From positions 143 through 64,142 of the forward strand of contig JBNASD010000003.1 of NCBI GenBank assembly GCA_049720225.1: 64,000 nucleotides of DNA. Reading direction: 5' to 3'. Positions 1 to 64,000 of this stretch are shown here, piece by piece. The translations under genes were made by a program, and so were the position numbers. The notes under the pieces were generated by a model. That model saw only the letters and a program-made list of their open reading frames with translations. It ran no database searches and was not told where the DNA came from. This stretch comes from Microgenomates group bacterium. Lineage in GTDB: Bacteria; Patescibacteriota; Microgenomatia; PFEM01; JBNASD01. Within the stretch, counting starts at the first letter, position 1. The number at the start of each line of letters is the position of its first letter.

Positions 1-93
1 TGTAACAATACCTCTTTATACAAAGTTAATCCCTTAGCTTCAGGCTGTGAAGAGACTCAATGTCCAGAGATTCCAATTCAAACTGTGCGCTAA
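1..93 (+). CDS. 3' end (partial) of secreted protein; carries the conserved Cys-containing FN3-like C-terminal module (CNNTSLYKVNPLA.GC.E.QC)
   Basis: In-frame translation CNNTSLYKVNPLASGCEETQCPEIPIQTVR*, near-identical to the C-termini of ORFs 2732..3358 and 3424..5778; stop TAA at 91-93. Confidence 0.6.
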   Translation, partial: CNNTSLYKVNPLASGCEETQCPEIPIQTVR

Positions 94-97
94 AACT

Positions 98-2647
98 TTA
101 AGGCGCCAATTCTTCCCATAAAGAAGCTCGCCTCCATAAAGAAGAATTAAGATTTAAAAAAAGCTTTGGTTGATAAACAAATTTCTCTGCTGGCGTAGTT
201 TTGTTTCTTTGGGTTCCTAAATCACGGGTTAAACGGAAGTATTTAGCGATTACTCCTCCGTTGACGATTAATTGTTGGGAGCTAGGTGTTCCTTCATTAA
301 AATCATTAGCGGAATACTCATTCTCTACTGAAGAATAAAATCCCTCGTTAGTAATAAAAAATCCTGATAAAGAGGAAATATCTTTTGAAATTCCTATTCC
401 TTCGGAGGCTACTATCACCAAACTTCCGCCATTATTGATATCAACAGTAATTGGTTGATTAATTAAAAGTTTCCCTTCAACAAGAATAACTATCTTTCGT
501 GTTCCAATATTCAAAGACTCTCCTAATTTTAAATTTCCCCTAAAACCAAAAATATCTTTATCGGAAGAAAGATTTTCTTGAAAAATTTCTTCTAGTTCTT
601 CAAAAGAAGAAACTTCGGTAATCTTTTTAAAATAATCAAAATCAAACCAATTAACAAAGGTAGTATTGGCTAACCAACCTAAAGAAGAAACACTTCCCAA
701 ACCAAAAATCACTTCTTCTCCTCCGTAAGAAACTATCCCCGGATAACCTCCCAACCCCTCTAAGGAAAAGAAGTTTCCTGAGGGCATAAAGGAAATAATT
801 TCATTTTGGGTATGAACTGCTCCTTCTTGGGTTTGAAACCAAGTTTTTTGACAGCTTGGATCTTCTACACATTGAGTATTAAAATCGCATTGACCCTGGG
901 TGGGATCGCCGTTATAGTAACAGTATTGAACTTGACAAATTTCGTTGGGGACACAATCGCAATCACCACAGGAAAGATTTTGCCAATTACCACAAACACA
1001 TGCAGGGGTAACACTTGGAGAAACAGAAGGAGGAGCTGGCACATTATTAATTTGATCACTACAATTTAGAGGATCACAACCTGCTTTTATTGGTCTTACT
1101 TCATAAATTACCTTACTTCCTGGCGGAAAGCCTTCGCCATTATTGTCAGCAGTATACGAAGTAACATTTCTTCCTACCGTAGCTAAATATCGGGGAAAAC
1201 ATTCACCAGAAGAATCTGTTTGACATAAATAAATTTCATATCTATCTTCATAATTAACGTCACTCCATCTAATTGCTTTATTGTAATTTCCGTCACGTCG
1301 GGGAACATCGTCATCGGTTACCAACGAAGGACACAAAGGACATATATCTTGTTTGCAAATATAAATTTTCCTTGTTTTATTAGTTTTATCTTTTAATAAA
1401 TCCCGCCAGTAAATCCAACCTCCTCCGGCTTTATTATCAACCTTACAGTATAATCGGTAAGAATTACCATCAATCACCGAAGGAAAAGAAGAAAAATAAA
1501 CAGTTAACCAATTTTGCCCTAAAGAAAATGGACCATCATTGGGTAAACTTTCTCCTAAATTTAATGTACCGGTTTGGTCGGTAATTTTACAGGTTAAAAC
1601 TTTATTTCCTTTAGCAACGTCTCGATCTAATTCTCCCAAAATTTCTACCCTGTCAATGTAACCAGTTTTATTGGCGATAAAATTTGCGTATTGATTTTCG
1701 TTATAAGAATCAATTAAGGCAGTACCGGTATTATGATCAAGTTGTTGCAAAGATAAAGGGCAAATATAGGCGGGAGTGGGAGTAGGAGTTGCTATCCCTC
1801 CACCGCCCTGTGATCCTCCACAAACGGTATCGGAAAATTTATAAAAAATTGTAAATCCACCGAATTCTACAGAAGTAATTACAAGACTAGATCCAATAGG
1901 CGGTGGTTTTTGAGAATTTATAGTTTTTAGTGCTCTAAAAGTACCGTTGGTTGTTGGATATAACGTAATAGGATTATAATAACATCTGCCTTCATTTAAA
2001 GAAAATGGAGCACAATAATTATTCAAACAAAAAAGATAATTATCGCAACTTCCTCCACCATTAATTATCCCTCTAATTTCTGGGCCGGAGGGATATTGAT
2101 AAAACCATCCATATCGAGCGTTTGTATAAACAAGATTACACCCCGAAGAGTTTAAGCATCCTGAGTTTAAATAGTTAGGGTAATCTTCGTCGCTTTTTTT
2201 GTATTCTGGTCTTTTTTCTTCACAATAATGAATTTTACCATCCCCTACATATCGATACATCACATTTGCCCAACACTCTCCACACCCAATAGGAGCAGTA
2301 AATTTAGCAAAAAAACGAATTCCTCCATTCCAAATTTCTCTCTTCGAAGAAGAAGCAGGAATCCAGCTTGAATTGCCTAATTTAAAAAGAGGTTGCTCCC
2401 GAAGGTATTCCTCTTTAATCCAAAATTCTATAGTAGTATCAGCTTTTTCAATTAAGAAATTAAAATGTTGCAAAACAGAACCACGTTCTCCCGAAATAGC
2501 ATAATATAAAGAACTATAAGTATGCATATTTCCTACTTTTACTCCATCAACATAACATTCTATATAAGCAAACGTTTTCGAAGGAAAAAAAAGAAGAACT
2601 AAAAATAAAAATAACAGAGAAAAAGAAAAGAAAATTAATTTCTTCAC
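98..2647 (-). CDS. large secreted Cys-rich protein with PT-rich linker and FN3-like domain; hypothetical surface protein
   Basis: N-terminal signal peptide MKKLIFFSFSLLFLFLVLLFFPSKTFA; many paired Cys; TPTPTP linker; FN3-like segment W..V...RYEIYL...SYT; 849 aa ORF. Confidence 0.6.
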   Translation of the reverse strand: MKKLIFFSFSLLFLFLVLLFFPSKTFAYIECYVDGVKVGNMHTYSSLYYAISGERGSVLQHFNFLIEKADTTIEFWIKEEYLREQPLFKLGNSSWIPASSSKREIWNGGIRFFAKFTAPIGCGECWANVMYRYVGDGKIHYCEEKRPEYKKSDEDYPNYLNSGCLNSSGCNLVYTNARYGWFYQYPSGPEIRGIINGGGSCDNYLFCLNNYCAPFSLNEGRCYYNPITLYPTTNGTFRALKTINSQKPPPIGSSLVITSVEFGGFTIFYKFSDTVCGGSQGGGGIATPTPTPAYICPLSLQQLDHNTGTALIDSYNENQYANFIANKTGYIDRVEILGELDRDVAKGNKVLTCKITDQTGTLNLGESLPNDGPFSLGQNWLTVYFSSFPSVIDGNSYRLYCKVDNKAGGGWIYWRDLLKDKTNKTRKIYICKQDICPLCPSLVTDDDVPRRDGNYNKAIRWSDVNYEDRYEIYLCQTDSSGECFPRYLATVGRNVTSYTADNNGEGFPPGSKVIYEVRPIKAGCDPLNCSDQINNVPAPPSVSPSVTPACVCGNWQNLSCGDCDCVPNEICQVQYCYYNGDPTQGQCDFNTQCVEDPSCQKTWFQTQEGAVHTQNEIISFMPSGNFFSLEGLGGYPGIVSYGGEEVIFGLGSVSSLGWLANTTFVNWFDFDYFKKITEVSSFEELEEIFQENLSSDKDIFGFRGNLKLGESLNIGTRKIVILVEGKLLINQPITVDINNGGSLVIVASEGIGISKDISSLSGFFITNEGFYSSVENEYSANDFNEGTPSSQQLIVNGGVIAKYFRLTRDLGTQRNKTTPAEKFVYQPKLFLNLNSSLWRRASLWEELAP

Positions 2648-2731
2648 TTTAACTTAAGATTAAATTAATTTAAGGGTATTGTCAAGAGAAAAAGTTGCAA
2701 GAATTTTTTTCTTTATGTTATTCTTAAAAAA

Positions 2732-3358
2732 ATGAAGAAAAAAATTTTTTTAATAATCTTGCCCCAACTATTCCTCTTAATTTTCTTTCCTTCTTTAATA
2801 TTTGCTGATGAATGTCCTTCGCGGTCAATAGGAGACATTAATTGTGATAGAGAAACAAATCAACAAGATTTGGAGTATCTTTTAAACCTCTGGAATTATT
2901 TAGGAGAAATCCCAGGAGTTTCTTTAGGAGATATTAATAATGATAATAAGGTAGAAGAAAAAGATCTCCATATTCTGCTTTTTAATTGGTTAAGAACTTT
3001 TGCGCCAACCTCTACCCCAACCCTTACTCCTACTCCATCAGCTTCTCCTACTCTTACCCCTCCTCCTACGACTAATTGTCCCTCTGTCTGCCCAGAAATT
3101 ATTTTCTATAGTTCAGGAATTGAAGGTGATCAACAAACCTGCTATGTAAAATTAGTTTGGAATCCCTCTCCTTCTGCCACCGTTTATCGAGTTTATCGAA
3201 ATGCGGTTTATAAAGAAACAACTAATAATCACTATACCTGGCACTTTGTTCCTTGTAACAATAATTCATTATATAAAGTCCAGCCCACTGCTCCTAATTG
3301 CCAAGAAATTTCCTGTTCGCCAGTAGCGGTAAGAACCCCTCCTCTTCCCAATCAATAA
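2732..3358 (+). CDS. secreted protein: dockerin-like Ca-binding repeat pair + Pro/Thr linker + conserved FN3-like Cys C-terminal module
   Basis: Signal peptide; two 12-residue loops DINCDRETNQQD and DINNDNKVEEKD, each followed by a hydrophobic helix, matching the D-x-N-x-D-x-x-x-N/E-x-x-D dockerin/EF-hand pattern; PTSTPTLTPTPSASPTLTPPPTT linker; C-terminus paralogous to 1..93 and 3424..5778. Confidence 0.6.
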   Translation: MKKKIFLIILPQLFLLIFFPSLIFADECPSRSIGDINCDRETNQQDLEYLLNLWNYLGEIPGVSLGDINNDNKVEEKDLHILLFNWLRTFAPTSTPTLTPTPSASPTLTPPPTTNCPSVCPEIIFYSSGIEGDQQTCYVKLVWNPSPSATVYRVYRNAVYKETTNNHYTWHFVPCNNNSLYKVQPTAPNCQEISCSPVAVRTPPLPNQ

Positions 3359-3423
3359 AATATCAGCATTTTTAAAGTAATTATTGACAGGGTTGGAAAT
3401 TTACCATTAAAATAGTTTATAAA

Positions 3424-5778
3424 ATGCTTAAAAGAAAAGATTTTTTTCTTTTTTTTCTTATTTCTTCTTTAGGATTAATTTTAATTATTTCCAATTTTTT
3501 TCTCCAAGAAAAACCATCATTTTTTTCCAAAGCTCAAGAATTTTCTTCGGCCACTATCACTTTTCAGCAAGGAGTCAATAATTATCAAGGAACAACCAGT
3601 AGTTATATTTTTTCTTGGTATCCTGATAAAAATTTCCAATCAGAAAATAAAAATTTAATCTACACTACCTCCGCTTTTACTTTAATAAGATTTGATCTCT
3701 CTTCTCTTCCTCAAAATGCTAAAATTGACAACGCTGCTTTAACTTTATGCGCCGTTAGTAAATATGGTTCCTCAACCTCCCCGTTAAGTATAAAAGTGTT
3801 CCCACTGATAAGATCTTGGAATCCTAAAACAGTTACTTGGTTTCAGGCAGACATTTACCAGGAATGGACAAAACCAGGGGCTCAAGATCCAATTCAAGAC
3901 CGAAAAAATAATTATGTTGCTAATTTGGGTATTAACAACGTAGGTTGCTATAACTTTCCTCTCACTTCTATAGTTCAAAGATGGGTCGCTTATCCTCAAA
4001 CTAATAAGGGGATTATTTTAGCCTCTTTAGAAGGGGCGGGAGTTGGTTATTTTTTTGCCGATGAAAGTTATCCTACTGTCTCCAGCCGACCAAAACTCAC
4101 TATTTCTTATACTCTTTCTCCAACCAATAATCTTCCTCCTTATGTCAGTTTTACTTCTCCTTCTTCTGAACAATTTATCACCGATCCTTTCGCTTTAGAG
4201 GTAATCACTCAAGACGACAAAGGAATTTCCCGAGTGGAATATTATTTAGATGGCAATAAAATTACTTCTTTAACTAATCCTCCTTATATTTTTTCTCTTG
4301 TTCCTGGACATTATTCTTTGGGGACTCATCTTCTTACGGCAAAAGTTTTTGATGATATTGGACAACAAGATGAGGATAATCGTTTAGTTAATTTTTATCA
4401 AAAAGATGATGGAGTAATTACCTTAGCCCAAATTTCTGATAACCATCTTGAAAGTAGTTCTTTATATCCTCAAAGATTAACTCAGGTTCTTCAAGAAATA
4501 AAAGACGTGATCAAACCAGCCTTAATTATTGATACCGGTGATTTAGTTACCACTCCCTCTACCGCTAATTATCAGCTTTATAGTAACATTATAAATAATT
4601 TAAATTTGAAAATCCCCCTCAAAATTATTCCCGGCAATCATGATCTTACTGACGGCGGAGCCAGTTTAAAAAATGCCCTTAGCGCCGCAAAAGAAAAATT
4701 CTTTTTAGACATCGAAAATTATCGTCTTTTAGGAATTGGCTGTTACAAAATTGCTCAATATCAAAATTGGGCGGAAAATCTTTTAAAAGAAAATAAAAAG
4801 GAAATAATTTTTTCTCATTATCCCGTCGTCCTTCCTCCTGATAAAGCTTCCAATTCTTTATATCAGATGTCTCCCTCAGAAAAAACCGCTTTAATTTATT
4901 TATTTAGAAATTTTTCTCCTCTTTTTTATTTCTCCGGTCATGTCCATGAAAGATTTCTTTTAGAAGAACCAGAAACTTTAGTTCCTAACTTAAGTGTGTT
5001 AGCCACTACTCAAAAATCTGGTTACGAAATTATTACTTTAGATAATGGCATAATTTCTAGTAATGTTACCTATATTAATGAAAGTCCCCGCTGGCCAGTA
5101 GTTGTTATTACCTCTCCTCAATCATTTTATGGGTTAAATAACCAAAAAATTATCTCGGGAATAGTGAAAATAAGAGCCAAAATATTTGATCCTAATCCCA
5201 TAAATACTGTTGAGTACAAAATAGATTCTGAAAATTGGATAAGAATGGAAAAGAAAGGATTTTCAGTTTACGAAAAAGAATGGGATACCGCTGGTTATCC
5301 AGGCGTTCATACTCTTTATGTCAAAGCTATTAATTCATTGGGAAACCAAAAAATAACTCAAATCAAGGTTAATGTTTCCTCCTCTGTTCCTTCACCTACA
5401 CCTCCTTCCCCTCTACCTACAGTTACCCCCTCACCTTCTTTACCTACCAATACCCCTACACTCCTTCCTACCAACACTCCTACTCCTACTCCCACACCTT
5501 CTTCTTCCTCTTGTCCTTCTTCTTGTCCCCAAATTACTTCTTATTCTTCAGGGAAAGAAACTGATGGTACTTGTTGGGTAGAGCTTTCTTGGAAACCTGT
5601 TCCTAATGCCACTTCCTACAAAATTGTTAGAAATAGTTCTACTTACAAAACTACCACCCAAACTACTTATCGTTGGCGTTGGTTACCTTGCAACAATACC
5701 TCTTTATACAAAGTTAATCCCTTAGCTTTAGGATGCCAAGAAATTCAATGTCAAGAAGTGGCGATTAAGACTCCATAA
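3424..5778 (+). CDS. secreted calcineurin-like metallophosphoesterase with Ig-like domains, PT linker and conserved FN3-like C-terminal module
   Basis: Signal/TM N-terminus; MPP motifs ISDNHLE (DxH), DTGDLV (GDxxD), IPGNHDL (GNHD/E), SGHVHER (GHxH); two bacterial Ig-like segments; PSPTPPSPLPTVTPSPSLPTNTPT linker; C-terminus ...CWVELSWKPVPNATSYKIVRN...LPCNNTSLYKVNPLALGCQEIQCQ. Confidence 0.65.
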   Translation: MLKRKDFFLFFLISSLGLILIISNFFLQEKPSFFSKAQEFSSATITFQQGVNNYQGTTSSYIFSWYPDKNFQSENKNLIYTTSAFTLIRFDLSSLPQNAKIDNAALTLCAVSKYGSSTSPLSIKVFPLIRSWNPKTVTWFQADIYQEWTKPGAQDPIQDRKNNYVANLGINNVGCYNFPLTSIVQRWVAYPQTNKGIILASLEGAGVGYFFADESYPTVSSRPKLTISYTLSPTNNLPPYVSFTSPSSEQFITDPFALEVITQDDKGISRVEYYLDGNKITSLTNPPYIFSLVPGHYSLGTHLLTAKVFDDIGQQDEDNRLVNFYQKDDGVITLAQISDNHLESSSLYPQRLTQVLQEIKDVIKPALIIDTGDLVTTPSTANYQLYSNIINNLNLKIPLKIIPGNHDLTDGGASLKNALSAAKEKFFLDIENYRLLGIGCYKIAQYQNWAENLLKENKKEIIFSHYPVVLPPDKASNSLYQMSPSEKTALIYLFRNFSPLFYFSGHVHERFLLEEPETLVPNLSVLATTQKSGYEIITLDNGIISSNVTYINESPRWPVVVITSPQSFYGLNNQKIISGIVKIRAKIFDPNPINTVEYKIDSENWIRMEKKGFSVYEKEWDTAGYPGVHTLYVKAINSLGNQKITQIKVNVSSSVPSPTPPSPLPTVTPSPSLPTNTPTLLPTNTPTPTPTPSSSSCPSSCPQITSYSSGKETDGTCWVELSWKPVPNATSYKIVRNSSTYKTTTQTTYRWRWLPCNNTSLYKVNPLALGCQEIQCQEVAIKTP

Positions 5779-5782
5779 AAAA

Positions 5783-6307
5783 ATGCAATTATTAAAAATT
5801 TTAATTTTTACTTTCTTGTTTTTTTTCCTATTTGAAAGAAAAGCATTATCAGTCAACATTAATATTGATCCAAAAATTATTAAAAATGAACATTTCCATC
5901 AACTTTTAGGAAATTATATCAATCTTACCACCGGAAGTTTTTTTCAAGATTTCAACAATCAGGAATTTATTAATAGTGCTAAACAAATTATTCCCCAAGC
6001 GGGTGAGCCTCCGGTAATGCGCCTTTATTGGGACCTTACTAATAGCCAAATAATCCAAATTATTAATTTTTGTAAAGAAGTAAATTGTGATCCTATGTTT
6101 GCTTTTTCCGATAATCTTAATCTTAATGACCCACAAATAAGAGAACAAATAAAAGTGAAAATAAGATTTATTAAAAATTCATGCGAAACAATTTTTGAAG
6201 ATAATAACCATTGTCTTCATTGGGATATAGGAAATGAACCTTCAAAAGAATGCTATAAAATCCAACAAGTAGCTTCTTTATTATCCAAAATTATTTCCTT
6301 TAATTAA
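5783..6307 (+). CDS. glycoside hydrolase family 5-like, N-terminal fragment (signal peptide + catalytic-acid region); appears frameshifted into the next ORF
   Basis: Signal peptide; HWDIGNEPS matches the GH5 signature around the catalytic Glu (I-G-N-E-P); frame ends at 6305-6307 while frame 0 is open from 6273 onward. Confidence 0.5.
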   Translation: MQLLKILIFTFLFFFLFERKALSVNINIDPKIIKNEHFHQLLGNYINLTTGSFFQDFNNQEFINSAKQIIPQAGEPPVMRLYWDLTNSQIIQIINFCKEVNCDPMFAFSDNLNLNDPQIREQIKVKIRFIKNSCETIFEDNNHCLHWDIGNEPSKECYKIQQVASLLSKIISFN

Positions 6308-7409
6308 AGAAGAAATTCCTAACGCTATTATTCATGCTTTAGAACTTTACCATTACCCTTTAACAGTTAATCAACAAACTTCTCCTTGTAAGGAGAAATG
6401 TCCTAATTATGATATCGGACAATGTATCATAAAACTCCTTAATGAAATTAATCCTAATGCAAAAATTGATGTAGTGGCTACTCATTGGTATCCTTACATT
6501 TCTTCTCAAATAAGTTCAATTACAGGAACAAGTATTCTTACTTGGGAAGGGATTGATCCCTCTAATAAAAGACAGAAAATGCTTTATCCCTATGAACTAA
6601 CTAACTCCAGTACTGGCATTGTAAGTTATACTAAAAACTATTCTAACACCGAAAATGCGGTAGTAGGAATCGGTGAATTTAGTACCGTTGGTTTAACAAA
6701 CAATATTCCTTCGCTTCAGAAAAATAATGTCACATGGGGAGCAGCTTTTTGGACAATGGATGTAATAGGAATTATGGCCGAGGCGGGAATCAAATATGCT
6801 CAGAAACATATCTTAAATGGCAAAATAATCCCCGGTGTTCTTTCTACTTATACTTTTCCTACAATTGGCTTCCAAGGAGAAAGATTACCTCTCTCTTACG
6901 CTTATGAACTTTACGCTAAATATTTTGGTAATAAAATAGTTCACTCTTATTCAGATCAACCACAATTATTAAATGTTCACGCTTCCCTGGATGATTGGAA
7001 AAGATTAAAAGTCCTCCTTATTAATAAAACAGGAAACAATCAAAATGTAATTTTAAACATAAACAATTTTCTTCATAAAAATTTAGTCATTTTTCATTCC
7101 TTAACTATTCCCAATAGAGATAATTTTGAAAGGCTCTCTTTAGATGAAAGAGGAATAGCAAAAATCACCACTTATGATAGAACTATCGAAAGAAATCTTA
7201 GTTTTTCTATAACTCCTTTCACCGCCACTATAATTACCTTTTTCCCGGATTGTGCAGATTATAATAAAGGTAATCTTAATTGCGATGAAAAAATAGACTC
7301 AATCGATATTAATATCGCAATTAATTCATGGCTAGAAAAGTTTTATAACTTAAATCAGGATTCAATCAATGATGAAGAAGATTTAACTATTATTCTCAAA
7401 AATTTTTGA
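6273..7409 (+). CDS. GH5-like hydrolase C-terminal portion with C-terminal dockerin-like repeat pair (continuation of 5783..6307 after a frameshift)
   Basis: Frame-0 ORF open from 6273 (after TAG 6270-6272); track ORF starts at GTG 6474; C-terminal NLNCDEKIDSID...INSW and NLNQDSINDEED...LKNF dockerin-like loops. Confidence 0.5.
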   Translation, partial: LLYYPKLFPLIKEEIPNAIIHALELYHYPLTVNQQTSPCKEKCPNYDIGQCIIKLLNEINPNAKIDVVATHWYPYISSQISSITGTSILTWEGIDPSNKRQKMLYPYELTNSSTGIVSYTKNYSNTENAVVGIGEFSTVGLTNNIPSLQKNNVTWGAAFWTMDVIGIMAEAGIKYAQKHILNGKIIPGVLSTYTFPTIGFQGERLPLSYAYELYAKYFGNKIVHSYSDQPQLLNVHASLDDWKRLKVLLINKTGNNQNVILNINNFLHKNLVIFHSLTIPNRDNFERLSLDERGIAKITTYDRTIERNLSFSITPFTATIITFFPDCADYNKGNLNCDEKIDSIDINIAINSWLEKFYNLNQDSINDEEDLTIILKNF

Positions 7410-7424
7410 TAAAAAAAATAAAAA

Positions 7425-8159
7425 TCAACGGTCTAAAAAAACTAACCAAACAAACTTTAATAAATTTATTTGCCTTCTCCACCTCCACGGCTGTATCAAA
7501 AGCCTAAATAACCACTCAAACCCTATCTTTCTAATAAAAAGTGGTGCACGAGGAACAAAACCAGTTAAAAAGTCTAATGCCCCCCCTACCCCCATTGCCA
7601 ACAAAATGTCGTTTTTTGGCAAATTTTTCTTAATCCACTCCTCTTGTTTTCCCATTCCTTGACAGGCAAAAACAATATCCCATTTTTGTTTTTGCCAATT
7701 GGGAGTTTCCTCTAAAGAAAAAATTTTTGCTCCTTTAAATTTTTCCTGCAAAATTTTAATCTGTCGCCTTCTTTCCTCTCCTGAATCATCATGATTTCTT
7801 GCTCCCACCACTCCTATTTGCCATCGATAAGTTTGCCCTAACCTTAATAAATCTTCCACCAAATCCGCACCGGCTATCCGCTCCGGTAATGAATAAGAAG
7901 TTTTTCCTCGCCATTTTAAATACCGAGAAGCCCAAACCAAGCCTATTCCATCCGCCACCGCCATATCCGCTAAGTTAAGAATTTCTTTAAATCTTTTATT
8001 TTCTTGGGCATAAACCACAAACTCGGGATTAACGGTTACTAAAAAAGTTTTTTTCCCTCTTTTAATTCCTTCTTCAAGGTAATTTAGCACTTCATTATAT
8101 CGATTGCTATTTAAATTAATTCCTAAGATTTTTACTATTTTTCTATCCTTTTTATTCAT
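7425..8159 (-). CDS. WecB/TagA/CpsF-family glycosyltransferase (GT26; N-acetylmannosaminyl-transferase-like)
   Basis: Family-typical sequence KILGINLNSNRYNEVLNYLEEGIKRGKKTFLVTVNPEFVVYA...ADGIGLVWASRYL and ~244 aa length. Confidence 0.75.
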   Translation of the reverse strand: MNKKDRKIVKILGINLNSNRYNEVLNYLEEGIKRGKKTFLVTVNPEFVVYAQENKRFKEILNLADMAVADGIGLVWASRYLKWRGKTSYSLPERIAGADLVEDLLRLGQTYRWQIGVVGARNHDDSGEERRRQIKILQEKFKGAKIFSLEETPNWQKQKWDIVFACQGMGKQEEWIKKNLPKNDILLAMGVGGALDFLTGFVPRAPLFIRKIGFEWLFRLLIQPWRWRRQINLLKFVWLVFLDR

Positions 8160-8550
8160 ATTTTTTTGAAAAATTTTAATATTTTAAACAGTTTAAACTC
8201 GAAAAAATTGACTTAAAAACGATTTACGCTCAAAAAGTTGGTCTTTTTTTTCTATTTTTTAATCTTATAATATTTTATTATAGGTTTTAATTTTGTAAAA
8301 GTTTTAAATTAAAAACGGTCTAAAAAGGGCTTTAAAATATAGGGTTTATTTTCAATACCCATGTTTTTCAAATTTAAAATATTTTGAGTAAAAAAAATAA
8401 TCAAAAAAAGGCCCTTTAAGTATTAAAAAAATTATTAAAGAACAAAAAATTTAATTTAAATTTTTTTATAAAAATATAGGATTAAAAATTTTCTAATTTT
8501 CTTTTTAATTTTTTATTTTTTAACTTAATTTTTTTAAAAAAATATAGGAT

Positions 8551-9600
8551 TTATTTATTTTTAATCACCTGACGATAAAAATCCAAATTTTCTAAAATAA
8601 TACCAATCCCTTTAATGACACAATAAAGTGGTTCTTCGGCAACATGAACGGGTACGCCAATTTCTTCGGTAATCAACTTATCAAACCCTCGAAGCAAACT
8701 TGTTCCTCCAGCAAAAAAAATTCCTTTATCAATAATATCGGCTGATAACTCGGGAGGGGTTTCTTCTAAAACATCTTTAATTACCCCAATAATTTGGTTT
8801 AAGACTGGCCGAATTGCTTCGGTAATTTCAGTCGAAGTAATTTCAATCAACTTAGGCAAACCACTAATTGAATCTCTTCCTTTAACCTCCATTACCTCTT
8901 CCTTTACTACCGGTAAGGCGGAACCAATTTTTAACTTGATTTCCTCCGCGGTTTGCTCGCCAATAATTAAAGAATGTTTTTTTCTTAACCAGCTGGCAAT
9001 TGCCTCATCAATTCGGTTGCCGGCAATTCGTACCGAACGACTGACAACCACTCCTCCTAAAGAAATTACCGCTGCCTCTGTTGCTCCCCCACCGCTATCA
9101 ACAATCATACTTCCTGAGGGAACATCAATAGTAATTCCTGCTCCCAATGCCGCCGCCAAGGGTTCGTCTACTAGCCACGCGGTCCGTGCTCCTGCCGATA
9201 AGGTGGCATCTAAAACTGCTCTTCTTTCAACCTGTGTACTTCCTGCCGGGGCACAAATCATCACCTCAGGACGTAAAAAAAAGCTTTTCCCAATCGCTTT
9301 TTCCAAAAAATAGCTCAAAATTGCCTCCGTAATTTTATAATCAGCAATCACCCCATCGCGCATTGGTCGCGAAGCGATAATTGTTTCTGGTGTTCGGCCA
9401 ATCATCTGTTTTGCTTCCTCTCCCACTGCCAATACCTCTCCTGTTTCTGTGGAGACCGCTACCACTGTTGGCTCGTTTAAAACTATTCCTTTTCCCTCTA
9501 CCCAAACTAACGAGTTAGCGGTCCCTAAATCAATGCCAATTTTTGGTCCCAATGAAGAAAAAAATTGCTTAAAATTTTTGAGGTTGATATTTTTTAACAT
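8551..9600 (-). CDS. mreB: rod-shape determining actin-like protein MreB
   Basis: IGIDLGTANSLVWVEGKGIVLNEPTVVAV, DSGGGATEAAVISLGGVV, FAGGTSLLRGFDKLITEE: actin/MreB ATPase motifs over full length. Confidence 0.9.
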   Translation of the reverse strand: MLKNINLKNFKQFFSSLGPKIGIDLGTANSLVWVEGKGIVLNEPTVVAVSTETGEVLAVGEEAKQMIGRTPETIIASRPMRDGVIADYKITEAILSYFLEKAIGKSFFLRPEVMICAPAGSTQVERRAVLDATLSAGARTAWLVDEPLAAALGAGITIDVPSGSMIVDSGGGATEAAVISLGGVVVSRSVRIAGNRIDEAIASWLRKKHSLIIGEQTAEEIKLKIGSALPVVKEEVMEVKGRDSISGLPKLIEITSTEITEAIRPVLNQIIGVIKDVLEETPPELSADIIDKGIFFAGGTSLLRGFDKLITEEIGVPVHVAEEPLYCVIKGIGIILENLDFYRQVIKNK

Positions 9601-9709
9601 ATTTTGATCGATTTATTTTAAACTTCTTTTCTTCTTTGATAATAACACTTTTTAGAAAATACAATCAACCGTTGCTCAATAAGTATTATTATGATATGAT
9701 AATCTTAAA

Positions 9710-10927
9710 ATGAAAGAAAAAAAGTTTCGCCTTTTTTTATTTTTGATCGCTTTTATTTTTATTATTAGTGGCGCTTTTTTGGCAAGTTTAATTGCCCGTG
9801 GATACCGCCCTGATTTTTCTAAAGGAGGAATTTTACCAACCGGGATTTTGGTGACTACTTCTACTCCCGATGGCGCTCAAGTTTATATTGACGGAAAATT
9901 AAAAACCGCCACCAATAATACGATTAATCTTTCTCCTGGAAAATACGAAGTAGAAATTCGCAAAGACGGTTTTTATCCTTGGAAAAAGACTTTAGAAATT
10001 AGAAAAGAGTTGGTCACTAAAACTGATGCCCTTCTTTTCCCTACTTTTCCTGATTTAAAAGCCTTGACCTTTACCGGCGCCCAAAATCCGCTTTTATCTC
10101 CTGATGGCACTAAAGTAGTTTATAGTGTCAGTACTTCCTCCGCTGTTCTTAGCAAGCAAGGACTTTGGGTGCTAGATTTAATCGACCGTCCTTTAGGTTT
10201 AAATCGAGAACCAAGACAAATTGCTGTTAGCAGTGGAAAATATGACTTTGCTAAATCACAATATCGCTGGTCTCCTGATTCAAAACAAATCTTGGTTAGT
10301 TTTGAATTTCCTCAAGGAAAAAAACTTCCTCCTAAAAAAGAAAACTTTCTTTTAGATTCGGAAAGATTAACTCCCCCTTCAGAGCTTCAAGATATTACCC
10401 CTACTTTAAATCTTCTTCTTGCCAGCTGGCAAATTGAGGAAAAAACAAAAAAGGACTCTCAATTAGCCAAATTACCACCAAAACTTAAAGAAATTATTAC
10501 CGATAAAACCAAAGAGATTATTTTTTCTCCTGATGAAAAAAAGATTTTGTATACCGCCACCGCTTCTGCTTCTTTACCTGAGGGAATTATCCCTCCTCCG
10601 CCAGCTCCCAGTACCCAAAAGGAGGAAAGAGAAATTAAGCCCGGAAGAATTTATGTTTATGATTTAAAAGAAGATAAAAATTTCTTTATTACCGAAGAAA
10701 CCTCACAAAAAACAGTTTCTTGGTTTCCCACATCAAAACATATCTTTATAGTTCAAAATGATAAAATAATAGTCAAGGAGTATGATGGAACTAACGAGAC
10801 GGTAATTTATAGTGGCTATTTTATTGATAGCTTTGCTTTTCCTTTTCCCTCAGGAAATAAAATTCTTCTTCTTACCAACATCAGTAAAGATACCCCTCCT
10901 AATCTTTATGCTTTAATTTTAAGATAA
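9710..10927 (+). CDS. membrane-anchored PEGA-domain protein with beta-propeller-like C-terminal region
   Basis: N-terminal TM; PEGA consensus TSTPDGAQVYIDGKLKTATNNTINLSPGKYEVEIRKDGFYPW. Confidence 0.55.
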   Translation: MKEKKFRLFLFLIAFIFIISGAFLASLIARGYRPDFSKGGILPTGILVTTSTPDGAQVYIDGKLKTATNNTINLSPGKYEVEIRKDGFYPWKKTLEIRKELVTKTDALLFPTFPDLKALTFTGAQNPLLSPDGTKVVYSVSTSSAVLSKQGLWVLDLIDRPLGLNREPRQIAVSSGKYDFAKSQYRWSPDSKQILVSFEFPQGKKLPPKKENFLLDSERLTPPSELQDITPTLNLLLASWQIEEKTKKDSQLAKLPPKLKEIITDKTKEIIFSPDEKKILYTATASASLPEGIIPPPPAPSTQKEEREIKPGRIYVYDLKEDKNFFITEETSQKTVSWFPTSKHIFIVQNDKIIVKEYDGTNETVIYSGYFIDSFAFPFPSGNKILLLTNISKDTPPNLYALILR

Positions 10928-10944
10928 ATTACTTTTCGAAGCGC

Positions 10945-11112
10945 TTATTTTACTGGTTCACCGCATTTTATACAACCAACAAATCCATCACCACTTGCAT
11001 CTTGGGGTTCTTCTTCCTTAGGATTTACTGGCTCTCGCGATCCAGAAACCCAACCGATTTCATGATCACATTTGCCGGCAGAAATTTCTGGTCGCCTTTC
11101 TGAAGAAGCCAT
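10945..11112 (-). CDS. small (55 aa) zinc-ribbon-like protein, absent from the ORF track (<60 aa)
   Basis: RBS GGAGGTGAGAAA then ATG; MASSERRPEISAGKCDHEIGWVSGSREPVNPKEEEPQDASGDGFVGCIKCGEPVK*; C-x-H ... C-x-x-C pattern; fills the gap before the tRNAs. Confidence 0.4.
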   Translation of the reverse strand: MASSERRPEISAGKCDHEIGWVSGSREPVNPKEEEPQDASGDGFVGCIKCGEPVK

Positions 11113-11207
11113 TTTCTCACCTCCTTTCTGGAGGGAGAAACCCTTCTTAGTTTAAAACCAAAAATTTTTTTCTGTCAAGAGGAAATATGGTAAAATAATT
11201 TATTCCC

Positions 11208-11282
11208 GTCCCCATAGCTTAACGGATAAAGCAAGGGTTTCCTAAACCCTTGATGGAGGTTCAATTCCTCCTGGGGACACCA
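11208..11282 (+). tRNA. tRNA-Arg (anticodon CCT), CCA encoded
   Basis: Hand-folded cloverleaf: acceptor GTCCCCA/TGGGGAC, D-stem GCTT/AAGC, anticodon stem AGGGT/ACCCT with loop TTCCTAA, T-arm GGAGG-TTCAATT-CCTCC, discriminator A + CCA. Confidence 0.75.
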
Positions 11283-11354
11283 CGGAGCGTAGTTCACCGG
11301 TAGAACGCTCGGTTCGGGACCGAGAGGCACTGGGTTCAACTCCCAGCGCTCCGA
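11283..11354 (+). tRNA. tRNA-Pro (anticodon CGG), directly abutting tRNA-Arg
   Basis: Acceptor CGGAGCG/CGCTCCG, D-arm GTTC-ACCGGTA-GAAC, anticodon stem CTCGG/CCGAG with loop TTCGGGA, T-arm CTGGG-TTCAACT-CCCAG, discriminator A. Confidence 0.7.
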
Positions 11355-11367
11355 CTAAAATTAATTT

Positions 11368-12417
11368 TTAAATTACTTTCCTTAATCTATAAAAATTTGT
11401 TTTTGTAAATAAGGGTAGATTATTTTCTTTTAATTTTTCCTCTGGTTTTAATCTTTCCTTTGGTATTAAATTTTGGAGGCTTCCTTTTCTTTTTGTTTTT
11501 ATAATTATTTCTTCCCTTATTAGATCAATAATCATAAAAACAAAATCTTTCTTTTTTTCATCATAACCAATTAAAAAAATATTATCTCCTTCTAAATCGC
11601 CAATATCAGGAACTCTTCTTCTAAGGCTTTCAATTAAATTTTTAACCGATTCTATTAAAGATTTTAAAAAAGCGCTATAATTACCGGCAAAGTATTTATT
11701 AGATAGTTCTAATAAAAAACCTTCGTAGGGAAATTCCTTTTTCTCTTTTTCTTTCTGGGTTGGTTTTTTTCCTTCCCTTGTTAAAAACTCAAATATTTCT
11801 GAAATAGTTGGTTTGTTGATTCTCTCCATAAATTGAAATTCTTGAATCTCGTCATCTTTCGGATTTCTTCTTACAATAAATCCATAAAATTCTGGCGTTA
11901 GAATACCATCCTCATTTAATCTTTTAAACAACCCCAAACAATCAATAAGGGACATTTTTTGGATTACTTTTTTTCCGCTTCTTCCTATTATTTGATCAGC
12001 AGTAACAAAATCCTCTTCTTTAGTGATTTTCTCCGCCATTTCTCTTAACCAAAACATGCTCCTCCTTGTCACTTTTATCGCTACTTCCCCAAGAGAAGTA
12101 TTAAATTGAAACAATTCAGAAAACCCTCCTTCTCCTATTTTTTTCATTTGATTTAATCTTTGTGGATTTCTCACTAATTCTTCTGCTGATTCTTTTAATT
12201 CTCTCCCCCTCTGAGTAAAAAAGCGATATTCATCATTTAAAGGATCAAAAATTAAAATACTTCCATCTTCATAAGAATAAACGTTTTCTCCCAATGAAGT
12301 TTCTTCTTGATGTGTTAAGGGAGAACCAAAAATATTTTCTTTACCTTTATTTTTATCTAAAAATTCGATAAGCGGGGGAATTTGGCTTTTTGTTTCTTCC
12401 TTTACTTCTTCTTTCAT
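11368..12417 (-). CDS. protein-kinase-like domain protein (ePK/RIO-like fold), hypothetical
   Basis: Gly-rich loop with VAIK lysine IGEGGFSELFQFNTSLGEVAIKV; catalytic-loop-like DIGDLEGDNIFLIG (D-x-x-x-x-N). Confidence 0.45.
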   Translation of the reverse strand: MKEEVKEETKSQIPPLIEFLDKNKGKENIFGSPLTHQEETSLGENVYSYEDGSILIFDPLNDEYRFFTQRGRELKESAEELVRNPQRLNQMKKIGEGGFSELFQFNTSLGEVAIKVTRRSMFWLREMAEKITKEEDFVTADQIIGRSGKKVIQKMSLIDCLGLFKRLNEDGILTPEFYGFIVRRNPKDDEIQEFQFMERINKPTISEIFEFLTREGKKPTQKEKEKKEFPYEGFLLELSNKYFAGNYSAFLKSLIESVKNLIESLRRRVPDIGDLEGDNIFLIGYDEKKKDFVFMIIDLIREEIIIKTKRKGSLQNLIPKERLKPEEKLKENNLPLFTKTNFYRLRKVI

Positions 12418-12457
12418 CTTTGAAATTATTTTTTATAAAAAAATTTTACCCCAATTT

Positions 12458-13864
12458 TTACTGGGCTTCCAAAAACGCTTTATAACCTTCAAAAGCACAA
12501 TAGATATCCCCCTTATGGGCGACTTCAAAAGGAGCGTGCATATTTAAAAGGGCTACCCCGGCATCAATTACCTCAATGTTATGCCGAGCAAAAAACATTC
12601 CCACTGTTCCTCCACCCCGCAAATCAACTTTACCAATTCCCGCCGCTGGTTGCCAAATTACTCCTGCCTGATTTAAAACCTTTCTTATCCAAGCGGTATA
12701 TTCGGCGGAAGCCTCGGAAACATAAGCTTTTCCTTTGCCACCAGTATGTTTTTCTACCACCAAACCCGCTCCTAAACGAGGTGCGGTTATCGGATCAGAA
12801 ACCTCTTTAAAATTAGGATCTAAAGCGGCGGTAACATCAGCAGAAATCGCTTTAGAAACTGCCAACATATCTCGTAAATCATTTTCGGTAGCTTTAGGAT
12901 TTTCTGCGGTCAACAATGAAGCTAAAAAGTCTTTTATAAAAGAAGAAGTCGCACCAGTTACTCCTTCGCTACCAATTTCCTCTCGGTCTAAAAGAATTAA
13001 AACGGTAGTATAAGAGGGATTATCAACCGCCAAAAACGCCTGCCAAGCGGTATAAGCACAAACCCGGTCGTCTTGACCATAGCCAACAACCAAACTTTTA
13101 TCCCACCCTCCGTCACGAGCTTCTCCTGCCGGTACAATTTCTAAATCCGCCGAAAATATATCTTCCTCTATCAAACCATAACAGTCATTTAAAATTTTAA
13201 GGATTTTTTGCTTCACTAAATCTTTTTCCTCTTTTTTACCCTTTTCTTTCTCCTCCCATGCGCCAACCAGCAAATTTAAGTTTTCTCCTTCAATTGCTTC
13301 CGCTAGTTTTTTCTCTAACTGTTTTTCTGCTAAATGAGGAAGAAGGTCAGTTAAAATAAACACGGGGTCTTGAGGTTTATCCCCCACCGCGATTTCTATC
13401 TTTTGGCCATTTTCTTTTGCTACCGTGCCATAAATTGCCAAAGGTAAAGCGGGCCATTGGTATGGCTTGATTCCTCCGTAATAATGAGTTTTAAAAAAAG
13501 CCAATTTTTCTTCTTCATACAAAGGAAGGGCTTTTAAATCCAACCTTGGAGAATCAATATGGGCAGTTAAAATCCTCACTCCTTCTTTTAAGCACTTTTT
13601 CCCTTTAATTGCTAAGATAATTGATTTATCTCTATTTATCAAAAAAATCTTTTTTCCAAATTTTTGGGGGCGAAAACTAATTTCTTGAAAACCAACTTTT
13701 TTAGCTTTTTCGGCTATCCAACGGACTACCAAACGTTCTGTTTTAGCGGCGGTTAAAAACTTTTTATACCCCTCGGCAAATTCAAAAGCCTGACGAATTT
13801 TTTTAGAACTCCAAGAAGAAAAACAATAATGACGGTGATAAACCATAGAATAAAATTTTATCAA
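12458..13864 (-). CDS. M18-family (aspartyl/DAP-type) aminopeptidase
   Basis: LTAHIDSPRLDLK (HxDSP motif), DREEIGSEGVTGA, NMHAPFEVAHKGDI; length 468 aa. Confidence 0.7.
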   Translation of the reverse strand: MIKFYSMVYHRHYCFSSWSSKKIRQAFEFAEGYKKFLTAAKTERLVVRWIAEKAKKVGFQEISFRPQKFGKKIFLINRDKSIILAIKGKKCLKEGVRILTAHIDSPRLDLKALPLYEEEKLAFFKTHYYGGIKPYQWPALPLAIYGTVAKENGQKIEIAVGDKPQDPVFILTDLLPHLAEKQLEKKLAEAIEGENLNLLVGAWEEKEKGKKEEKDLVKQKILKILNDCYGLIEEDIFSADLEIVPAGEARDGGWDKSLVVGYGQDDRVCAYTAWQAFLAVDNPSYTTVLILLDREEIGSEGVTGATSSFIKDFLASLLTAENPKATENDLRDMLAVSKAISADVTAALDPNFKEVSDPITAPRLGAGLVVEKHTGGKGKAYVSEASAEYTAWIRKVLNQAGVIWQPAAGIGKVDLRGGGTVGMFFARHNIEVIDAGVALLNMHAPFEVAHKGDIYCAFEGYKAFLEAQ

Positions 13865-13884
13865 AAGTCAATCAAAATTTACAA

Positions 13885-14481
13885 CTATTCCCCCACCATT
13901 AATAACTCTTCTACTCTTTTGTAGGAATGAATTTCTTTTTCTTTAAACCAAAGCTCTCGCTCAATTTTTGCTTCCTCTACCGTGCCGGAAGCATGAATCA
14001 AATTATGGACTGACCGGCGTTTTAGGTTGGAAAGTAAAGGAGAATCAAAACTATAATCACCTCTAATTGTTCCCGGGGGTGCTTGTTGAGGATAAGTAGG
14101 ACCAACAATTTTGCGTACTACCTCCACCGCTCCCGGTGCTTCTAAAAGCATAGCCACAACTGGCCCTTCGGTTAAATAATCAACATTCCAACGTTGAACC
14201 ATTTCTCCAATTTCCCGATTGCTCATTTTAAAAATTTCTTCGCCCGGATCAAATCCTTGCTGTTTATAAAACTCTTTTACTTTCTTTCCTACATTCTCAT
14301 ACCATTCATCATTGACTCCATAGTGTTTAAAAGCCATATCCTTATCAATCCAAACCATCTTTAAAGCCACAATTTTCAATCCTGCTTTTTCAAAACGAGA
14401 GATAATTTCTCCCACTAATCCCCTTTTCACTCCATCGGGTTTTACTAAAACTACGGTTTGTTCTAAAGGAATTTCGGCCAT
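13885..14481 (-). CDS. ndk: nucleoside diphosphate kinase (with internal insertion)
   Basis: EQTVVLVKPDGVKRGLVGEIISRFEKAGLKIVALKMV; active-site His context NLIHASGTVEEAKIERELWF. Confidence 0.85.
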   Translation of the reverse strand: MAEIPLEQTVVLVKPDGVKRGLVGEIISRFEKAGLKIVALKMVWIDKDMAFKHYGVNDEWYENVGKKVKEFYKQQGFDPGEEIFKMSNREIGEMVQRWNVDYLTEGPVVAMLLEAPGAVEVVRKIVGPTYPQQAPPGTIRGDYSFDSPLLSNLKRRSVHNLIHASGTVEEAKIERELWFKEKEIHSYKRVEELLMVGE

Positions 14482-14556
14482 TGATTAATTTTAAAACAAA
14501 GAATTCTTAAAAACAATACCCTTTTTTGTCTTCTTGATTTAAATCATTAAAACAAA

Positions 14557-14778
14557 TTATCCTCCACCACTTGCCCAAGGCTTATTGCAAAAATCCTGAT
14601 TTCTTCTTAAAGGACAACAATCGGAACCGAAAGGATAAAGGCAAGATTCTCTTCTTGTATCGCTAACCGCACAAATTCCTTGCGAAGGAATTTCTTTTTT
14701 TGGAACTGATAAAGGATTACCAAACTGAATTGTCTCGGGGGTAATCCTAAAAGGGCAATAATTTTCCGGCCAATTCAT
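14557..14778 (-). CDS. small Cys-rich hypothetical protein (7 Cys in 73 aa)
   Basis: ORF only; no recognisable family. Confidence 0.3.
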   Translation of the reverse strand: MNWPENYCPFRITPETIQFGNPLSVPKKEIPSQGICAVSDTRRESCLYPFGSDCCPLRRNQDFCNKPWASGGG

Positions 14779-14888
14779 TTACATTTAAGTATATCATTTT
14801 TTTTAAAAAATTTTTAATCGACACAAAAGTTAATCTTTATTAATTTGAAATATTAATTTTTCAACAAATTATGATATAATATAACAAA

Positions 14889-15848
14889 ATGTATAATCCA
14901 TCTCCGGAAACAAAAGCAATAATACCCACTTCTAACTCATCTGAAGAAGGAAGAATAAAATTAATCAGAGATATCTCAAATATATTAACGCCCGAAAATT
15001 TTTTAACGTTATGGGGTGCTTTAAGTGAATTATTTCCCGATTCTCTTAATCCTTCGGATAAAAAATCAAAAAAACCTATGATGAGGATGAACTTTCCTCA
15101 GAAAGTAATTGAATTATATCTTGTTGGTATTGACAATATAATAACCACAACAAACTCCAAAAAAGATCCAGAAACATGGATTAAAAAAGTAGTAAGAATA
15201 ACCTGTCTGCCTGATCCTCAACAACCAATTCCTCATTTTGAAATGCCTCCCGTACCAATAATAAGCCCAATAATAGACGAAGAAGATTCTTGGAAAAAAA
15301 TAATAGAAGCTTTATTAATTTCTTATATTGAAACCCTTCAGGAATTACAAATGCCATTAGAAATAGAAGTGGACCAAGTAAGTATTAATGGTTTAAAGTC
15401 TTCAGCAACTTTAGCAGTTCCCTGGCCAACACTGAAAAATGTAATAAATTCTTCACCACATTCACCTAATTCAAAACGGTGTTTTTTTCCCTATTCCATC
15501 AATTCTCCAAATACAGAATTACTTTTTCCGTGCACTATAAGCGAAAAAAATGAAAACCAACAATCTTCTCCTCAAAACTTAGGTGAATTTACTCAATTTG
15601 TAGAAATGTTATTAAGAAAAAGATTTACAGCTGACCTTAATAGGGTTTTTAATGAAATAAAAAAGATTGTTGGAGAATATTTAAGAATCGCCAATTTACC
15701 AAAAGATCAATTACCTCAATTTACTTCAGAATTATATTTAACTTATTTAAGATGGATATATCAATTGATGAGGGTTTATTTAGATGAAGTAATTTCTCCT
15801 CTTAATGATTTTTTAAAAAAAGAAAATCCTGTTAAAATTTTATGGTAA
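14889..15848 (+). CDS. hypothetical protein
   Basis: 319 aa ORF in intergenic gap, no recognisable motifs. Confidence 0.4.
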   Translation: MYNPSPETKAIIPTSNSSEEGRIKLIRDISNILTPENFLTLWGALSELFPDSLNPSDKKSKKPMMRMNFPQKVIELYLVGIDNIITTTNSKKDPETWIKKVVRITCLPDPQQPIPHFEMPPVPIISPIIDEEDSWKKIIEALLISYIETLQELQMPLEIEVDQVSINGLKSSATLAVPWPTLKNVINSSPHSPNSKRCFFPYSINSPNTELLFPCTISEKNENQQSSPQNLGEFTQFVEMLLRKRFTADLNRVFNEIKKIVGEYLRIANLPKDQLPQFTSELYLTYLRWIYQLMRVYLDEVISPLNDFLKKENPVKILW

Positions 15849-17090
15849 AATCACCGTTAAATTTATTTTTTCCCTTTTAAATAACTGACGGGTGGTTTTT
15901 AAAACTTCCTCCTTCCCTACTTTATCAATCTCTTCTAGCGCTTGGGCAAGAGTCCGAATTTTTCCCTCCAAAATTAATTGACCAGCATAGCGGTCTGCCA
16001 TCGCCTGAGAATCTTCCAACCTTAAAATTAAATGCCCTTTAAGCATTTCTTTTGCCTTGGTCAATTCCTTATCTTCCACTTTTTTGGTCGCTAATTTTTC
16101 CATTTCTTCTTTCACTAATTTAATAGCTTGGTTAACCTTATCAAGACAAACACCTGCCCGACAAACTAAATAACCGGAATCAGTATTTGGTTCATATTCA
16201 GTAGTAATATAATAAGCTAGCCCTCGCTTTTCCCGAATTTCCAAAAATAACCGCGAACTCATTCCTCCGCCTAAAATTGCCGACAAAACCGCGGTTGACC
16301 AACGAAACTGGTCTTTTAAAGAAGGTGCCGGTACTCCTAAACAAAAATGGGCTTGCTCAGTTTTTTTGCGAATAATTTTTTGCTTTGCTTTTTTTTGATT
16401 AAGAAAGGCGTAATTGATATTTTTTGATATTTTTTTACCTACTTTTGGAAGCTGACCAAAATAATCCTCAATTAACTTAATTAATTTATTTGTCTTTTTT
16501 AACTCTTCTTTTTGGCCAGCAATTACTAAAACCATATTTTGAGCAAAATAAAGCTGACGCAAATAAGTTAAAAAGTCATCTCTTTTAAGAGCAACTACCG
16601 TTTCTTTTTCTCCAGCAATATCCCAACCCATGGAATTATCACCATAAAAAAGCCGTTCAAACTCCACCGCTACCTTAGTCATTGGCACATCTTCCCGCAT
16701 ATTAATTTCTTCAATAATTACCCCTTTCTCCCGCTCAATTTCTTCCTCTTTAAATAAAGAATTGGTAAGCATATCAGAAAGAATATCCAAAGCCAGTGGT
16801 AAATATTTTGCCGGTAATTTCACCCAATAGCCAGTAAATTCTTTATCGGTATAAGCATTAAAAATCCCCCCTACTCCCTCAATTTCACTGGCAATCTCTT
16901 TGGTAGTTGGCCGTTTTTTTGTGCCTTTAAAAGCCATATGCTCCAAAAAATGGGAAATGCCATTAATTTGCCGAGTTTCATAACGACTTCCCGCCCCCAC
17001 GCCAACCATCACTGTTACCGATTCCACCGAAGACATCGGGACTAAAACTACCCGCAAACCATTTTTAAGAGTAAATAAAGAATAATCCAT
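15840..17090 (-). CDS. M16-family zinc peptidase (insulinase-like)
   Basis: Inverted zinc motif HFLEHMAFKGT (HxxEH) near N-terminus; 416 aa. Confidence 0.85.
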   Translation of the reverse strand: MDYSLFTLKNGLRVVLVPMSSVESVTVMVGVGAGSRYETRQINGISHFLEHMAFKGTKKRPTTKEIASEIEGVGGIFNAYTDKEFTGYWVKLPAKYLPLALDILSDMLTNSLFKEEEIEREKGVIIEEINMREDVPMTKVAVEFERLFYGDNSMGWDIAGEKETVVALKRDDFLTYLRQLYFAQNMVLVIAGQKEELKKTNKLIKLIEDYFGQLPKVGKKISKNINYAFLNQKKAKQKIIRKKTEQAHFCLGVPAPSLKDQFRWSTAVLSAILGGGMSSRLFLEIREKRGLAYYITTEYEPNTDSGYLVCRAGVCLDKVNQAIKLVKEEMEKLATKKVEDKELTKAKEMLKGHLILRLEDSQAMADRYAGQLILEGKIRTLAQALEEIDKVGKEEVLKTTRQLFKREKINLTVILP

Positions 17091-17092
17091 CT

Positions 17093-17545
17093 TAAATCCT
17101 AAATTCTAATATCTAAATTCTAAACAAATTCAAAATCCAAAATAATTAAAAACTACTTTGTTTTTTCTAAAATTGAACCAAAAATTTTCATTAGTTGTGT
17201 TGTCTCTTCAATTAATTCAATTTTCTCTTTTTTTGTTCTAAAATCTGAATTGAGTAATTTTAACCAAAGTCGAGTTTCTTTTGCTTCCTTCCAATATCAT
17301 TAAAAAATCTTTTTTGCTCAAAGCCTCGTTAGCCTCAATATAATTAGCAGTAACCGAACCAGAAGAATTAATCAATTGTCTTCCATCTTCAACATTGTTC
17401 GCAGTTTTAGGTAATCTTGCTACAAATTCCCGACATTTTTTGGCGAAAATAAAAGTTCTTTCTTCTAAATCATATTTTTGAATTTTGGTCATTTGAATTT
17501 AAATATTACTTAGAAATTAGGATTTAGGATTTTGGGTTTTTACAT
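17093..17545 (-). mobile_element. small inverted-repeat-flanked cassette carrying a four-helix-bundle (23S rRNA IVS-type) protein gene
   Basis: Left arm 17093-17147 (AAATCCTAAATTCTAATATCTAAATTCTAAA...AAAATCCAAAAT) is the imperfect reverse complement of right arm 17508-17539 (TTAGAAATTAGGATTTAGGATTTTGGGTTTTT); lies in the argS-M16 intergenic gap; a 24-nt identical stretch recurs at 27576-27599. Confidence 0.45.
17153..17492 (-). pseudogene. four-helix bundle protein (TIGR02436 / 23S rRNA intervening-sequence protein family) with +1 frameshift
   Basis: Frame A MTKIQKYDLEERTFIFAKK...SVTANYIEANEALSKKDFLMIL then ends; the family-typical C-terminus KEAKETRLWLKLLNSDFRTKKEKIELIEETTQLMKIFGSILEKTK* is in the +1 frame; one extra G in ATATTGGAAGGAAGC explains it. 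Confidence 0.6.
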
Positions 17546-19525
17546 TCTCTTCGGGCATTCTATTCCCAACAATTCTAACCCATTTTTAATAATCTGCCCT
17601 ACCGCTGAAGTTAAAAGCAAACGAAAATGGCGAATATTTTCTTTCTGTTTTTCTTTTAATTTCTCGGAAACTTCATTTACTTCAGGTTCTAAAATTGGCC
17701 ATTTATTATAAAAGAAATTAAATTTCCCTGCCAAATCATATAAATAATTACAAATTAGATTAGGAGCAAAATTTTGCCCGGCTTCCAAAATTACTTCCGG
17801 AAACTTATAAATTTCTCGCAACAAAGCAATTTCTTCAGAATTTAATTTTAGAGATTTAAAATTTGAGCTTTGCGCTTTGAGCTTTGCGCTTTGAGCTTTG
17901 CGAAGCACACTTTGCGTCCGCGCGTAAGTATATTGTAAATAAGGACCGGAGTTCCCCTCCAAGGACAACGATTCATCAATATCAAAATAAATAGTGGTTT
18001 CTCGGGCAAACTTTAAAAGACTATATTTCAATGCTCCTCCTGCTACTTTTTCCGCCAAATTATCAAGTTGGTTTTTGGATAATTTTCCTCGTAATTCCTG
18101 ATTTGAGGCTTTAATAATCTCCAAAGCTTTGTTTTTTAATTCTTCCAGAATTTCATCGGCCATTACTACATCTCCTTTTCGGGTGGCCATTTTCCCTCCG
18201 CCTTTAAAATTAATTAAGGCATAACCTAAATGAAACAATTTTTCTTTTTTGGCGATTCCCAGTTGTTCGCAAATCGTAAATAATTGTTTAAAATATAAAC
18301 TTTGTTCTTCGCCAATACACCAAATATATAAATCTGAGGGAAATTTTTGGCACTTAAGTTTTGTTAATGCTAAATCTTGAGTGATATACAAAGCGGTTCC
18401 GTCAGATTTTTCTACCACCGTATCGGGTAAGTTATATTTTGATAGATTAGTTACCACCGCTCCTTCACTAAGGCGAAAAACCCCTTTTTTTAATCCCAGT
18501 TTGACAATTTCTTTTCCCAATTTATAGTGATCTGATTCATACCAAACCCAATCATGAATACTCCCTACTCGTTTATAAGTTTGGGCATAGCCATCAGCTG
18601 ACCAAGAAAGAATTTTTTGCCACAAAATTAATAGCGTTCCTTTTTTTGCTTTTCGGGGCGAAGAATATTTTTCTGCTTCTTCTTCCCAAGTCTTCAACAT
18701 CTCTCCTATTTCTTTTTTTACTCTCTCTGATAATTCATAAGCGCGGGAACCTAAAACATACCAACGTAAATTAGCGTGGTCGGGTTTAAGTTGTAAATCT
18801 TTATAAGTTAACCATTTTTTGGGATTTCTTAACCATTCTTCAAGTAGCTCCTGCCATTTCTTTTTAGCAATCACTTTTTTTATCTGCTGAGTGGTAATTT
18901 CCCGGAAATTTTTAAGGTGGGTTTTAGTTAAACCTGAGTTTTTGGAAGCAAAAACCAAATAACCCCAAAGCGCTTTACAAATATGAACTCCCCGATCGTT
19001 AACGACGCAGTCTTTAGTCACCTTTGCCCCCAAACTTTCCAAAATTCTAGACACCGTCATTCCTAAAAAATTATTCCGCAGATGCCCTAACATAATCGTT
19101 GTTTGGGGATTAGGACTGGTGTGTTCCAATAAAATTTTTTTACCCGCTAAAACAGAGGTTTGTCCAAATTTTTCTTTTTTTCTTAGCGCTTCAATAGCCT
19201 GATTGATAAGATAATCATTTTGGAGCCATATATTTATAAAACCTGGAGAAGCAACCTCTATTTTTCCTATAAAATCAGGAACGCCTTTTTCTCGAAAGGC
19301 ATTAACAATTGCATTGGCGAAATCTAAAGGATTAGAATATTTTTTTCCCAAAGAAGAAAAAAGTCTTAAAGCAACACCAGTGGCATAATCTCCATGGTCT
19401 TTTTCCAGAGGATGCTCTAAGGTAATAAAAGAGATATCTAATTTTTCTCCGGTAATTTTTTTAACCGCTTCCCCTAAAAGACAACGAATTTGATAATTTA
19501 AAGTTTCTTTATCTTCAAATTTCAT
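17540..19525 (-). CDS. argS: arginine--tRNA ligase
   Basis: Class I HIGH-type motif TIMLGHLRNNFLG, ArgS anticodon-binding C-terminus; 661 aa. Confidence 0.85.
   Translation of the reverse strand: MKFEDKETLNYQIRCLLGEAVKKITGEKLDISFITLEHPLEKDHGDYATGVALRLFSSLGKKYSNPLDFANAIVNAFREKGVPDFIGKIEVASPGFINIWLQNDYLINQAIEALRKKEKFGQTSVLAGKKILLEHTSPNPQTTIMLGHLRNNFLGMTVSRILESLGAKVTKDCVVNDRGVHICKALWGYLVFASKNSGLTKTHLKNFREITTQQIKKVIAKKKWQELLEEWLRNPKKWLTYKDLQLKPDHANLRWYVLGSRAYELSERVKKEIGEMLKTWEEEAEKYSSPRKAKKGTLLILWQKILSWSADGYAQTYKRVGSIHDWVWYESDHYKLGKEIVKLGLKKGVFRLSEGAVVTNLSKYNLPDTVVEKSDGTALYITQDLALTKLKCQKFPSDLYIWCIGEEQSLYFKQLFTICEQLGIAKKEKLFHLGYALINFKGGGKMATRKGDVVMADEILEELKNKALEIIKASNQELRGKLSKNQLDNLAEKVAGGALKYSLLKFARETTIYFDIDESLSLEGNSGPYLQYTYARTQSVLRKAQSAKLKAQSSNFKSLKLNSEEIALLREIYKFPEVILEAGQNFAPNLICNYLYDLAGKFNFFYNKWPILEPEVNEVSEKLKEKQKENIRHFRLLLTSAVGQIIKNGLELLGIECPKRM
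17864..17901. repeat. 14-nt tandem repeat (GAGCTTTGCGCTTT x ~2.7) inside argS
   Basis: Directly visible; in frame as a 42-nt block, encodes AKLKAQSAKLKAQS. Confidence 0.6.
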
Positions 19526-19765
19526 TGATTTATTTTATCATTTTTTTAAAATTTTGTTAAAATGAATTTATGGATGAACCAAAGGAACAATCAATTCCTC
19601 CTTTAACTCCAACAGAATTAAAAGGAACTCCCGCTCGTCGACCAACAGCAGATGAATTTCGTCAACAAGCAGGAGTTTAGTAGATAAATCAAAAGAAAAA
19701 AGATAGATTGCCCTTTCTAAAAATTCTAAAAAATTGGAATCGTTATTAAATTAAAATTAATAAAA

Positions 19766-21934
19766 TTAAATAATTCTTAAACTCCCCTTCTGAATATCAA
19801 CCTTTATCTTTTTCCCCGCTTTAATCTTCCCCTCCAAAATCCGTAAAGCAATTTCATCAACAATTTTCTCCTCCAAAACTCGCCTTAAAGGACGAGCACC
19901 AAAAACGGGGTCAAATCCTATTTTTACCAGATAATCCTTGGCTGAAGGAGAAACTTCTAAGGTCAATTTTTGTTCTCCTAATCGTTGATTTATTTTTTCT
20001 AACTCCTTTTCCAAAATTTGACGAATCATTTCTTGATCCAATGGCCGGTAAACTACAATTGCATCCAATCGATTAAGAAACTCCGGCCGGAAAAACCGAT
20101 GAACTAATTCCATTATCTTCCTTTCTTCCTCTTCATTGACACTTTTTGCCACCTGTCCAGTTTTGTCAATTCTTCCTTTTTTAATCTCTTCCTGAAAAAT
20201 TTCGCTTCCTAGATTGGAGGTTAAAATAATAATTGTATTGCGAAAATCAACTGTCCTTCCTCGCCCATCGGTTAACCGCCCATCATCTAAAATCTGTAAA
20301 AATAAATTAAAAACTTGAGGATGAGCTTTTTCTGCTTCGTCAAACAAAATCACGCTGTAAGGTTTACGCCGAACTGCTTCGGTTAACTGCCCCCCTTCTT
20401 CAAAACCAACATAACCAGGAGGAGCACCGATTAAACGGGAAACAGTGTGTGCTTCCTGATATTCTGATAAATCAATTCTAATTAAAGCTTTTTCGTCATT
20501 AAACAATGCCCAAGCTAACGCTTTGGCGGTTTCCGTTTTTCCCACTCCCGTTGGTCCTAAAAATAAAAACGAACCAATTGGCCGACGCGCCTCCGCCAAC
20601 CCTGAACGAGCTCGCCTGACTGCCCGGGCAATTTGTCTTAATGCTTCGTCTTGACCAATAACCCGCTGTTTCAACTCTTCTTCCAACTTAAGCAATCTTT
20701 CTGCTTCAGAAGTTAGTAATCTTGATACAGGAATCCCCGTCCAGCGAGAAACAATTTTGGCAATATCTTCTTCATCGACTGCCTCTTTTAATAAGCGCTC
20801 CTCAGGAGGAATTGCTAACCATTGTCTTTCTAATTCGGCAACCTCTTTCTCAATTTGGGGAATTTTGCCATATTTAAGCTCAGCTGCTTTGTTTAAATCA
20901 ACTTCTCGCTCTGCTTTTTCTAACTCTCCTTTCAATTTATCCAACTCCACCCTCTTTTCCTGAAGGCGAGAAATAATTCCTTTTTGCTCCTCCCAAGCTT
21001 TTTGGAGTTTAGCAAACTTATCTTTCAACTGCTTAATTTCTTCTTCCAATTTCTTTTTTCTTCCTTCCAGTCCCTTTTCTTTTTTTAAGGCGGCTAATTC
21101 TATTTCTAATTGGGTAATTTTTCGCTTTATCTCATCGAGGCTATAAGGCATTGAATCAATTTCGATTCTGGCTGAGGCGGCTGCCTCGTCAACCAAATCA
21201 ATAGCTTTATCAGGCAAAAATCGGTCGGTAATATAACGCACCGAAAGATTGACGGCAGCAATTAAAGCATCATCGGTAATTTTTACTCCATGATGAACTT
21301 CGTATTTTTCTTTAATCCCCCGCAAAATAGCCAAAGCATCTTCAGGTGTCGGTTCGTCAACATAAACTGGCTGAAATCGCCGTTCCAACGCCGCGTCTTT
21401 TTCAATATATTGACGATACTCCCGAACAGTAGTGGCGCCAATGGCATGTAAAGTTCCTCTGGCTAAAGCCGGTTTTAAAATATTACTGGCATCAACCGCT
21501 CCTTCTGCTCCACCAGCTCCAACGATGGTATGTAATTCATCAATAAATAAAATATAACGACCTTCGGATTCTTCAATTGCTTTAATTAATTTTTTTAACC
21601 GCTCTTCAAATTCTCCCCGAAAAGCAGTTCCTGCTAAAAGCGAAGCAATGTCTAAGGCTAAAATTTCTTTATTAGCTAAAGTTTGGGGGACATCACCACT
21701 CACGATTCGCTGCGCTAAACCTTCAACAATAGCAGTTTTCCCTACTCCCGGATCGCCTAATAAAACGGGGTTGTTTTTGGTTCTTCGAGATAAAATTTGC
21801 ATTACCCGGCGAATTTCATAATCACGACCAATTATCGGGTCTAATTTTCCTGCCCGGGCTTTTTCAGTTAAATTTATAGTATATTTCTCTAAAGGATTTC
21901 CCTGGTCTTGAGGTGGTTCGTAGTGAAGTTCCAT
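19766..21934 (-). CDS. clpB: ClpB-type AAA+ disaggregase chaperone lacking the N-terminal Clp_N domain
   Basis: Two Walker A motifs ([15 protein letters not shown]; [15 protein letters not shown]), coiled-coil M-domain ([18 protein letters not shown]...[10 protein letters not shown]), sensor-2 GARPLRR; starts at the linker before NBD1. Confidence 0.8.
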
Positions 21935-21971
21935 ATAAATATTTTAATTAATTTCTTTCTAAAAAACAATT

Positions 21972-22009
21972 TCCCTAGGTGTCAATATAAATCCACCCCT
22001 TAGGTGGGA
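21972..22009. repeat. palindromic repeat element, full copy 1 (TCCCTAGGTGTCAATATAAA + TCCACCCCTTAGGTGGGA hairpin)
   Basis: 6-bp stem TCCACC/GGTGGA with CCTTA loop; 5' extension shared with copies at 34539 and 38503. Confidence 0.7.
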
Positions 22010-22068
22010 AAGGTTGGAAGAGGGCGAAAAAAATTTATTAAATACAACAATTATCGTTAAGGATATTT

Positions 22069-22896
22069 TTAATATAAAGCTTCGTTTAGTCTTTCTCCTA
22101 TTCTTCTTAACAAACCAAATCGCCAACCAAAGGGAACTTCTACTCTTAAAAACTTTATTGAAGATCCTGATTCTTTGGTAGCTTTAGTTAATTCCCATAA
22201 AATTCCCTTTCTTTGAAAAAATAACTTTAAGTCCTTAGAAGTAGGAGGATGAATATCTACTACTTCAATCCAGGGCAAAAAATCCCTCCATTGCCTTTCC
22301 CATTGAGAAAAATTTTGAGTAGGCCTTCCTCTTAAACTAATACTTGGTGAAGTTGGTAATGAAAGAAGATGAGCGGGATCAAAAACTAAACCTAATCCCT
22401 GCTGCTCTTGAAGCCAATCTTTAAATTGAAAATAGGAAAGTGAGATGCCAGGATTAATCTCTAAAATCGTCCTTCCTGGAAATCTTTCAATCATCTCTAC
22501 TTCATGGGTAATAAATTTTGCGGTTGAAAAAATTTCCATTAAATAATCAACCATTTTCCTACTGGTATCTTTTCCGGGAAACAAAGAGTCTTGAAGAATC
22601 GAACGGCTTTTATCTCCTAAAACTCTTTTGAAATAACCAAAAATTCCTTCTGCCACCGCCATTGGTAAAAAATCGTAAGGAGTTGGATTCCAAGCGTCTT
22701 CAATATGAACAATTGTTAATGGTAGTAAAGGAATTTCCTTTTTTTGAGAAATTCCTCTAAAAGGAAGAAGGCAAGCATAAGAATATCCTGCCTCTACTAC
22801 TTTTTGACACAAAAAAGCAAAAGTCTTTTCAGTAAGCGTAAGAGGCAAACCTCCTGCCAAATTACACTCCAAGTCTAAAGATTTTCTTTCCTTCAT
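22069..22896 (-). CDS. hypothetical protein
   Basis: 275 aa ORF, no confident family assignment. Confidence 0.45.
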   Translation of the reverse strand: MKERKSLDLECNLAGGLPLTLTEKTFAFLCQKVVEAGYSYACLLPFRGISQKKEIPLLPLTIVHIEDAWNPTPYDFLPMAVAEGIFGYFKRVLGDKSRSILQDSLFPGKDTSRKMVDYLMEIFSTAKFITHEVEMIERFPGRTILEINPGISLSYFQFKDWLQEQQGLGLVFDPAHLLSLPTSPSISLRGRPTQNFSQWERQWRDFLPWIEVVDIHPPTSKDLKLFFQRKGILWELTKATKESGSSIKFLRVEVPFGWRFGLLRRIGERLNEALY

Positions 22897-22934
22897 TGAG
22901 GAAATTATACTATAAGATATAGGAATAATCCAAA

Positions 22935-22952
22935 TCCACCCCTTAGGTGGGA
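22935..22952. repeat. palindromic hairpin repeat, copy 2 (TCCACCCCTTAGGTGGGA)
   Basis: Identical 18-mer to copy 1 core; in the divergent intergenic region. Confidence 0.65.
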
Positions 22953-22982
22953 AGTAAAAAATAAAAATGATAAAATGAAAAG

Positions 22983-23957
22983 GTGGGGCAAAAAATTTCC
23001 AAAAAGGAAAAATCTCCCAATGAAATTGCCAAACAATTTCATTGGGATTTTAACTGGCTAAATTTAAATCAATCAGAAAAAGAAATTGATAATTTTTTAG
23101 CAAACCAATCGAAATTTTTTCCTTCCAATCCTCAAAAAATTTTAGAAATTTTTCAAGACGGAATTTCATTAACTAATAAAGCCTGGCAAACTCTTTTTCC
23201 TCAATCCCCTCCTTTATATTATCACAATCAAGATCACGCCGTTATAACCGGGATTATTACTTTTAAATTATTTTTGGGAGCAATTGTTTACCATCAACTA
23301 AAAATTTCTCGAGCTGAAAACCTTATTCAGCTTATTTATCTTGTCTCCCTTTTTCATGAAATTAATGATTGGTGGAATCTTCCTTCTCTTCGTCAAGAAA
23401 AAGGTTATTCGCAAAGATTTAATGAAGTTAAAAACTTAATTCTTCATTACTTTAAAGAAAATCAACTTTCTTCTTTTGATTTTAACCGTCTTTTATTATT
23501 AAACAACTTTAATAAATCACCTTTAGAAGGTATCTTTGAAGCGAAAAATTTAAATCCAAAGGATAAAGAAAATTTTCTGCCCCTTAATAATGTTCCTTCC
23601 TTAATTGATTCTCTCTCCTCTTCTTATCAAAATCTTCTTTGGCAAATTTTTAGTAACTGTCTGAATGCGGCTGATTTTTTTCAAGTCCTTAATCCGGCTC
23701 ATAAAAAAGAGGTAAATATTTTAGTGGGAAATAAAATCTATCCCAATAAAAGACAAGGAGCGGTTGTTCTTGCCGTTGAATGCCAAAAAATAAGACCAAA
23801 GGCGTTAAAAAAATTGGGATGGGCTAATAAAGAAGGAAAAATTGACTGGAATAAAGTAAAAACTACCAAAGAATTTCTAATTTTTGCCAAAGAAAGAATT
23901 AAACCCGCTTTGCCATACTTAGAATTTTTTAAAAGGTTTTCCTCTTCGGAAAAATAA
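22983..23957 (+). CDS. hypothetical protein
   Basis: 324 aa ORF; no recognisable motifs. Confidence 0.45.
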   Translation: MGQKISKKEKSPNEIAKQFHWDFNWLNLNQSEKEIDNFLANQSKFFPSNPQKILEIFQDGISLTNKAWQTLFPQSPPLYYHNQDHAVITGIITFKLFLGAIVYHQLKISRAENLIQLIYLVSLFHEINDWWNLPSLRQEKGYSQRFNEVKNLILHYFKENQLSSFDFNRLLLLNNFNKSPLEGIFEAKNLNPKDKENFLPLNNVPSLIDSLSSSYQNLLWQIFSNCLNAADFFQVLNPAHKKEVNILVGNKIYPNKRQGAVVLAVECQKIRPKALKKLGWANKEGKIDWNKVKTTKEFLIFAKERIKPALPYLEFFKRFSSSEK

Positions 23958-24028
23958 TTGACAAAATTAGATAAGTGGTAAAAAATGTTAAAAAAATATT
24001 TAGACGATACTCTTATTAGTTTAATAAA

Positions 24029-25303
24029 ATGAAAAAACTCTTTTTGCTTTTGGTAATAATTCTTGGCTCGGCTATTGCTTTTTCTGCCGGTTGGTTTAGT
24101 CGTGGGTTAATAATTAAAAGAAATCCTTCTCCTTCTAATCCCCATTTAGCCTTTTTGGAAGAAGTTAAGGAAACTATTAAACAAAACTACTGGGAAAGAA
24201 TTCCCGAGGAACAATTAGGGGAACTTTTTTTATCCGCTGGAGAAAAAGTCAGTGGCCAACCCCAATTAAGAAAAAAAACTGACCCCCAAACTCTCTGGCA
24301 AAGCCTTGAAAAAATTTTGGAAAAAATTCCGGAAGAAAAAAAGATTGATTTTGTTACTCAAGTCGCAGACTTAGTTTTAACCAATCTCCAACCTGTTGAT
24401 CGTTCTCGCCTTTACACCCAAAAAGAAGAAAAATCATTAGCAGAAGCAGTTTACAATGTCACTAATGAAGATTTTTATCAAACTTTAGAAGTACCCAAAC
24501 AAGCTAATGAAGAAGAAATTACCAAAGCTTACCAAGAAAAAAAGACTCAACTAGAAAAAGAAGCTTCTTTTTCTCCTACCGCTTCCGCTCAGTTAAAAAA
24601 ACTTCAAAAGGCTTACCAAACTTTAAGTGAAAAAGAAAACCGTCAATTTTATGACCAAGCAGGAATTGAACCAACAATTGAATACGCTTTATTACATCCT
24701 GATGTTTTACACTTACATTTAAAAAAGATCTCCCCTACTTCTCTGGAGGAACTCCAACGAGTTACCCAAAAATTTGATAAAGACGGTGGGCCAACAAGTT
24801 TAATTTTGGATTTACGTGATAATGTGGGCGGATCGCTGGATATTTTACCTTATTTACTTGGTCCTTTTATTGGCCCGGATAGCGAAGCTTTTCGTCTTTA
24901 TCAGCAAGGAGAAAAACACCCTTTTCGCACCCAAACTGGTTGGTTACCTTCTTTGGTTCGTTATAAAAAGGTAGTCATTTTAATCAATCAAAATACTCAA
25001 TCCTCAGCGGAAGCAATGGCGGGAGCGTTAAAAAAATATAATGTCGGTGTTTTGGTAGGAACACCAACTAAGGGCTGGGGTACGATAGAAAGAGTCTTTC
25101 CTCTTACCAACCAAATCTCTCAAAATATAAAATACTCTATCTTTTTAGTACACAGCCTTGTTTTAGCGGATGATGGTCAACCCATTGAAGGGAGAGGAAT
25201 TCAACCTACGATTGATATTAACAATCCCAACTGGAAAAAAGAATTAGAAAATTACTTTAATTATCCTTCTTTAATTGAAGCGGTTTCTCAATTAGTAAAA
25301 TAA
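24029..25303 (+). CDS. membrane-anchored S41-family (C-terminal processing/tail-specific) peptidase
   Basis: N-terminal TM; LILDLRDNVGGSLD and VVILINQNTQSSAEAMAGALKKYNVGVLVGTPTKGWGT match S41 catalytic-region consensus. Confidence 0.7.
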   Translation: MKKLFLLLVIILGSAIAFSAGWFSRGLIIKRNPSPSNPHLAFLEEVKETIKQNYWERIPEEQLGELFLSAGEKVSGQPQLRKKTDPQTLWQSLEKILEKIPEEKKIDFVTQVADLVLTNLQPVDRSRLYTQKEEKSLAEAVYNVTNEDFYQTLEVPKQANEEEITKAYQEKKTQLEKEASFSPTASAQLKKLQKAYQTLSEKENRQFYDQAGIEPTIEYALLHPDVLHLHLKKISPTSLEELQRVTQKFDKDGGPTSLILDLRDNVGGSLDILPYLLGPFIGPDSEAFRLYQQGEKHPFRTQTGWLPSLVRYKKVVILINQNTQSSAEAMAGALKKYNVGVLVGTPTKGWGTIERVFPLTNQISQNIKYSIFLVHSLVLADDGQPIEGRGIQPTIDINNPNWKKELENYFNYPSLIEAVSQLVK

Positions 25304-25307
25304 ACCT

Positions 25308-26243
25308 TTAATTAACCAGATACCATTTTTTTCCATCACTTACTATCTCAATTTCTCCCTCTAAATCAGTGCGGTAAACTTCTATTCCTAATGATTTTAA
25401 TCTTTCTAAAACTTCAGCAGTGGGATGTCCCCACCGATTATTGGCTCCCACGGAAATTATTGCTATTTTAGGATTGATGGTTTTTAAAAACTCTTCAGAA
25501 CTGGAATATTTGCTTCCGTGATGAGGTATTTTTAAAACTTCAATTTCCCTAGGATTAAATTGATAGAAAGAAATAATTTTCTTCTCCTCTTTTATTCCAA
25601 TATCACCAGTTAATAAAGCTTGAAAATCACCAAACTCTAAAAGACTAACAATGGAAGTTTCGTTGAGATTACCTTTAAATGAAACAAAGGTAGTTCCCAA
25701 CACCGAAGAATTCGAAACCAAATTTTCCTTAGCAGACCAATCTTTAGTTTGCCAAATAATTTCTTCTCCTAATCTCTCTTCGGGAAATAAAATTTCTAAA
25801 TTAATTTCGCCAATTTTTATTCTTTCTCCTTGATGGGGGCTATAAACGGGAATTGCCCTTTTGACTACTTCTTCCCGAAATTTTTGAAAAACTCCACTTT
25901 CTGCTATTAAAGAATTACTAATAATCTGTAATATTTTATATCTTTCTATAACAGAAACTAAACCGGTTAGATGATCAAATTCCGGATGAGTTAAAATCAC
26001 TAACTCAATTTGGCGATCCCAAAAGGGCAAATGTTTGCTTAAGCAGATTAAAACTTTTTCGTTAGGTCCACCGTCTACTAAAATTTGGTTTTTCCCTTTG
26101 GTAATTAAAATTGCGTCTCCCTGTCCTACATCGCAAAAAACTAAATGAAGTTTATTATCGGGAAATTGAAAAACCGCTCCCCAAATTAAACCTGTTAATA
26201 AAAATAGAAAAATGAAAATAATCCTAAAAAAATTACGACTCAT
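25308..26243 (-). CDS. comEC: ComEC/Rec2-type metallo-beta-lactamase domain protein (C-terminal ComEC module encoded as a separate gene)
   Basis: LHLVFCDVGQGDAILITKG...LVDGGP and HPEFDHLTG MBL motifs; likely ATG start at 26243 (MSRNFFRIIFIFLFLL, own TM/signal); track start at 26282 is a TTG. Confidence 0.7.
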   Translation of the reverse strand: MSRNFFRIIFIFLFLLTGLIWGAVFQFPDNKLHLVFCDVGQGDAILITKGKNQILVDGGPNEKVLICLSKHLPFWDRQIELVILTHPEFDHLTGLVSVIERYKILQIISNSLIAESGVFQKFREEVVKRAIPVYSPHQGERIKIGEINLEILFPEERLGEEIIWQTKDWSAKENLVSNSSVLGTTFVSFKGNLNETSIVSLLEFGDFQALLTGDIGIKEEKKIISFYQFNPREIEVLKIPHHGSKYSSSEEFLKTINPKIAIISVGANNRWGHPTAEVLERLKSLGIEVYRTDLEGEIEIVSDGKKWYLVN

Positions 26244-26305
26244 ATTAATTGACAATTTTGGACAGGTGTCTGAAAATGTCAAAAATTTAAATTTAAATTT
26301 TAACT

Positions 26306-27550
26306 TTATTTTTTTCTTTTTTTAGAAAAATACCAAAAAATTCCCAAAATCAAATAATACCCTATCTCTAACCACAAAGGAAAATTTTCTGTTTTAATTA
26401 CTCCCCATGGAATTCTGGCAAAAAAATCAATAATTTTAATCATTAAAGTCAACGGTACCCAAGCAAACCAACTAGCAATTTGGGCAAAAGAGTGACAAAA
26501 TAAACCAAAAAATAAGATAATAAGACCTAAAATCATTAATAAGGGGATAAAGGGTAACACCAAAAGATTAACTAACGGGGAAAACAAACTAATTTGACCA
26601 AAATTGGCCAACAAAACCGGTAATACTCCCATTTGAGCCCCTAACGTTGTTTTTAAATTTTCCCCTGCCGCTGGTATATTAAAAATTTTTCCTTTTAAAC
26701 AAGGACCAATCAATAAAATTCCCCCCGTCGCTAAAAAAGATAATTGAAATCCCCTATCAAAATATATCAAAGGATTAATTAGTAGCATAACTCCCGCTGA
26801 AAAAATCAATGCCCTTAAAGCGTCTTTTTCTCTTCCTAAAAATTGTGCCAAATAAGTTAAGCTTCCCATAATAGCCGCCCGTACAATTGGTGGCTCTCCA
26901 CCCGCCATTAAGGTATAAATCAATATTCCTAAAAAAGAAATCACTAATGCATATTGCCGACGGATAAATTTAGTTAAAAAAACAATTAAGAGCCCAGCAA
27001 TCACGGTGATATTATATCCCGAGGCAACCACGAGATGAATCGTACCTGTTTTCCGCAAATTTTGCGTAAATTTTGCCGGCATTTGTTTTTTGGCTCCTAA
27101 AACAATGCCGGAAATTAAGCTTGCTTGAGGCTCAGGTAACACGGAAGAAAAAGTCTTTTCTAATCGCTGGCGAAAAAATAAAATTCCCTTAACTAATTTT
27201 CTTTGATTAATTAAACTCTCCTCTTCAGAAACAACATGGATGGTTGGATAATTAAATACAAACGACTTTTGAAATTTATTTATCAGCATTACGGTTGGTT
27301 TGCCAATAATTTCTAATTTTTGACCATAAAAATACTCAGGAAAAGGCTCGGTAACCACCAAAAATTGACCTAACCTAATGATCTGTTTTGATGCACTAAG
27401 ATAAGGTTGTTGGGAAACACGGGCGGTAACTTTTAAAGAAACACCTGGAGGAAGATTTTTAATTAAAGATAAAGAGGTTTGCCATAAACGAAAAAGGTAA
27501 AAAGAAAGAAAAACAATTAAAAAAACAAACCATCGCATATAATAAACCAA
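26306..27550 (-). CDS. comEC: ComEC/Rec2 competence channel, N-terminal membrane (DUF4131 + competence) part
   Basis: Polytopic; TGTIHLVVASGYNITVIAGLLIVFL matches the ComEC 'competence domain' core. Confidence 0.75.
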   Translation of the reverse strand: MVYYMRWFVFLIVFLSFYLFRLWQTSLSLIKNLPPGVSLKVTARVSQQPYLSASKQIIRLGQFLVVTEPFPEYFYGQKLEIIGKPTVMLINKFQKSFVFNYPTIHVVSEEESLINQRKLVKGILFFRQRLEKTFSSVLPEPQASLISGIVLGAKKQMPAKFTQNLRKTGTIHLVVASGYNITVIAGLLIVFLTKFIRRQYALVISFLGILIYTLMAGGEPPIVRAAIMGSLTYLAQFLGREKDALRALIFSAGVMLLINPLIYFDRGFQLSFLATGGILLIGPCLKGKIFNIPAAGENLKTTLGAQMGVLPVLLANFGQISLFSPLVNLLVLPFIPLLMILGLIILFFGLFCHSFAQIASWFAWVPLTLMIKIIDFFARIPWGVIKTENFPLWLEIGYYLILGIFWYFSKKRKK

Positions 27551-27575
27551 AATTTAAAAGAAATTAATTAAAGTT

Positions 27576-27640
27576 TTGAATTTTGGTCATTTGAATTTTG
27601 AAATTGTTTAGGATTTAGAATTTTGAATTTAGAATTTTTT
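27576..27640. repeat. solo remnant of the four-helix-bundle cassette (24-nt identity to 17477-17500 plus GGATTTAGAATTTTGAATTTAGAATTTTTT arm)
   Basis: TTTGAATTTTGGTCATTTGAATTT identical to the start-codon region of the 17153..17492 gene (minus strand encodes MTKIQ then stops); AT-repeat arm resembles the cassette inverted repeat. Confidence 0.5.
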
Positions 27641-28265
27641 AATATGTTGTAATTTGGTCTTTAATTTTTTCAAAGACACTTTGAGGAATTTTTGCTTTCG
27701 TTACTAACTCTTCAATATTCTGATAAGGACGATTAGCAATAATTGCCTTTGCCCGCGAAGGTCCTATTCCCCATAAAGACTCAAGTTGGAACTGAGAGGC
27801 GGTATTGATATTAATCTTTCCGCTAACTTGGGAAGAAACTCCTGCTACTCCCCCACTTTCCTGACTAATACTTATTCCCGGCCCACCAAATTTTCTCACT
27901 TCATCCTGGGTTGGAATATATATTTTTATACCATCTGTTAGTTTTTGTGCTAAATTGATATTTTTACTTACCCAATCGCGGTCGGCCGAGGCGGATAACC
28001 CACCTGCGCGAATAAGCAAATCATTAATTCGTGAATTTGTTGGCAATTCATAAACCCCTGGCTTCTCAACTGCTCCTTGTAAATCAACAAAAATAGTATT
28101 TTTAGATGAATTTTCTTCAGAAGAAATAATTTCTATCTTTGGTGTTTCTTGAGTTTGGATTTTTAAAAAAAGAAAACCTAAACCTAAAAAAATTACTCCC
28201 CAAAAAAGAATTATTAAAGGAATCTTAAACTTTATCAACTTCTCTTCCTCAATTTCCCAATTCAT
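27639..28265 (-). CDS. comEA: competence protein ComEA (SLBB + tandem helix-hairpin-helix DNA-binding domain)
   Basis: N-terminal TM; SLBB-like VDLQGAVEKPGVYELPTNSRINDLLIRAGG; HhH INTASQFQLESLWGIGPSRAKAIIANRP. Confidence 0.85.
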   Translation of the reverse strand: MNWEIEEEKLIKFKIPLIILFWGVIFLGLGFLFLKIQTQETPKIEIISSEENSSKNTIFVDLQGAVEKPGVYELPTNSRINDLLIRAGGLSASADRDWVSKNINLAQKLTDGIKIYIPTQDEVRKFGGPGISISQESGGVAGVSSQVSGKININTASQFQLESLWGIGPSRAKAIIANRPYQNIEELVTKAKIPQSVFEKIKDQITTY

Positions 28266-28323
28266 TAAAGTTATTTTAGCACAAATTTATGTTTGGAAAG
28301 AAAAAAAGAAGGGGGGAATAAAC

Positions 28324-28524
28324 TCACCAACATCCCGAGATGAACTCTATCAACAGCTTCAAACAGCAAAAGAAAATAAATGAAAGGGGAACTGAAATTA
28401 GCATCAGCACGACGAAAAACTGTGCGTGAGACCAGTAATCCCCTCCCATCTTTTCGATCAGTCTTTGTGTGCATAAATATGCACACAACACTGCCCCAAG
28501 AGAAATCAGAGTTGTCAACTCCAT
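28324..28524 (-). CDS. possible small two-TM membrane protein (alternative: non-coding GC-rich element)
   Basis: AGGAGG 8 nt upstream of ATG; MELTTLISLGAVLCAYLCTQRLIEKMGGDYWSHAQFFVVLMLISVPLSFIFFCCL; region is noticeably GC-richer than surroundings and contains a perfect 9-bp palindrome. Confidence 0.3.
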   Translation of the reverse strand: MELTTLISLGAVLCAYLCTQRLIEKMGGDYWSHAQFFVVLMLISVPLSFIFFCCLKLLIEFISGCW

Positions 28525-28615
28525 CTCCTCTTCCTCCTTTCTTCCCCCCTTCTTTTTTCTCAAAGAGCTAAAAGGATTCTAAGAGACGCAAAAAAATCTC
28601 TCAAATCCCGTTGTA

Positions 28616-29392
28616 TTATACTGGCATACAAACTACAACCGCATCATCGGTTTTAATTAAAGCCAAAGGTGGTCCAGAAGCTCCATCTGTAAAAATAAAA
28701 ACATAACTGCCTTTAGAAACCTTTCTAATAGCTAATTTCGGTGATTTAAACAATTCTCCCGGAGACGGTAATTGATCTTCCGGTAAAAATGTAGAATAAT
28801 TAGAAAGACTAGATAAAACAACGGTCTGTTGAATTCCGTCTTGTGGTTGATCTACCATTCCCTCAGTAGAAGTCACTTTATCCCATGAACCATCTTCTTT
28901 TATTATTACTACCGATGTGTTTCCTACATATAAAATATAAACATTATCGTCAACCATCGTCACAAACGTAAAAGTAGCCTCAGTTATTGAACCTAATTTT
29001 TTTAATCCTAAACCTTCTACATTCTGTTCTTTTTCCCAAACAGTCTTAAAAGCTAATTTTATTGCTTGATCGGGTAGAAATTTTTCTAAAAAGTAGAAAT
29101 AATAATTGAGAAATTCATTGGCAAAAACTTTAGTATTTAAAATATTTCCTTCTCTTTCTCTTCTAGAAGCAGTATCCATTACAATAACCGCTCCCCTTTC
29201 ATCAACCAAAAAATAATCCTCACCCACCCAATTGTAATCATCCTTATCGGGAGTACTATTATAAGTATAACACCCAACTTTTATTTCTCTTTTTTTGCCA
29301 ACTTTATAACTAATTACTCTATCGAAACCTAAACTCTTAAATTCAGGAGGAATTTGACTATTTCGACGAAAAGGTTCTCTTAATAATTCCAT
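28616..29392 (-). CDS. hypothetical protein
   Basis: 258 aa ORF; no confident motif. Confidence 0.45.
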   Translation of the reverse strand: MELLREPFRRNSQIPPEFKSLGFDRVISYKVGKKREIKVGCYTYNSTPDKDDYNWVGEDYFLVDERGAVIVMDTASRREREGNILNTKVFANEFLNYYFYFLEKFLPDQAIKLAFKTVWEKEQNVEGLGLKKLGSITEATFTFVTMVDDNVYILYVGNTSVVIIKEDGSWDKVTSTEGMVDQPQDGIQQTVVLSSLSNYSTFLPEDQLPSPGELFKSPKLAIRKVSKGSYVFIFTDGASGPPLALIKTDDAVVVCMPV

Positions 29393-29413
29393 TATTGTTT
29401 TAGTTTATTAAAA

Positions 29414-31960
29414 TTAGCTAACCACAAAATTAATCAATTTCCCGGGAATAAAAATTACTTTACGAATTTCCTTACCTACAAAGTATTTTACCACGCCCGG
29501 TTCATTTTTGGCTAATTTTTCTACTTCACTTTGAATTTTTGCTTTTTCGCTTTCAATTTTAATCTGTCCGCGAACTTTTCCGTTAACTTGAATAACCACC
29601 ACCACCTCTTTTTCTACTATCAAATAAGGATCATATTTTGGCCAAGGTTGTTGATGAATTGAAAATTCATTTCTTAAAATCTCTACCCAAATTTCCTCAG
29701 TTAAATAAGGGGCAAAGGGTGATAAAAGTTTTAAAAACTCACCTGCTTCTTTTTTACTCAATACCATTTTTGGTTTTTGCCAAAGATTTAAAAATTCCAT
29801 TAAGGCAGAAATAGCGGTATTATGAGCTAAACGATTGATATCTTCGGTTACCTTTTTAATTGTTTGGTGAAAGGGAGTCACTAACTCTTCACTTGTTTTA
29901 TCAGCAATTTTTTCTGTCTGCTGATAAATTCGCCAAATGCGGTTTAAAAATCGCCACACTCCCTCCAATCCTTGATAGCTCCACGGCATAGTCGCATCAT
30001 AAGGACCCATAAAACATAAATAAGTCCGTAAAGTATCGGCACCAAATTTTTCCACCACTTCATCAGGATTAACAACATTTCCCCGCGATTTACTCATTTT
30101 TTCTCCATCCTCCCCTAAAATTACTCCATGCTGACGGCGAGCTTGGTAAGGTTCTGGATAAGGAACAACACCAATATCGTATAAAAATTTATGCCAAAAA
30201 CGAGAATATAAAAGGTGTAAGGTGGTGTGCTCCCCTCCTCCTAAATAAATATCTACCGGTAACCAATATTTTAATTTTTCAAAATCAGCCGGCACTTGAT
30301 TATTTTTTGGGTCGCAATAACGCCAATAATACCAAGAAGAACCTGCCCAGTTAGGCATAGTATCGGTTTCCCGCCGCGCTGGTCCACCACAATGAGGACA
30401 GGTAGTATTTACCCAATTTTTAATATTGGCTAAAGGTGACTCCCCTGTTTCCGTTGGCTGATATTTTTCTACCGGAGGCAATTCTAGTGGTAATTCATCT
30501 TCCGGAAGAGGAAACCAACCAGCCATATTTTCAATTTTAAATTTTAAATTTAAAATTTTAAATTTTTTTCCTTCTGGAGTATCCCACCAGCTAATCCCCT
30601 TTTGGGCACATTTTTCGCAATAAACCATCGGGATTGGCTCACCCCAATAATGCTGACGGGAAAAAATCCAATCACGCAAATGATAATTAACCGCCCGTCT
30701 TCCCCACTTTTTCTCTTCTAAATAATCAATAATTTTTTTAATTGCTTCCCGCGCTGGCAATCCGTTCAAAAAATCAGAATTAAAAACCACTCCATTATCA
30801 ATTTCCTCAAAAGCCCCTCGGCTAAAATCCCACTCTCCTTTTTGCGGTTTAATCACCGGAATAATTTCCAAACCATATTTTTTGGCAAAATCAAAATCCC
30901 GTTGGTCATGAGCCGGTACCCCCACTACCATTCCTGTTCCGGCGGTTAGCACGACAAAATCCGCTACCCAAATTGGCAATTTTTTTCCTGTCAGTCGATT
31001 AATTGCATACCAACCGGTAAACACTCCTGTTTTTCCTTTCTCTAGGGCAGTCCGCTCTAATTCTGATTTCTTTTTAGATATTTTGATATATTCTTCTATC
31101 TGAGAACGATTTTCGGGGGTAATTAATTTTTCTAAAAAGGGATGTTCTGGAGCAATAACGATAAAAGTGGCCCCAAAATTAGTATCTGGCCGGGTAGTAT
31201 AACAAGAAACCATCAATTTTTCAGGATGGGGATTGCCTTTTTCGTCTACCACCGGATAATCAATAATAATTCCCTCACTCCGACCAATCCAATTAATTTG
31301 CGATTCTTTAACATAATCGGGGTAATCAACCAATTTTAAATCTTCAATTAATCGATCCGCATAGGCGGTAATTCGTAACAACCATTGAGATTGCATTCGC
31401 CGTTCTGCGTCGGTTCCGCACCGCTCACATTTTCCGGCGACAATTTCTTCATTGGCCAAAATAATTTTACAGCGGGGACACCAACCCACCGGCATTTGCG
31501 CTTTATAAGCCAAACCATGCTTAAAAAATTGAATAAATATCCATTGAGTCCAGCGATAATAATTAGGGTCGGTGGTATTAATTTCTCGCTCCCAGTTATA
31601 AGCAAAACCTAAACGCTTCATTTGGGATCGAAAACGATCGGTATTTTGTTTAGTAGCTACCGTTGGGTGAATTCCAGTTTTAATCGCGTAATTTTCGGTT
31701 GGTAACCCAAAAGCATCCCAACCCATCGGATACAAAACATTTTTTCCCTCCATTCTTTTTTGACGAGCCAAAACATCCATTATCGTCATTGTGAAAGCAT
31801 GACCAATATGAAGACCGCTTCCGGAAGGATAGGGAAACTCTACCAACGCGTAAAATTTTTTATCACGGGGAGCTTTTTCCTCAACTTCCCAAAAAAGTTT
31901 TTTTTCTTCCCAAATTTTTTGCCATTTTGGTTCAATTTCTGAAGGGTGATATGGCTTCAT
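29414..31960 (-). CDS. leuS: leucine--tRNA ligase (with lineage-specific insertions)
   Basis: HIGH motif YPSGSGLHIGHAF, KMSKS motif EKMSKSRGN, editing-domain and C4 zinc knuckle (CPRC...CERC); 848 aa. Confidence 0.9.
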   Translation of the reverse strand: MKPYHPSEIEPKWQKIWEEKKLFWEVEEKAPRDKKFYALVEFPYPSGSGLHIGHAFTMTIMDVLARQKRMEGKNVLYPMGWDAFGLPTENYAIKTGIHPTVATKQNTDRFRSQMKRLGFAYNWEREINTTDPNYYRWTQWIFIQFFKHGLAYKAQMPVGWCPRCKIILANEEIVAGKCERCGTDAERRMQSQWLLRITAYADRLIEDLKLVDYPDYVKESQINWIGRSEGIIIDYPVVDEKGNPHPEKLMVSCYTTRPDTNFGATFIVIAPEHPFLEKLITPENRSQIEEYIKISKKKSELERTALEKGKTGVFTGWYAINRLTGKKLPIWVADFVVLTAGTGMVVGVPAHDQRDFDFAKKYGLEIIPVIKPQKGEWDFSRGAFEEIDNGVVFNSDFLNGLPAREAIKKIIDYLEEKKWGRRAVNYHLRDWIFSRQHYWGEPIPMVYCEKCAQKGISWWDTPEGKKFKILNLKFKIENMAGWFPLPEDELPLELPPVEKYQPTETGESPLANIKNWVNTTCPHCGGPARRETDTMPNWAGSSWYYWRYCDPKNNQVPADFEKLKYWLPVDIYLGGGEHTTLHLLYSRFWHKFLYDIGVVPYPEPYQARRQHGVILGEDGEKMSKSRGNVVNPDEVVEKFGADTLRTYLCFMGPYDATMPWSYQGLEGVWRFLNRIWRIYQQTEKIADKTSEELVTPFHQTIKKVTEDINRLAHNTAISALMEFLNLWQKPKMVLSKKEAGEFLKLLSPFAPYLTEEIWVEILRNEFSIHQQPWPKYDPYLIVEKEVVVVIQVNGKVRGQIKIESEKAKIQSEVEKLAKNEPGVVKYFVGKEIRKVIFIPGKLINFVVS

Positions 31961-32024
31961 TTTCTCAAATTATAGCAAATTTATTTAATTTGACAAATTC
32001 TATTAATTAGACTAATTTTTAATT

Positions 32025-32771
32025 ATGGGAAAGTTTCTTCTCCACTCTCTTTTTTTATTCGTGGCGGTGTTTTTAGCTTTCTTTTGGACTAGCTCTCCTA
32101 CTTTATCTTTATACACTCTTCAACTTATTGGTCTTTTTGTTTTTCTTTTTTTTCTTAATCAATTTCTTCGTCGACAACCAAAAACCAAAACCAAAATTAA
32201 CCAACGAGCCTTATTAGCAGTAGACGGAATAATCCTTACCTTAGTAATAATGCTTTTGGTCTATTCTACCGGTGGTTTAACTTCTCCCCTGTTTTTTTTA
32301 GTTTATTTTTTAATGTTTGGCTTAGCCTTGCTTTTTGAACCATTAATTACTCTTTCTTTGGCGGGAGTAATGGTTTTGCTTTTTTTACTCACCCCCACCA
32401 AACAAGAACCCCTAAACGAATTTCTTCAACTTTTTTCTCTCCTTTTAATTACTCCATTGGCTTTATTTTTTGGCAATCAATATCTCAAACTTTTAGAAAG
32501 TGAGGAAAAAATAAAAATTTTAAAAGAAGAAAATCAAATTACCGAGGAGCAAATCGCCAAAACCGAAACCAATACTCTTTTGTGGACCACTTTGAATTTC
32601 AAAGAAGCCCTTACAGTAATTTTAGATGAGATAAGCAATTTGTTAGCGGATGTAAGTCATCTTACTGTTCGCCAAAAAGAATCGTTAGAAAAAATCCGCC
32701 GAAAGGCATTAGAACTTTTAAAAAGCGGAGAAAAGCTTAAAGAAGAGGTCGACAAAACTACCGACGAATGA
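32025..32771 (+). CDS. polytopic membrane protein with C-terminal coiled-coil; hypothetical
   Basis: About 6 hydrophobic helices then charged heptad-like tail. Confidence 0.45.
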   Translation: MGKFLLHSLFLFVAVFLAFFWTSSPTLSLYTLQLIGLFVFLFFLNQFLRRQPKTKTKINQRALLAVDGIILTLVIMLLVYSTGGLTSPLFFLVYFLMFGLALLFEPLITLSLAGVMVLLFLLTPTKQEPLNEFLQLFSLLLITPLALFFGNQYLKLLESEEKIKILKEENQITEEQIAKTETNTLLWTTLNFKEALTVILDEISNLLADVSHLTVRQKESLEKIRRKALELLKSGEKLKEEVDKTTDE

Positions 32772-33508
32772 AATATAAAAAATACCATATAAAATATTTT
32801 TCCTTCTTCATTTTTGCTATTTGCTATTTACTATTTACTATTCCCATCGGGGCCCAATCAAAAATTCGCTCAGATAATTACGAAATTACCTGGCCTAATG
32901 TTAATATGGGTGGAGGAACTCCAGGGTCAACTAACTATCAATTAGGGGTAACCACCGGTCAGACGGCTCCCGGTCTTTATTCTTCCACCGGTTATAAAGT
33001 CCGCGCGGGGTTCCAATATATTCATTCAATTATTCCCTTTTCTTTTTCTATCTCCGATATTTCTGTTGATTTTGGCACTCTCTCTCCCCAAACGCCAATT
33101 ACCCAACAAGCGACTTTAAAAGTTTCTGTAGGAGGTGCAGGTGGTTATGTAGTTAAAGTTTCTGAAAACCATCCTCTCACCTCCACGGCCGGCTCTACTA
33201 TTCCCGATACAAATTGTGACAATGGTAATTGTAGCGAAAGTCAAGCCCAAGTTTGGGCGCAAAATACTACTTATGGTTTTGGTTTTAATATGAGCGGAAC
33301 GGATATTCCTTCTGATTTTATTAATTCTTCGTATTTTCGCCAATTTGCTGACCGCTCTTTAGGAGAATCTCCTCAAACGATTATGAGCGGACCAAATGTT
33401 GGTCGAAATAAACAGGCAACTATTACTTATAAAGTCAATATTTCCCCGCTTCAATCGGCAGGAGTTTATCAAAATATTTTAACTTTTTTAGCGATACCGA
33501 CATACTAA
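32768..33508 (+). CDS. secreted surface protein, type 'A' of duplicated two-gene module (putative WxL-like/Csc partner)
   Basis: Signal peptide; paralogous to 34652..36088 (shared NCDNGNCSE/TCDNGSCTE block and C-terminal ...TIMS..GP...Y.....P.. tail); start overlaps previous stop. Confidence 0.5.
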   Translation: MKYKKYHIKYFSFFIFAICYLLFTIPIGAQSKIRSDNYEITWPNVNMGGGTPGSTNYQLGVTTGQTAPGLYSSTGYKVRAGFQYIHSIIPFSFSISDISVDFGTLSPQTPITQQATLKVSVGGAGGYVVKVSENHPLTSTAGSTIPDTNCDNGNCSESQAQVWAQNTTYGFGFNMSGTDIPSDFINSSYFRQFADRSLGESPQTIMSGPNVGRNKQATITYKVNISPLQSAGVYQNILTFLAIPTY

Positions 33509-34570
33509 ATGAAATTTAAAATTTTAAATAGCAAATTTAAGATTTACATTTTAAATTTAAAATTTTTACTAATAACTGGTTGCTTTTTGTTTCTAATTAT
33601 TATTCCGGCAAAAGCACAGGAACTTTCTTTGGGAATTTGGCCGCCCCTACTTGAGGTAATGATTCAACCGGGAAAAGGAATTACTCAGGTTTATAAAGTA
33701 ATTAACCAAAGCGAAACTGATTTGGTATTAACCAGCAAAATCGTTCCTTTTACCCCAGAAGACGAATTAGGAACGCCGAAATTAAATTTAGAAAAGCAAG
33801 TGGATTATTTAGATTGGTTTTCATTTCAAAATGCGGATTTAAAACTGGGAGAAAAATTTTTATTGCCAAAAGGAAAAGAACAACAATTAGTTTTAAAAAT
33901 TAAAATTCCTCCTCACGCCCCAGAAGGAGACTATTACCTTACTTTACTTTTAGAAACTGTCCAAATTCCGGGAATGTATCTTCCTTCTCAAAGTGGCGGC
34001 CAAATTGAGGCAAAAATTGGGGGAAATATTCTTTTGACCGTTTCCCAAACCGGTAAACCGAAAATCCAAGCAAAAATTGAAGAGTTCAAACTTAAAAATT
34101 TTCAATTTTCTGTTTTCGGCTTAAGATTTATCGATTCTTTCAATCAACCACAATTTTTAATCCGAGTTCGCAATACCGGTCAAGCCTTTTTTAAACCCCA
34201 AGGAACAATTACGGTTAATGGTTGGTTTGGTCAAAAATGGGAATTAACTTTACTTCCGGAAAATGTTTTAGTAAATTCCACTCGCCAAATTAACTGCCAA
34301 GGATTGCCTTTAAAATTAGAAGAAACAACAAAGAATGAACCTCAAAGTTATTCCCCTACCCCTTGTCAACTTTCAAATAATTTTCTTTTAGGAAAATATA
34401 CCGCTAAGTTAGAATTTAATCTTGAAGGAGAAAAAGAAAAATATCAGGCTCTTTTAATTTTTTGGGCCATCCCAATAAAACTGATTATTGGCATTGGTAT
34501 TGTTTTCTTTTTTTTGATAATATTTTTTCAAAGGGTTTTCCCTAGGTGTCAATATAAATCCACTCCTTAG
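33509..34570 (+). CDS. DUF916/DUF3324-like cell-surface protein with C-terminal TM anchor (CscA-like), type 'B'
   Basis: MKFKILNSKFKI leader + signal; LSLGIWPPLLEVMIQPGKGITQVYKVINQSETDLVLTSKIVPFTPEDELGTP resembles the DUF916 N-domain pattern; C-terminal TM IKLIIGIGIVFFFLIIFF; paralog of 36088..37107. Confidence 0.5.
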   Translation: MKFKILNSKFKIYILNLKFLLITGCFLFLIIIPAKAQELSLGIWPPLLEVMIQPGKGITQVYKVINQSETDLVLTSKIVPFTPEDELGTPKLNLEKQVDYLDWFSFQNADLKLGEKFLLPKGKEQQLVLKIKIPPHAPEGDYYLTLLLETVQIPGMYLPSQSGGQIEAKIGGNILLTVSQTGKPKIQAKIEEFKLKNFQFSVFGLRFIDSFNQPQFLIRVRNTGQAFFKPQGTITVNGWFGQKWELTLLPENVLVNSTRQINCQGLPLKLEETTKNEPQSYSPTPCQLSNNFLLGKYTAKLEFNLEGEKEKYQALLIFWAIPIKLIIGIGIVFFFLIIFFQRVFPRCQYKSTP

Positions 34571-34576
34571 GTGGGA
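34539..34576. repeat. palindromic repeat element, full copy 3 (variant core TCCACTCCTTAGGTGGGA)
   Basis: Overlaps the stop codon of 33509..34570; repeat translated as FPRCQYKSTP*. Confidence 0.65.
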
Positions 34577-34651
34577 AAAATTACCATCTTGACAAATTAA
34601 AAAAAACGTTTCAAGATAATAAATTAAGAAAATGTCATTTTAAATTTAAGA

Positions 34652-36088
34652 ATGAAGAAAAGAATTTTAATTACTTTTATTATTCTTCTTATTCTTGGAG
34701 TATTAAGTTTATTGTTTAAACCCCAAAAGCCCCAAGCTGCTTCTTTAACCAACGTCTCCGCTACCCTCTCTAATTCTCGGTTGTCTTTTTATGGAGTTTT
34801 AAATGGAGCGGTTTCGGCGGGAGCAACAGCGATTAAAATTAAAACCTCAGGAAACTATGCTGATAAAAACACCAACCATCTTTTTCCCAATGATACGGTT
34901 TCGGTAGGACCAAATGGAGGAAAAACAGTGGCTTCGATTATTGATGATGATGATTTTGTTCTCACTTCAGGATTAACGGTAGGGGCTAGCGATGGAGATC
35001 CTGTTTACGCTACTCAATCATCGCAAATGACTGTTTCTTTTACTTTAAACAGTAATATTCCTGCTAATGGTTATGTTTTACTCATTATTCCTGATCCCCC
35101 TAGCAATGGTAATGATGGAGCTCCCGATACCGCTTCTTCTACCACCGATAATGGTTTTGATTTGAATGGAATAACAGCAGCTAATATTTCTACCAGTGGT
35201 GGTACGGGTTGTACTTGGTCAACAGAAACAGTTACCCCCGGAACAGGTAATGGCCATCGCTATAAAGTAAAAACCACCAGTGAATGCACTGGAGGAACAA
35301 TTACTATTACTGTTGGTGATGGCACTGTTAATTTAGTTAATCCTGCACCAGTTTATTCTGGTCATACCCAAGGAACCGCTGATGTTTACACTGTTTCTGT
35401 TTATACCTATGCTGGTGATCCTGATGGTGGTGGGGCTTTAATTGATAGCGGTTATGCCAGGGTAGCTCCAGTTGAAGCAGTTTTAGTCTCAGCCACTGTT
35501 GAGGAAACTTTAACCTTTATTGTTAGTGGTGTCTCTGTCGGTACGACTGCTTGTGGTCAAGTAATGGACGTTACCACTTATCCTTATGCGGTTCCCTGGG
35601 GAACTTTATCTCAAGCGAATACTTTTAAAGAGGCGGCGCAAAAACTAGAAGTTTCCACTAATGCCAATAATGGTTATACCGTAGTTATCGAAGAAAACGA
35701 CCAAATGGGCTTAAACGGCAAAACTTGTACCGGGGCGAACGCCGGAGAAGCTGATGATTGTATTAAAGATACCACTTGTGATAACGGTAGTTGCACTGAA
35801 GCAACTTCGGCAGAATGGAACACGGCTACTAATAACGGTTTGGGTTATTCTTTAGCTAATATTTCGGGAACCGATGCTGTTTTTACTTATAATGAATCTG
35901 GACGAACTTTTTCAGCAAAACAAATCGCCGATCGCGAAGCCAATGAAACGCGCCGAACAATTATGAGCAATAGTGGACCGGTTAATTCCAAACAAATTTA
36001 TGTCTGTTATCGAATTTCTATTTCCGGAACTCAACCAGCAGGTTATTATTACAATAAGGTTAAATATACCGCCACACCTGTATTCTAA
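34652..36088 (+). CDS. secreted surface protein, type 'A' paralog (larger, Gly/Thr-rich beta-rich)
   Basis: Signal peptide; paralogous blocks with 32768..33508. Confidence 0.5.
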   Translation: MKKRILITFIILLILGVLSLLFKPQKPQAASLTNVSATLSNSRLSFYGVLNGAVSAGATAIKIKTSGNYADKNTNHLFPNDTVSVGPNGGKTVASIIDDDDFVLTSGLTVGASDGDPVYATQSSQMTVSFTLNSNIPANGYVLLIIPDPPSNGNDGAPDTASSTTDNGFDLNGITAANISTSGGTGCTWSTETVTPGTGNGHRYKVKTTSECTGGTITITVGDGTVNLVNPAPVYSGHTQGTADVYTVSVYTYAGDPDGGGALIDSGYARVAPVEAVLVSATVEETLTFIVSGVSVGTTACGQVMDVTTYPYAVPWGTLSQANTFKEAAQKLEVSTNANNGYTVVIEENDQMGLNGKTCTGANAGEADDCIKDTTCDNGSCTEATSAEWNTATNNGLGYSLANISGTDAVFTYNESGRTFSAKQIADREANETRRTIMSNSGPVNSKQIYVCYRISISGTQPAGYYYNKVKYTATPVF

Positions 36089-37107
36089 TGAAAGATAAAA
36101 TATTAAATAGCAAATATAAAAAATACTTTTCTTTATTAATATTTTCTATTTTCTATTTGCTATTTGCTATCCGAGCCGCAAACGCCCAAAATACTACCCA
36201 CTTAATTGTCGCTCCTTCCCGCCAAGAAATTCTGGTTGAACCAGGAGAAACTACTGCAATAAATATTAAATTTCTTAATCAGACGGATGCTCCCATTCCC
36301 GGAACAGTGGGAGCAGTTGATTTTATTGTCGAAGATAAAGAAGGAACACCTACTTTTATTGAAGGAACACCAGTAATTACCGGTTTAACTCAGATTTCTT
36401 CTCGTTTTTCCGCCGCTTCTTGGTTTGAACTTCCTTATGACCGCGCCACTATTCCCGCCAACGGCAAGGTTTTAATTCAAGCAAAAATTCGTGTGCCGGT
36501 AGATGCTCGCCCAGGTGGAAGATATGTCGCTATTTATTTCGAACCGAGTACTACCCCCTCTCCCCCCTCCGGATTGGCAAAAGAAGGAACAACGCCAGTA
36601 GCCTCCCGAATTGTTGGTTTAGTTTATCTGCGTGTCGCCGGACCAATTAAAGAAGACGCTTACGTTGTCCGTTTTGGTGGACCCAATTTCTCCCAATATG
36701 GACCAATTACCATTCTTACGGAAATTCTTAACCGCGGCGATTACCACATCACTCCTAAGGGAGTAATTAAAATTTACAATATGTTTAATCAAGAAATAGA
36801 TCGGCAAAAACTGGAAGAAAAAAATATCTTTCCCGATGCTTCAAGAGTCTATGAAAATAAGGTTGGCCAAAAATGGATGTTTGGTAAGTATAAAGCAGAA
36901 TTAAGTGCTTCTTATGGAGAAACAGGAAAAGCTTTAACCGCTACCACTTATTTCTGGGTAATTCCTTACAAAGAAATTATTGCTGGCGTTTTAGCAATTG
37001 CAATTATAATTCTTCTGGCAATTATCCTTTACCGCCGATTAATAAAACGCCAGTTGGAACTTCAGGAAAGGGTAAAGGAATTGGAAAAGAAGCTTAAGGA
37101 AAAGTAA
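36088..37107 (+). CDS. DUF916/DUF3324-like cell-surface protein with C-terminal TM anchor (CscA-like), type 'B' paralog
   Basis: MKDKILNSKYKKY leader + signal; THLIVAPSRQEILVEPGETTAINIKFLNQTDAPIPGTVGAVDFIVEDKEGTP; C-terminal TM IIAGVLAIAIIILLAIIL + coiled-coil tail. Confidence 0.5.
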   Translation: MKDKILNSKYKKYFSLLIFSIFYLLFAIRAANAQNTTHLIVAPSRQEILVEPGETTAINIKFLNQTDAPIPGTVGAVDFIVEDKEGTPTFIEGTPVITGLTQISSRFSAASWFELPYDRATIPANGKVLIQAKIRVPVDARPGGRYVAIYFEPSTTPSPPSGLAKEGTTPVASRIVGLVYLRVAGPIKEDAYVVRFGGPNFSQYGPITILTEILNRGDYHITPKGVIKIYNMFNQEIDRQKLEEKNIFPDASRVYENKVGQKWMFGKYKAELSASYGETGKALTATTYFWVIPYKEIIAGVLAIAIIILLAIILYRRLIKRQLELQERVKELEKKLKEK

Positions 37108-37110
37108 TTC

Positions 37111-37151
37111 CTCAATTTTCAATTTTCAATTTACAATTTTTAATTTTCAAC
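37111..37151. repeat. heptanucleotide tandem repeat (CAATTTT-like x5) in intergenic leader
   Basis: CTCAATTTTCAATTTTCAATTTACAATTTTTAATTTTCAAC. Confidence 0.5.
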
Positions 37152-37167
37152 TTAAAATAAATTTATA

Positions 37168-38040
37168 ATGATAATTATTTTAATCTTAATTTTTTGGTGG
37201 TCGTTTTCCTCTCCTACCTTTGCTTTTTCCCCACAAAACTGGGAAATTACCGTTTCCGCTACCATTGGAGAACCCAAATTAACCGTTTATGGTTATACTT
37301 CACCCCAAGCATTAGTTGAACTAAAAGGAAACCGAATTTCTGAATTAACCATCGCCGACGCTACTGGTTATTTTCAATTTAATAAAGTTTTCTTACCTCC
37401 TCCTAAACCTCACTATCCCGAAATTTGTTTAACGGTAGTCGATCGCCAAAGTCGAGTTTCTTCCTTTCCTACTTGTCTTCCCCTTCTTCCCCCAAAATTA
37501 GCAGAAATTCGCGTTGGTCCAGTCTTGCTTCCTCCGACTTTAACTTTAGAAAAAGGAGAATTTTTACCTGGTGAACAAGTAAAAGCAGTGGGGGCAACCT
37601 TTCCCAATTCTTTAGTCACCATCTTTTTAGCCAATAGTCAAAATCAAAATTTTTCTATTTCCGAAAAAATTATTCCTTCTGCTTATGCTTTCTTTTTACC
37701 AAAATACGAAATTAAAAGTGACGAAAATGGCAACTTTGAATTTAATTTGCCCGCCGACAAACCAAACTATTGGCAAGCATTTGCCACTGCCGAATTTCAA
37801 GGTTTTGCCTCGCCTAAAAGTAATTCTTTAAGCTTTAAAATTTTAGGTTGGCAAGAGTGGTTTTGGTTAAAAATAAAAATTTTTTTCTTAACTATTTTAA
37901 ATTTTTTAAGGCCTTATTGGTGGTGGGTAATTATTATTGGAGAAATCATTCTTCTTTTTCTTCTTTTCCGTCAAAAAAAGAAATCTTCTTGGCTAATGAC
38001 TTCCCCACCCCGTCAGATAATTAAAAAAGAAAAAAATTAA
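37168..38040 (+). CDS. secreted Ig-like surface protein with C-terminal TM anchor
   Basis: Signal peptide; C-terminal WWWVIIIGEIILLFLLF followed by a basic tail. Confidence 0.45.
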   Translation: MIIILILIFWWSFSSPTFAFSPQNWEITVSATIGEPKLTVYGYTSPQALVELKGNRISELTIADATGYFQFNKVFLPPPKPHYPEICLTVVDRQSRVSSFPTCLPLLPPKLAEIRVGPVLLPPTLTLEKGEFLPGEQVKAVGATFPNSLVTIFLANSQNQNFSISEKIIPSAYAFFLPKYEIKSDENGNFEFNLPADKPNYWQAFATAEFQGFASPKSNSLSFKILGWQEWFWLKIKIFFLTILNFLRPYWWWVIIIGEIILLFLLFRQKKKSSWLMTSPPRQIIKKEKN

Positions 38041-38462
38041 CGAAAAATTACTTTTACCCGTTGAGGTAAAATTTTTCCTCTTACCTGTCCTTCAATTAAA
38101 TACTCTCCTGGTTGCTGGGCAGAAACATCAAATATAGCCCTTCCTAATTCATCGGTTGTCCCCTGAATAGGAACAATAACTAAAGACTGTTCGTTGTTTC
38201 CCAAAAAAACGGGTTGATTGGCTAATCCACGACCAGTATTATCTAAAATAAAAACGGTGACCCGAATTTTTTCCTCCCCTCCTGCTTGAGCCTGCAACGG
38301 CGAGGCAAAAAGATAAGAATTTTCTAAAGAAATTACTCCTTCACTTCTGGGAGTGTAAGCTCGGCCAAAAAAGGTTGTTCGTTGAGAAATTACCAAAACT
38401 AATCCTCCTAAAGAAAAAATTAGAATAATTATAATTAAAAAAAGTAAAAGAAATTTTTTCAT
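38037..38462 (-). CDS. small membrane-anchored/secreted hypothetical protein
   Basis: N-terminal TM; 141 aa. Confidence 0.4.
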   Translation of the reverse strand: MKKFLLLFLIIIILIFSLGGLVLVISQRTTFFGRAYTPRSEGVISLENSYLFASPLQAQAGGEEKIRVTVFILDNTGRGLANQPVFLGNNEQSLVIVPIQGTTDELGRAIFDVSAQQPGEYLIEGQVRGKILPQRVKVIFR

Positions 38463-38502
38463 TAAAACAATTATAATTGTTTTTCTTTTATTTTCTCAAC
38501 TC

Positions 38503-38540
38503 TCCCTAGGTGTCCTATCTAGTCCACCCCTTAGGTGGGA
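38503..38540. repeat. palindromic repeat element, full copy 4 (TCCCTAGGTGTCCTATCTAG + TCCACCCCTTAGGTGGGA)
   Basis: Same extension+hairpin architecture; lies between two minus-strand genes. Confidence 0.65.
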
Positions 38541-38549
38541 TAGAGAAAA

Positions 38550-39593
38550 TTAAACAAACTCACTTATTTTTTGATTAAACCGCTCGGCGCTTTTTTGACC
38601 AAAAAACTGGCGGATAATTAAAGAAAGTAACGCCATTCCTGCGCCAGCGTAAATTACAAAGTACAAAATCCAACTCGTCCAAAAGGATTTAAAAACAAAA
38701 ATAGGTCCCTCCTCTTGCCATACATACCGTAAAAATTTTCTCCCTCCCCATAAATTAACTAAAAAACAAAATGCCATCCCCCACCATAAGGGATGATAAA
38801 AAATTCCCCCCATTCCCAACGGTAAACTCAAAACTGCCGCCGCACCAGTAATCGTTTCCCGAAGGGTCATTGCTACCGGAGCAAATTTCCTTCTTTGGGA
38901 AAAAAGCAAACTCCAATAAAAACTACGACGAAAGTACTTTTTGGCTACCGGTCCAAACCCTTCAAACTCATGTTTTACTCTGATTTGGTCATCAAAAATA
39001 ATGGCATAACGAGAAGCAATCCGGTAGGTAAACTCAATATCTTCAATATCCGCTCGCCGGTAACGCTCGTCAAATCCTCCTAAACGCAAAAAAACATCTC
39101 TTTTGATTGCCGCAATTCGGGTAGAAAAAAGATAAAAATAGCCCCGTTGGTCTCGTTCATTAATCCAATAACTCCAATCACGAAGGGCTTTATAATTAGG
39201 AAAAAAGTCTTTGCTTTTTCGCGGACGTACCCAAACTCCAGTTAAAGCAGTTAAATCTTTATCTTTTAAAAACCGTTCGGCAACTCGCTTAATCGTATCC
39301 GGATAACAAATTACATCCGCATCCAAAAACAAAACTATTTTTCCCTTTGCTTTTTTAACTCCTTCATTTCGAGCTTTTGCCGGTCCGGAATTTCTTTTTA
39401 AACGAACAACTTTCACTTTTGGTTGATAAAGTTCTGCCACTCGCGCGGTTTCATCAGGCGAACAATCATCAACGACAATTACTTCAAAATCAGAAAAACC
39501 ACGAGTGGCAAAAATTGAATCCAAAAGTCGCGGTAAAACTCCCGCCGCTTTGTAAGCAGGAATGACAATCGATAAAAATGGTCTTTTTTTCAT
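38550..39593 (-). CDS. family 2 glycosyltransferase with C-terminal membrane domain
   Basis: LSIVIPAYKAAGVLPRLLDSI...EVIVVDDCSPDET...LFLDADV (GT2 DxD region); C-terminal TMs. Confidence 0.75.
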   Translation of the reverse strand: MKKRPFLSIVIPAYKAAGVLPRLLDSIFATRGFSDFEVIVVDDCSPDETARVAELYQPKVKVVRLKRNSGPAKARNEGVKKAKGKIVLFLDADVICYPDTIKRVAERFLKDKDLTALTGVWVRPRKSKDFFPNYKALRDWSYWINERDQRGYFYLFSTRIAAIKRDVFLRLGGFDERYRRADIEDIEFTYRIASRYAIIFDDQIRVKHEFEGFGPVAKKYFRRSFYWSLLFSQRRKFAPVAMTLRETITGAAAVLSLPLGMGGIFYHPLWWGMAFCFLVNLWGGRKFLRYVWQEEGPIFVFKSFWTSWILYFVIYAGAGMALLSLIIRQFFGQKSAERFNQKISEFV

Positions 39594-40477
39594 TTTTGGG
39601 CAGTAATCACTAAACTCGTTAAGGGAATAGGAATTTTTATTTTTCCCGCCGGACTGATTGCTTTTCCAAAAAATTTAGCTAATTTAATTAAATTTCTTTC
39701 ACGAAAATAAAACTTAAAATTTTCCAAAAGATAATTTAAAGGATACAATCGTGTTGGATCTTTTATTTTTTTAATTTTAGTAAATCCTCCTTTTTTCAGC
39801 AAAAAAAACAAACTTTTTTGCTTAAAGAACCAAAGATGCTCCGGATGACGAAAGGCAAACCAATTTTTTCTCATTAGTTTTGCTTGCCAACCTCCAGCAT
39901 CGGGAGTAGAAAAAAGAAAAAGACCTCGTGGTTTAAGAATTCGGTAAACCTCTTTAACAAAATCAATTGGGGAGGCAACATGTTCAATTGTCTGAAAACA
40001 GGTAACTAAATCAAAAAACGCTGGGGGAAATTTTACTTTTAAAAAATCACGTTTAAAAATTGTTTTTACCCCTAAATTTTTTCTTGCTTCACTTACGGGT
40101 GTTAGCGAAAGATCTACCCCCCAAATTTCCCATCCATATTTTTTAGCTACTTCCAAAAAAAATCCAAAACTACATCCAATATCTAAAACTCTTCCTGGTT
40201 TGGAGAAAAAATTTTTAATCTGACAAAAAACCTTTTCAAAATAATCCAAAAATGACTCTTTCTCTGCCAAATAAGAAGAATAGCCTAAAGCGGATTCTCC
40301 GCGAAATGATTGATTTTCCCAATACTCTGCTTGATAAAACTTTTGAAGTTCAGCTGCAGTCGGTAACGGCCAAATAAATTGACTTTGACAAAAATCACAT
40401 TTAAAAAATTTTCTTTCCCCTTTTTGAAAATTAAAATAAGCAAAATGATGACACAAAGGACAATTAACTTTATTCAT
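39590..40477 (-). CDS. class I SAM-dependent methyltransferase with N-terminal Cys4 zinc ribbon
   Basis: CPLCHH...CDFCQ; motif I VLDIGCSFGFF. Confidence 0.65.
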   Translation of the reverse strand: MNKVNCPLCHHFAYFNFQKGERKFFKCDFCQSQFIWPLPTAAELQKFYQAEYWENQSFRGESALGYSSYLAEKESFLDYFEKVFCQIKNFFSKPGRVLDIGCSFGFFLEVAKKYGWEIWGVDLSLTPVSEARKNLGVKTIFKRDFLKVKFPPAFFDLVTCFQTIEHVASPIDFVKEVYRILKPRGLFLFSTPDAGGWQAKLMRKNWFAFRHPEHLWFFKQKSLFFLLKKGGFTKIKKIKDPTRLYPLNYLLENFKFYFRERNLIKLAKFFGKAISPAGKIKIPIPLTSLVITAQK

Positions 40478-42089
40478 TTTCTACCTGAAAAAGGGTAACA
40501 TATTCGCTGGTAAAAACTGGTTTTAAAAAAGAAAAAGGTTTAAAATCGCCAAATTCTTTTTCTTGCGGACCCCAAAAAACAAAGGCAATCTTGTTTTTCT
40601 TTAAAAAATCTTTCGCTTCTTTCTCCCCCATCTGGCCAGAAAAAAATAATCTCACCACCAAATTTTTCCTTTCAAAATCAACGGTTTCTGTAAAATGACC
40701 TAAATAAACAAAATTTCCCGCATAAGCGGGAATATAATTGCCAGCGGTAATACCGGATAATACCACCTCTTCATCTGAAGTATTTTTTTCCAACCATTTA
40801 ATTGCCTCCCACCAGTCTTTTAAAGGATACATCACCTGCGAGGGATAAGGAACTAAAGGTAAAAAGGCAGCCAAACGTTGATTGATAAATTGAAACTGCC
40901 CCTTCAAGGAAGCATATATTCCGGGTAACGAAAGACTAAGAATAATTAAAGTGAGGGGAATAATTTTTTTCGTTTTTCCTAAAAGAAAAACCGTTAGGCC
41001 AGCAAAAGGCAAATGTAAGGCAGTTTGAATCCAATAAAGTTCGGAGTGAAGGCCAGTAAGACGAAAAATAATCATTCCTCCTAACGCGGTTAACCACCAC
41101 CAAATTAGGGGGTAAAACTTCTTTAATTTTTGAAAAAAAACAAAAAAACTTCCCAAAATTCCCAAAAATAAAGTTAATCCGTGAGCAAAAATTACTTCGT
41201 AAAAAGAATAAAGCCAAGGGTGAGCCCGATCATAATCAACCACGCTTTTCCAAGGATAAAAATGAGTAATCCATTGAATATAAATTAAAGGTAAACTAGT
41301 TAATAAATAAAAAAACAAAAAGGGAAAAATTAAAGAAAATTTTCTTTGAGAAATAAATTTTTCTAAAAAAATAAAGCCAAAAATTCCCCATAAAATCAGT
41401 AAACTGGGTGGATGAACAAAACCAGCTAAAAATCCTATTCCGGTAGCTAAAAAAAACCATTTTTTCTGATTTTTTTCTTCTTCCCAATATTTTAAAAACG
41501 CTAATAACCCAATTACCGTTCCCAAATGACCCAAAAGATAATGAGGAACATAAGTAATTCTTTTAATTTGATCCATTTCTTGCCACCAATCAAGCCAAAG
41601 CATAGGATGCCATTTTCCTTCCCAAAAGCCAAAGCGAGGAAGGCTTCCGGAAAATAAAGCTAAAAGAAAAAAAGCTATCCGCGAAGAAAAAGAAGAAAAA
41701 AACCAACTTCCCAACCAGTAAATTGCCAATAATAAAATTGCCCCTAAAAGAAGGCGCAAAAAATGATAAGTTAAGGCCGGTGAAAAACCAAAAATCCCTC
41801 CAACTTTTCCTGATAAAAGATAAAATTCTTGAAGTAAGCTTCCTTGGTGGGGCTCGGTAGAATATTTATTGATTACCGTCCAACGCCCTTCTGCCCCCTG
41901 ACGCATTTTGGCTAAATAAACATTGTAGTCATAAGTATGATTATGCTCTCCTCCTAAAAAAATCCGCCGAGAATCCGCTAATTTCCCACTGGCAAAAAAT
42001 TCATAAATTGTTGGCGAAAAAGAAATAGTTAAGGCTAAAAAAGAAATCAACAAAACTAATAATGTTTCGTTTTTAATAATTTTTACCAT
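40470..42089 (-). CDS. polytopic membrane protein, GT-C-like; paralog A of a 4-member family with conserved C-terminal soluble domain
   Basis: >10 TMs; C-terminal ...AGN.....G.........FLKKNKI.FVFWGP.E aligns with 48897, 50504, 53817. Confidence 0.5.
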   Translation of the reverse strand: MVKIIKNETLLVLLISFLALTISFSPTIYEFFASGKLADSRRIFLGGEHNHTYDYNVYLAKMRQGAEGRWTVINKYSTEPHQGSLLQEFYLLSGKVGGIFGFSPALTYHFLRLLLGAILLLAIYWLGSWFFSSFSSRIAFFLLALFSGSLPRFGFWEGKWHPMLWLDWWQEMDQIKRITYVPHYLLGHLGTVIGLLAFLKYWEEEKNQKKWFFLATGIGFLAGFVHPPSLLILWGIFGFIFLEKFISQRKFSLIFPFLFFYLLTSLPLIYIQWITHFYPWKSVVDYDRAHPWLYSFYEVIFAHGLTLFLGILGSFFVFFQKLKKFYPLIWWWLTALGGMIIFRLTGLHSELYWIQTALHLPFAGLTVFLLGKTKKIIPLTLIILSLSLPGIYASLKGQFQFINQRLAAFLPLVPYPSQVMYPLKDWWEAIKWLEKNTSDEEVVLSGITAGNYIPAYAGNFVYLGHFTETVDFERKNLVVRLFFSGQMGEKEAKDFLKKNKIAFVFWGPQEKEFGDFKPFSFLKPVFTSEYVTLFQVENE

Positions 42090-43038
42090 TAAAAATTTCT
42101 TTAATTTCTCCTAATCCATAAAACCAATGGGTAACAAAAAAGATTAAAAATATTTTACCCCATAAATTTAATTTTTTCTGCCGATAAGCAAGCCAAAAAC
42201 TATAAAAACCAAAAAAGAATAAATAAAACCAAAAAGATAAAGGAGCGGTTAAAACAAGGATTACTGGTAAATAAAAAATAGGTTTTTTTGCCTCCGGATG
42301 CTTTTTTAAAAACATCATCCTCCCCTTTCCATAAACAACCATTCTCTTTGCCCAATCTTTTAAGTTACTCCGCATTTTATGAATTACCCCGCTTTTAGCC
42401 AGGTAAAAAAATCGTCTGCCGGTTTTTAAAAGGCGGTAGGTCAAATCTTCATCTTCGATAATACTTCCTAAACTCTCATCAAACCACCCTACTTCTTCAA
42501 TCGCTTTTTTTTCATACAAAACATTCACACAAGGCAAATGGGTAACTTCGCGATCTTCCTCATATCGTCTCCCCTGAACTGAACCCCGACTTCCTAAAAA
42601 AGTATTTAAAACAATTCCTAAGGCTTGATAAAAAGAAGTGGTTTTTGGAGGATAATTTGGCCCTCCTACCGCTACCAAATTAGGAATTTTTCGTTTGTAT
42701 TTTTGATAACCTAAAACTAGACTTTTTAACCAATTTTTTGGGGCGATACAATCGGCATCAATAAAAGCCAAAAAAGCGGTTCTACAATTTTTAACCGCCA
42801 CATTCCGACTAATAGCAATTCCCCGCCGGGGGTTAATAATCAAACGAACTCTTTTTGTTTTTCTCTGAAATTTTTTAATAAGAGGAATTGTTTGATCAGT
42901 AGAATTATTATCAATCACCAAAATTTCTGTTTTAAAAGCAGGATAGGATTGTTGTAAAAGAGATGATAAACAATCAACAATATTTTTTTCTTCATTAAAA
43001 CAAACAACCGCGACGGTAACTTTAGGTAAAATTTTCAT
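42073..43038 (-). CDS. family 2 glycosyltransferase with C-terminal TM helices
   Basis: VAVVCFNEEKNIVDCLSSLLQQSYPAFKTEILVIDNNSTDQT, FIDADC. Confidence 0.75.
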   Translation of the reverse strand: MKILPKVTVAVVCFNEEKNIVDCLSSLLQQSYPAFKTEILVIDNNSTDQTIPLIKKFQRKTKRVRLIINPRRGIAISRNVAVKNCRTAFLAFIDADCIAPKNWLKSLVLGYQKYKRKIPNLVAVGGPNYPPKTTSFYQALGIVLNTFLGSRGSVQGRRYEEDREVTHLPCVNVLYEKKAIEEVGWFDESLGSIIEDEDLTYRLLKTGRRFFYLAKSGVIHKMRSNLKDWAKRMVVYGKGRMMFLKKHPEAKKPIFYLPVILVLTAPLSFWFYLFFFGFYSFWLAYRQKKLNLWGKIFLIFFVTHWFYGLGEIKEIFNGKNY

Positions 43039-44468
43039 TTTAGATTTTGGAAAAAATTAATTGCTCCCAAAAGGCTCCTTTTTCCTTCCGCTGGATTCGT
43101 TACTAATTGAATCAATTTTTTAATTAAATATTTTGGCCGAAAATAAAAACGAAAATAAGCTTGCCGACAAAACTTTTCTACTTCTTTTGCGGAAAAGGTA
43201 GGCAAATTGACGGTTGCTTGATATTCTCCTTTTTTTCCTAACCACCGCCGGAAATTTTTTTCTCTTAAATAACCCATTTTCTCTGCCCAATAGTAAGCTT
43301 TTGTTCCCGGATAAACAAAAAGCGGATAAAATTGAGCAGAATCAGGACTAAGTTTACAAGCAAATTGAAAGGTTTGTTCGGCGGTTTTTAAAGTTTCTCC
43401 CGGCCCTCCAATAATAAAACAACCATGAACAAGTAAGCCTGCTTTTTTGGCATTTTGGGCAAAATTTAGCGATTGCTCAAGAGTAATTTTTTTGTTCATT
43501 TTATTTAAAATCTCTTGATTACCTGACTCATAGCCAACAATCAAAAGACGACAACCGGCTTTTTTCATTAATTTCATTGTTTCTAAATCTAAATGAACAC
43601 GGGTATTGGTTGACCAAGGAAGTTTATTGCCTTTCTTAATAAGAAGTTGACAGATCCTACGAACACGAGGAATGTTAGCAGTAAAGGTATCGTCTTCTAT
43701 CACCACTTCTTTAACTTGGGGTAAATTTTTGGCAATCCAAAAAAATTCCTCTACCACCTTTTCCGGAGAACGAAACCGATATTTCAATCCATGTAAAGTT
43801 TGCGGCCAAAGACAATAAAAACATCCATAAGGACATCCCCGACCGGTAATAATCATTACCATTGGATAACGGGCGGCTGCAAAAAAATAATCGCGCGGAT
43901 CTAAAAATTGTTTATAGATTTGGGAAACAAAAGGAAAATCATCTAAATTAGTTAAAAGCGGTCGAGGAGAATTGACTATAATTTTTTTTCCTTGGCGATA
44001 AACCAAACCGGCTACTTTTTTTAACGGCTTCCCCTTTTCTAATACCTCCGCTAACTCAACCACTGTTTGATCATATTCCCCTACCGCCACTCCATCGACC
44101 AAAGAAGCAGAAGTTAAGGTTTCTTTTGGTAAAGCAGAAACATGAGGACCAACTAGTAAAACAAAACAATCTAAGTTTTTCTTTACTTTTTCGGCAAAAC
44201 GTAAGTCGTTATTGATGCTCGGCGTGCTGGTTTCTATTACTACTAACTGGGGAGAGAACCTTTTTAACTTTTTTATTGCCTGGGAAAAATTCATTTTTTT
44301 AGCGACAAAATCAAAAAGCCAAACTTCATTCCCCCATTTCTGGGCCCAACCGCAAGCTAATGCCAACCAATAAGGATAATATAAAGTTTTCCCTACCGGG
44401 ACTCCCGGGCTGCGTTGACCGCGGGAAAATCCCGGTAAAAATGGTGGATTAACAAAAGCAATTTTCAT
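43035..44468 (-). CDS. B12-binding-domain radical SAM enzyme (class B radical SAM)
   Basis: N-terminal cobalamin-binding-like domain; CxxxCxxC cluster GRGCPYGCFYCLWP. Confidence 0.7.
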   Translation of the reverse strand: MKIAFVNPPFLPGFSRGQRSPGVPVGKTLYYPYWLALACGWAQKWGNEVWLFDFVAKKMNFSQAIKKLKRFSPQLVVIETSTPSINNDLRFAEKVKKNLDCFVLLVGPHVSALPKETLTSASLVDGVAVGEYDQTVVELAEVLEKGKPLKKVAGLVYRQGKKIIVNSPRPLLTNLDDFPFVSQIYKQFLDPRDYFFAAARYPMVMIITGRGCPYGCFYCLWPQTLHGLKYRFRSPEKVVEEFFWIAKNLPQVKEVVIEDDTFTANIPRVRRICQLLIKKGNKLPWSTNTRVHLDLETMKLMKKAGCRLLIVGYESGNQEILNKMNKKITLEQSLNFAQNAKKAGLLVHGCFIIGGPGETLKTAEQTFQFACKLSPDSAQFYPLFVYPGTKAYYWAEKMGYLREKNFRRWLGKKGEYQATVNLPTFSAKEVEKFCRQAYFRFYFRPKYLIKKLIQLVTNPAEGKRSLLGAINFFQNLK

Positions 44469-45100
44469 TTCTTTTTTGCTTTAATTAAAATATCTCCTCG
44501 AAAAAAGAAATTTAAAATTAAATTAAAAAAATCAGGAAACCGCCCAATTGATCCTAAACTAGCCACTTTTAAAATAGTAAACTCTTGACTAACAAAATCT
44601 TTAAACTCCTTTTTACTAAATTCAAAAATATGAGTAGGATCACCTCCATAAATAATTTTAAACAACCGCCACGATAAAGAAAGACGATTGTTGGTCCCAA
44701 TAATAAAAATTCCTTCTGGTTTAAGTATCCTTTTAATCTCTTTTAATGCCTTTTGGGGGTTTTTTAAATGCTCAAAAACATTGATAGAAAAAACTTTATC
44801 AAAAAAATTATCTTTAAATGGTAAATTGGTAATATCTGCTTGGAAAAATTTTAATTTAGGGAATAATTTTTTTGCCTTTTTAATTGCAAAAGAAGAAATA
44901 TCAACCCCCATTCCTTCTACTAAAGGAGGACAAACAAAATTTAAAAGATAACCTGTTCCACAACCTGCGTCTAAAATCTTTTCTCCTTTTTTTACTGCCA
45001 ATTCTTTTTTAAGCCAATTAAAAGAAGGAATTTTTTCTAAATTCTTTTCTAAATAATGATCAGTATGCTGGCGATAATAATCCAAATCAAACTTCTTCAT
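44465..45100 (-). CDS. class I SAM-dependent methyltransferase
   Basis: Motif I ILDAGCGTGYL; 211 aa. Confidence 0.7.
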   Translation of the reverse strand: MKKFDLDYYRQHTDHYLEKNLEKIPSFNWLKKELAVKKGEKILDAGCGTGYLLNFVCPPLVEGMGVDISSFAIKKAKKLFPKLKFFQADITNLPFKDNFFDKVFSINVFEHLKNPQKALKEIKRILKPEGIFIIGTNNRLSLSWRLFKIIYGGDPTHIFEFSKKEFKDFVSQEFTILKVASLGSIGRFPDFFNLILNFFFRGDILIKAKKK

Positions 45101-46169
45101 AATTTTTTAATAATTTTTCCGCTTTTTTAAAAGATAAAGGTAGTTTTTGATTAAAAATTAGCGAAAGATATTTCTTAAGAAATTTTTTATTCTCTGAAGC
45201 TAGACATTGCGAGTGGTATTTCTGAAAAATCTTAAATTTTAATCCCCGCTCGCGAATTTTTTTGAGGGATTCTTTTTTAACATTTCCCAAAGAAAAATGT
45301 AAAAAAGGACAAGGCAAAACTTCTCCATCAGGAGTAATGTATAGCACTTCCTTTACCGCCGGACAACCAAAACAAAACCAATTGCTTTCCATATCGCGAC
45401 GAATCCAAGCTGATTTTTTCCGCCAACGATTAATTTCTTGCTTATCTTTAGGAGTAAGAAGAATTTTTTGATTCTCCTGCCAACGACCAACAGGACAGGC
45501 AAAAATTGGATTGAGAGCAATTTTTTCTTTTGTTGCCCAGGCAAAAAGTTTTTGCAAATCATCATTAAAAATATTTTGATGAGAAACGGTGGTATTCACC
45601 GAAACCTTAAAACCAAATTTTTGCGCCATTTTTAAAGCTTTCATTGCTTTGATAAAGGTACCCTTTTTTCCCCGAAAGCGATCGTGAACTTTAGGATCAA
45701 AACTATCTAAACTAAAATTAAGTTTATCTACTCCTAATTTTTTTAATTTTTTTAAAAGATTAGAAGTAATAAGTGTCCCATTGGTAGTAATGGAAATATA
45801 ATTTTTTTTTGGCTGAAAAGCTTTAATGATTTCAAAAATTCTTTTATCTAGAAAAACCTCCCCACCTTGAAAAGAAAAATGAATCGCCCCTAATTCCATT
45901 GCTTCTTTCGCTAATCGTTGATACTCTTTTAAAGTGAGTTTCTTTTTTTGAAAACGAGCAAATTTTGCCGCAAAACAATGCTGGCAGGCTAAGTTACATT
46001 GATAATCAGTGACAATATCCAAATAATGAAGGGGCGGAAGAAAAGATTTTAAAAAAGCAAAAAGGTAACCTTTAAGGGTACGAAAAAACAAGAATGGTTT
46101 ACGAAAAAAGACCCCGGTATAGTCTAAAAAGGAAGCCATTTTTTTTCCCGAAATCAATTTTTTCTCCAT
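45087..46169 (-). CDS. radical SAM enzyme with SPASM/twitch-like C-terminal Cys cluster
   Basis: CNLACQHCF (CxxxCxxC); C-terminal CPVGRW...CFGCPAVKEVLYITPDGEVLPCPF. Confidence 0.65.
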   Translation of the reverse strand: MEKKLISGKKMASFLDYTGVFFRKPFLFFRTLKGYLFAFLKSFLPPLHYLDIVTDYQCNLACQHCFAAKFARFQKKKLTLKEYQRLAKEAMELGAIHFSFQGGEVFLDKRIFEIIKAFQPKKNYISITTNGTLITSNLLKKLKKLGVDKLNFSLDSFDPKVHDRFRGKKGTFIKAMKALKMAQKFGFKVSVNTTVSHQNIFNDDLQKLFAWATKEKIALNPIFACPVGRWQENQKILLTPKDKQEINRWRKKSAWIRRDMESNWFCFGCPAVKEVLYITPDGEVLPCPFLHFSLGNVKKESLKKIRERGLKFKIFQKYHSQCLASENKKFLKKYLSLIFNQKLPLSFKKAEKLLKNYEEV

Positions 46170-46172
46170 TTC

Positions 46173-47351
46173 TTATTTCCGCCCACCCCTTAGGTGGGAT
46201 AGATCAAGATGACGATCAACCCCCAAAATTGAAAGGAAAAAAGAAGAAAAAATTATCTGAATTCCCAAAACAATTAACATCATGGAAAATATTGTCGGCC
46301 GAATTGCCCAAAGCTCACCAAATCCTTGTTTTGCCCAATTAAAAAAAGTAATCCCCCCCACTAATAAACCAATTAACAAAATTAATACTCCTAACAGTAA
46401 TCCTTTTTCTAAACGAAAGTAGCGAAAAACAATTGGCGTCAAAAGACTATCTTTAGCTAATCCTTCTGTCCAAGAAAAAACTTTAGCGAAAATTCCAAGC
46501 ATAATTACTTGATAACCAACCAAAACTAACATTGAAGCAAAAATCATTGTATGAAAATCAAACCCTCTTCCAAAAAGAAAAACCGGTCCACGCAAAAGCG
46601 ATAATACTCCTAATCCCCCTACTACCATTAGTATCATTCCCGGAAAAAGAAAAAGCCAGGTGGGGGCAAATAAAAGCATAAAACGGATATGTCGCCAGGC
46701 ATCACGAAACCGAGAAAGTTTTGAAGGCGTTTGCCGAGGATAATAAACAATCGGCACTTCTTTTATTTTTAATTTTTCTTGACTAGCGCGAATAAGCATT
46801 TCTGAAGCAAACTCCATCCCTAAACAAAAGAGGCGCATTTTTTTAAAAGCTTTTTTGGTTAAAGCCCGCATTCCTGTTTGCGAATCAGAAACTTTAAGAC
46901 CATAAAATAAACGTAAAAACAAATTTAAAGTGGGAGTACCAAAAAACCGATTTAGAAAAGGCATTGCTCCTTTTTTAATTTTTCCTTTTAACCTTGACCC
47001 TAATACTAAATCATAGCCATGAGTAAGAGGGGCAATTAATTTCGGAATTTCCCGAAAATCATAAGTCCCATCACTGTCGGCAAAAACTAAAATTTCTCCC
47101 TTGGCGGATTTTAATCCGGTTAAAAGAGCCTGACCATAACCCTTTTTAGTTTCCAAAATTACTTTTGCTCCTGCTTTTTCTGCTTTTTGGGGAGAACTAT
47201 CTTCTGAACCATTATCAACTACAATTACTTCTCCTTTTACTTTAGCCTTTTTTAAACCTAAAAAAGCTTTTTTAACACACCCCCCTACCGTTTTTTCTTC
47301 ATTCAGACACGGCATAATCACCGAAACAAAAAAATTTGTCATTTTTTTCAT
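46173..47351 (-). CDS. GT2 polyprenol-phosphate sugar synthase-like glycosyltransferase with C-terminal GtrA-like membrane domain
   Basis: VSVIMPCLNEEKTV...VIVVDNGSEDSS...ADSDGTYD; 4 C-terminal TMs. Confidence 0.7.
   Translation of the reverse strand: MKKMTNFFVSVIMPCLNEEKTVGGCVKKAFLGLKKAKVKGEVIVVDNGSEDSSPQKAEKAGAKVILETKKGYGQALLTGLKSAKGEILVFADSDGTYDFREIPKLIAPLTHGYDLVLGSRLKGKIKKGAMPFLNRFFGTPTLNLFLRLFYGLKVSDSQTGMRALTKKAFKKMRLFCLGMEFASEMLIRASQEKLKIKEVPIVYYPRQTPSKLSRFRDAWRHIRFMLLFAPTWLFLFPGMILMVVGGLGVLSLLRGPVFLFGRGFDFHTMIFASMLVLVGYQVIMLGIFAKVFSWTEGLAKDSLLTPIVFRYFRLEKGLLLGVLILLIGLLVGGITFFNWAKQGFGELWAIRPTIFSMMLIVLGIQIIFSSFFLSILGVDRHLDLSHLRGGRK
46182..46199. repeat. palindromic hairpin repeat, copy 5 (CCCACCCCTTAGGTGGGA)
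   Basis: Lies inside the last codons of 46173..47351 (HLRGGRK*). Confidence 0.6.
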
Positions 47352-47410
47352 TTTAACAAAAGTGTTAAAATAAATCTATTCAAAATTTTGCTTGGATTTA
47401 AAAAATTTTA

Positions 47411-48916
47411 ATGATTAAGAATATTAATTTTGCTCTTCTTAATTTAACGGGTGATCTTTACGCTCGCGGTTCTCGACAACTAGTAGGCTTTTTAAATCAA
47501 CATGGAATAAAAAGCGAAATTTTTTTCCTCCCTGGAGAAAAAAATTTAATTGGCTTAGGACTTAAAGGGACTAAAAGACTAACCAATGAAGACTTAAATG
47601 TTCTTTTGCGGTTTTTAAAAAAATACCAGGTAATTGGTTTCTCTTCGATGGCCGACTATTTTATTAAAACCAAAGATCTAGGCCAAAAACTTAAAAAAAC
47701 TTTTCCGCAAAAAATTTTTCTTTTAGGAGGTATTTTGGGTATTACTCAAAAAGATGAATTAATTAAAGAAAACTGGATAGATGGAATTTGTTTTCAAGAA
47801 GGAGAATTAGCAATGTTAGAGTTCTTGGAAAGATTGGTAAAAAATTATTATTATTGGAAAACACCTGGCTTTTATTTTAAAAAAGAAGGAAAAATTTTTA
47901 AAAATAAAGGAAAAAAATTAATTAATAATATAGATCAAATCCCTCCCGTTGATTATTCAAAAGGCCTAATTGTTTTAAATGGTCAATGTCGAAAAATTTC
48001 CCCTCAAGATATCAAAGACTTCTTTGGCACTACTCTTTGGACAGCAACCAGCCGAGGATGTTATTTTAGGTGTTCTTACTGTATTAACTCCTTTCTTTCG
48101 CCAGAAGAAAAAAAAGTAAGATTTCATTCTCCTGAATATGTAATTAAAGAAATAAAGCTTAATTTAAGGAAATTTAATTTTTTAAATTGTGTTTATTTTA
48201 ATGATGAATCAATGAGTTTTCGGAAAAAAGAAGAATTAGAAAATTTTTTAAAAATTTATAATCAACAAATTGGCTTACCTTGGGGCGCTTATTTTGATCC
48301 CTTCACTTTGAATCCTAACCAAATTGATTTTTTAGTCAAAAATGGTCTGAAAAAATTTAAAATTGGCTTACAATCGGGAAGCAAAAGAATTAATTTTTAT
48401 TTTTTTAATCGAAAAACGGATTATAAAAAATTTAGAAAAATTCTTGAAAAAATAAAAAAATACCGAGGTAAAATCTCTTTACCAATCATCGATATCATTA
48501 CCGACATCCCCTGGGCTAATAAAAAAGACTTAATTAAAGAAATAAGTTTTTTAAATTCTCTTCCTCGTCCTTTCACTATTGAAGCTTTCTCTTTAAGTCT
48601 TTATCCCGGATGTACAATTTATAATCAAGCAATAAAGGAAAAAATAATTTCTCCCTCCCCGCTTACCATCCAGAATCATGTAGCAGGATCCAAAAAAATC
48701 TATGGAGGAGTAATTCTTCCCTTAGCCTCTTTTTTAAACATTCCCCCTCAAATATTAAAATTAGTTAATTTAAATTGGCAGTTGCCTATCTTAGCCAAAT
48801 TATTAAACTACGCAGTAAAAATAAGAAAGCTTTTTTACCAAATTAAAGCTAAAGATCCTACTTTATTACCTTATAAAATCGGTCGATATTTAAAAAATGA
48901 AAAAAAGAAATATTAA
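47411..48916 (+). CDS. B12-binding-domain radical SAM enzyme (class B), second copy
   Basis: N-terminal B12-like domain; CxxxCxxC TATSRGCYFRCSYCINSF. Confidence 0.65.
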   Translation: MIKNINFALLNLTGDLYARGSRQLVGFLNQHGIKSEIFFLPGEKNLIGLGLKGTKRLTNEDLNVLLRFLKKYQVIGFSSMADYFIKTKDLGQKLKKTFPQKIFLLGGILGITQKDELIKENWIDGICFQEGELAMLEFLERLVKNYYYWKTPGFYFKKEGKIFKNKGKKLINNIDQIPPVDYSKGLIVLNGQCRKISPQDIKDFFGTTLWTATSRGCYFRCSYCINSFLSPEEKKVRFHSPEYVIKEIKLNLRKFNFLNCVYFNDESMSFRKKEELENFLKIYNQQIGLPWGAYFDPFTLNPNQIDFLVKNGLKKFKIGLQSGSKRINFYFFNRKTDYKKFRKILEKIKKYRGKISLPIIDIITDIPWANKKDLIKEISFLNSLPRPFTIEAFSLSLYPGCTIYNQAIKEKIISPSPLTIQNHVAGSKKIYGGVILPLASFLNIPPQILKLVNLNWQLPILAKLLNYAVKIRKLFYQIKAKDPTLLPYKIGRYLKNEKKKY

Positions 48917-50483
48917 CTGTTTATTAATCAAAGAAATAATTATTATTTTAATTTTTTTAATTTTAATTTTAGGCTCCTGGGGACCGCTGCTGGTCCATTT
49001 TCTTTTCCCCCCCTCCGGAAAAATTTTTTTAGGAAGCGTTGGTTTTCCTCATGATTTCTTTGGCAATTTAATTTCTTATCAGCAAGGAAGATTAGGCCAT
49101 TGGCTTCACTACTCCAAAATTTCTAGTACCCTCTCTTCTCCCCCTACCCTCGTAAGATGGGAATATAACCTTTTAGGCCAATTAAGTCGCCTTTTACCTT
49201 TTGAGGAAATTATCTCTTTTCATCTTTTTCGCTTTCTTTTTTCCTTAAGTTTAATTTTTTTTACTCTTGTTTTTGTTTTTTCTCTTTTTCCTTCCTTTTA
49301 TCTACCGGCGTTAATTTTAGCCTTTTTTTCCGCCGGTTGGGAAACAAAATTAATTAGCCTCTGGACCCCGTTAGGAGTTTTTCAACGATGGGCCTATTAC
49401 CCTCATTATTTATGGTCATTTGTCTTTTTCTTAGCTGGTTTTTGGTTTTTAGTAAAAGCATTGGAAACAAAAAAAATCTCATTTTTAATTTTTGCCAGTA
49501 TTTTTAATTTTTTTGCTAGCAATCATCCCCCGGTAATTTTATCTTTTTATCTTACTTTACCTTTTTATCTTTTGATTTTTATTTATCAAAAAAAACCAAC
49601 TACAAAAGATTTTCTAAAAGAATGTTTATTTCTTTTTATTTTTTCTGTTTCCGCTTTGCCCTTTTTGGTTTATCTTTATCAGGTAAGAAATCTTCATCCC
49701 TGGGATTTACTTTCTAAATTTGATTTAGCTTATGATTTTAAAAATTATCTTTCTTTTGGGGATATTTTAAAAGGATTAGGACCAGCAAGTATTTTTGCCT
49801 TCCTTGGCTCTTGGTTGGCAATTAAAGAAAAAAAACGAATTTGGTGGTTTTTGGCACCCCAAAGTTTTGGATATCTTTTAGGTTTTTTTCTTGTTTCTTC
49901 TTTTATTGGCTACAACAGTATTCGTTTTCTCCAAACGCCATTTTTTATTTGGTTAGCTTTTTTAACTACTCTTTTTTGGCAAAAAATTTTTCCGAAAAAA
50001 AATTTCTTAAGTGTTTTATTATTTTTCTTTATTTTTCTTTTTCCCGGTATTCCGGGATTAAAATTTAGTTTCCAAACCAACATTAATAATTTCTCCTCCA
50101 CCCATCCTTATATTTTTACTTCTCCTTTTAAAAAAGAAGCGCTTAAATGGCTAAAAGAAAATACTCAAGAGAAAGAAATTATTCTTTCTTCTCCTATCAA
50201 TGGAATGTTAATTGCTGCTTTTGCTGGAAATTATCCTTATATCACTGTTTATCTTCCCCAAGAGAAAGAATTTTCTTTTATTTGGGAAAATTATTATAAT
50301 TTTTTTAAACAAAATTGGTCTACTAACCAAGCAGAAGAATTTCTTAAAAAAGAAAATATAAGATATATTTTTTGGGGAGAGGAAGAAAAAAGTTTAAGTG
50401 GAAAAAACAGTTTAGATTATCCCTTTTTAGAAAAAGTCTTTGAAAACTCTTTAGTTTCCATATTTCGTTTTAATCCCACCTAA
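48897..50483 (+). CDS. polytopic membrane protein, GT-C-like, paralog B
   Basis: Multi-TM; conserved C-terminal domain ...AAFAGNYPYI...FLKKENIRYIFWGEEEKS. Confidence 0.5.
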   Translation: MKKRNINCLLIKEIIIILIFLILILGSWGPLLVHFLFPPSGKIFLGSVGFPHDFFGNLISYQQGRLGHWLHYSKISSTLSSPPTLVRWEYNLLGQLSRLLPFEEIISFHLFRFLFSLSLIFFTLVFVFSLFPSFYLPALILAFFSAGWETKLISLWTPLGVFQRWAYYPHYLWSFVFFLAGFWFLVKALETKKISFLIFASIFNFFASNHPPVILSFYLTLPFYLLIFIYQKKPTTKDFLKECLFLFIFSVSALPFLVYLYQVRNLHPWDLLSKFDLAYDFKNYLSFGDILKGLGPASIFAFLGSWLAIKEKKRIWWFLAPQSFGYLLGFFLVSSFIGYNSIRFLQTPFFIWLAFLTTLFWQKIFPKKNFLSVLLFFFIFLFPGIPGLKFSFQTNINNFSSTHPYIFTSPFKKEALKWLKENTQEKEIILSSPINGMLIAAFAGNYPYITVYLPQEKEFSFIWENYYNFFKQNWSTNQAEEFLKKENIRYIFWGEEEKSLSGKNSLDYPFLEKVFENSLVSIFRFNPT

Positions 50484-50491
50484 GGGGTGGG
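50474..50491. repeat. palindromic hairpin repeat, copy 6 (reverse orientation TCCCACCTAAGGGGTGGG)
   Basis: Overlaps stop codon of 48897..50483. Confidence 0.6.
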
Positions 50492-50503
50492 CAGAGGAAG
50501 AAA

Positions 50504-52171
50504 ATGAAAAAACTAATTGTGGTTTATCTAATAAGTTTTTTGATTGCTTTTTTAAATATTTTTCAAGTTGTTTGGTACGAAGCAAAAACCCCTTATAATA
50601 CCCAATATTTAGCCCCTGATGGTCATTATCCAATTGATTATTTCGCTTATCTTATCTCTATTGCTCAGGGTTTTCGAGGAAAATGGCAATTAGTTAATCT
50701 TTTAACCAGCGAAAACACTCCCTCCTACTGGGTAATAAGTTGGCCGTATTTGCTAATAGGTCATTTTTCAAGAATTTTTGGTCTTCTTCCTCAATTTGGC
50801 TATTGGATCGCCGTTTTTGGATTAACTTTTTTAATAATTTTCATCACCTATTTCCTTATTAAAATTACTTTGGCTAAAAATAAATTTTTAGTTTTTCCGG
50901 TTTTTTTAATTTATATTTTTGCCGGGCCTTTTTGGCAAATTAATAACCTTAATCCTTTAAAAATAGATTTTTTTCCTTTAACCTGGTATTATAAAACGCT
51001 TATTTTTAGTCGTCTTTCCGCCATTCCTCATCATCTTTTTGCTAATCTTCTAATTCTTCTTTTTTTTCTTTTCTCTTATTATTTTTTTGAAAATTTTTTA
51101 AAGAAAATTCATTCTCGAAAAAATTTTTTTTATTTCTTAGCGATTACCTTCGTTTTGGTTTTAATTTTTTCTCTCACTCCGATTAAAATTACTTATCTTT
51201 TTTTTACTTTTATTTTAACCTTTATTTATTGTTTCTTTCTTCATTATCGTCACAAAATTTCCTTTCGATTATTCTTTTTTAAAATTCTTTTTTATCTCAT
51301 CCCTCTTGGTTTATTACTTCTCTTTTTTGGTTTATATTTTCAAAAAAATTCCCAAGGAGCTTTTTTACCGGAATTAAAAACATTTGAAAAAGAAGAAATG
51401 GAATTTCCTTCTCTTAAAAATTTTCTTTTAGGTTCAGGACCGCTTTTAATTTTGGGGATAATCGCTTTTTGGTTATTAATTTTTACTGGTTTTAATCAAA
51501 TTTCTCCCTTTCTTTTTCTCGGTTTAACCGCCACTTTTTTATCTTATCTTCTTTTTTATACCCCATTTTCTGCTTTTTTTAATAATCATAATTCACGATT
51601 GCTCTTTGGAGAAAGTTATCTTTTTTTCTCTATTACCCTAGGATTAAGTCTGGAAAAAATTGCCCTTAAACTAAAATTAAACCCCAAAAAATTAATTATT
51701 TTTTTTCTTTTATTTTTTACTCTTTTTTCTCTTCCTGCGTGGTATGCTTATCTTCCTACTAGGTTAGAAACGGATCCTTTTTTTGAAAAAAACTATCGTT
51801 ATCTTCCTTTAGAAATAATTGAAGGTCTCACTTACTTAAATACCAAAAGTAATTCCCAAACAATAATTTTAACTCCTCCTAATTTCTTAGGATTAATTTT
51901 GCCGGTTTTTGTCGAAGGAAGAGTCTTTTGTGGATCGCCCAGCGGTACCCATCAATATTATCCGAAGGCTTTGATGGCGGCTAATTTTTATGGAGAAAAA
52001 ACCTCAATTGAAGAAAAAATAAAATTTCTTAAAGAAAACAAAATTAAATACGTAATTTACGTTTCTCCTGATTTAGACCCTAACCTTCCCGATTATATTT
52101 CTAAAAATTTCTCAAAATTAAATTTAAAACTAATCTTTTCTAATTCAAAAATAAAAATCTTTGAATTTTAG
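50504..52171 (+). CDS. polytopic membrane protein, GT-C-like, paralog C
   Basis: Multi-TM; conserved C-terminal domain ...FLKENKIKYVIYVSPD. Confidence 0.5.
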   Translation: MKKLIVVYLISFLIAFLNIFQVVWYEAKTPYNTQYLAPDGHYPIDYFAYLISIAQGFRGKWQLVNLLTSENTPSYWVISWPYLLIGHFSRIFGLLPQFGYWIAVFGLTFLIIFITYFLIKITLAKNKFLVFPVFLIYIFAGPFWQINNLNPLKIDFFPLTWYYKTLIFSRLSAIPHHLFANLLILLFFLFSYYFFENFLKKIHSRKNFFYFLAITFVLVLIFSLTPIKITYLFFTFILTFIYCFFLHYRHKISFRLFFFKILFYLIPLGLLLLFFGLYFQKNSQGAFLPELKTFEKEEMEFPSLKNFLLGSGPLLILGIIAFWLLIFTGFNQISPFLFLGLTATFLSYLLFYTPFSAFFNNHNSRLLFGESYLFFSITLGLSLEKIALKLKLNPKKLIIFFLLFFTLFSLPAWYAYLPTRLETDPFFEKNYRYLPLEIIEGLTYLNTKSNSQTIILTPPNFLGLILPVFVEGRVFCGSPSGTHQYYPKALMAANFYGEKTSIEEKIKFLKENKIKYVIYVSPDLDPNLPDYISKNFSKLNLKLIFSNSKIKIFEF

Positions 52172-52178
52172 CCCTTTT

Positions 52179-52195
52179 TCCCACCTAAGGGGTGG
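52179..52195. repeat. palindromic hairpin repeat, copy 7 (TCCCACCTAAGGGGTGG) between convergent genes
   Basis: Overlaps stop (CTA) of 52185..53786. Confidence 0.6.
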
Positions 52196-53786
52196 CTAAA
52201 ATATGAACTGTTAAGCCCAAGGTAGGAAATTCTTTTTCGGCAATCTTTTTTTCTCGATTGCTAATTAAAAATTCTTTTGCCTGCAAGGCAGTTCCTAAAT
52301 TGGCTTTCCGAAAGTCAACAGTATCTAACATTCCTCCTTCTTTAATTTCTAAAACGATAAAATAAGAAGAGTATTTATCTTCCCTTATTCCCCACCCTGC
52401 CTTTTGACCAACCGCAAAGTAAAAATTAAAAAGAAGGGGACTAAATTCATTGGTAAAATTCAAAGGAATTACTGGTTTTCTCAAATCAACTTGAGAAAAA
52501 ATAAATTTAAAAACATCTTCTTGTTTTTCCTGCTTTTGATAGTCGGGATATTGGTGGGGCCAATTATCACGGGTAAAATCAAACCGCCAACTCCGATATT
52601 GATCTTGCTCGTAAAAAACCGCGGTATCACTTTCATGAGAAACAGTAGGTCGTAAAATTTTTGGTAAAAAAATTAAATCTTTTAAAATTACCCCTCCAAA
52701 GATTAAAAACCCAGAAAAAAATATCCCTCCTAAAAAAGTTTGCCGAAGAATTATTTTTTTAAAAAAGCTAAAAATTAAAAATAAAATTTTTTCTAATCCA
52801 AAACTGGCAACCACCAAAAATCCAGGAACACTGGTAAAAATAAATCTTCCCTGATTATTGCCCATATGTCTTTCCGCTAAAATAAAATTAATTAAAAAAA
52901 GAAACCCCAAAATTCGCAAACGAAAGTCTCTTGGCCACCATTTAAAGGAATAAACAAATCCCAAAAAAGCCAATAAGAAAACTAAAGGGGAAAAAAAGTA
53001 CTCAAAAGCTAAAACAAGAGGGTAATATAAAAGATGGCCAATTACTGTTGTCTCGTAAAGATGAATGGTAAACCGGTTTTGTAAAATTAACCAAAATTCT
53101 TGCCACCGACCAGACGGAGAAAGCCAAATAGCTAAAACTAAAAATACGGGTAAAAACAAAATTAAATTTTCTTTTAATCGGCGCCAGAAAAAAAATTCTA
53201 ATCCCAAAACCATCAAAACTAATACTCCATAATTATATTTAGTGAGGGTTAAAATTAAACTTACCAATCCGCTTAAAAAAAACCAAAATAATTTTTTTTC
53301 TTCCCGTCCTTTAATATAAAACCAAAAAGCTAGTAAAGTTAAAACCGTCCCTAATCCTTCTTTCATTGCCGTAGAATAGTAATATAAAATTAGCGGCGAA
53401 GTAAAAAGAAAAAATAAAACTAAAAAGGAAGCTAAAGATTTTTTGCCACTTATTTTTAAACTTATTTGATAAATCAATAAAGCAGTAGGAAAAATTAATA
53501 AAAAACTCACCAAGCGAGCAGTAAAAAAATTATAAGGCAAAAAAATTGTAGTCAAACCTAAAAACCAAGACTGAAAGAAAGGATAATAAAACTGTGATTG
53601 GGTAATTTTTAAAAATTCTTGCCAATTGCCAGCCCGCAGGGCTTCATGAACCCGATATCCCTCCCAAATATAACCCGCCTCATCCCACATTACTATTCCC
53701 GGCAAAAAATGAAAAAAAGAAAAAAAGGCAAAAAGAATTAAAACAAGAAGAAAGAAAAATTTTATCTCCCTAAATTTAATCCTCAT
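52185..53786 (-). CDS. ArnT/PMT-like GT-C family glycosyltransferase (GT39/GT83-type)
   Basis: First periplasmic loop VMWDEAGYIWEGY (conserved DE motif of PMT/ArnT), >10 TMs, 533 aa. Confidence 0.6.
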   Translation of the reverse strand: MRIKFREIKFFFLLVLILFAFFSFFHFLPGIVMWDEAGYIWEGYRVHEALRAGNWQEFLKITQSQFYYPFFQSWFLGLTTIFLPYNFFTARLVSFLLIFPTALLIYQISLKISGKKSLASFLVLFFLFTSPLILYYYSTAMKEGLGTVLTLLAFWFYIKGREEKKLFWFFLSGLVSLILTLTKYNYGVLVLMVLGLEFFFWRRLKENLILFLPVFLVLAIWLSPSGRWQEFWLILQNRFTIHLYETTVIGHLLYYPLVLAFEYFFSPLVFLLAFLGFVYSFKWWPRDFRLRILGFLFLINFILAERHMGNNQGRFIFTSVPGFLVVASFGLEKILFLIFSFFKKIILRQTFLGGIFFSGFLIFGGVILKDLIFLPKILRPTVSHESDTAVFYEQDQYRSWRFDFTRDNWPHQYPDYQKQEKQEDVFKFIFSQVDLRKPVIPLNFTNEFSPLLFNFYFAVGQKAGWGIREDKYSSYFIVLEIKEGGMLDTVDFRKANLGTALQAKEFLISNREKKIAEKEFPTLGLTVHILATP

Positions 53787-53816
53787 TTTCTAGTTTTAGT
53801 TCATTATATAATAAAA

Positions 53817-55406
53817 ATGATGAGAAAAATTCTGAAAATTAATTTTTTTTATTTCACGGAAAAAAAGGAATTAATCGGAGTAATTTTTCTTTCTTTTTTT
53901 GCGTTATTTTTAAGTCTTATTTCTACCTTTACTGATATTTTTTTCCATGCTCCCCCCAACACCGTCTACTCTTTTGCTCATAATTATATGCCTGATTATT
54001 ATCAATATCTTTCTTGGATGAAAGATGGCGCGGATGGTAAATTTTTTATCACTTCTCGTTATTCGGCAGTTGATTTCGTACCTAAACCAGTTTATCTTTT
54101 TTATCCTCTTTTAGGTTTTCTCTCGCAAAAAATGGGTTTACCTTTAGTCTTTGGCTATACCTTAGGGCGAATTTTTTGGGCGGGAGTTCGTCTTTTGGCA
54201 ATTTATTTTTTAATTACTCAGATAATCAAAAAACCCTACTTGCGTTTATTGACTTTTTTTCTTTGTTTGTTTCTTCCCCCTTTTTACCAAATTTTTTCCG
54301 GAAAATTAACATTTCAAAATATCTCCAATTTAGACCCCCTTGCCCGTAATCTTTTTATCCCCCACGACAGCGCTACTTTAGCTCTAATTTTGTTTTCCGC
54401 TATTTTTTTTAATTTTTATCTTCGGCAAAAAAAAATTCTTTTTCTTTTTTCATCCGCACTTCTTTTAAGCATTGCCTCAGTTTTTAATCCGGCAATTACC
54501 AGTTTATTTTTGCTTTTTCTTGCCGGTGGTGGTTTTTTATATTTGGTTAAAAACAAAAAATTTTTTCCTTTATTATTGGGAGGAATAATTTTGGCTATTT
54601 TTAGCCTGCCAATTCTTTTTTACTATCAACATCTTTTTGCCACTACTCTCCCTTTTTCGTGGATGTTTCATCGCCAAAAAACAGTAGTGGTTTTGGATTT
54701 TAAGAATCACTTTTTGGCTCTTTTACCGTTTTTATTAGTTGGTTTTTGGGGATTTTTAAAAAGCTTTTCTCAAAAAGATTTTTTAACTAACTTTCTTTTA
54801 AGTTGGGTAATTATCTCTTTTATTTTAGCTCCTCTTTTAGGAAGAATTCTTCCTTTATCGCAAGAACGCCTTTTTGAAATATCTCATTTTTTACCGTTGG
54901 CAATTTTTGGCGGAAAAACTTTAGAAAGCTTAAGGGGAATTAAATTTAAAATTGCCTTAACTTTGCTTTTTTTATTTATTCTCCCCTATTTCGTTTTTGA
55001 TTTGAAATGGCATATCAAGCAGTTTGCCTCTCCTTATTTTAATATTTATATTCCTATTACTACCCTTCAAGCATTTGGGTGGCTTGATCAAAATACTCCC
55101 CCTCTCTCGGTAGTCGCCGCTGGTTATTACACTGCCAATATGATTCCTGCTTTTTCTCACAATCGCGTGTTTTTTGGTCATGATTTTACTACTTACTTGG
55201 CGGAAGAAAAACTTCAAGAATTAAATCTTTTATTTTCTCCTTCTACACCAGAAGAAGAAATTAAGGAGATTCTCCAAAAAAATAAAGTTGATTATTGGTT
55301 TTTTAGTCCAGAGACGCCAACTATTCCTTCTCAATTGATAGAAAAATTAGGTTTTAAATTGATTTTTTTCAATCAAGGGAATCAAATTTACCAAGTGAAA
55401 TTTTAA
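53817..55406 (+). CDS. polytopic membrane protein, GT-C-like, paralog D
   Basis: Multi-TM; conserved C-terminal domain ...AAGYYTANMIPAFSHNRVFFGHD...ILQKNKVDYWFFSPE. Confidence 0.5.
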   Translation: MMRKILKINFFYFTEKKELIGVIFLSFFALFLSLISTFTDIFFHAPPNTVYSFAHNYMPDYYQYLSWMKDGADGKFFITSRYSAVDFVPKPVYLFYPLLGFLSQKMGLPLVFGYTLGRIFWAGVRLLAIYFLITQIIKKPYLRLLTFFLCLFLPPFYQIFSGKLTFQNISNLDPLARNLFIPHDSATLALILFSAIFFNFYLRQKKILFLFSSALLLSIASVFNPAITSLFLLFLAGGGFLYLVKNKKFFPLLLGGIILAIFSLPILFYYQHLFATTLPFSWMFHRQKTVVVLDFKNHFLALLPFLLVGFWGFLKSFSQKDFLTNFLLSWVIISFILAPLLGRILPLSQERLFEISHFLPLAIFGGKTLESLRGIKFKIALTLLFLFILPYFVFDLKWHIKQFASPYFNIYIPITTLQAFGWLDQNTPPLSVVAAGYYTANMIPAFSHNRVFFGHDFTTYLAEEKLQELNLLFSPSTPEEEIKEILQKNKVDYWFFSPETPTIPSQLIEKLGFKLIFFNQGNQIYQVKF

Positions 55407-55452
55407 AATTGATTATTGACAATTGAAATAAAAATTGCTAATTTAAAAAAGT

Positions 55453-56142
55453 ATGGAGGAAAAACCTGATTTGAAAAAAATCGCCGCGGGAATGATTTTG
55501 GGATTGGTAATTTTAGGAGGTGCCTTATATTTTGCCTGGAAATACTCCCAAAAACAAGGAATTAAACTTACTTTACCTTCGGGAGGAACTTATACTGGCG
55601 AAAAAAGTGGTTTTCAAGATGCTAATCCCCCCACCGCCCCTCTTCGTTTTACCGCCCCAGCAGATGTGGAATGGGTTACTTATCAAGGAAAAGTCTATCC
55701 TTACACTTTTTCTTATCCTAAAACTTTATCTTTAGCCAATTTTCCCAACGATCCTTTAGACGCCGTTGGAATTGCTTGGGGTAATCTTAACCCTCAGTTT
55801 AATATTTTGTTAGATATTGAAAATATTGAACAATTAGACCCCCAAAACGTCGGTAATACCGAAGCTTTTGTTCACAACTGGTGGAAAAGATTTTCTGGTC
55901 TTAAAGGAGTTTTATCGGTAGACAGATTCACCAATGCTAATGGTTTAAAAGGTTATAAAGCAATTTACATTAACACCGCAGGACAAACTCCTAATGTTGA
56001 CATCTTTTTTGAAGTACCGCGTAATCCTAAATTAGTAATCCATTTAGCTAATGGGATTTTGGATCCTTTAATTTTTAACCGCATTGTTGATAGCGTCAAT
56101 TGGCTTTCTCCTACCCCCAGCCCCACTCCTCCTTCTCAATAA
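55453..56142 (+). CDS. membrane-anchored hypothetical protein with PT-rich C-terminal tail
   Basis: N-terminal TM; ...SPTPSPTPPSQ* tail. Confidence 0.45.
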   Translation: MEEKPDLKKIAAGMILGLVILGGALYFAWKYSQKQGIKLTLPSGGTYTGEKSGFQDANPPTAPLRFTAPADVEWVTYQGKVYPYTFSYPKTLSLANFPNDPLDAVGIAWGNLNPQFNILLDIENIEQLDPQNVGNTEAFVHNWWKRFSGLKGVLSVDRFTNANGLKGYKAIYINTAGQTPNVDIFFEVPRNPKLVIHLANGILDPLIFNRIVDSVNWLSPTPSPTPPSQ

Positions 56143-56173
56143 TTCTTTTAAAAAGATATAATAAAATTAATTT

Positions 56174-57937
56174 ATGACCAAAGTGTCGATAATTTTTTTT
56201 CTTGGCTTAATAATCCGGTTATTTTTAATTCCCGCCCCTGGTTTTGAAGCGGATATTGCTTTTTGGAAATCGTGGAGCTTAGCGGCGGAAGAAAAAGGAA
56301 TCAATTGGCTTACCCAAAATACCAATTATAACTATCCTTCCGGTTTTGCCTTAATATTATGGTTGGTAGGAAAAATTTATCGCCTTTTTGCCGACCCCCA
56401 GAATTACAATCAATACTGGAATGCCCATAATTTTTTATATTTATTTTTAATCAAACTTATTCCTATTTTTTCCGACATTTTCCTTGCTTTAGGAATTTTT
56501 TTGTTTTTTAGTCAACCAGAAAAAATTAACCTTCCACCAAAAATCAAAAAACTAGCTCCTTTTTTGGCCGGCGCTTATTTTTTTCACCCATTAGTTCTTT
56601 ATGACGGTGTCTGGTGGGGACAGGTTGATAGTTTAGGGGCGGTATTTTTAGTTTGGAGTTTAATTTTTCTTTTTTGGCAAAAACCAGTTTTAGGAGCAAT
56701 AACCTTAACCGCCGGTTTTCTTTTAAAAATGCAATTGATGATTTTTTTACCTCTTTTTTTTATTATTTTATGGATTTATTGGTCTTGGAAAACTATGATT
56801 AAAGGAATTATCGCTTCTTTTCTTACTTTTTTATTTCTTTCTTTTCCATTTTTATTAGCCAATAATTTAGGACGAACCTTTACCTTAATTACCCAAAACG
56901 CTGATTGGTTTCCCCTTCTTTCTTTGCGAGCAGATAATTTTTGGTGGCTTTATTCGTGGGGAAAAGGAATGACTACTAGCGATAAAATTCTTACCCTCGG
57001 CATTATCCAAGCAAAAACTTTAGGTTTAATTTTATTCTCTGCTGGTTATCTTTTAGCTTTATTCGCCCTCCTTCCTAAACCTACTCCCCAAAAAATTTTA
57101 ATTAGTTTTTCTTTAGCCGGTTTTTCTTTTTTTCTTTTCCCTACTCAAAGCCATGAACGTTATCTTTTTCCTACGTTAGTCCTTTTATTATTCCTTGTCC
57201 CTTTTTATTGGGAGGATAAAAAGAAAAATATCTTTATTACTCTTCTTACCACCCTTTCTTTGGCTTCCTTAATTAATCTCAACAGTGCAATGAAAAACAA
57301 TTATCCTCACAACAGTTGGCCGTTTTTGGACTTTACTGCCAAAGGAGAAGGAGATATTCTTGTCTCTTTCGTTAATCTGGGAGCTTTTTTTTGGCTTTTA
57401 AATTTCTGGCGAAAAGAAATTAGCAGAATAGGATTAATTAGCGCTTGTTTTTTGATATTGCTAGGAATTATTTGGGGAAACTTAAAGTTTTTTTTAGGAA
57501 AACCAATTTCTTTAAGTTCTCTTAAACCCATTGATTATTCTCAAGATTTTGGCTCTCCTCAATTTAATTTAGCAGTTCAATCAACTTTTGGACCAAAAAG
57601 TTGGTCATTTTTAAGCGTTAACTGGTTTTTTTATCGGAAAGGAATTGGCACCCACGCTAATTCGAAAATCTCTTGGGATTTAGGTGGTCGGTTTAGTAAA
57701 TTTTTTACTGGTTATGGTGTAGATAGTTTAGCCAACCAATCTGCCTCAGTGATTTTTGAAATTTGGGGAGATGACCAACTTCTTTTCCGTTCCTCAAAAA
57801 TCACCCGCGCTGACCTTCCTCAAGCCACTGAAGTTTCCGTTAAAGGGGTAAAGACTTTAACGTTAGTGGTTAATGATGCCGGTGATGGCATTTATAGTGA
57901 CCATGCCGATTGGCTAGAACCAAGGCTTTATAAATAA
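56174..57937 (+). CDS. polytopic membrane protein with C-terminal NPCBM-like (GH98-type) carbohydrate-binding domain
   Basis: ~12 TMs then GIGTHANSKISWDLGGRFSKFFTGYGVDS...VIFEIWGDDQLLFRSS...VKGVKTLTLVVNDAGDGIYSDHADWLEPRL (NPCBM consensus incl. DHADWA-like motif). Confidence 0.55.
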   Translation: MTKVSIIFFLGLIIRLFLIPAPGFEADIAFWKSWSLAAEEKGINWLTQNTNYNYPSGFALILWLVGKIYRLFADPQNYNQYWNAHNFLYLFLIKLIPIFSDIFLALGIFLFFSQPEKINLPPKIKKLAPFLAGAYFFHPLVLYDGVWWGQVDSLGAVFLVWSLIFLFWQKPVLGAITLTAGFLLKMQLMIFLPLFFIILWIYWSWKTMIKGIIASFLTFLFLSFPFLLANNLGRTFTLITQNADWFPLLSLRADNFWWLYSWGKGMTTSDKILTLGIIQAKTLGLILFSAGYLLALFALLPKPTPQKILISFSLAGFSFFLFPTQSHERYLFPTLVLLLFLVPFYWEDKKKNIFITLLTTLSLASLINLNSAMKNNYPHNSWPFLDFTAKGEGDILVSFVNLGAFFWLLNFWRKEISRIGLISACFLILLGIIWGNLKFFLGKPISLSSLKPIDYSQDFGSPQFNLAVQSTFGPKSWSFLSVNWFFYRKGIGTHANSKISWDLGGRFSKFFTGYGVDSLANQSASVIFEIWGDDQLLFRSSKITRADLPQATEVSVKGVKTLTLVVNDAGDGIYSDHADWLEPRLYK

Positions 57938-57958
57938 ATTACCAATTGCAAATTTTCA

Positions 57959-60223
57959 ATGAGAAATCAATTTAACAATTTTCAAATAAAAGGAAAAAAT
58001 ATAAAAAATTTCAAAAGCCTTAGAAAAAAAATCTGGATTTTCTTTTTGTTAGCGGCAATCATTTTTAATTTCCTCACTCTTTGGCCGGAGTTAACAACTC
58101 GTTTAGACCCCAATGATAATATTTTTCAATTTGGATTAGTTCAAAGAATGGCGCAAATTTGGGATTTAGTTTTTACCGGCAAAATTTCTCCTTTGTCTTT
58201 AATTGACCATTGGGTTCCAGCCTGGGTGCTTGGTTATCCTCTTCCCTATTACTACCAACATCTTCCTCATCTGATTATTGTGATTTTCTATAAACTTTTA
58301 TTACAAAAGGTAAACTTATATAACATTTTTAAAATAGTAAAATTTCTTCTTTGGGTTAGTTATCCCCTTGCTCTTTATCAATCCGGTCGCTGGTTTGGCT
58401 TTTCCAAAATTACCTCTGCTTTAATGGCTTTCTTTGGTTCGCAAATCATTACCGATGGTCTTTATGGAGCGGATATTGTTAGCTTTGCCTGGCGAGGATA
58501 TGGTTTAACCACCCAACTTTTTGCCTTAATTTTTACTCCCCTGGCTTTCGCTTACGGTTGGCGAATTTTAAATCAAAACAAAATCTCTTTTCGTCAAATA
58601 GCTTGGTTAACCCTGCTTTTATCCGCCAGTTTTGCCTCTCATTTAGCTTTTGGTTATTTTGTTTGTTTTTCTTTATTATTTGCCCCCTTAGCTTTTCTTC
58701 CTTGGGAAAGACTACCTTATTTTTTAACTAACTTTGCCGAAGAAAAACTTCGCTGGCAACAATTGTTAAAACCAGTTTTTAAAAAATATCAAATTTTATT
58801 TCTGACTTTTTTAACCACTTTTCTTCTTTTAAGCTACTGGTTTATTCCCCTCTTTCTCCATAATCAATACCACAATATTTCTTTTTGGGATTCACCTTTA
58901 AAATGGAACTCTTACGGAGCCAAGGAAGTTATCGTGATGTTTTTAAGCGGCCAGCTCTTTGATTTTGGCCGACCACCGATTTTAACCGCCTTGGTAATTG
59001 GCGGTTTATTTTTGGCTCTTTCTCGATTTAAACCCCGTCACCGATTTTTGGTTTTTCTTTTTGGCTTTTGGTTTGCCTTGTATTTTGGGAGAACCACTTG
59101 GGGAAAATTAATCGACCTTCTACCAATGATGAGGGAAATGCACCAACAGCGGTTAGTGAATAGCTTACATATAGTTTGTATCTTTTTGATAGGTTTATTT
59201 GGAGGGTTTCTCTGGCGAAAAATTAAAAATTTGGCAATTAAATTGAAAATAAAACCTACTTTTATTGTTTCTTCTATCCTTTTTATCATCTTAGGAATTC
59301 CTGTTTATAAGGCAAACTGGCAGTATTTAAAACTTAATTCTTCGTGGATTAAACAGGATAATCAAGCTTATGAGCAAATAAAAAATGACTATCAGGCGCT
59401 AATAAACTATCTTAAAAGTCTTCCCCCAGGAAGAATTTATATCTTTAAAAAAACCAAGGACGGTCAACCATTCAATATTGGCCAAACCGCTATCTTTTTG
59501 GCTTTAAGCCGGGAAACTTTTCCCACCGTTGGTTTTCTTCCAGAAACTTGGTCACTTAATAGCGATATTGAACTTTTATTTGACGAAAACAATCCCCAAC
59601 ATTATCGCCTTTTCAATGTCCGTTGGGTAGTTTTGCCCCACGATAATCCTTTACCTGATTTTATGAAAGAAAAAGCAGTTTTTGGTCCTTTTAAGGTAGC
59701 AGAAGTGGAAAGCGGCGGTTATTTTACCCTCGGTACCAGTCAATTAAAAGTTAAAACGAACAAAGAGAATATTTTTAACTTTCTTCATTTATGGTTTTGG
59801 TCTGACAAACCTACGCAAAATGAGTTTCCTACTTTAGAACTTAATGGAGAAGATCCTCAACCACCAGTTTTTAATTCCCTTCCTTATTCCCATTTTTCCC
59901 CACCTAAAAATTTGGGAATTATTGATGAAGAAAAAGTAGAAGATGAAAAATATCAAGCAAAATTTACCGTTGCCGACTCTTGTCAAAATTGCCTTTTGGT
60001 TTTCAAAATGACTTATCATCCCAACTGGCAAGTATTTCTGGATGGTCAAAAAGCAGAAAAAATAATGGTTTTTCCCAGTTTTATCGCCCTTAAAGTCTCC
60101 CCAGGTGCGCATCAGGTAGTTTTTTATTACCAACCTTATTGGCTAAAAATCCCCCTTTTAATTATTGGTTGGCTTGTCTTTTTCTTTTTTGTTTTTAAAA
60201 GAAAATTTTTATTAAGGGATTAA
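57959..60223 (+). CDS. large polytopic membrane protein (YfhO/GT-C-like), hypothetical
   Basis: 754 aa, ~14 TMs plus C-terminal soluble domain. Confidence 0.5.
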   Translation: MRNQFNNFQIKGKNIKNFKSLRKKIWIFFLLAAIIFNFLTLWPELTTRLDPNDNIFQFGLVQRMAQIWDLVFTGKISPLSLIDHWVPAWVLGYPLPYYYQHLPHLIIVIFYKLLLQKVNLYNIFKIVKFLLWVSYPLALYQSGRWFGFSKITSALMAFFGSQIITDGLYGADIVSFAWRGYGLTTQLFALIFTPLAFAYGWRILNQNKISFRQIAWLTLLLSASFASHLAFGYFVCFSLLFAPLAFLPWERLPYFLTNFAEEKLRWQQLLKPVFKKYQILFLTFLTTFLLLSYWFIPLFLHNQYHNISFWDSPLKWNSYGAKEVIVMFLSGQLFDFGRPPILTALVIGGLFLALSRFKPRHRFLVFLFGFWFALYFGRTTWGKLIDLLPMMREMHQQRLVNSLHIVCIFLIGLFGGFLWRKIKNLAIKLKIKPTFIVSSILFIILGIPVYKANWQYLKLNSSWIKQDNQAYEQIKNDYQALINYLKSLPPGRIYIFKKTKDGQPFNIGQTAIFLALSRETFPTVGFLPETWSLNSDIELLFDENNPQHYRLFNVRWVVLPHDNPLPDFMKEKAVFGPFKVAEVESGGYFTLGTSQLKVKTNKENIFNFLHLWFWSDKPTQNEFPTLELNGEDPQPPVFNSLPYSHFSPPKNLGIIDEEKVEDEKYQAKFTVADSCQNCLLVFKMTYHPNWQVFLDGQKAEKIMVFPSFIALKVSPGAHQVVFYYQPYWLKIPLLIIGWLVFFFFVFKRKFLLRD

Positions 60224-60804
60224 TAAAAAAAATTTTCTTTTTAAATTTATTAATTTAAACAATTAAATTCTTAAAATTTAATTTAAGACGGTAAATAAGA
60301 GATAAAAAAAGAAAATTTTCGACTAATCAATAAAATCAAAAATCTGCTAAAAAAATCTTATAAAGTTTTATTCTAGGACGTCAAAATTCCCTGTTTTTTT
60401 AAACATTTTTAAAACAAAAAAGTTTTTATAAATTATTTTTTAAAAATTGTGTGTTCTTTTTTAATAAAAATTTTATGATTTATTTTTAATTAACCCTTTA
60501 AATAAAAAACTTTCCCCTTTTTATTAACTTTCATTTAAAAATCTTTTAAAAAATGGCTTTTAAGTTATAGGATTAAAGTTTTACTTTTTAACTTAAATAT
60601 ATCTTAATATATCATTTGCCATTTTTACCTTAGTTTTTGATTGTTGATATATTTAGATATTTTATGTATATATTAAAATGGGTATTTTGCGGTAATTATT
60701 ATCAGTGAAAATAAAAGTGAAAATAAAAACTCCCCCTAAAAACGAACTTCCGAGGCATTTTTTTATACCTGTTCTAAATATATCAAATTTAACAATCTCA
60801 TCTC

Positions 60805-60833
60805 TTGACAAACCTAAAAAATCTTATTATAGT
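60805..60833 (+). promoter_or_regulatory. sigma70-type promoter (TTGACA-17-TATAGT) upstream of 60903
   Basis: TTGACA at 60805-60810, 17-nt spacer, TATAGT at 60828-60833, ~70 nt before ATG. Confidence 0.5.
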
Positions 60834-60902
60834 AGATTTAAATAAAATATAATCTTGATATAATCAGTATAATTTGAACCTAAATTTGAAATTGCGGAAA
60901 AA

Positions 60903-61382
60903 ATGAACCTGCCCGAAAAATTTAAGCTTTATTTAATAACGCAAAAGTCTTCGCCGGTAACGGTTAAAAATTATGTGGCAGATATTAAAAAATTCCTTGA
61001 CTGGTTAGCCAAAAAAACCGGTATTCTCTATCAAGTCGCTGGGGCTTCTATTTTCGGCCTTTTTACTAAAGAAACAATCCTCGAATATCAGCAGGACTTA
61101 ATGAGTGCTAAAATTCCCTCATCAACAATTAATCGCTATTTATCGGCTCTTCGTAAATTTGGTGATTTTGCTTTAAGCCAAGGATGGCTCCAAAGTAATC
61201 CTGCAGATGAAATTAATAACGTTAGTTTGGAAAAAATAAAAACTTTTACCGCTGAAAACGATCAGGAAAAACTTTTAGCAGAATTTCAAAAGGACTTAGA
61301 GAAAGAAAAAGTCAGTTCCCTGACGATTAAAAACTATTTAGTCGATATTCGTCATTTTTTAAGTTGGTTAAAGAGAAATTAA
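60903..61382 (+). CDS. tandem phage-integrase N-terminal SAM-like (core-binding) domain protein lacking a catalytic domain
   Basis: Two copies of the XerD-type N-terminal pattern: ...PVTVKNYVADIKKFLDWLAKK and ...SSLTIKNYLVDIRHFLSWLKRN; 159 aa. Confidence 0.55.
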   Translation: MNLPEKFKLYLITQKSSPVTVKNYVADIKKFLDWLAKKTGILYQVAGASIFGLFTKETILEYQQDLMSAKIPSSTINRYLSALRKFGDFALSQGWLQSNPADEINNVSLEKIKTFTAENDQEKLLAEFQKDLEKEKVSSLTIKNYLVDIRHFLSWLKRN

Positions 61383-61425
61383 AAAAATTTTTAAAACTAA
61401 ACTAACCTATCTAAAAATAAATAAT

Positions 61426-61472
61426 CCCCCCAATTTAGGGGGGCGTGATTAAGTTAATTTTATAACATAATG
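61426..61472 (+). promoter_or_regulatory. repeated intergenic unit copy 1: GC hairpin (CCCCCC-AATTTA-GGGGGG) + CGTGATTAAGTTAATTTTATAACATAATG spanning next start codon
   Basis: Directly visible; the 3' part recurs at 62040-62066. Confidence 0.5.
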
Positions 61473-62048
61473 AAACAACTCTTGTCAAGCCAACCAGAAC
61501 AAATTTTAAAACTTAAGGGGCCAACGGTGGTGATTGTTGATTGGGCTAATGTCCATGGATGGGAGGAAAAACTCCGTTGGGAAATTGATTTGAAAAAACT
61601 TTATCGATATCTTAAGAGTTATCCGCAAATTCAAGAATTTCGTTTCTATTTTGGTACCGACGCTCATCCGGCTTCAAAACAACAGTTAAAACAAGCTCAA
61701 GAAATCGGTTTTAAAGTAATTACTAAAACGGTGAAATATCTCCCAATAAAAGACAAAAATATTGTCATTTGGAAAAGAAAGTGCGATTTCGACTTGGAAA
61801 TTGGCTTGGATTGTTTTGAAATGTTGGAAAAATTTGCTGGATTTATCTTTTTTAGCGGTGATGGTGATTTTGCTGCTTTATATCGCCGATTGGTGAAAAG
61901 AAAAAAACAGGTAATTGTGGTGGCTACTAAGTGGTCTTTAGGAAAAGAAATTACGCAAATTAAAAGAGGAGTTTATATCTTGCGGGTAAATAAACTTAAA
62001 AGTTTTATAAAAAAATCCCCCCGATTGAAAAATCGGGGGTGCGATTAG
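61470..62048 (+). CDS. NYN-domain (LabA-like, PIN-related) protein
   Basis: VVIVDWANVH..., FYFGTDA, FFSGDGDFAALYRRL...VIVVA match NYN/LabA consensus. Confidence 0.6.
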   Translation: MKQLLSSQPEQILKLKGPTVVIVDWANVHGWEEKLRWEIDLKKLYRYLKSYPQIQEFRFYFGTDAHPASKQQLKQAQEIGFKVITKTVKYLPIKDKNIVIWKRKCDFDLEIGLDCFEMLEKFAGFIFFSGDGDFAALYRRLVKRKKQVIVVATKWSLGKEITQIKRGVYILRVNKLKSFIKKSPRLKNRGCD

Positions 62049-62066
62049 TTATTTTATAACATAACC
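62016..62066 (+). promoter_or_regulatory. repeated intergenic unit copy 2: hairpin (CCCCCCGATT-GAAAA-AATCGGGGG) + TGCGATTAGTTATTTTATAACATAA
   Basis: Hairpin overlaps the last codons of 61470..62048; followed by TTGTCAAG and ATG of next gene. Confidence 0.5.
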
Positions 62067-62074
62067 AAAATTTT

Positions 62075-64000
62075 TTGTCAAGAAATGGAAATTACTAAAC
62101 AACAAATAACCAATTACCAACGCCGTTTACAGGAGTTGGGGCTTTCCCCCTCCTCAATTAAACGCCGAATGGCGGCGGTGCGCAAATTTTGTCAGTGGGC
62201 GGTAGAGAAAGGCTATCTAGCGAAAAATCCTTTTGCTCAACCAGTCACCGCGCCACGTTGGGTAAATAGATTTTTGGGTACCCAATTACCAAAAGGCGAA
62301 CCTAAAACTTGGCGGGAAAAAATTCTTGCTAAAATTCAACCCTTCCTCACTTCCCTTTTAACAAATATATCAAAAATTTACCAAGCATATACTTCTATAT
62401 CAATTACCCGCTACCTCCATTGGGCAATTTTGATTGTTTTGTGTACCGCCTTAGGATTTGGAATTTACGACCAGTTTATCCGTAAAGCGCCAGAAAAATT
62501 AGCTTATCCAAGCGTTCCTACTCCTCCCAAAAGATATTTAAGCTTTCAGGGGCGATTAACTGATTCTTCTAATAATCCCATCACTTCCGCTACAGAGATA
62601 ACTTTTAAGTTATGGAATCATGCTACTAATAATACCGAAGTCAGTTGCGATGGGGGCGGAGACGAAAACTGTTTATGGAGTTCAGGAACCTGCACCGTCA
62701 CTCCTGACCAGGATGGAATCTTTAATGTTATTTTGGGAACTACTTCTGGAGATGGTTATTCTTGTCCTTCGGCAACAGAAATTAGCGCCTCGGTTTTTAC
62801 CGAAAATGTTGAAGTTTGGCTGGGAGTAAAAGTTGATGGTGACGATGAAATGACGCCGCGGGTACAAATTGCCTCAGTGGCTTATGCTCTAAACGCCGCC
62901 ACTTTACAAGGTTTGCCCCCAGGCACTACCGCCTCCACTATCCCCTATATTAACTCTGAAGGAAAATTAGTAATTGCCGCTTCCTCTCCTACCATTGAAT
63001 CTACCTCCGGCACTTTTGCCATAAAAGGTCAAGCACTAACCATTACCACCGCCACCGGTTCTGATGGTAATATCACCTTAGCACCTGATGGATCGGGAGT
63101 GATAAACCTTATTCTTAACGCTCCAAAGGGAAATTTGCTAAATGCCTCGGCGGCAAATTTGGGAGCAAGCGGTCAAAAAGAAGAAAATACCCTTTATTAT
63201 GGTGTCGTGGCCAACGATAACACTAATTTTAATTTATTAAAACTAGAGTCCGGCTCTACCCCCACCCCAAAATTTACTATTGATGCTTTAGGTAATGCTT
63301 CCGCCGCTGGGAATTTACGAATTTTAGGAACAGGAAATAATTTTTTTGCTGGCAATGTGGGAATCGGTACTACCAATCCCGCTTACGGTTTAGATGTAGC
63401 TTTAGTTTCAAGTGGAATTTCCGGTAGATTCTCCGGAAGAGTCATTGGTGCGGATGCGGTAAATAGTAATGAGTTTGTAACGTTGGCGCAATTACAAGGA
63501 GGAAGTGGGAGTTTGTGGTTGGATGGTGGAGATTATCTTTATCCCAATTCTTCTTTTGCGACCAGTGTCATGGTACCTTCAGGAAATATTGGGATTGGAG
63601 TAACAGGAACTTCCGGATACAATCTTTATGTTTCCGGAACTGCTAATGTTTCTACTTCTTTAACTACACCTTTGATTATTGGTTCTTCTTCTTTAGCTTT
63701 AAGACCAGCTTCTAATTCTACTACCGCTATTCAATTACAAAATGCTTCAGGAACACCAATATTAAATATAGATACGACAAATCAAAGAATTGGAATTGGA
63801 ACTACTGCTCCTTCCTATTCCTTAGATGTTTCCGGAACCTTAAGAACCACGGATATCTCTTGGCTAGGAAGTGGGTTAACTGGACAGGGACTATATATCA
63901 ATTCCTCTGGTAACGTTGGCATCGGGACGACGGGACCACAACAAAAATTAGATGTTCGTGGAAGAATTTTTGTAGGAGATGCTTATGAGGACAGCGGTGC
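62075..64000 (+). CDS. large (>641 aa, runs off window) protein: N-terminal integrase-type SAM-like core-binding domain + TM helix + extracellular fibre-like region with repeated (N)[VI]GIGTTxPxxxLDVxG motifs
   Basis: Open frame from ATG 62075 to window end (hand-translated, no stops); N-terminal QITNYQRRLQELGLSPSSIKRRMAAVRKFCQWAVEKGYLAKNPFA; TM ISITRYLHWAILIVLCTALGFGIY; repeats NVGIGTTNPAYGLDV / RIGIGTTAPSYSLDVSG / NVGIGTTGPQQKLDVRG. Confidence 0.6.

Follow-up and report, generated by a model that had tools for sequence, protein, structure and literature searches.

The first 7.4 kb of the window (by which we mean the whole 64-kb stretch of DNA that was analysed) raise the question of how a Microgenomates bacterium (CPR/Patescibacteria) with a tiny genome might hold its secreted proteins at a surface. 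In our best explanation, to which as a whole we give a probability of about 0.55, positions 1-7.4 kb would be a secretome island whose Sec-exported proteins are assembled from interchangeable modules: heads (metallophosphoesterase and glycosidase-like), plugs (dockerins) and tails (a Pro/Thr, or PT, linker followed by a six-Cys FN3 module). The features described in the earlier note were all confirmed where it had placed them. The genes of the island are:

1-93, + strand: 3' end of a gene truncated at the contig/window start (NCBI ACPLKP_03165, partial; from its translation)
98-2647, - strand: 849-aa secreted Cys-rich multidomain protein (an ORF without Pfam or NCBIfam match)
2732-3358, + strand: 208-aa adaptor-like protein, MGB9911573.1 (Dockerin_1, profiles, orthologue P0055)
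3424-5778, + strand: 784-aa secreted metallophosphoesterase, MGB9911574.1 (Pfam, NCBIfam, motifs; orthologue P0058)
5783-6307, + strand: N-terminal part of a glycosidase-like gene, 174 aa (ORF, homologue alignment)
6294-6296, + strand: frameshift, an extra T in a TTT run (alignment to full-length homologues)
6276-7409, + strand: C-terminal portion of the glycosidase-like gene (annotated at NCBI from 6474 to 7409, MGB9911576.1)

The plugs are two pairs of loops, one in the 208-aa protein and one at the end of the glycosidase-like gene:

2732-2806, + strand: signal peptide of the 208-aa protein
2807-3001, + strand: dockerin of the 208-aa protein
2834-2869, + strand: dockerin loop DINCDRETNQQD, 208-aa protein
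2930-2965, + strand: dockerin loop DINNDNKVEEKD, 208-aa protein
3002-3076, + strand: PT linker of the 208-aa protein
3077-3340, + strand: six-Cys FN3 tail of the 208-aa protein
7272-7307, + strand: dockerin loop NLNCDEKIDSID, C-terminal part of the glycosidase-like gene
7347-7382, + strand: dockerin loop NLNQDSINDEED, C-terminal part of the glycosidase-like gene

A loose loop regex, run over all six reading frames of the 64 kb, found a single further match besides these four, and that one out of frame, which puts the four loops far beyond chance. The isolated dockerin segment of the 208-aa protein scores 24.6 bits (E=3e-5) against Pfam Dockerin_1, above the cutoff of 22.9, while in its whole-protein context the score is 18.1 bits, below that cutoff; the glycosidase's own dockerin, taken alone, gives 14.1 bits. 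All six matches of a PDB sequence search are dockerins, and a lineage profile that includes both window segments picks up dockerins of solved structure (E=1.9e-7 to 1e-4; for those of 4fl4, 2y3n, CelD and CelS, E=1.9e-7 to 5e-5). In the profile searches dockerins account for 26 of the 28 matches, including every match with E < 0.5. The 22-residue repeat is duplicated internally, and the window dockerins carry an unusual Cys-x9-Cys bracket. Judged from these similarities, both loop pairs are genuine two-repeat Ca-binding dockerins, as the earlier note had proposed.

The tail is a module of 88-92 aa that lies behind a Pro/Thr linker at the C-terminus of three window genes, linker plus module occupying 3002-3340 (208-aa protein) and 5377-5775 (784-aa protein). 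In the partial gene, positions 1-90 encode the final 30 residues of the tail, followed by a stop codon, and the NCBI 77-aa fragment of this gene (P0029), about 82% identical to the module of the 784-aa protein, supplies the remainder. Identity between the two full modules is 56%; across its 30 residues the partial copy shares 72% identity with the module of the 784-aa protein, and DNA 1-84 is 82% identical to 5689-5772. When all six frames of the whole window are searched, the module profile matches these three places only (E=1e-42, 1e-41 and 2e-11), which bears out the claim of a common C-terminal architecture in 1-93, 2732-3358 and 3424-5778. The three genes had also been called adjacent, but the minus-strand 849-aa gene separates the first two. 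Tail-bearing genes also stand side by side in the relatives L004 and L005.

The AlphaFold model of the tail (pLDDT 94.7) has seven strands in an FN3 fold, and its best 50 Foldseek matches in the PDB are all FN3 domains or FN3-containing chains (probability 1.0); the suggestion of an FN3 fold with extra cysteines thus holds. Six cysteines are conserved in the family, presumably paired as disulfides. The tail matches no Pfam (including fn3) or NCBIfam model. Scores of eight cluster representatives lie between 112 and 141 bits, those of ordinary FN3 domains at 29 bits or below, and by this measure the tail is a distinct, narrow subfamily of Patescibacteria/Microgenomates. In every member the tail is terminal and behind a PT linker, whereas its passengers are varied: phosphoesterase, CARDB, discoidin with an unknown enzyme, dockerin and a PilX-like pilin. 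One could still regard the loops as generic EF-hand-like Ca sites, or as chance, and the tail as low-complexity sequence or an ordinary FN3 spacer, appealing to the sub-cutoff whole-protein score and the missing fn3 match. This is hardly credible and is effectively refuted by the Dockerin_1 score of the isolated segment, the preponderance of dockerins among the profile matches and the sharp separation of the tail family; the internal duplication, the six cysteines and the fixed terminal position speak against it as well.

The 849-aa protein that interrupts the tail-bearing genes has an internal PT linker and an FN3-like stretch framed by CPxCP...GC....C at 1052-1342, whose similarity to the tail family is not significant (module HMM, E=0.18). 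Its C-terminal 250 aa (101-853) are a domain in common with a 670-aa protein of the relative L012 (BLASTP, E=3e-9), and the gene of the latter adjoins a tail-bearing gene and a PilX-like gene. Profile-profile comparison revealed no cohesin similarity in the 849-aa protein.

With respect to the heads, the identification of 3424-5778 as a metallophosphoesterase stands, with a Pfam match and the following layout:

N-terminus, + strand: hydrophobic signal
~3601-4104, + strand: DNRLRE/Disaggr_repeat-like domain (Pfam, NCBIfam)
~4138-4341, + strand: Big_7 Ig domain (Pfam, NCBIfam)
~4420-4950, + strand: calcineurin-like phosphoesterase domain (DxH, GD, GNHD, H and GHxH motifs intact)
between phosphoesterase and linker, + strand: second Ig-like domain (a second Big_7 stretch)
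5377-5511, + strand: PT linker
5512-5775, + strand: FN3 tail

Its motifs suggest that the enzyme is catalytically intact. The other head is less straightforward. The earlier note took 5783-7409 for one gene encoding a GH5-like hydrolase, but the region is in two frames, the 174-aa part ending at a premature stop because of the one extra T. The first part (5783-6307) has a signal peptide and the first barrel half with the invariant NEP motif (6230-6241); the second (6276-7409) contains the likewise invariant GIGE nucleophile motif (6666-6680) and a beta-sandwich domain, and ends in the dockerin (7248-7406). Deleting the extra T in silico joins ...SKII to PLIKEE..., as in the full-length homologues. 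Since it is frameshifted, the gene may be dead. As for GH5, the HMM search gave no PF00150 match, and that identity was rejected; the best match of the family profile is GH44 (E=1.2e-7), followed by GH51, GH79 and GH30. All 19 homologues keep E152 (NEP) and E300 (GIGE); six of them match Dockerin_1 at the aligned C-terminus and eight match Alpha-L-AF_C, and no member, the window protein included, reaches a catalytic-domain Pfam model. The family is met only in Microgenomates-type contigs. By its sequence profile it is an unclassified family of clan GH-A type, restricted to Microgenomates and nearest to GH44/GH51/GH79.

From the dockerins, the earlier note expected a cohesin-bearing scaffold elsewhere in the genome. 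In the 64-kb window no cohesin was found, either by Pfam on 46 ORFs (42 other large ones and four products of the region under study) or in all six frames with phmmer and a lineage-specific cohesin HMM. For the lineage, on the other hand, a partner is supported by two loci, L003 (Microgenomates MAG JARYMT010000002.1) and L006, in which the orthologous GH-dockerin gene is flanked by cohesin proteins that scored 41, 33.6 and 33.2 bits when rescored on Pfam (cutoff 24.1). There, a sortase-type protein (signal peptide, cohesin, LPxSG/TM), ending with LPRSG or LPESG and a hydrophobic tail, and a membrane-anchored cohesin-X-dockerin adaptor lie beside the GH-dockerin gene. The view that a cellulosome-like system would be unusual in such an organism is also outdated: cohesin and dockerin genes are reported from Cand. 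Shapirobacterales and Cand. Roizmanbacterium, and were found expressed in Microgenomates (PMC9123182). Alternatively, the dockerins here could be non-cellulosomal, with no cohesin partner in this organism, and serve in adhesion or structure as small modules stabilised by Ca, for example in host-surface glycan binding. This would suit the cohesin-free window and the unusual Cys bracket, and it has precedents in the adhesin role proposed for non-cellulosomal dockerins in Omnitrophota (PMC10066038) and in a dockerin protein essential in a Saccharibacterium, for which host-glycan targeting was speculated (PMC10633639). We consider it unlikely, given that 64 kb is a mere fraction of a genome and that the dockerin of this very glycosidase family adjoins bona fide cohesin genes in two relatives.

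In the explanation that we prefer, the dockerins would attach their proteins, in a Ca-dependent manner, to cell-surface proteins that carry cohesins and whose genes lie in another part of the genome, an arrangement modelled on that of the two related loci. The FN3 tail would be a second binding module, stabilised by disulfides and flexibly tethered, that keeps its passenger on a surface or polymer, be it a glycan of the host, a glycan of the cell's own envelope or a partner protein. The 208-aa protein, which has only a dockerin and a tail, could then be an adaptor joining both attachment systems; its orthologue P0055 in a relative has the identical dockerin-linker-tail architecture. The binding functions, and the partner in this genome, we infer.

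The tail might instead be a cell-envelope retention module, comparable to SLH or cell-wall-binding repeats, that binds the cell's own wall or S-layer and not a substrate or host, the 208-aa protein being an inverted anchor that displays its dockerin. The extreme C-terminal position, the long PT tether, the many unrelated passengers and the presence in the window of tails but of no sortase-type cohesin anchor would all fit, but we regard this as possible rather than probable: no known anchoring or sorting model in Pfam or NCBIfam matches the tail, and on the PilX-like pilin it would face outward, because the pilin N-terminus is already anchored. Far less likely is that the tail is itself the docking partner, a cohesin substitute through which tail-bearing and dockerin-bearing proteins would assemble, with the dockerin-tail protein able to chain them. 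Tail-bearing loci of the relatives compared lack cohesin and cohesin loci lack tails, in the window two dockerins and three tails were found but no cohesin, and a single chain carries both dockerin and tail in the 208-aa protein, in P0055 and in P0120 (enzyme, dockerin, linker and tail). However, the comparison covers very few loci on short contigs, P0120 has a dockerin similar to those of cohesin-linked relatives, and we know of no FN3 domain that acts as a dockerin receptor. Gene order around the orthologues of window genes is not kept, except for GH-WecG-MreB-PEGA; this counts against the explanation that we prefer, as do the cohesin-free 64 kb, the occurrence of tails and cohesins in separate loci, and the low score of the glycosidase's own dockerin together with the frameshift in its gene.

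Since dockerin-cohesin systems are already known in the Microgenomates lineage, what is novel here is the FN3 tail, and with it the dockerin-FN3 adaptor protein. The window resembles the Microgenomates cohesin-dockerin sets (PMC9123182; L003, L006) in phylum-level lineage, in its dockerin-ending glycosidase-like family and in its small secreted modular proteins with PT linkers. It differs in having no detected cohesin, sortase-type cohesin anchor or cohesin-X-dockerin adaptor, in the Cys-x9-Cys subtype of its dockerins and in the six-Cys tail, which neither L003 nor L006 has. Clostridial type I dockerins (C. thermocellum CelS/Cel48S 2mte, CelD 1clc and the GH9 dockerin 4fl4) show significant profile similarity and the same two tandem segments of ~22 residues, in each of which a helix follows a 12-residue D/N-x-D/N-x-D...D loop. 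In the window, though, position 6 is not Gly, a conserved Cys pair is added (in the lead-in and at loop position 4), and the dockerin of the 208-aa protein is N-terminal with no enzyme attached; nor is a multi-cohesin scaffoldin known for this organism. The glycosidase-like family has the invariant NEP acid/base and GxGE nucleophile motifs of clan GH-A enzymes with a C-terminal beta-sandwich (GH44, GH51, GH79, GH30), but stays below every catalytic-domain Pfam model, and the window copy is frameshifted.

The tail shares with the FN3 domains of glycoside hydrolases (Bacillus circulans chitinase A1, 1k85; CtXyl5A, 5g56) the seven-stranded sandwich (TM 0.64-0.65), a conserved Trp in strand B and Tyr in strands C and F, and its place within secreted modular enzymes. 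Unlike them, it is always the last domain and not an internal spacer, goes unrecognised by Pfam fn3 and has six conserved cysteines, among them those of an N-terminal CPxxCP extension and two within the long loop between strands F and G. Actinobacterial cellulases have a catalytic head, a Pro/Thr-rich tether and a terminal CBM2 beta-sandwich of ~100 aa whose ends are tied by cysteines. The tail belongs to another fold family, FN3, yet its proteins have the same layout of head, tether and terminal Cys-tied beta-sandwich, and this analogy suggests a targeting role for the tail.

The window covers the beginning of an 80,320-bp metagenome-assembled contig from a Microgenomates group bacterium (CPR/Patescibacteria). 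Its first 7,409 positions hold five genes, and the NCBI proteins MGB9911571-MGB9911576 (locus tags ACPLKP_03165-03190) are encoded here.

Genes in positions 1-7409 of the window
1-93, plus strand: 3' end of a gene truncated by the contig start (gene call)
98-2647, minus strand: gene for an 849-aa protein (gene call)
2732-3358, plus strand: gene for a 208-aa protein (gene call)
3424-5778, plus strand: gene for a 784-aa protein (gene call)
5783-7409: glycosidase-like gene, in two frames (5783-6307 and 6276-7409)

The last of these had been taken for a single open reading frame, but it occupies two, and aligned full-length homologues of 544-756 aa span the break. One surplus T in the TTT run at 6294-6296 is responsible: with one T removed, ...SKIISFN* becomes ...SKII-PLIKEEIPNAIIHALELY, in agreement with ...KRII-PLIRQYQPNAVIHALELY of the closest homologue. 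The gene is thus either a pseudogene or affected by an assembly error; NCBI lists its 3' portion as a separate 311-aa protein with a GTG start at 6474. As to the contig more generally, GC skew (2-kb bins, 1-60000) is negative throughout except at 34-36 kb (+0.01), typically -0.1 to -0.25. Up to ~60 kb this is independent of gene strand, the plus strand being C-rich throughout. An unusual gene at 24029-25303 fuses a DnaJ J-domain (aa 148-209) to an S41 (tail-specific) peptidase behind an N-terminal signal or anchor. It is followed at 25308-28265 by DNA-uptake genes, among them ComEA (SLBB + HHH_3) and a ComEC divided between two proteins, one with the Competence domain and the other with the metallo-beta-lactamase. 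At the far end (60903-64000), a 159-aa protein consisting only of two integrase SAM-like N-terminal domains precedes an NYN-domain protein, and GC rises to 0.42 at 62-64 kb; this stretch may be a mobile-element remnant or boundary.

The earlier note had pointed to a Pro/Thr/Ser-rich linker and a ~90-aa C-terminal module shared by several of these proteins, and this module is real. Its complete copies, at 3077-3340 in the 208-aa protein and 5512-5775 in the 784-aa protein, are 56% identical, and the 30 residues of a partial copy at 1-90 are 72% identical to that of the 784-aa protein (~82% for the 77-aa NCBI fragment of the gene truncated at the contig start). At the DNA level, positions 1-84 and 5689-5772 are 82% identical, rising to 97% over the initial 33 nt, so these tail copies are recent paralogues.

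An exhaustive HMMER search with the module profile against 1.84 billion representative proteins gave 1,335 matches. The majority were giant proteins with many ordinary FN3 repeats and weak matches to the core (at most 29 bits per domain). The tail family proper amounts to eight representatives with end-to-end matches at 112-141 bits, and in every member the module lies at the extreme C-terminus, immediately behind a PT-rich linker. Beyond the window's own proteins, no homologue came up in word-index searches started from the 208-aa protein or from the module alignment. A module scan of the species-genome contigs, a collection that lacks the window's genome, gave no match; a metagenome scan added one locus. 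All named sources of the family are Patescibacteria or Microgenomates MAGs.

The eight representatives have a cysteine framework in common: a CPxxCP start, a cysteine opening strand B, the cysteine of PC(N/D)N(T/N)SLY and two more in the final loop. The first and fifth cysteines are jointly absent from two members, the homologue P0164 and, at locus L004, the gene lying upstream of P0055, and their loss together suggests a Cys5-Cys79 disulfide; elimination then suggests the pairs Cys9-Cys84 and Cys25-Cys64. The joint loss may itself have been a single evolutionary event.

That the tail is FN3-like, as had been guessed from its sequence, is borne out by an AlphaFold2 model from a nine-sequence alignment (pLDDT 94.7, pTM 0.82), which has the seven strands of the FN3 topology. 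Against the PDB, each of the top 50 Foldseek matches was an FN3 domain or a chain containing one (probability 1.0, TM up to 0.78), including FN3 modules from bacterial chitinases and from a cellulosomal xylanase. The Pfam fn3 model (PF00041) does not match the tail even at E<=10, although conversely the module profile does pick up canonical FN3 repeats in giant proteins. Because the remaining Pfam and NCBIfam models do not match it either, the tail is an unannotated, cysteine-stapled FN3 subfamily. We also considered and rejected a T9SS CTD, LPXTG, PEP-CTERM, SLH or similar known sorting or anchoring domain, for which NCBIfam and Pfam gave no match; tail-bearing proteins stop 0-10 residues past the domain, and a hydrophobic segment is absent. 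An internal CPxCP...GC....C-framed, FN3-like stretch of the 849-aa protein was rejected as a family member (module-profile E=0.18, not significant).

The passengers carried by this tail are varied, with enzyme, adhesion-type, dockerin and pilin-like proteins all represented.

Passengers of the six-cysteine FN3 tail
Metallophosphoesterase: the 784-aa protein of the window and its orthologue P0058
CARDB adhesion-type domain: P0052
Enzyme-like domain, sometimes joined by a discoidin domain: P0120 and an 807-aa protein of locus L005
Dockerin only: the 208-aa protein of the window and its orthologue P0055
PilX-like: P0164, which matches PilX_N weakly at its N-terminus (IMG name 'Tfp pilus assembly protein PilX')

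Tail-bearing genes adjoin one another at two loci of relatives (L004 and L005). At a third (L012, 312-4241), a tail-bearing CARDB gene lies between the gene for a PilX-like pilin and that for a 670-aa protein that shares a homologous C-terminal domain with the 849-aa protein (E=3e-9), an arrangement connecting the tail family with genes resembling those of type IV pili. The tail could be a device for retaining proteins on the envelope of the cell that produces them; the PilX-like member argues instead for a module displayed outward for binding, beyond mere retention. A conserved three-gene operon uniting the dockerin, phosphoesterase and glycosidase genes was considered and discarded, these genes having different neighbours in relatives. 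Elsewhere in the window, at 32768-38040, there are five successive secreted or C-terminally membrane-anchored proteins almost devoid of Pfam matches, with one sub-threshold match to a GBS104-like tip-pilin Ig domain and two proteins that terminate in similar ...Y.N...(F/Y).A.P.(Y/F) motifs; together these genes may specify a surface fibre or a structure resembling a pilus.

The second reused module is the dockerin, of which the window has two, one on the frameshifted glycosidase-like gene and the other on the non-enzymatic, adaptor-like 208-aa protein. Each comprises two ~22-residue repeats of a 12-residue Ca-binding loop and a helix. All four loops picked out in the first reading are present, each followed by an amphipathic helix, and both proteins have D or N at loop positions 1, 3, 5, 9 and 12, the hallmark of a dockerin repeat; in the 208-aa protein the two repeats share 10 of 22 residues. 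Dockerin_1 (PF00404; Pfam gathering cutoff 22.9 bits) scores 24.6 bits (E=3e-5) on the isolated segment of the 208-aa protein and 18.1 bits on the entire protein, as against 14.1 bits (E=0.057) for the glycosidase C-terminus by itself. It also matches six of 19 glycosidase-family members at the same C-terminal position (E<=0.01, best 4.7e-6). Every one of the six PDB sequences matched by the segment from the 208-aa protein is a dockerin, as are 26 of the 28 matches of a lineage profile built from both window segments, that of P0055 and their counterparts in the closest glycosidase homologues; this profile retrieved the solved dockerins 4fl4 (E=1.9e-7), 2y3n (2.6e-6) and CelD/CelS (~5e-5). The Pfam, PDB and lineage-profile matches together indicate that both window modules are genuine dockerins, as the earlier note had it. 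The name of the Dockerin_1 model does not separate type I from other dockerins, a class assigned by phylogeny and recognition residues. That the loops are generic EF-hands or owe their pattern to chance is refuted by the Dockerin_1 score, the PDB dockerins and the lineage profile, along with the 112-141 bits of the tail family. A single-sequence AlphaFold model of the 208-aa protein was not usable (pLDDT 51). In our dockerin alignment a Cys-x9-Cys bracket, made of a lead-in cysteine and another at loop position 4 (2807-2845 and 7248-7283), is conserved and may be an extra disulfide; the window dockerins and their closest homologues have it, whereas the clostridial dockerins aligned to them do not.

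The earlier note had expected a cohesin partner elsewhere in the genome. Within the 64 kb window no scaffoldin was found: cohesins were absent from a Pfam scan of 46 ORFs (the four products of the 1-7409 region and 42 other large ORFs), from phmmer searches of the window with five Microgenomates cohesin proteins and from its six reading frames searched with a lineage-specific HMM. The 849-aa protein was considered as a concealed cohesin scaffold and dismissed (profile-profile hhalign probability 0.1%). The evidence from relatives is clear: at two loci, L003 (Microgenomates MAG JARYMT010000002.1) and L006, a conserved cohesin/dockerin set surrounds the orthologue of the window's glycosidase-dockerin gene.

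Cohesin/dockerin set at L003/L006
391/381 aa: membrane-anchored cohesin-X-dockerin protein
229/217 aa (L003 13550-14239, L006 3840-4493): signal peptide, cohesin and LPRSG or LPESG with a hydrophobic tail, a predicted sortase-type anchor
Additional cohesin or dockerin proteins

The relatives' proteins reach 41, 33.6 and 33.2 bits for Cohesin (cutoff 24.1) and 42.8 bits for Dockerin_1. Their cohesin proteins are single-cohesin and, with the transmembrane cohesin-X-dockerin proteins, make up a cohesin-dockerin cluster that is both minimal and conserved. Nor is such a system unusual in a reduced genome, as had been supposed: for two Microgenomates groups the literature describes expressed cohesin and dockerin genes (Cand. 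Shapirobacterales) and 'cellulosomes' (Cand. Roizmanbacterium; PMC9123182), and a dockerin protein is reported to be essential in a cultivated Saccharibacterium (PMC10633639). A cohesin partner is thus a reasonable inference for the lineage, unproven in the window's own genome. Among the loci compared, those with tails had no cohesins and those with cohesins no tails, a small pattern that is possibly accidental; it leaves room for a more novel possibility, under which the tail would act as an alternative partner for docking or as an alternative anchor.

Turning to the enzymes, the 784-aa protein combines a DNRLRE/Disaggr_repeat-like domain, two Big_7 Ig domains and a calcineurin-like phosphoesterase. 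The last was correctly recognised at the outset (PF00149, 46.4 bits against a cutoff of 21.5), and its five metal-binding motifs (DxH, GD, GNHD, H, GHxH) are intact. The glycosidase-like protein had been called GH5-like; that assignment fails, PF00150 matching neither the fragments, nor the repaired 543-aa sequence, nor any of 19 homologues, and the protein has no catalytic-domain Pfam match. E152 (NEP) and E300 (GIGE), which would be the acid/base and the nucleophile of a retaining clan GH-A glycosidase with a (beta/alpha)8 barrel, are invariant across the family, and a family profile matches structures of GH44 (E=1.2e-7) as well as GH51, GH79 and GH30, a similarity that spans mainly the barrel end and the beta-sandwich; eight of the 19 members match the Alpha-L-AF_C sandwich model. 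The family is probably best described as unclassified and clan GH-A-like, the window copy being frameshifted. Among 185,579 species genomes it occurs in only two, both Microgenomates (Cand. Shapirobacteria UBA1435 and MAG A05DMB-I-39). The order glycosidase – WecG/TagA glycosyltransferase – MreB – PEGA (window 5783-10927) recurs in a relative (L007/L008) with the glycosidase inverted, and homologues at L001 and L002 adjoin class A penicillin-binding proteins. With such neighbours, it is as plausible that the protein acts on glycans of the cell's own envelope as that it degrades plant polymers. The window also has a large envelope-glycosylation island at 38550-60223, with GT2 glycosyltransferases, methyltransferases, three radical-SAM proteins (two B12-binding, one SPASM), an NPCBM-domain protein, a YfhO-like protein and a run of polytopic membrane proteins of ~500-590 aa that match no Pfam model; GC falls to 0.29-0.30 at 48-54 kb.

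The best-supported reading of these observations is a modular secretome. N-terminal signal peptides would export the proteins, dockerins would plug them onto surface proteins bearing cohesin, and the PT-tethered, disulfide-stabilised FN3 tail would provide a second attachment, to surface or polymer; the conserved dockerin-linker-tail protein of 208 aa would join the two. A bolder proposal is that the tail is a new, lineage-specific CPR attachment module giving enzymes, adhesins and a pilin one target and, in its strongest form, serving as receptor for the Cys-bracketed dockerins in place of cohesin. We consider this unlikely, at perhaps one chance in eight. If the tail were such a receptor, the dockerin-linker-tail protein would cross-link a self-assembling extracellular complex in a minimal-genome organism.

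CPR/Patescibacteria presumably live in attachment to other cells, but few of the molecules that keep their extracellular enzymes and adhesins in place are known. At this locus one Microgenomates bacterium reuses two portable attachment modules, one of the cohesin-linked dockerin kind and the other an unannotated disulfide-rich FN3 tail, across unrelated secreted proteins, and the 208-aa protein, being only dockerin and tail, offers an experimental handle on cell-surface organisation. Overall, the features described in the earlier note are confirmed and their interpretation is supported in part. The advance is incremental, cohesin-dockerin systems being already published for Microgenomates and FN3 domains commonplace on secreted enzymes: the dockerins are further members of a type already known from this lineage, while the terminal FN3 tail with its cysteine staples and the adaptor that joins it to a dockerin are new elements that merit a modest follow-up.

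Follow-up and report, generated by a model that had tools for sequence, protein, structure and literature searches.

A decayed four-helix-bundle gene cassette with inverted heptamer arms at the argS–M16 junction, probably a dead selfish element of the intervening-sequence type

Anatomy of the argS–M16 cassette

The window, meaning the whole 64-kb stretch of DNA analysed here, holds a cassette of 446 nt between argS and the M16 gene (17094–17539, minus strand). It occupies the interval from the argS stop codon (17540–17542) to 3 nt before the M16 start codon (17088–17090), and is surrounded to either side by housekeeping genes (M18 peptidase, NDK, ClpB-like, S41/DnaJ). Read along the minus strand, on which all of its parts lie, the cassette comprises four tandem heptamers, a core with an ATG, a four-helix-bundle (4HB) gene, an inner inverted segment and four inverted heptamers. 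The 5' arm (17512–17539) consists of AAACCCA, AAATCCT, AAATCCT and AATTTCT and matches the family 5'-arm profile with E = 1.6e-9. It is followed by the linker AAGT+AATATTT (17501–17511), a mutated version of the family's AAAC+AATATCA, and by the 24-nt core AAATTCAAATGACCAAAATTCAAA (17477–17500), which holds the start codon (17490–17492) of the 4HB gene (17153–17492). Beyond the gene lie the inner 3' segment TTTTGGATTTTGAATTT (17126–17142), which pairs with the core region, and the 3' arm (17094–17125; E = 1.4e-8), made of GTTT and the inverted heptamers AGAATTT, AGATATT, AGAATTT and AGGATTT. The final AGGA of this arm stands 7 nt upstream of the M16 ATG.

The arm units are tandem heptamers of the form AAATYCT, with a period of 7 by TRF. 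A two-unit heptamer pattern has seven matches in the window versus 1.33 expected, and six of the seven fall at this site and at a second site between comEA and comEC. An earlier reading of the DNA from sequence only had described inverted-repeat arms flanking the gene, and the arms do form a true inverted repeat: 17094–17134 is 80% complementary to 17492–17532 over 41 nt, across a gap of 357 nt. In the predicted fold of the minus-strand RNA they pair around the entire ORF at -86.4 kcal/mol, versus -73.4 ± 4.8 kcal/mol for shuffled sequences (z = -2.7; 0/100 shuffles equally stable). Given its decay and an arm complementarity of only 80%, the window copy may do nothing now.

The cassette shares with elements of the intervening-sequence (IVS) type a terminal inverted-repeat stem of ~20–28 bp or more that encloses an ORF, and an S23p/4HB ORF, often decaying in such elements, with tandem heptamers upstream. 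Its arms also resemble STRR-like repeats in having at least three tandem 7-nt units between or within genes. IVSs occupy helix tips of 23S rRNA (helix 9, 25 or 45), whereas both window copies lie between protein-coding genes, and there are no rRNA genes in the 64-kb window. Neither the element nor its surroundings contain a recombinase, transposase or reverse transcriptase, and there is no target-site duplication beside the window cassette. Rfam searches at gathering thresholds over the window and 15 loci returned tRNAs and rRNAs only, with no RNA family over the element, and scans of both window loci gave no terminator-like site and promoter-like sites at chance level.

The four-helix-bundle pseudogene

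The sequence-only reading had placed a gene of the 4HB family TIGR02436 in the argS–M16 gap. The family assignment stands; the gene is not intact, a frameshift having escaped that reading. The repaired 112-aa protein scores 49.4 bits on TIGR02436 (cut-off 24, E = 4e-13) and 31.7 bits on PF05635, just under the cut-off of 33.8 because four residues are deleted. The top homologues all carry PF05635, and the protein matches the solved chain 2rld_A by sequence (E = 1.6e-7). In comparison with the intact homologues in contigs L095, L151 and L178, the first frame runs from 17492 to ~17292, near which an 11-nt deletion shifts it. The ORF ends at 84 aa, short of the ~110–125 aa of an intact gene, and the C-terminal 47 aa (KEAKETRLWLKLL...EKTK) are encoded in the other frame past the deletion, with a stop codon at 17153–17155. 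Judged by these reading frames, the window gene is a pseudogene of the TIGR02436/PF05635 family.

A half-element between comEA and comEC

A solo 5' half-element is located between comEA and comEC (27575–27638, minus strand; 5'-arm profile E = 6.7e-10). It comprises a heptamer array (27610–27638), AAAC+AATTTCA (27599–27609) and the core (27575–27598), and has neither a 3' arm nor a hairpin (fold z = -0.17). The window contains exactly two copies of the 24-mer TTTGAATTTTGGTCATTTGAATTT, one here and one as the core of the argS–M16 cassette, so the identical 24-nt stretch with start codon that had been reported at both sites is an exact copy. Both sites further share a gapless 74-nt direct repeat (17468–17541 and 27566–27639, 78% identity), and each copy begins immediately beyond the stop codon of the gene before it, argS in one case and comEA in the other.

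The comEA–comEC site had been interpreted as a degraded second insertion with a truncated coding part. The second copy is borne out; a truncated coding part need not be assumed, as the residues MTKIQ belong to the arm of a 5' half-element. At the comEA–comEC junction of relatives we found an empty site, a half element or complete gene-less hairpins, and never a 4HB gene. Since the MTKIQ start codon is part of the conserved arm and gene-less copies have it too, the comEA–comEC site need not have held a gene. Generic AT-rich sequence does not describe the arms or the 24-mer: each arm is an array of four heptamers, 100 shuffles contained no match to the 24-mer even at 3 mismatches, and arm-profile searches of the window returned three arm units only.

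A family of gene-bearing and gene-less hairpins

The cassette belongs to a family of elements that includes a copy in rRNA and decays by deletion. A search beyond the window recovered the exact 24-mer in at least 120 metagenome contigs with flank GC from 0.29 to 0.61; one subfamily is over-represented in this sample because the exact 24-mer was its selection criterion. In >100 unrelated contigs the parts follow each other in the same order. Most metagenome copies are gene-less hairpins of ~100–280 nt, and among 54 complete elements 49 measure 102–278 nt and five 416–470 nt. The modal arm has exactly four heptamers (32/54 at the 5' end, 39/54 at the 3' end), G-type and T-type heptamers agree between both arms in 33/33 elements, and eight gene-less members fold as single hairpins (z -2.5 to -7.1).

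The 4HB gene is the only gene ever found inside family elements. Six members contain its ORF, which starts from the core ATG in L095, L151, L178, L123 and L152 and from the opposite arm in L200. The same arms surround homologous 4HB genes in Phycisphaerae (etfB–4HB–etfA), in Nitrospirota (fabA-like–4HB–KAS) and in Curtissbacteria MAGs. Loss of the gene can be seen at a single locus represented by L095 and L090, where a 279-nt deletion took the ORF out of L090. In contig L116 a 23S rRNA gene has a 153-nt family element inserted at the helix 9 tip, so the family includes a true IVS. In-frame heptamer runs occur in argS, in leuS and in the histidine-kinase gene of L165.

Orientation relative to flanking genes is biased by only ~2:1 (60/93, p = 0.007). 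Mismatches within the arms show no excess of G:U over A:C (127 vs 138, p = 0.54), and thus give no sign that selection on pairing acts through the sense RNA instead of the DNA. Arms are hardly more complementary to their own partner than to the arms of other elements (mean 18.4 vs 17.9 of 28), all arms being alike. A profile scan for extra copies across the family loci, which are short contigs, found few. The 24-mer had no match among viral contigs, so nothing points to phage carriage.

Turnover of the argS–M16 junction

In a tree by M16 identity, ((window, L228), ((L229, L233), L231)), the junction contains, in this order, the cassette, no insert, a decayed 4HB gene, a deleted cassette and LemA. 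The closest relative, L228, has the argS stop codon abutting the M16 start codon. The decayed 4HB gene is of another subfamily (TIGR04258, 41.1 bits), and the further-deleted copy is a window-type cassette minus ~230 nt. GTDB species representatives showed that the argS–M16 adjacency is ancestral and the gap variable; the closest M16 among them is only 49% identical, too distant for an empty-site comparison.

The suggestion of a small mobile or IVS-like element, made from the window's sequence, is supported by the spread over at least 120 contigs, the copy in 23S helix 9 and the turnover of this junction. Target-site duplications, which that suggestion had raised as a possible mark next to the arms, are absent from the window cassette and from all 54 complete elements. 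Mobility is therefore inferred from the distribution and from turnover at one junction only, and recombination with foreign DNA could also produce such a distribution and turnover.

Four-helix-bundle genes and heptamer arrays in distant bacteria

The association of 4HB genes with heptamer arrays on their flanks is widespread, and at most loci read the arrays are inverted. Strict period-7 arrays lie within 200 nt of 12 of 17 distant plasmid 4HB genes from cultured bacteria. With a background of 18 strict arrays in 939 kb, such arrays are ~80-fold enriched beside 4HB genes (Poisson P ~1e-18 for 12/20 genes tested). Plasmid 4HB genes of Nostoc, Anabaena, Planktothrix and Treponema have heptamer flanks, mostly ~4+4 and inverted, built from other units, and arrays also flank 4HB genes on a Euhalothece plasmid. 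The intact 4HB gene NPUN_RS35560 of Nostoc punctiforme PCC 73102 has perfect AATTCGC x4 arms, and in 50 kb of the N. punctiforme plasmid pNPUN02 the sole two strict arrays flank the 4HB gene. The 4HB proteins examined have a pI of 8.9–9.6, except that of Treponema (pI 7.7). Between proteins that are 77% identical the heptamer units are sometimes the same and sometimes quite different, which counts against a simple recognition code between protein and repeat.

This association across several phyla could reflect a host regulatory module, with the 4HB protein as a DNA- or RNA-binding regulator, the arrays as its operators and the gene-less arrays as other sites of its regulon. The basic charge of the 4HB proteins and the constant array size of 4+4 heptamers are consistent with such a role, and the paired sets of 4–5 tandem heptanucleotide repeats in Geobacter metallireducens were interpreted as global-regulator sites (PMC2700814). 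However, copies lie in rRNA helices and in frame within coding genes, arms persist where the gene is often dead or deleted, and sister lineages have the same junction empty or otherwise filled. The identical 24-mer in hosts whose GC covers the range given above, and the mere three arm units in 64 kb of a window with no intact 4HB gene, also argue against regulation, which we consider an unlikely explanation.

Relation to known elements

Among known elements, the 23S rRNA IVSs of Coxiella burnetii and Leptospira are similar to the cassette in several respects. In Coxiella, the ends of the IVS form a 28-bp stem that is a substrate of RNase III in vitro; tandem heptamers (GACAGAT) precede its decaying S23p ORF, and it is viewed as a selfish element of unclear mobility (PMC4990558). 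IVSs of the S23p type are removed from the transcript by RNase III, and the ends are not religated. Such IVSs match the cassette in size (~430–450 nt), in an ORF of the same protein family, in terminal inverted repeats forming a ~28-bp stem around that ORF, in the upstream heptamers and in decay of the ORF by deletion, and one member of the present family itself resides in 23S helix 9. In contrast to them, the window copies occupy operon junctions in mRNA, the arms are a regular 4 x 7-nt array with a conserved 24-nt core, and most family copies are gene-less. The GACAGAT heptamers of Coxiella were described upstream of the ORF only.

MITEs and REPIN-RAYT systems likewise consist of short intergenic palindromic hairpin copies that far outnumber a gene-bearing copy bordered by those same repeats. 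MITEs and the present family have in common their terminal inverted repeats, small size and many copies; a target-site duplication and a parent IS transposase are missing from the latter. The family has neither transposase nor RAYT, its sole gene encoding a small non-catalytic 4HB protein, and its arms are tandem heptamers rather than unique terminal repeats. Integron attC sites and Xer/dif modules seem poor analogues, judging by their consensus sites.

STRR and the TAACTGA repeats of Beggiatoaceae and cyanobacteria consist of tandem 7-nt units, often in 4–5 copies (PMC4679880), and the four- and five-heptanucleotide elements of G. metallireducens lie between and within genes, some of them paired and inverted (PMC2700814). 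Arrays of such type flank the 4HB genes on cyanobacterial plasmids. The authors of those studies proposed translational or global regulation, and drew no connection to 4HB proteins or IVSs (PMC4679880, PMC2700814).

Proposed origin of the cassette

We interpret the argS–M16 feature as the fossil of a small selfish cassette of the IVS type, with a probability of roughly 0.78. An intact cassette is a promoterless gene of ~120 codons for a basic 4HB protein of TIGR02436/PF05635, tightly bracketed by two inverted 28-nt arms of four heptamers and an inner inverted segment, with its start codon inside the 5' arm. Lying between two neighbouring operon genes of its host, as with argS and M16 here, it would be transcribed along with them, and the arms of the transcript would pair into a long imperfect stem around the complete ORF. 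As in the 23S rRNA IVSs, which carry the same gene, this stem is probably cleaved by RNase III, which would release the cassette RNA while keeping the cistrons on either side functional. Such excision would explain why insertions are tolerated in operons and in rRNA helix tips. Most copies lack the gene, having lost it, and survive as 100–280-nt hairpins or half-arms; in the window, an 11-nt deletion has killed the 4HB gene, and comEA–comEC has the 5' half alone. Co-transcription, a 4HB protein that binds the arrays and the route of spread are likewise inferred, and our searches turned up no enzyme that could move the cassette.

Both window copies sit directly between a stop and a start codon, and the terminal AGGA of the 3' arm is a possible ribosome-binding site for M16. 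The feature might then be a common kind of intergenic signal, such as a hairpin for termination or attenuation or a promoter serving the next gene, with an incidental small gene. This is very unlikely given the negative terminator and promoter scans at both loci, an AT-rich stem that spans 357 nt and has no U-tail, a closest relative without any spacer, and the presence of the element inside rRNA too.

Diversity-generating retroelements (DGRs) encode Avd accessory proteins, which are small, basic, members of the same 4HB superfamily, and bind nucleic acid with a partner enzyme. Genomes of CPR bacteria contain many DGRs, so the 4HB gene might be an Avd-type accessory gene that outlived its reverse transcriptase and template repeat. 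The odds of this are minimal: the locus has housekeeping neighbours on both sides and no reverse transcriptase, no template/variable repeat pair was found in the window, homologues in other phyla stand alone inside etf, fab and sugar operons, and we know of no heptamer arms reported for DGRs. As for slippage-born heptamer runs inverted by coincidence in the AT-rich intergenic DNA of a 34% GC genome, further period-7 arrays of different units do occur in the window, but the shuffles, the recurrence of the 24-mer and of the part order in unrelated contigs, the profile searches and the enrichment of strict arrays next to 4HB genes have already refuted chance.

The selfish-cassette reading invites a wider conjecture, which we offer tentatively and would not ourselves expect to hold in full. 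4HB genes and heptamer arrays may together make up a single class of selfish elements that crosses phyla, whose sole protein would be a non-catalytic nucleic-acid-binding bundle that recognises the 4 x 7-nt arms. Host enzymes (RNase III, perhaps a polymerase or recombinase) would propagate gene-bearing and gene-less hairpins into hairpin tips and operon junctions, and the 23S IVSs, cyanobacterial STRR and the heptamer elements of Geobacter and Beggiatoa would be the same system. Literature searches for the sequence strings, or for a link between STRR or heptamers and 4HB proteins, found nothing, and we met no publication on the family itself; an earlier description is possible, as subscription journals were thinly covered.

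The evidence links three puzzles that have been treated separately for decades: ORF-bearing 23S IVSs and their spread, the role of the very common 4HB protein family, and tandem heptamer repeats. The same gene with 4 x 7-nt inverted arms is seen in rRNA helices and in housekeeping and defence operons, along with abundant gene-less hairpins, and the pairing of gene and arms extends over CPR bacteria, Planctomycetota, Nitrospirota, cyanobacteria and spirochaetes. The question can now be tested in cultured strains such as N. punctiforme PCC 73102. For annotation it matters that these cassettes interrupt operons, put in-frame repeats into essential genes and lengthen the intergenic regions of reduced genomes.

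In-frame and other heptamer arrays

Within argS itself, an in-frame heptamer array of GCTCAAA/GCGCAAA units lies in a variable linker (17862–17902, minus strand). The same unit forms an outer layer round family elements on other contigs, and the link of the argS array to the cassette is uncertain. The in-frame runs in argS, leuS and the histidine-kinase gene recall the Rickettsia palindromic elements, palindromic repeats for which in-frame insertion into coding genes is likewise known; those are unrelated in sequence and have neither an associated gene nor heptamer periodicity. Other period-7 arrays, with different units, are found in the window at 30527, 32813, 33512, 36140 and 37111.

Cassette anatomy at the argS-M16 junction

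On the minus strand of the window (34% GC), argS (17540-19525) is followed by a small ORF and an M16 peptidase gene (15840-17090). The small ORF lies in a cassette that runs from 17539 down to 17094 and leaves a gap of 3 bases to the M16 ATG. Read along the minus strand, the cassette comprises a 5' arm of four heptamers, AAACCCA AAATCCT AAATCCT AATTTCT (17539-17512), a linker AAGT AATATTT (17511-17501), a 24-nt core AAATTCAAATGACCAAAATTCAAA (17500-17477), the reading frame of a four-helix-bundle (4HB) protein (17492-17153, stop at 17155-17153) that begins at the core ATG (17492-17490), an inner inverted segment TTTTGGATTTTGAATTT (17142-17126), and a 3' arm of GTTT followed by AGAATTT AGATATT AGAATTT AGGATTT (17125-17094). 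The sequence-only reading had described a 4HB gene between inverted repeats here, and the arms are confirmed, with 17094-17134 pairing with 17492-17532 over 41 nt at 80% complementarity. In the predicted minus-strand RNA the arms pair around the entire ORF (-86.4 kcal/mol versus -73.4 +/- 4.8 for shuffled sequences, z = -2.7), and the plus-strand fold is similar. A scan of the cassette for promoter-like and terminator-like sites found none above chance.

The 4HB gene of the window is dead. The ORF from the cassette ATG stops after 84 amino acids, the conserved C-terminal half (KEAKETRLWLKLL...MKIFGSILEKTK) runs on in another frame, and comparison with intact homologues shows a loss of four residues (R-IKI-) and 11 nt near 17292. 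The repaired protein scores 49.4 bits against TIGR02436 (cut-off 24) and 31.7 bits against PF05635, slightly below the cut-off of 33.8.

A partial copy between comEA and comEC

The recurrence of the 24-mer at a second site, also proposed from sequence alone, holds. Exact matches in the window lie only at 17477-17500 and 27575-27598, and none of 100 shuffles matched, even allowing 3 mismatches, which argues against a generic AT-rich chance match. Similarity between the two sites extends without gaps over 74 nt at 78% identity (17468-17541 versus 27566-27639), with tandem heptamers of the form AAATYCT at both, and each copy starts immediately past the upstream stop codon, that of argS or comEA. 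A family arm profile run against the 64 kb recovered only three arm units, two at the argS-M16 site and one at the comEA-comEC site.

The comEA-comEC copy (minus strand, 27638-27575) consists of a heptamer array (AAAATTCT AAATTCA AAATTCT AAATCCT), then AAAC AATTTCA and the core, where similarity to the first site stops. No 3' arm was found there, and the fold of the site is not significant (z = -0.17). Among relatives, this junction is empty in L237 (1 nt), holds a 52-nt half-array in L236, and holds complete gene-less heptamer palindromes with units differing from the window's in L234 and L235; a 4HB gene is absent from the junction in all four. In a strain pair elsewhere in the family (L095 and L090, 93-97% identical), a 279-nt deletion takes out the ORF and spares the 5' arm and 12 codons, so the window copy could be either a gene-bearing element that suffered a deletion or one half of an element that had no gene. 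The earlier view of a degraded second insertion stands as to a partial element, array and core only, which may or may not once have had a gene.

ComEC of the window is encoded by two ORFs (25308-26282 and 26306-27550) with Competence and metallo-beta-lactamase (MBL) domains. The split also occurs in relatives, and L234 has a methyltransferase gene between the two parts. Past the MBL gene, L235 (3690-4220) and L237 (3791-4227) have a suffix-domain 4HB gene encoding 176 aa, whose flanks carry tandem 9-nt repeats (CAATTRGTC) in place of heptamers.

A widespread family with fixed anatomy

At least 120 metagenome contigs contain the 24-mer without a mismatch. Among the matches listed, it lies in ~110 distinct contexts, with host flank GC from 0.29 to 0.61. 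These elements form a cassette family with a fixed anatomy: in nearly all copies, four heptamers (AAATCCG, AAGCACG, AAATTCG, AAATCCT and similar) are followed by AAAC, the core, a variable centre, GTTTTGAACATTTGAATTT...GTTT and four inverted heptamers. Among 54 elements with both arms present, 49 measure 102-278 nt and five 416-470 nt, and the modal arm is exactly four heptamers at the 5' end (32/54) and the 3' end (39/54). Heptamers ending in G at the 5' end accompany CGGATTT units at the 3' end, and those ending in T accompany AGGATTT; this agreement, seen in 33 of 33 cases, indicates that both arms change in concert. For eight members without a gene, the fold is a single long hairpin (z from -2.5 to -7.1). 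4HB ORFs that begin at the core ATG are intact in L095, L151 and L178, truncated by the end of the contig in L123 and present as a fragment in L152; the ORF of L200 begins at the corresponding ATG in the other arm. The ATG and first codons (MTKIQ), which gene-less copies also carry, are thus part of the arm.

Elements are chiefly intergenic, many fitting exactly between the stop codon of one gene and the start codon of the following one, and show an orientation bias of about 2:1 relative to flanking genes (60/93, p = 0.007). A target-site duplication, which the sequence-only reading had suggested seeking beside the arms, was found at none of the 54 elements with both arms. Arm mismatches in family elements show no excess of G:U over A:C (127 versus 138), and given this lack of bias the palindrome may matter as DNA or as RNA. 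Viral contigs contain no copy of the 24-mer, and the element matches no Rfam family. Elements are often nested within another, unrelated palindrome (L112, L115, L158, L109, L168), and loops often hold small GC-rich hairpins. Together these features suggest that elements insert into hairpin tips or grow layer by layer.

Gene-bearing forms in other hosts

A search with the repaired 4HB protein gave 5241 homologues at E <= 1e-5. The best of these are 60-67% identical and mostly ~120 aa, many with the N-terminus MTKIQNSKQYDLEERT or close variants, and named hosts include Phycisphaerae, Nitrospirota, WOR-3, Curtissbacteria and Patescibacteria. At three loci examined, the gene lies between etfB and etfA in Phycisphaerae, a fabA-like gene and a ketoacyl synthase gene in Nitrospirota, and aminotransferase and epimerase genes in Curtissbacteria. 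At all three loci it is co-directional with the operon, with four heptamers and AAAC 5' of the ATG and GTTT with four inverted heptamers 3'.

Plasmids of cultured bacteria supplied more distant 4HB genes (29-38% identity) as a test of generality, and six of these genes lie between inverted arrays: Nostoc punctiforme and Nostoc sp. ATCC 53789 (both AATTCGC x4 and GCGAATT x4), Dolichospermum (CGTAATT and AATTACG), Nostoc commune (GGAAGTC and GACTTCC), Planktothrix (CGTAAAT and ATTTACG) and Nostoc flagelliforme (TTCAAAA x4 and TTTTGAA x4). Period-7 arrays other than a simple inverted pair occur in Aulosira (TTCAAAA array, upstream side only), Anabaena and Nostoc TCL26-01 (AGTAAAA runs), Euhalothece (ACTGGTC run, downstream side only) and Treponema saccharophilum (CTCTCCG units on each side of the gene, directly oriented). 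A strict period-7 array lies within 200 nt of 12 of 17 plasmid 4HB genes. Unrelated bacterial DNA totalling 939 kb has 18 such arrays; against this background, the enrichment has a Poisson P of about 1e-18 (12 of 20 genes tested). Within 50 kb of plasmid pNPUN02 there are only two strict arrays, both flanking its 4HB gene. All 4HB proteins examined have a pI of 8.9-9.6 except that of Treponema (7.7). Proteins sharing a heptamer unit are 77-95% identical, but unrelated units can also occur in a 77% pair.

The plasmid gene often sits between cas2/cas1, hsdS/hsdR, drmD/MmeI or helicase/methylase genes. Defence operons hold distant 4HB genes in L211, L218, L216, L215, L223, L213 and L219, in settings that include next to cas1, DISARM drmD-MmeI and helicase-N6-methylase.

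Relation to rRNA intervening sequences

The family occurs in rRNA helices as well as at operon junctions. The bacterial 23S rRNA gene of L116 has a family element of 153 nt inserted into the tip of helix 9 and, downstream of that helix, a second heptamer palindrome (1-147 of L116). L190 has another insertion in helix 45. Matches to 5S rRNA in L190 and L143 span 147 nt rather than 120, which suggests an extra insertion.

The closest known system to the window cassette is the S23p-type rRNA intervening sequence (IVS). The Coxiella IVS (428-444 nt, in helix 45) has a 28-bp terminal stem that RNase III cleaves in vitro, a decaying S23p (4HB) ORF, and tandem heptamers (GACAGAT) of variable copy number 5' of the ORF (PMC4990558). 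The window cassette resembles such IVSs in size, gene family, stem length (4 x 7 = 28) and heptamers, but lies in an mRNA operon and so outside their defining location. In CPR rRNA genes, many short ORF-less insertions reportedly occupy IVS sites, and a few insertions contain 23S_rRNA_IVP ORFs (PMC11270868). MITEs and REPINs share the many gene-less palindromic copies, whereas the family has neither transposase nor target duplication.

Heptamer arrays were reported without explanation in cyanobacteria and Beggiatoaceae (PMC4679880) and in Geobacter metallireducens, where families of tandem heptanucleotides, four or five units long, occur in pairs at both intergenic and intragenic positions (PMC2700814). 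In our incomplete coverage of the literature, we found no published link of heptamer arrays to 4HB genes or IVSs, and no report of the 24-mer.

Turnover and a possible mechanism

The family decays by deletion and turns over at fixed junctions. Between argS and M16, L228 (M16 77% identical to the window) is empty, the argS stop abutting the M16 start. At 71% M16 identity, L233 and L232 carry the same cassette type with ~230 nt of the gene deleted (heptamers, KKYDLEERTAKFAEE, IFSAIIRKTK, 3' arm), L229 and L230 a 4HB gene from a different subfamily, with several frameshifts (TIGR04258 suffix domain 41.1 bits, TIGR02436 23.3 bits), and L231 LemA and an unknown ORF. L229 and L233 share 84% M16 identity, and the M16 identities therefore give the tree ((window, L228), ((L229, L233), L231)). 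On this tree, the junction has seen at least three gains, losses or replacements. In distant relatives (M16 46-50% identical) argS mostly still adjoins M16, with some gaps of 50-200 nt. The junction is a general hotspot. More distant Microgenomates (L004, L006, L007, L011, L015, L016) have unrelated insertions of 0.6-4.8 kb in this gap.

We hypothesize that the cassette lacks a promoter and is co-transcribed with the host operon and that its arms form an imperfect duplex, the outer 28 bp coming from the heptamers. By analogy with rRNA IVSs, RNase III would cleave this duplex, so that the cassette RNA is released while the cistrons on either side stay functional. A probable role of the basic 4HB protein is to bind the heptamer arrays. 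No recombinase, transposase or reverse transcriptase was associated with the elements, in their content or surroundings.

Other repeats in the window

An array of GCTCAAA/GCGCAAA lies in frame within argS (17862-17902), encoding KAQSAKLKAQS in a variable linker past YARTQSVLRK whose length is within the relatives' range. In L085, L089, L109, L132, L133 and L186, family elements are enclosed by an outer palindrome built of this unit. Within leuS (29414-31960, minus strand), a period-7 array of ATTTTAA units (30527-30566) encodes, in frame, KFKILNLKFKIEN of leucyl-tRNA synthetase. L193 has a family element inside a leuS-like gene, and L165 a half element in frame within a histidine-kinase ATPase domain. 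Further period-7 arrays lie at 32813-32842, 33512-33565, 36140-36170 and 37111-37150 (units TTTGCTA, AAATTTA, TATTTKC, CAATTTT). Three of these four encode hydrophobic N-terminal segments of adjacent ORFs without a Pfam match, two of which have similar 5' ends, and the fourth is intergenic.

A GC-rich palindrome, CCCACCTAAGGGGTGGG, occurs in seven copies at gene ends (about 21990, 22935, 34560, 38520, 46180, 50490 and 52190); they probably represent terminator hairpins or a REP-like repeat and have no relation to the heptamer family. An 84-nt direct repeat (82% identity) joins the window edge (1-84) with the 3' end of an ORF at 3424-5778 (5689-5772).

Follow-up and report, generated by a model that had tools for sequence, protein, structure and literature searches.

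Gene content and conservation of the locus

The locus lies on a metagenome-assembled contig from a Microgenomates bacterium, one of the ultrasmall CPR bacteria, within a window of 64,000 nucleotides that comprises the whole stretch of DNA analysed here. A2 and B2 are 100% identical to proteins of a MAG recorded as 'Microgenomates group bacterium'. The ORF list of the window gives an array U-A1-B1-A2-B2-C, entirely on the plus strand, with D convergent to it (Table 1), and the positions and strand reported for A1, B1, A2, B2 and C in an initial annotation match exactly. The conserved unit begins one gene upstream of A1, with the polytopic membrane protein U. Junctions within the array are tight, as the U stop and A1 start overlap by 4 nt, B1 begins directly after the A1 stop (TAAATG), and the B2 start overlaps the A2 stop by 1 nt; the 3' ends of C and D likewise overlap by 4 nt. 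Sequence analysis identifies signal peptides on all array proteins but U. Next to the array lie leuS and glycosylation genes, and no usher, ATPase or LPXTG (CscD-type) protein is encoded at the locus.

The order U-A1-B1-A2-B2-C/D is found again in ~25 long metagenomic contigs, in which the arrays adjoin leuS and B2 is 47-79% identical to B2 of the window. This shared order indicates that the A and B genes are stably linked, whereas unlinked A/B pairs had been named in the initial annotation as grounds for rejecting its reading. Its proposal of a duplicated A+B module is upheld, as A1 and A2 have a common C-terminal domain and B1 and B2 are full-length paralogs, both far above chance.

Table 1 Coordinates of genes and features at the locus, numbered from the first letter of the window.
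Feature	Position	Strand	Size or basis
U, conserved polytopic membrane protein, first array gene	32025..32771	+	ORF, hydrophobic segments
A1, small secreted subunit, PamT-like putative tip pilin	32768..33508	+	246 aa, 26.8 kDa
A1 C-terminal pilin domain, residues 99-246	33062..33505	+	BLASTP vs A2, NF058581
B1, WxLIP/PapD-like putative chaperone paired with A1	33509..34570	+	353 aa; TM 312-347
B1 copy of conserved 5' leader DNA, encodes MKFKILNSKFKIY	33509..33550	+	similarity to B2 start
A2, two-domain secreted subunit, PamA-like putative shaft pilin	34652..36088	+	478 aa, 49.7 kDa
A2 mature N-terminal strand, residues 31-48, LTNVSATLSNSRLSFYGV	34742..34795	+	VSAT..L[ST] motif
A2 inter-domain linker, residues 272-293, APVEAVLVSATVEETLTFIVSG, candidate donor strand	35465..35530	+	conservation, model
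A2 C-terminal pilin domain, residues 294-478	35531..36085	+	NF058581, BLASTP vs A1
B2, WxLIP/PapD-like putative chaperone paired with A2	36088..37107	+	339 aa; TM 289-321
B2 copy of conserved 5' leader DNA, encodes MKDKILNSKYKKY	36088..36129	+	similarity to B1 start
C, PamR-like putative terminator/membrane tether	37168..38040	+	290 aa, 33.3 kDa; TM 247-269
D, small N-terminally anchored Big_1 (bacterial Ig-like) protein	38037..38462	-	Pfam Big_1 E=4.7e-10

A1 and A2 are distant relatives of Pam pilins

The common domain of the A proteins aligns A1 residues 99-246 with A2 residues 313-478 (BLASTP, E=6e-21, 33% identity). The CDNG.C.E block described earlier reads NCDNGNCSE in A1 and TCDNGSCTE in A2, and the conserved tail TIMS..GP...K is present in both. 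The NCBIfam model NF058579 (CPR_pilus_PamT) matches A1 over its full length (residues 13-246; profile positions 6-241 of 241; E=2.8e-16; 59.6 bits against a curated cut-off of 240), while NF058581 (CPR_Pam_pilin_C, curated cut-off 55) matches A1 residues 99-246 (E=3.3e-10, 40.2 bits), A2 residues 314-478 (E=1.2e-4, 22.2 bits) and 30 of 39 A2 orthologs (best E 8.4e-7). Because all of these scores fall far under the curated cut-offs, A1 and A2 are best regarded as distant relatives of Pam pilins rather than equivalogs. Across the A1 and A2 orthologs, 91 C-terminal pilin domains were found.

The AF2 model of A2 (pLDDT 88) comprises an N-terminal beta-sandwich, a linker and the C-terminal pilin domain, and its best PDB fold matches are the chaperone-usher pilins and adhesins CfaB/CfaE, PapG, CupB6 and FimH. 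Within the N-terminal domain, residues 31-48 are modelled with confidence as a strand. The linker, near-invariant in orthologs, is the only low-confidence unstructured interdomain stretch of the monomer model (pLDDT 65-76, <50 at 280-282). Of the eight cysteines of A2, five are fully and one almost fully conserved among orthologs.

The A proteins had also been proposed as WxL-like partners lacking the canonical tryptophans. The lack is real, as a sequence scan of A1 and A2 found no W-x-L motif, but the assignment itself is not supported, given that Pfam returned no WxL match for the A proteins and hhalign against the WxL family was not significant (E=0.065-0.11; reversed control 0.26). Between WxL domains and the C-terminal domain of A there is a weak, order-specific sequence signal, and the positions aligned to the W-x-L motifs read G-Y-x-V and [FY]-x-A. 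Judged by sequence, A is not demonstrably a WxL domain.

B1 and B2 are remote homologs of DUF916/WxLIP proteins

Aligned from end to end, B1 and B2 are 23% identical (E=7e-18), whereas the first ~40 nt of their genes are near-identical; the leader noted in the initial annotation is found in both, and Lys/Asn/Phe-rich n-regions recur in B orthologs. The CscA-like build ascribed to these proteins is likewise found in both, with a signal peptide and a C-terminal hydrophobic anchor. B1 consists of the signal peptide, two beta-sandwich domains and the C-terminal TM, and the AF2 model of B2 (pLDDT 82) shows two beta-sandwiches followed by a long C-terminal (TM) helix. A low-confidence loop (~155-172) of B2 precedes the conserved strand RIVGLVYLRV, and this region is the part that aligns to the WxLIP hairpin and strand.

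In WxL/Csc terms, CscA is WxLIP (DUF916, PF06030, plus DUF3324, PF11797, plus TM), CscB/C are WxL proteins (PF13731) and CscD is the LPXTG protein. The suggested likeness of B to DUF916 was borne out by the Pfam/profile searches and by the structure prediction and fold comparison that had been recommended, all of which led to WxLIP. Of 65 diverse members of the B family, 54 match PF06030, with a best E of 1.1e-7. In hhalign, the B family (alignment A3, which includes B1) aligns with 86 Firmicutes WxLIP along 255 columns that take in both domains (probability 99.2%, E=5.4e-20), with a score of 151 against 29 for the reversed-sequence control. The best Foldseek PDB matches of the B2 model are the E. 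faecium WxLIP structures 9i1y and 9i25 (E ~1e-13, TM 0.60-0.65), followed by the PapD-type chaperones CfaA, YadV, CsuC, FimC and Caf1M, which include the chaperones of the pilin complexes CfaA-CfaB, CsuC-CsuA/B, FimC-FimH and Caf1M-Caf1. PapD_N and PapD_C are not among the top Pfam families for B. The B proteins are thus remote yet genuine DUF916/WxLIP (CscA-type) homologs.

C shares a strand motif with A2

Two further C-terminally anchored proteins had been described downstream. This is correct for C, but D is anchored N-terminally and lies on the minus strand. C, syntenic in 54 ORFs, consists of a signal peptide, an N-terminal strand (EITVSATIGEPKLTVYG), two beta-sandwich domains, with weak CarboxypepD_reg matches in 9 of 21 orthologs, and a C-terminal TM. 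Its mature N-terminus repeats the A2 strand motif VSAT..L[ST], and the N-termini of the C-family and A2-family profiles align in hhalign (E=1.1e-4). The strict form VSA[ST][ILV] is carried by 56 of the 67 ORFs of A2 and by 8 of the 54 of C; all A1, B1, B2, D and U ORFs lack it, and just one of 277 other ORFs has it. In the C alignment (A4), G34 and E35 are invariant and S30 and I33, which precede them, near-invariant, defining a conserved strand SIGE..L.LFGY, so that a looser SIGE strand is kept among the aligned orthologs. A2 and C could also share the motif simply because their first strands, in related domains, are homologous.

U and D accompany the array as co-conserved accessories. U, syntenic in 22 related loci, has ~5-6 TM segments followed by a C-terminal coiled coil and is the most conserved array gene (mean column identity 66%, invariant STGG..SP.FFL.YFL); its Pfam matches are weak and inconsistent (6TM_PilS 0.036). 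Synteny of D holds in 43 loci and persists where the genes further downstream differ.

Comparison with Pam, WxL/Csc and chaperone-usher systems

The Pam pilus system of Ca. Mycosynbacter amalyticus (pamT/A/B/E/C/D/R) comprises a PamT tip, two-domain pilins, of which PamA and PamB donate their interdomain linker as a strand, the TM-anchored PapD-like proteins PamC and PamD, and PamR, which is TM-anchored with an additional N-terminal strand; the founding pilins were seen as filaments by cryo-EM, and Microgenomatia homologs were already reported (Troman et al., bioRxiv, 10.64898/2026.03.03.709456). The present locus shares with Pam a CPR host, a small PamT-like subunit and a two-domain pilin with a common C-terminal pilin domain, pilin cysteine pairs, chaperones built of two beta-sandwiches and a C-terminal TM helix, a TM-anchored ~33 kDa protein with an additional N-terminal strand, and the lack of usher and ATPase. 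Masses also correspond (A1 26.8 and PamT 25.6 kDa; C 33.3 and PamR 32.8 kDa). From this matching architecture and description, B would be the equivalent of PamC/PamD and C that of PamR. In contrast to Pam, the locus is highly divergent in sequence, scoring 4-fold and more under NCBIfam cut-offs, has one shaft-type pilin gene where Pam has PamA, PamB and PamE, alternates strictly pilin then chaperone, and carries the extra conserved genes U and D. Whereas pam operons were reported in an ATP-synthase neighbourhood (10.64898/2026.03.03.709456), no such neighbourhood was seen beside this locus, which adjoins leuS and the glycosylation cluster rather than ATP synthase, CorB or MFS genes.

With WxL/Csc systems the locus shares the two-domain homology of B, its signal peptide and TM, its length (339-353 aa, against 337-365 aa for WxLIP), a DUF916-domain strand predicted to complete the partner sandwich, and the combination of one small and one large partner with a TM-anchored interactor (PMC10599100). 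In both, an anchored protein copies the N-terminal strand of a partner, as C does A2 here, and at 14 Firmicutes loci the LPXTG protein and its WxL neighbours have common YDSNGVxxF-type N-termini. The locus differs in its CPR rather than Lactobacillales or Listeria host, in A proteins without the two W-x-L motifs, in its use of a TM helix as anchor where WxL clusters have an LPXTG sortase signal, and in the replacement of the DUF916 signature NQIDKxxxYFDL by P(A/S)RQE...V.PGE; moreover, WxL systems are now seen as peptidoglycan-bound complexes, not pili. Likeness to chaperone-usher pili is at the fold level only. B2 has the two-domain Ig-like chaperone fold of PapD, FimC, CfaA and Caf1M (Foldseek E=5e-10 to 1e-7, TM ~0.5), the A2 model matches CfaB, CfaE, PapG and FimH of the Pap/Fim/CFA-I type, and donor-strand complementation and exchange may be common to both. 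The locus, however, lacks an usher and an outer membrane, its chaperones are membrane-tethered, and its pilins have an additional N-terminal domain.

Proposed assembly and alternative explanations

We consider it probable that this Microgenomates bacterium carries here a Pam-type pilus operon, encoding a thin, chaperone-assisted, usher-less, donor-strand-assembled surface fibre on a single-membrane cell. All array proteins but U would be exported by Sec, and B1 and B2 would be kept in the membrane by their C-terminal helix. Each B may cap the pilin whose gene immediately precedes its own, B1 for A1 and B2 for A2, with a strand of the first (DUF916-like) B domain inserted into the pilin's open C-terminal domain. 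A1, which is PamT-like and lacks the VSA[ST] strand, would act only as an acceptor and form the distal tip. A2 would then polymerise as a VSAT strand of one copy takes the place of the chaperone strand within the preceding copy's C-terminal domain; by analogy with PamA and PamB, the donated strand may be the inter-domain linker, with the N-terminal strand as the other candidate. C, possessing the same N-terminal strand and a TM anchor without a pilin acceptor domain, could plug the last subunit, stopping growth and tethering the fibre. B is closer to WxLIP, itself now read as a surface anchor and not an assembly chaperone, an observation that counts against a pilus.

A different, rather unlikely explanation is that B, in the membrane, permanently holds A1 and A2 at the surface by strand insertion into their C-terminal domain, in a Csc/WxL-type, non-filamentous complex, and that the A2 N-terminal domain serves as a ligand- or host-binding module. 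B is indeed closest to WxLIP by profile and fold, there is one B for each A, and the weak signal between the A C-terminal domain and WxL domains points the same way. WxL clusters typically combine a small domain-only WxL protein, a large one with N-terminal binding domains and a WxLIP, whose strand completes the WxL sandwich in AF2 models (PMC10599100). Yet the A proteins match models of Pam pilins, whose founding members are cryo-EM filaments, and have neither W-x-L motifs nor a Pfam WxL match. It is difficult to account for the near-invariant A2 linker strand, or for a C protein that has the A2 strand motif and an anchor yet lacks an acceptor domain, unless subunits exchange strands. CPR envelopes are not known to display thick peptidoglycan of the Firmicutes type, to which WxL domains attach.

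It is very improbable that the proteins are unrelated secreted Ig-like adhesins or S-layer-type proteins, their likeness to Pam and WxL reflecting a generic Ig fold and their pairing a tandem duplication. The 591 PDB matches of B2 in Foldseek at E<=0.001, which include axonemal and RbmA proteins, and the position of every family-model match under its curated threshold would fit such an origin. However, B matches WxLIP across two domains in order and A1 matches PamT over its full length, both with statistics far beyond generic fold likeness. The six-gene order is kept across many contigs, the opposite of loss or scattering of genes, each A is paired with a B, and the strand motif is confined to A2 and C; together, the conserved order, pairing and motif argue for one functional system.

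Implications

Under the Pam-type pilus assignment, a merely non-covalent surface complex, as in the initial annotation, is the poorer classification, as the Pam system forms donor-strand filaments, and the premise that such a module is unexpected outside Lactobacillales has been superseded by the 2026 work on CPR Pam pili. The fibre likely serves to attach to or capture another cell, either a host or a partner. WxL and DUF916 are unmentioned in the description of Pam (10.64898/2026.03.03.709456), and the link between Pam and WxL/Csc, two systems treated separately until now, is apparently unreported.

Organization and conservation of the operon

Six tightly packed forward-strand ORFs span 32025-38040, encoding a membrane protein (U), two secreted pilin-like subunits (A1 and A2), each followed by a membrane-anchored protein (B1 and B2), and a putative tether (C). 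Successive genes overlap by 4 nt at U/A1 and by 1 nt at A2/B2, and the B1 start abuts the A1 stop. Hydrophobicity analysis places N-terminal signal peptides on A1, B1, A2, B2 and C, and C-terminal anchors on B1, B2 and C only. The initial annotation had described a duplicated A+B module, and both duplications are borne out: A1 shares its C-terminal part (residues 99-246) with residues 313-478 of A2 (33% identity, E = 6e-21), and B1 resembles B2 over the whole length (23% identity, E = 7e-18). The motifs it quoted, namely the MK.KILNSK.K leaders, the CDNG.C.E block and the TIMS..GP tail, are likewise present. Its description of the gene at 38037 as a further C-terminally anchored follower had to be revised, as this gene, D, lies on the opposite strand and encodes an N-terminal anchor and a Big_1 domain (4.7e-10). 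Promoter and terminator scans performed no better than on shuffled sequence.

Features of the operon and its surroundings, in window positions
Feature	Position	Strand	Length	Description
ORF beyond leuS	28616-29392	minus	258 aa	function not assigned
leuS	29414-31960	minus	848 aa	divergent, upstream of operon
U	32025-32771	+	248 aa	polytopic membrane protein
A1	32768-33508	+	246 aa	secreted pilin-like subunit
B1	33509-34570	+	353 aa	membrane-anchored WxLIP/PapD-like protein
B1 5' segment	33509-33550	+		near-identical to B2 5' segment
A2	34652-36088	+	478 aa	secreted pilin-like subunit
B2	36088-37107	+	339 aa	membrane-anchored WxLIP/PapD-like protein
B2 5' segment	36088-36129	+		near-identical to B1 5' segment
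C	37168-38040	+	290 aa	PamR-like putative tether
D	38037-38462	minus	141 aa	small Big_1 protein, convergent, after C
Glycosylation neighbourhood	38550-60223			downstream of operon

Searching metagenome contigs with the alignment of the B2 family recovered 80 loci; the scan reached only B2 orthologs at least 47% identical, and the Neff of the pilin profile stayed at ~2.3-2.9. The order leuS(-) / U A1 B1 A2 B2 C (+) / D(-) is kept in ~25 long contigs, whose B2 proteins are 47-79% identical, so that linkage of the A and B genes is stable; the refutation named in the initial annotation, unlinked A and B paralogs, therefore fails. In some lineages the B1-A2 gap carries insertions: three loci have comEA and comEC there, one (L127:4006-5172) an AAA ATPase and another a second A2 copy. 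The competence genes sit within the pilus operon at L170:3950-5571, L187:3115-4718 and L198:3145-5404 and comprise comEC, with membrane and metallo-beta-lactamase domains, joined in L198 by a comEA-like helix-hairpin-helix protein. At L126:3-5465, a full-length A2-type pilin gene (480 aa) and a short one (306 aa) follow phage-like genes, one of which encodes a tail-fibre or pectate-lyase-like protein. The adjacency of leuS is kept in 15 related loci.

The first ~40 nt of B1 and B2 (ATGAAA..TAAAAT.TTAAATAGCAAAT.TAA) are near-identical despite the low identity of their proteins, and orthologs of both show recurring Lys/Asn/Phe-rich n-regions (KIQNSKFKI, NFKF). This near-identity suggests an RNA-level or translation-coupling constraint, or gene conversion.

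U is a polytopic membrane protein that ends in a coiled coil. Its gene is coupled in translation to A1 and is the most conserved of the array (66% mean column identity, with an invariant STGG..SP.FFL.YFL.F motif). U may act as an assembly platform or as a sensor; a specifically PilS-like sensor was dropped as a candidate, that weak match occurring in 1 of 15 orthologs. At the far end, D overlaps the 3' end of C by 4 nt. Its place beside the operon is kept in 43 related loci, including those in which the genes farther out vary, which makes D a possible component of the system.

Downstream of the operon lies a large envelope-glycosylation neighbourhood comprising GT2 glycosyltransferases, a methyltransferase, two B12-binding radical SAM enzymes, PMT_2 and YfhO-type membrane glycosyltransferases, an NPCBM-domain protein and several 500-aa proteins without a Pfam match. 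PamA, a pilin of the CPR bacterium Ca. Mycosynbacter amalyticus, is O-glycosylated. Glycosylation of the pilins encoded here is conceivable by analogy, with the linkage of operon and glycosylation genes not being kept in related loci.

The B proteins are members of the WxLIP superfamily

In the AF2 model of B2 (pLDDT 82), two beta-sandwich domains precede a long helix at the C-terminus (294-338). The best PDB matches of this model are the Enterococcus faecium WxLIP structures 9i1y and 9i25 (E ~1e-13, TM 0.60-0.65), the latter bound to a long WxL protein, followed at 5e-10 to 1e-7 by the PapD-family proteins CfaA, YadV, CsuC, CupB2, DraB, FimC, Caf1M and SafB, several of which are complexes with their pilins. 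B2 alone scores below threshold against PF06030 (DUF916, WxLIP_PGBD; E = 0.12), and the same family is matched by 54 of 65 diverse B-family members (best 1.1e-7); PF11797 is absent from the listed Pfam matches of B. For profile-profile comparison, Firmicutes WxL loci were located by a genome scan for the DUF916 signature NQIDKxxxYFD, providing hhalign reference sets of 86 WxLIP and 72 small WxL proteins. The B family aligns with the 86 WxLIP proteins over 255 columns covering both domains (99.2% probability, E = 5.4e-20), and a score of 151 compares with 29 for the reversed control; B is therefore a bona fide WxLIP superfamily member. Judged from these profiles, its membership with WxLIP (CscA) is at the level of the superfamily. 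The DUF916 likeness that the initial annotation had seen in B thus holds in the Pfam, profile-profile and fold comparisons alike.

The same fold invites comparison with chaperone-usher pili, whose chaperones are periplasmic (PapD_N/PapD_C), whereas B is membrane-tethered. B resembles these chaperones in fold alone, and the top matches of the 65 B members include no PapD Pfam family. Chaperone-usher pili also assemble through an outer-membrane usher, whereas the array contains no usher-sized gene. In M. amalyticus, PamC and PamD are PapD/FimC-like chaperones with an unusual C-terminal TM helix (10.64898/2026.03.03.709456). Compared with PamC and PamD by description, B2 as modelled shows this combination, and its paralog B1 is predicted to share it (TM 312-347). 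No NCBIfam model is matched by B or C at E <= 0.1, even over 65 B-family members, and comparing A1, A2 and the B profile with PDB sequences yielded nothing meaningful.

The A proteins are distant relatives of Pam pilins

A 2026 preprint solved two filaments of the CPR parasite M. amalyticus and defined the pam operon (10.64898/2026.03.03.709456). Its pilins PamA, PamB and PamE have two domains, with a linker strand donated into the open C-terminal Ig-like domain of the neighbouring subunit; PamT is a single-domain tip, and PamR, with two domains, a C-terminal TM helix and an extra N-terminal strand, is the proposed pilus terminator or tether (10.64898/2026.03.03.709456). The same work concludes that there is no dedicated membrane machinery, and U is not described there (10.64898/2026.03.03.709456).

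Pfam offers nothing useful for A1 or A2, and a match of A1 to GBS104-like_Ig (7.8e-4, ~30 residues) was judged too short to interpret. Against NCBIfam, A1 matches NF058579, 'CPR-type pilus protein PamT', at 2.8e-16, with residues 13-246 aligned to positions 6-241 of the 241-position profile and a score of 59.6 bits, under the equivalog cut-off of 240. A1 also matches NF058581, 'Pam pilus system pilin subunit' (3.3e-10, 40.2 bits), as does A2 over residues 314-478 (1.2e-4, 22.2 bits); neither score reaches the curated cut-off of 55 bits. The model is also matched by 30 of 39 A2 orthologs (best 8.4e-7). These NF058581 matches are statistically significant and cover the whole profile; since the scores fall under the curated cut-offs, A1 and A2 are distant relatives, homologs rather than curated members. 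Predicted masses are 26.8 kDa for A1, 33.3 kDa for C and 49.7 kDa for A2, in agreement with the 25.6 kDa of PamT, 32.8 kDa of PamR and 55.3 kDa of PamA in the supplement of the preprint (10.64898/2026.03.03.709456).

The AF2 model of A2 (pLDDT 88) contains N- and C-terminal beta domains joined by a nearly invariant linker that is the sole poorly ordered stretch. Its PDB matches, to the chaperone-usher pilins and adhesins CfaB, CfaE, PapG, CupB6 and FimH, are weak, and whole-chain Foldseek gave poor TM-scores because the two domains are flexible; the best 50 matches contain no WxL chain and, the PDB set searched holding neither structure, no PamA or PamB entry.

Pam homologs occur mainly in Saccharimonadia and Microgenomatia (10.64898/2026.03.03.709456), a CPR-restricted distribution with which the present proteins agree. 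A2 and B2 are identical to hypothetical proteins from an 80-kb contig of a Microgenomates group MAG, and their named homologs come from Shapirobacteria and Gottesmanbacteria; the host is therefore a CPR bacterium. Taking these lines together, we consider it likely that the locus belongs to the newly described Pam pilus family as a divergent representative from Microgenomatia, with C matched to PamR by description. Its mechanism, including the formation of extracellular helical filaments, would follow from that of the Pam family and the parts found here.

A strand motif shared by the putative shaft subunit and the putative tether

The A2 linker, APVEAVLVSATV(D/E)E(T/S)L(T/S)F, is nearly invariant over orthologs and lacks ordered structure when the monomer is modelled. 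The mature N-terminus of A2 is NVSATLSNSRLSFYG, and that of C is EITVSATIGEPKLTVYG, with a strand, SIGE..L.LFGY, conserved in the C family. The motif VSA[ST][ILV] occurs in 56/67 A2 ORFs and 8/54 C ORFs, and elsewhere in 0/24 A1, 0/33 B1, 0/79 B2, 0/43 D, 0/22 U and 1/277 other ORFs. At the N-terminus, the profile of the C family can be aligned with that of the A2 family (E = 1.1e-4), a score to which the signal peptides contribute. Beyond its N-terminal strand, C consists of two weakly CarboxypepD_reg-like beta domains and a TM segment (247-269), with a mass near that of PamR. The motif distribution fits an arrangement in which A1 is an acceptor-only tip, A2 a donor-and-acceptor shaft and C a donor-only anchored terminator. 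The strand donated by A2 may be its linker or its N-terminal strand, and the shared motif could instead simply mark homologous first strands.

Comparison with Firmicutes WxL/Csc clusters

The initial annotation read the module as a divergent Firmicutes Csc system, DUF916 protein plus WxL partner. That reading stands for B, which is DUF916/WxLIP-like, and not for A, which is not demonstrably WxL: A1 and A2 contain no W-x-L motif, and PF13731 has no match at E <= 1 in A1, A2 or 39 A2 orthologs. The gene content nevertheless invites the comparison, since WxL clusters encode a small WxL protein, a large WxL protein and WxLIP (PMC10599100), and the present locus mirrors them with a small A1, a large A2 and two B genes, although its A proteins do not qualify as WxL. 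With hhalign, the A C-terminal domain or full-length A1 aligns with the WxL family at E = 0.065-0.11, against 0.26 for the reversed control. This low-stringency alignment is collinear, pairing G-Y-x-V-x-V-x-E-N with the first WxL motif G-W-x-L-x-V-K-Q-N, the C-terminal Y..[IV]..[FY].A with Y.T.L-T-W-x-L, and NYEITWPN with (Y)xSNGxVxFxPN. When a CPR pilin-domain HMM was ranked against 1,075 Firmicutes ORFs (WxL background 17%), WxL proteins made up 7-8 of the top 10, 14-15 of the top 20 and 24-26 of the top 40; the reversed model gave 4, 9 and 17, and twenty column-shuffled models at most 7, 12 and 20. Composition accounts for part of the enrichment, and a modest order-specific signal is left, which weakly supports a relation of A to WxL.

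The anchored component can be compared in the same way. The CscD protein of many WxL clusters is small and LPXTG-anchored, whereas C is TM-anchored, no operon protein containing an LPxTG motif. Small LPXTG (CscD-type) proteins of 14 Firmicutes loci, including L025:3024-3413, L051, L063 and L077, share a mature N-terminal strand with the adjoining WxL proteins (for example, ANYDSNGVTAF versus NYDSNGV(V/I)xF), with a best 9-mer mean score of 22.1 versus 14.1 and 15.9 in two controls (p = 6e-5 and 2e-3). An anchor that repeats the subunit N-terminal strand is thus seen alike in Firmicutes CscD/WxL and in C/A2. The shared strand hints that CscD could insert into WxL domains and so act as a terminator anchored in the wall. 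For WxLIP, one strand is predicted to complete the WxL sandwich (PMC10599100).

Discussion

It is possible, and we propose it tentatively, that Pam pili and Firmicutes WxL/Csc are two branches of one ancient monoderm usher-less chaperone/donor-strand system. WxLIP/CscA would then be the counterpart of PamC/PamD and B; the WxL domain would correspond to the Pam pilin C-terminal domain, its two Trp residues being replaced here by Tyr/Phe (G-W-x-L versus G-Y-x-V, and L-T-W-x-L versus [FY]-x-A); and a strand-repeating anchored protein, CscD in Firmicutes and C or PamR in CPR, would serve as terminator or tether. Within this proposal the B-WxLIP half is established, and the A-WxL half and the CscD analogy are suggestive only. 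The Pam preprint makes no mention of WxL or DUF916 (10.64898/2026.03.03.709456), and in the literature searched no paper links WxL/DUF916 with CPR or Pam with the WxL system. The present analysis adds a solid homology of Pam-type chaperones, represented by B, with WxLIP and, at lower confidence, the possibility that Pam and WxL/Csc form one family of monoderm donor-strand assemblies.

CPR bacteria live in attachment to other cells and may make up much of bacterial diversity. The present locus shows that Microgenomatia widely carry a compact Pam-type pilus operon of strongly conserved gene order, and the B-family profile alone finds 11,610 representatives of 50% clusters (E <= 1e-3, among 1.84 billion proteins). 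The locus offers a simple, testable parts list of tip, shaft, two dedicated chaperones and tether, with the conserved partners U and D. WxL/Csc clusters play a part in the adhesion and virulence of enterococci, listeriae and lactobacilli, and the WxL proteins of this Gram-positive system have long been enigmatic. The B-WxLIP link suggests a testable mechanism for WxL/Csc, namely donor-strand complementation with an anchored terminator. If the common origin is true, WxL proteins would be assembled, and possibly polymerised, by strand complementation, beyond merely sticking to peptidoglycan, and the Pam 'chaperones' would have a 20-year-old Gram-positive counterpart.
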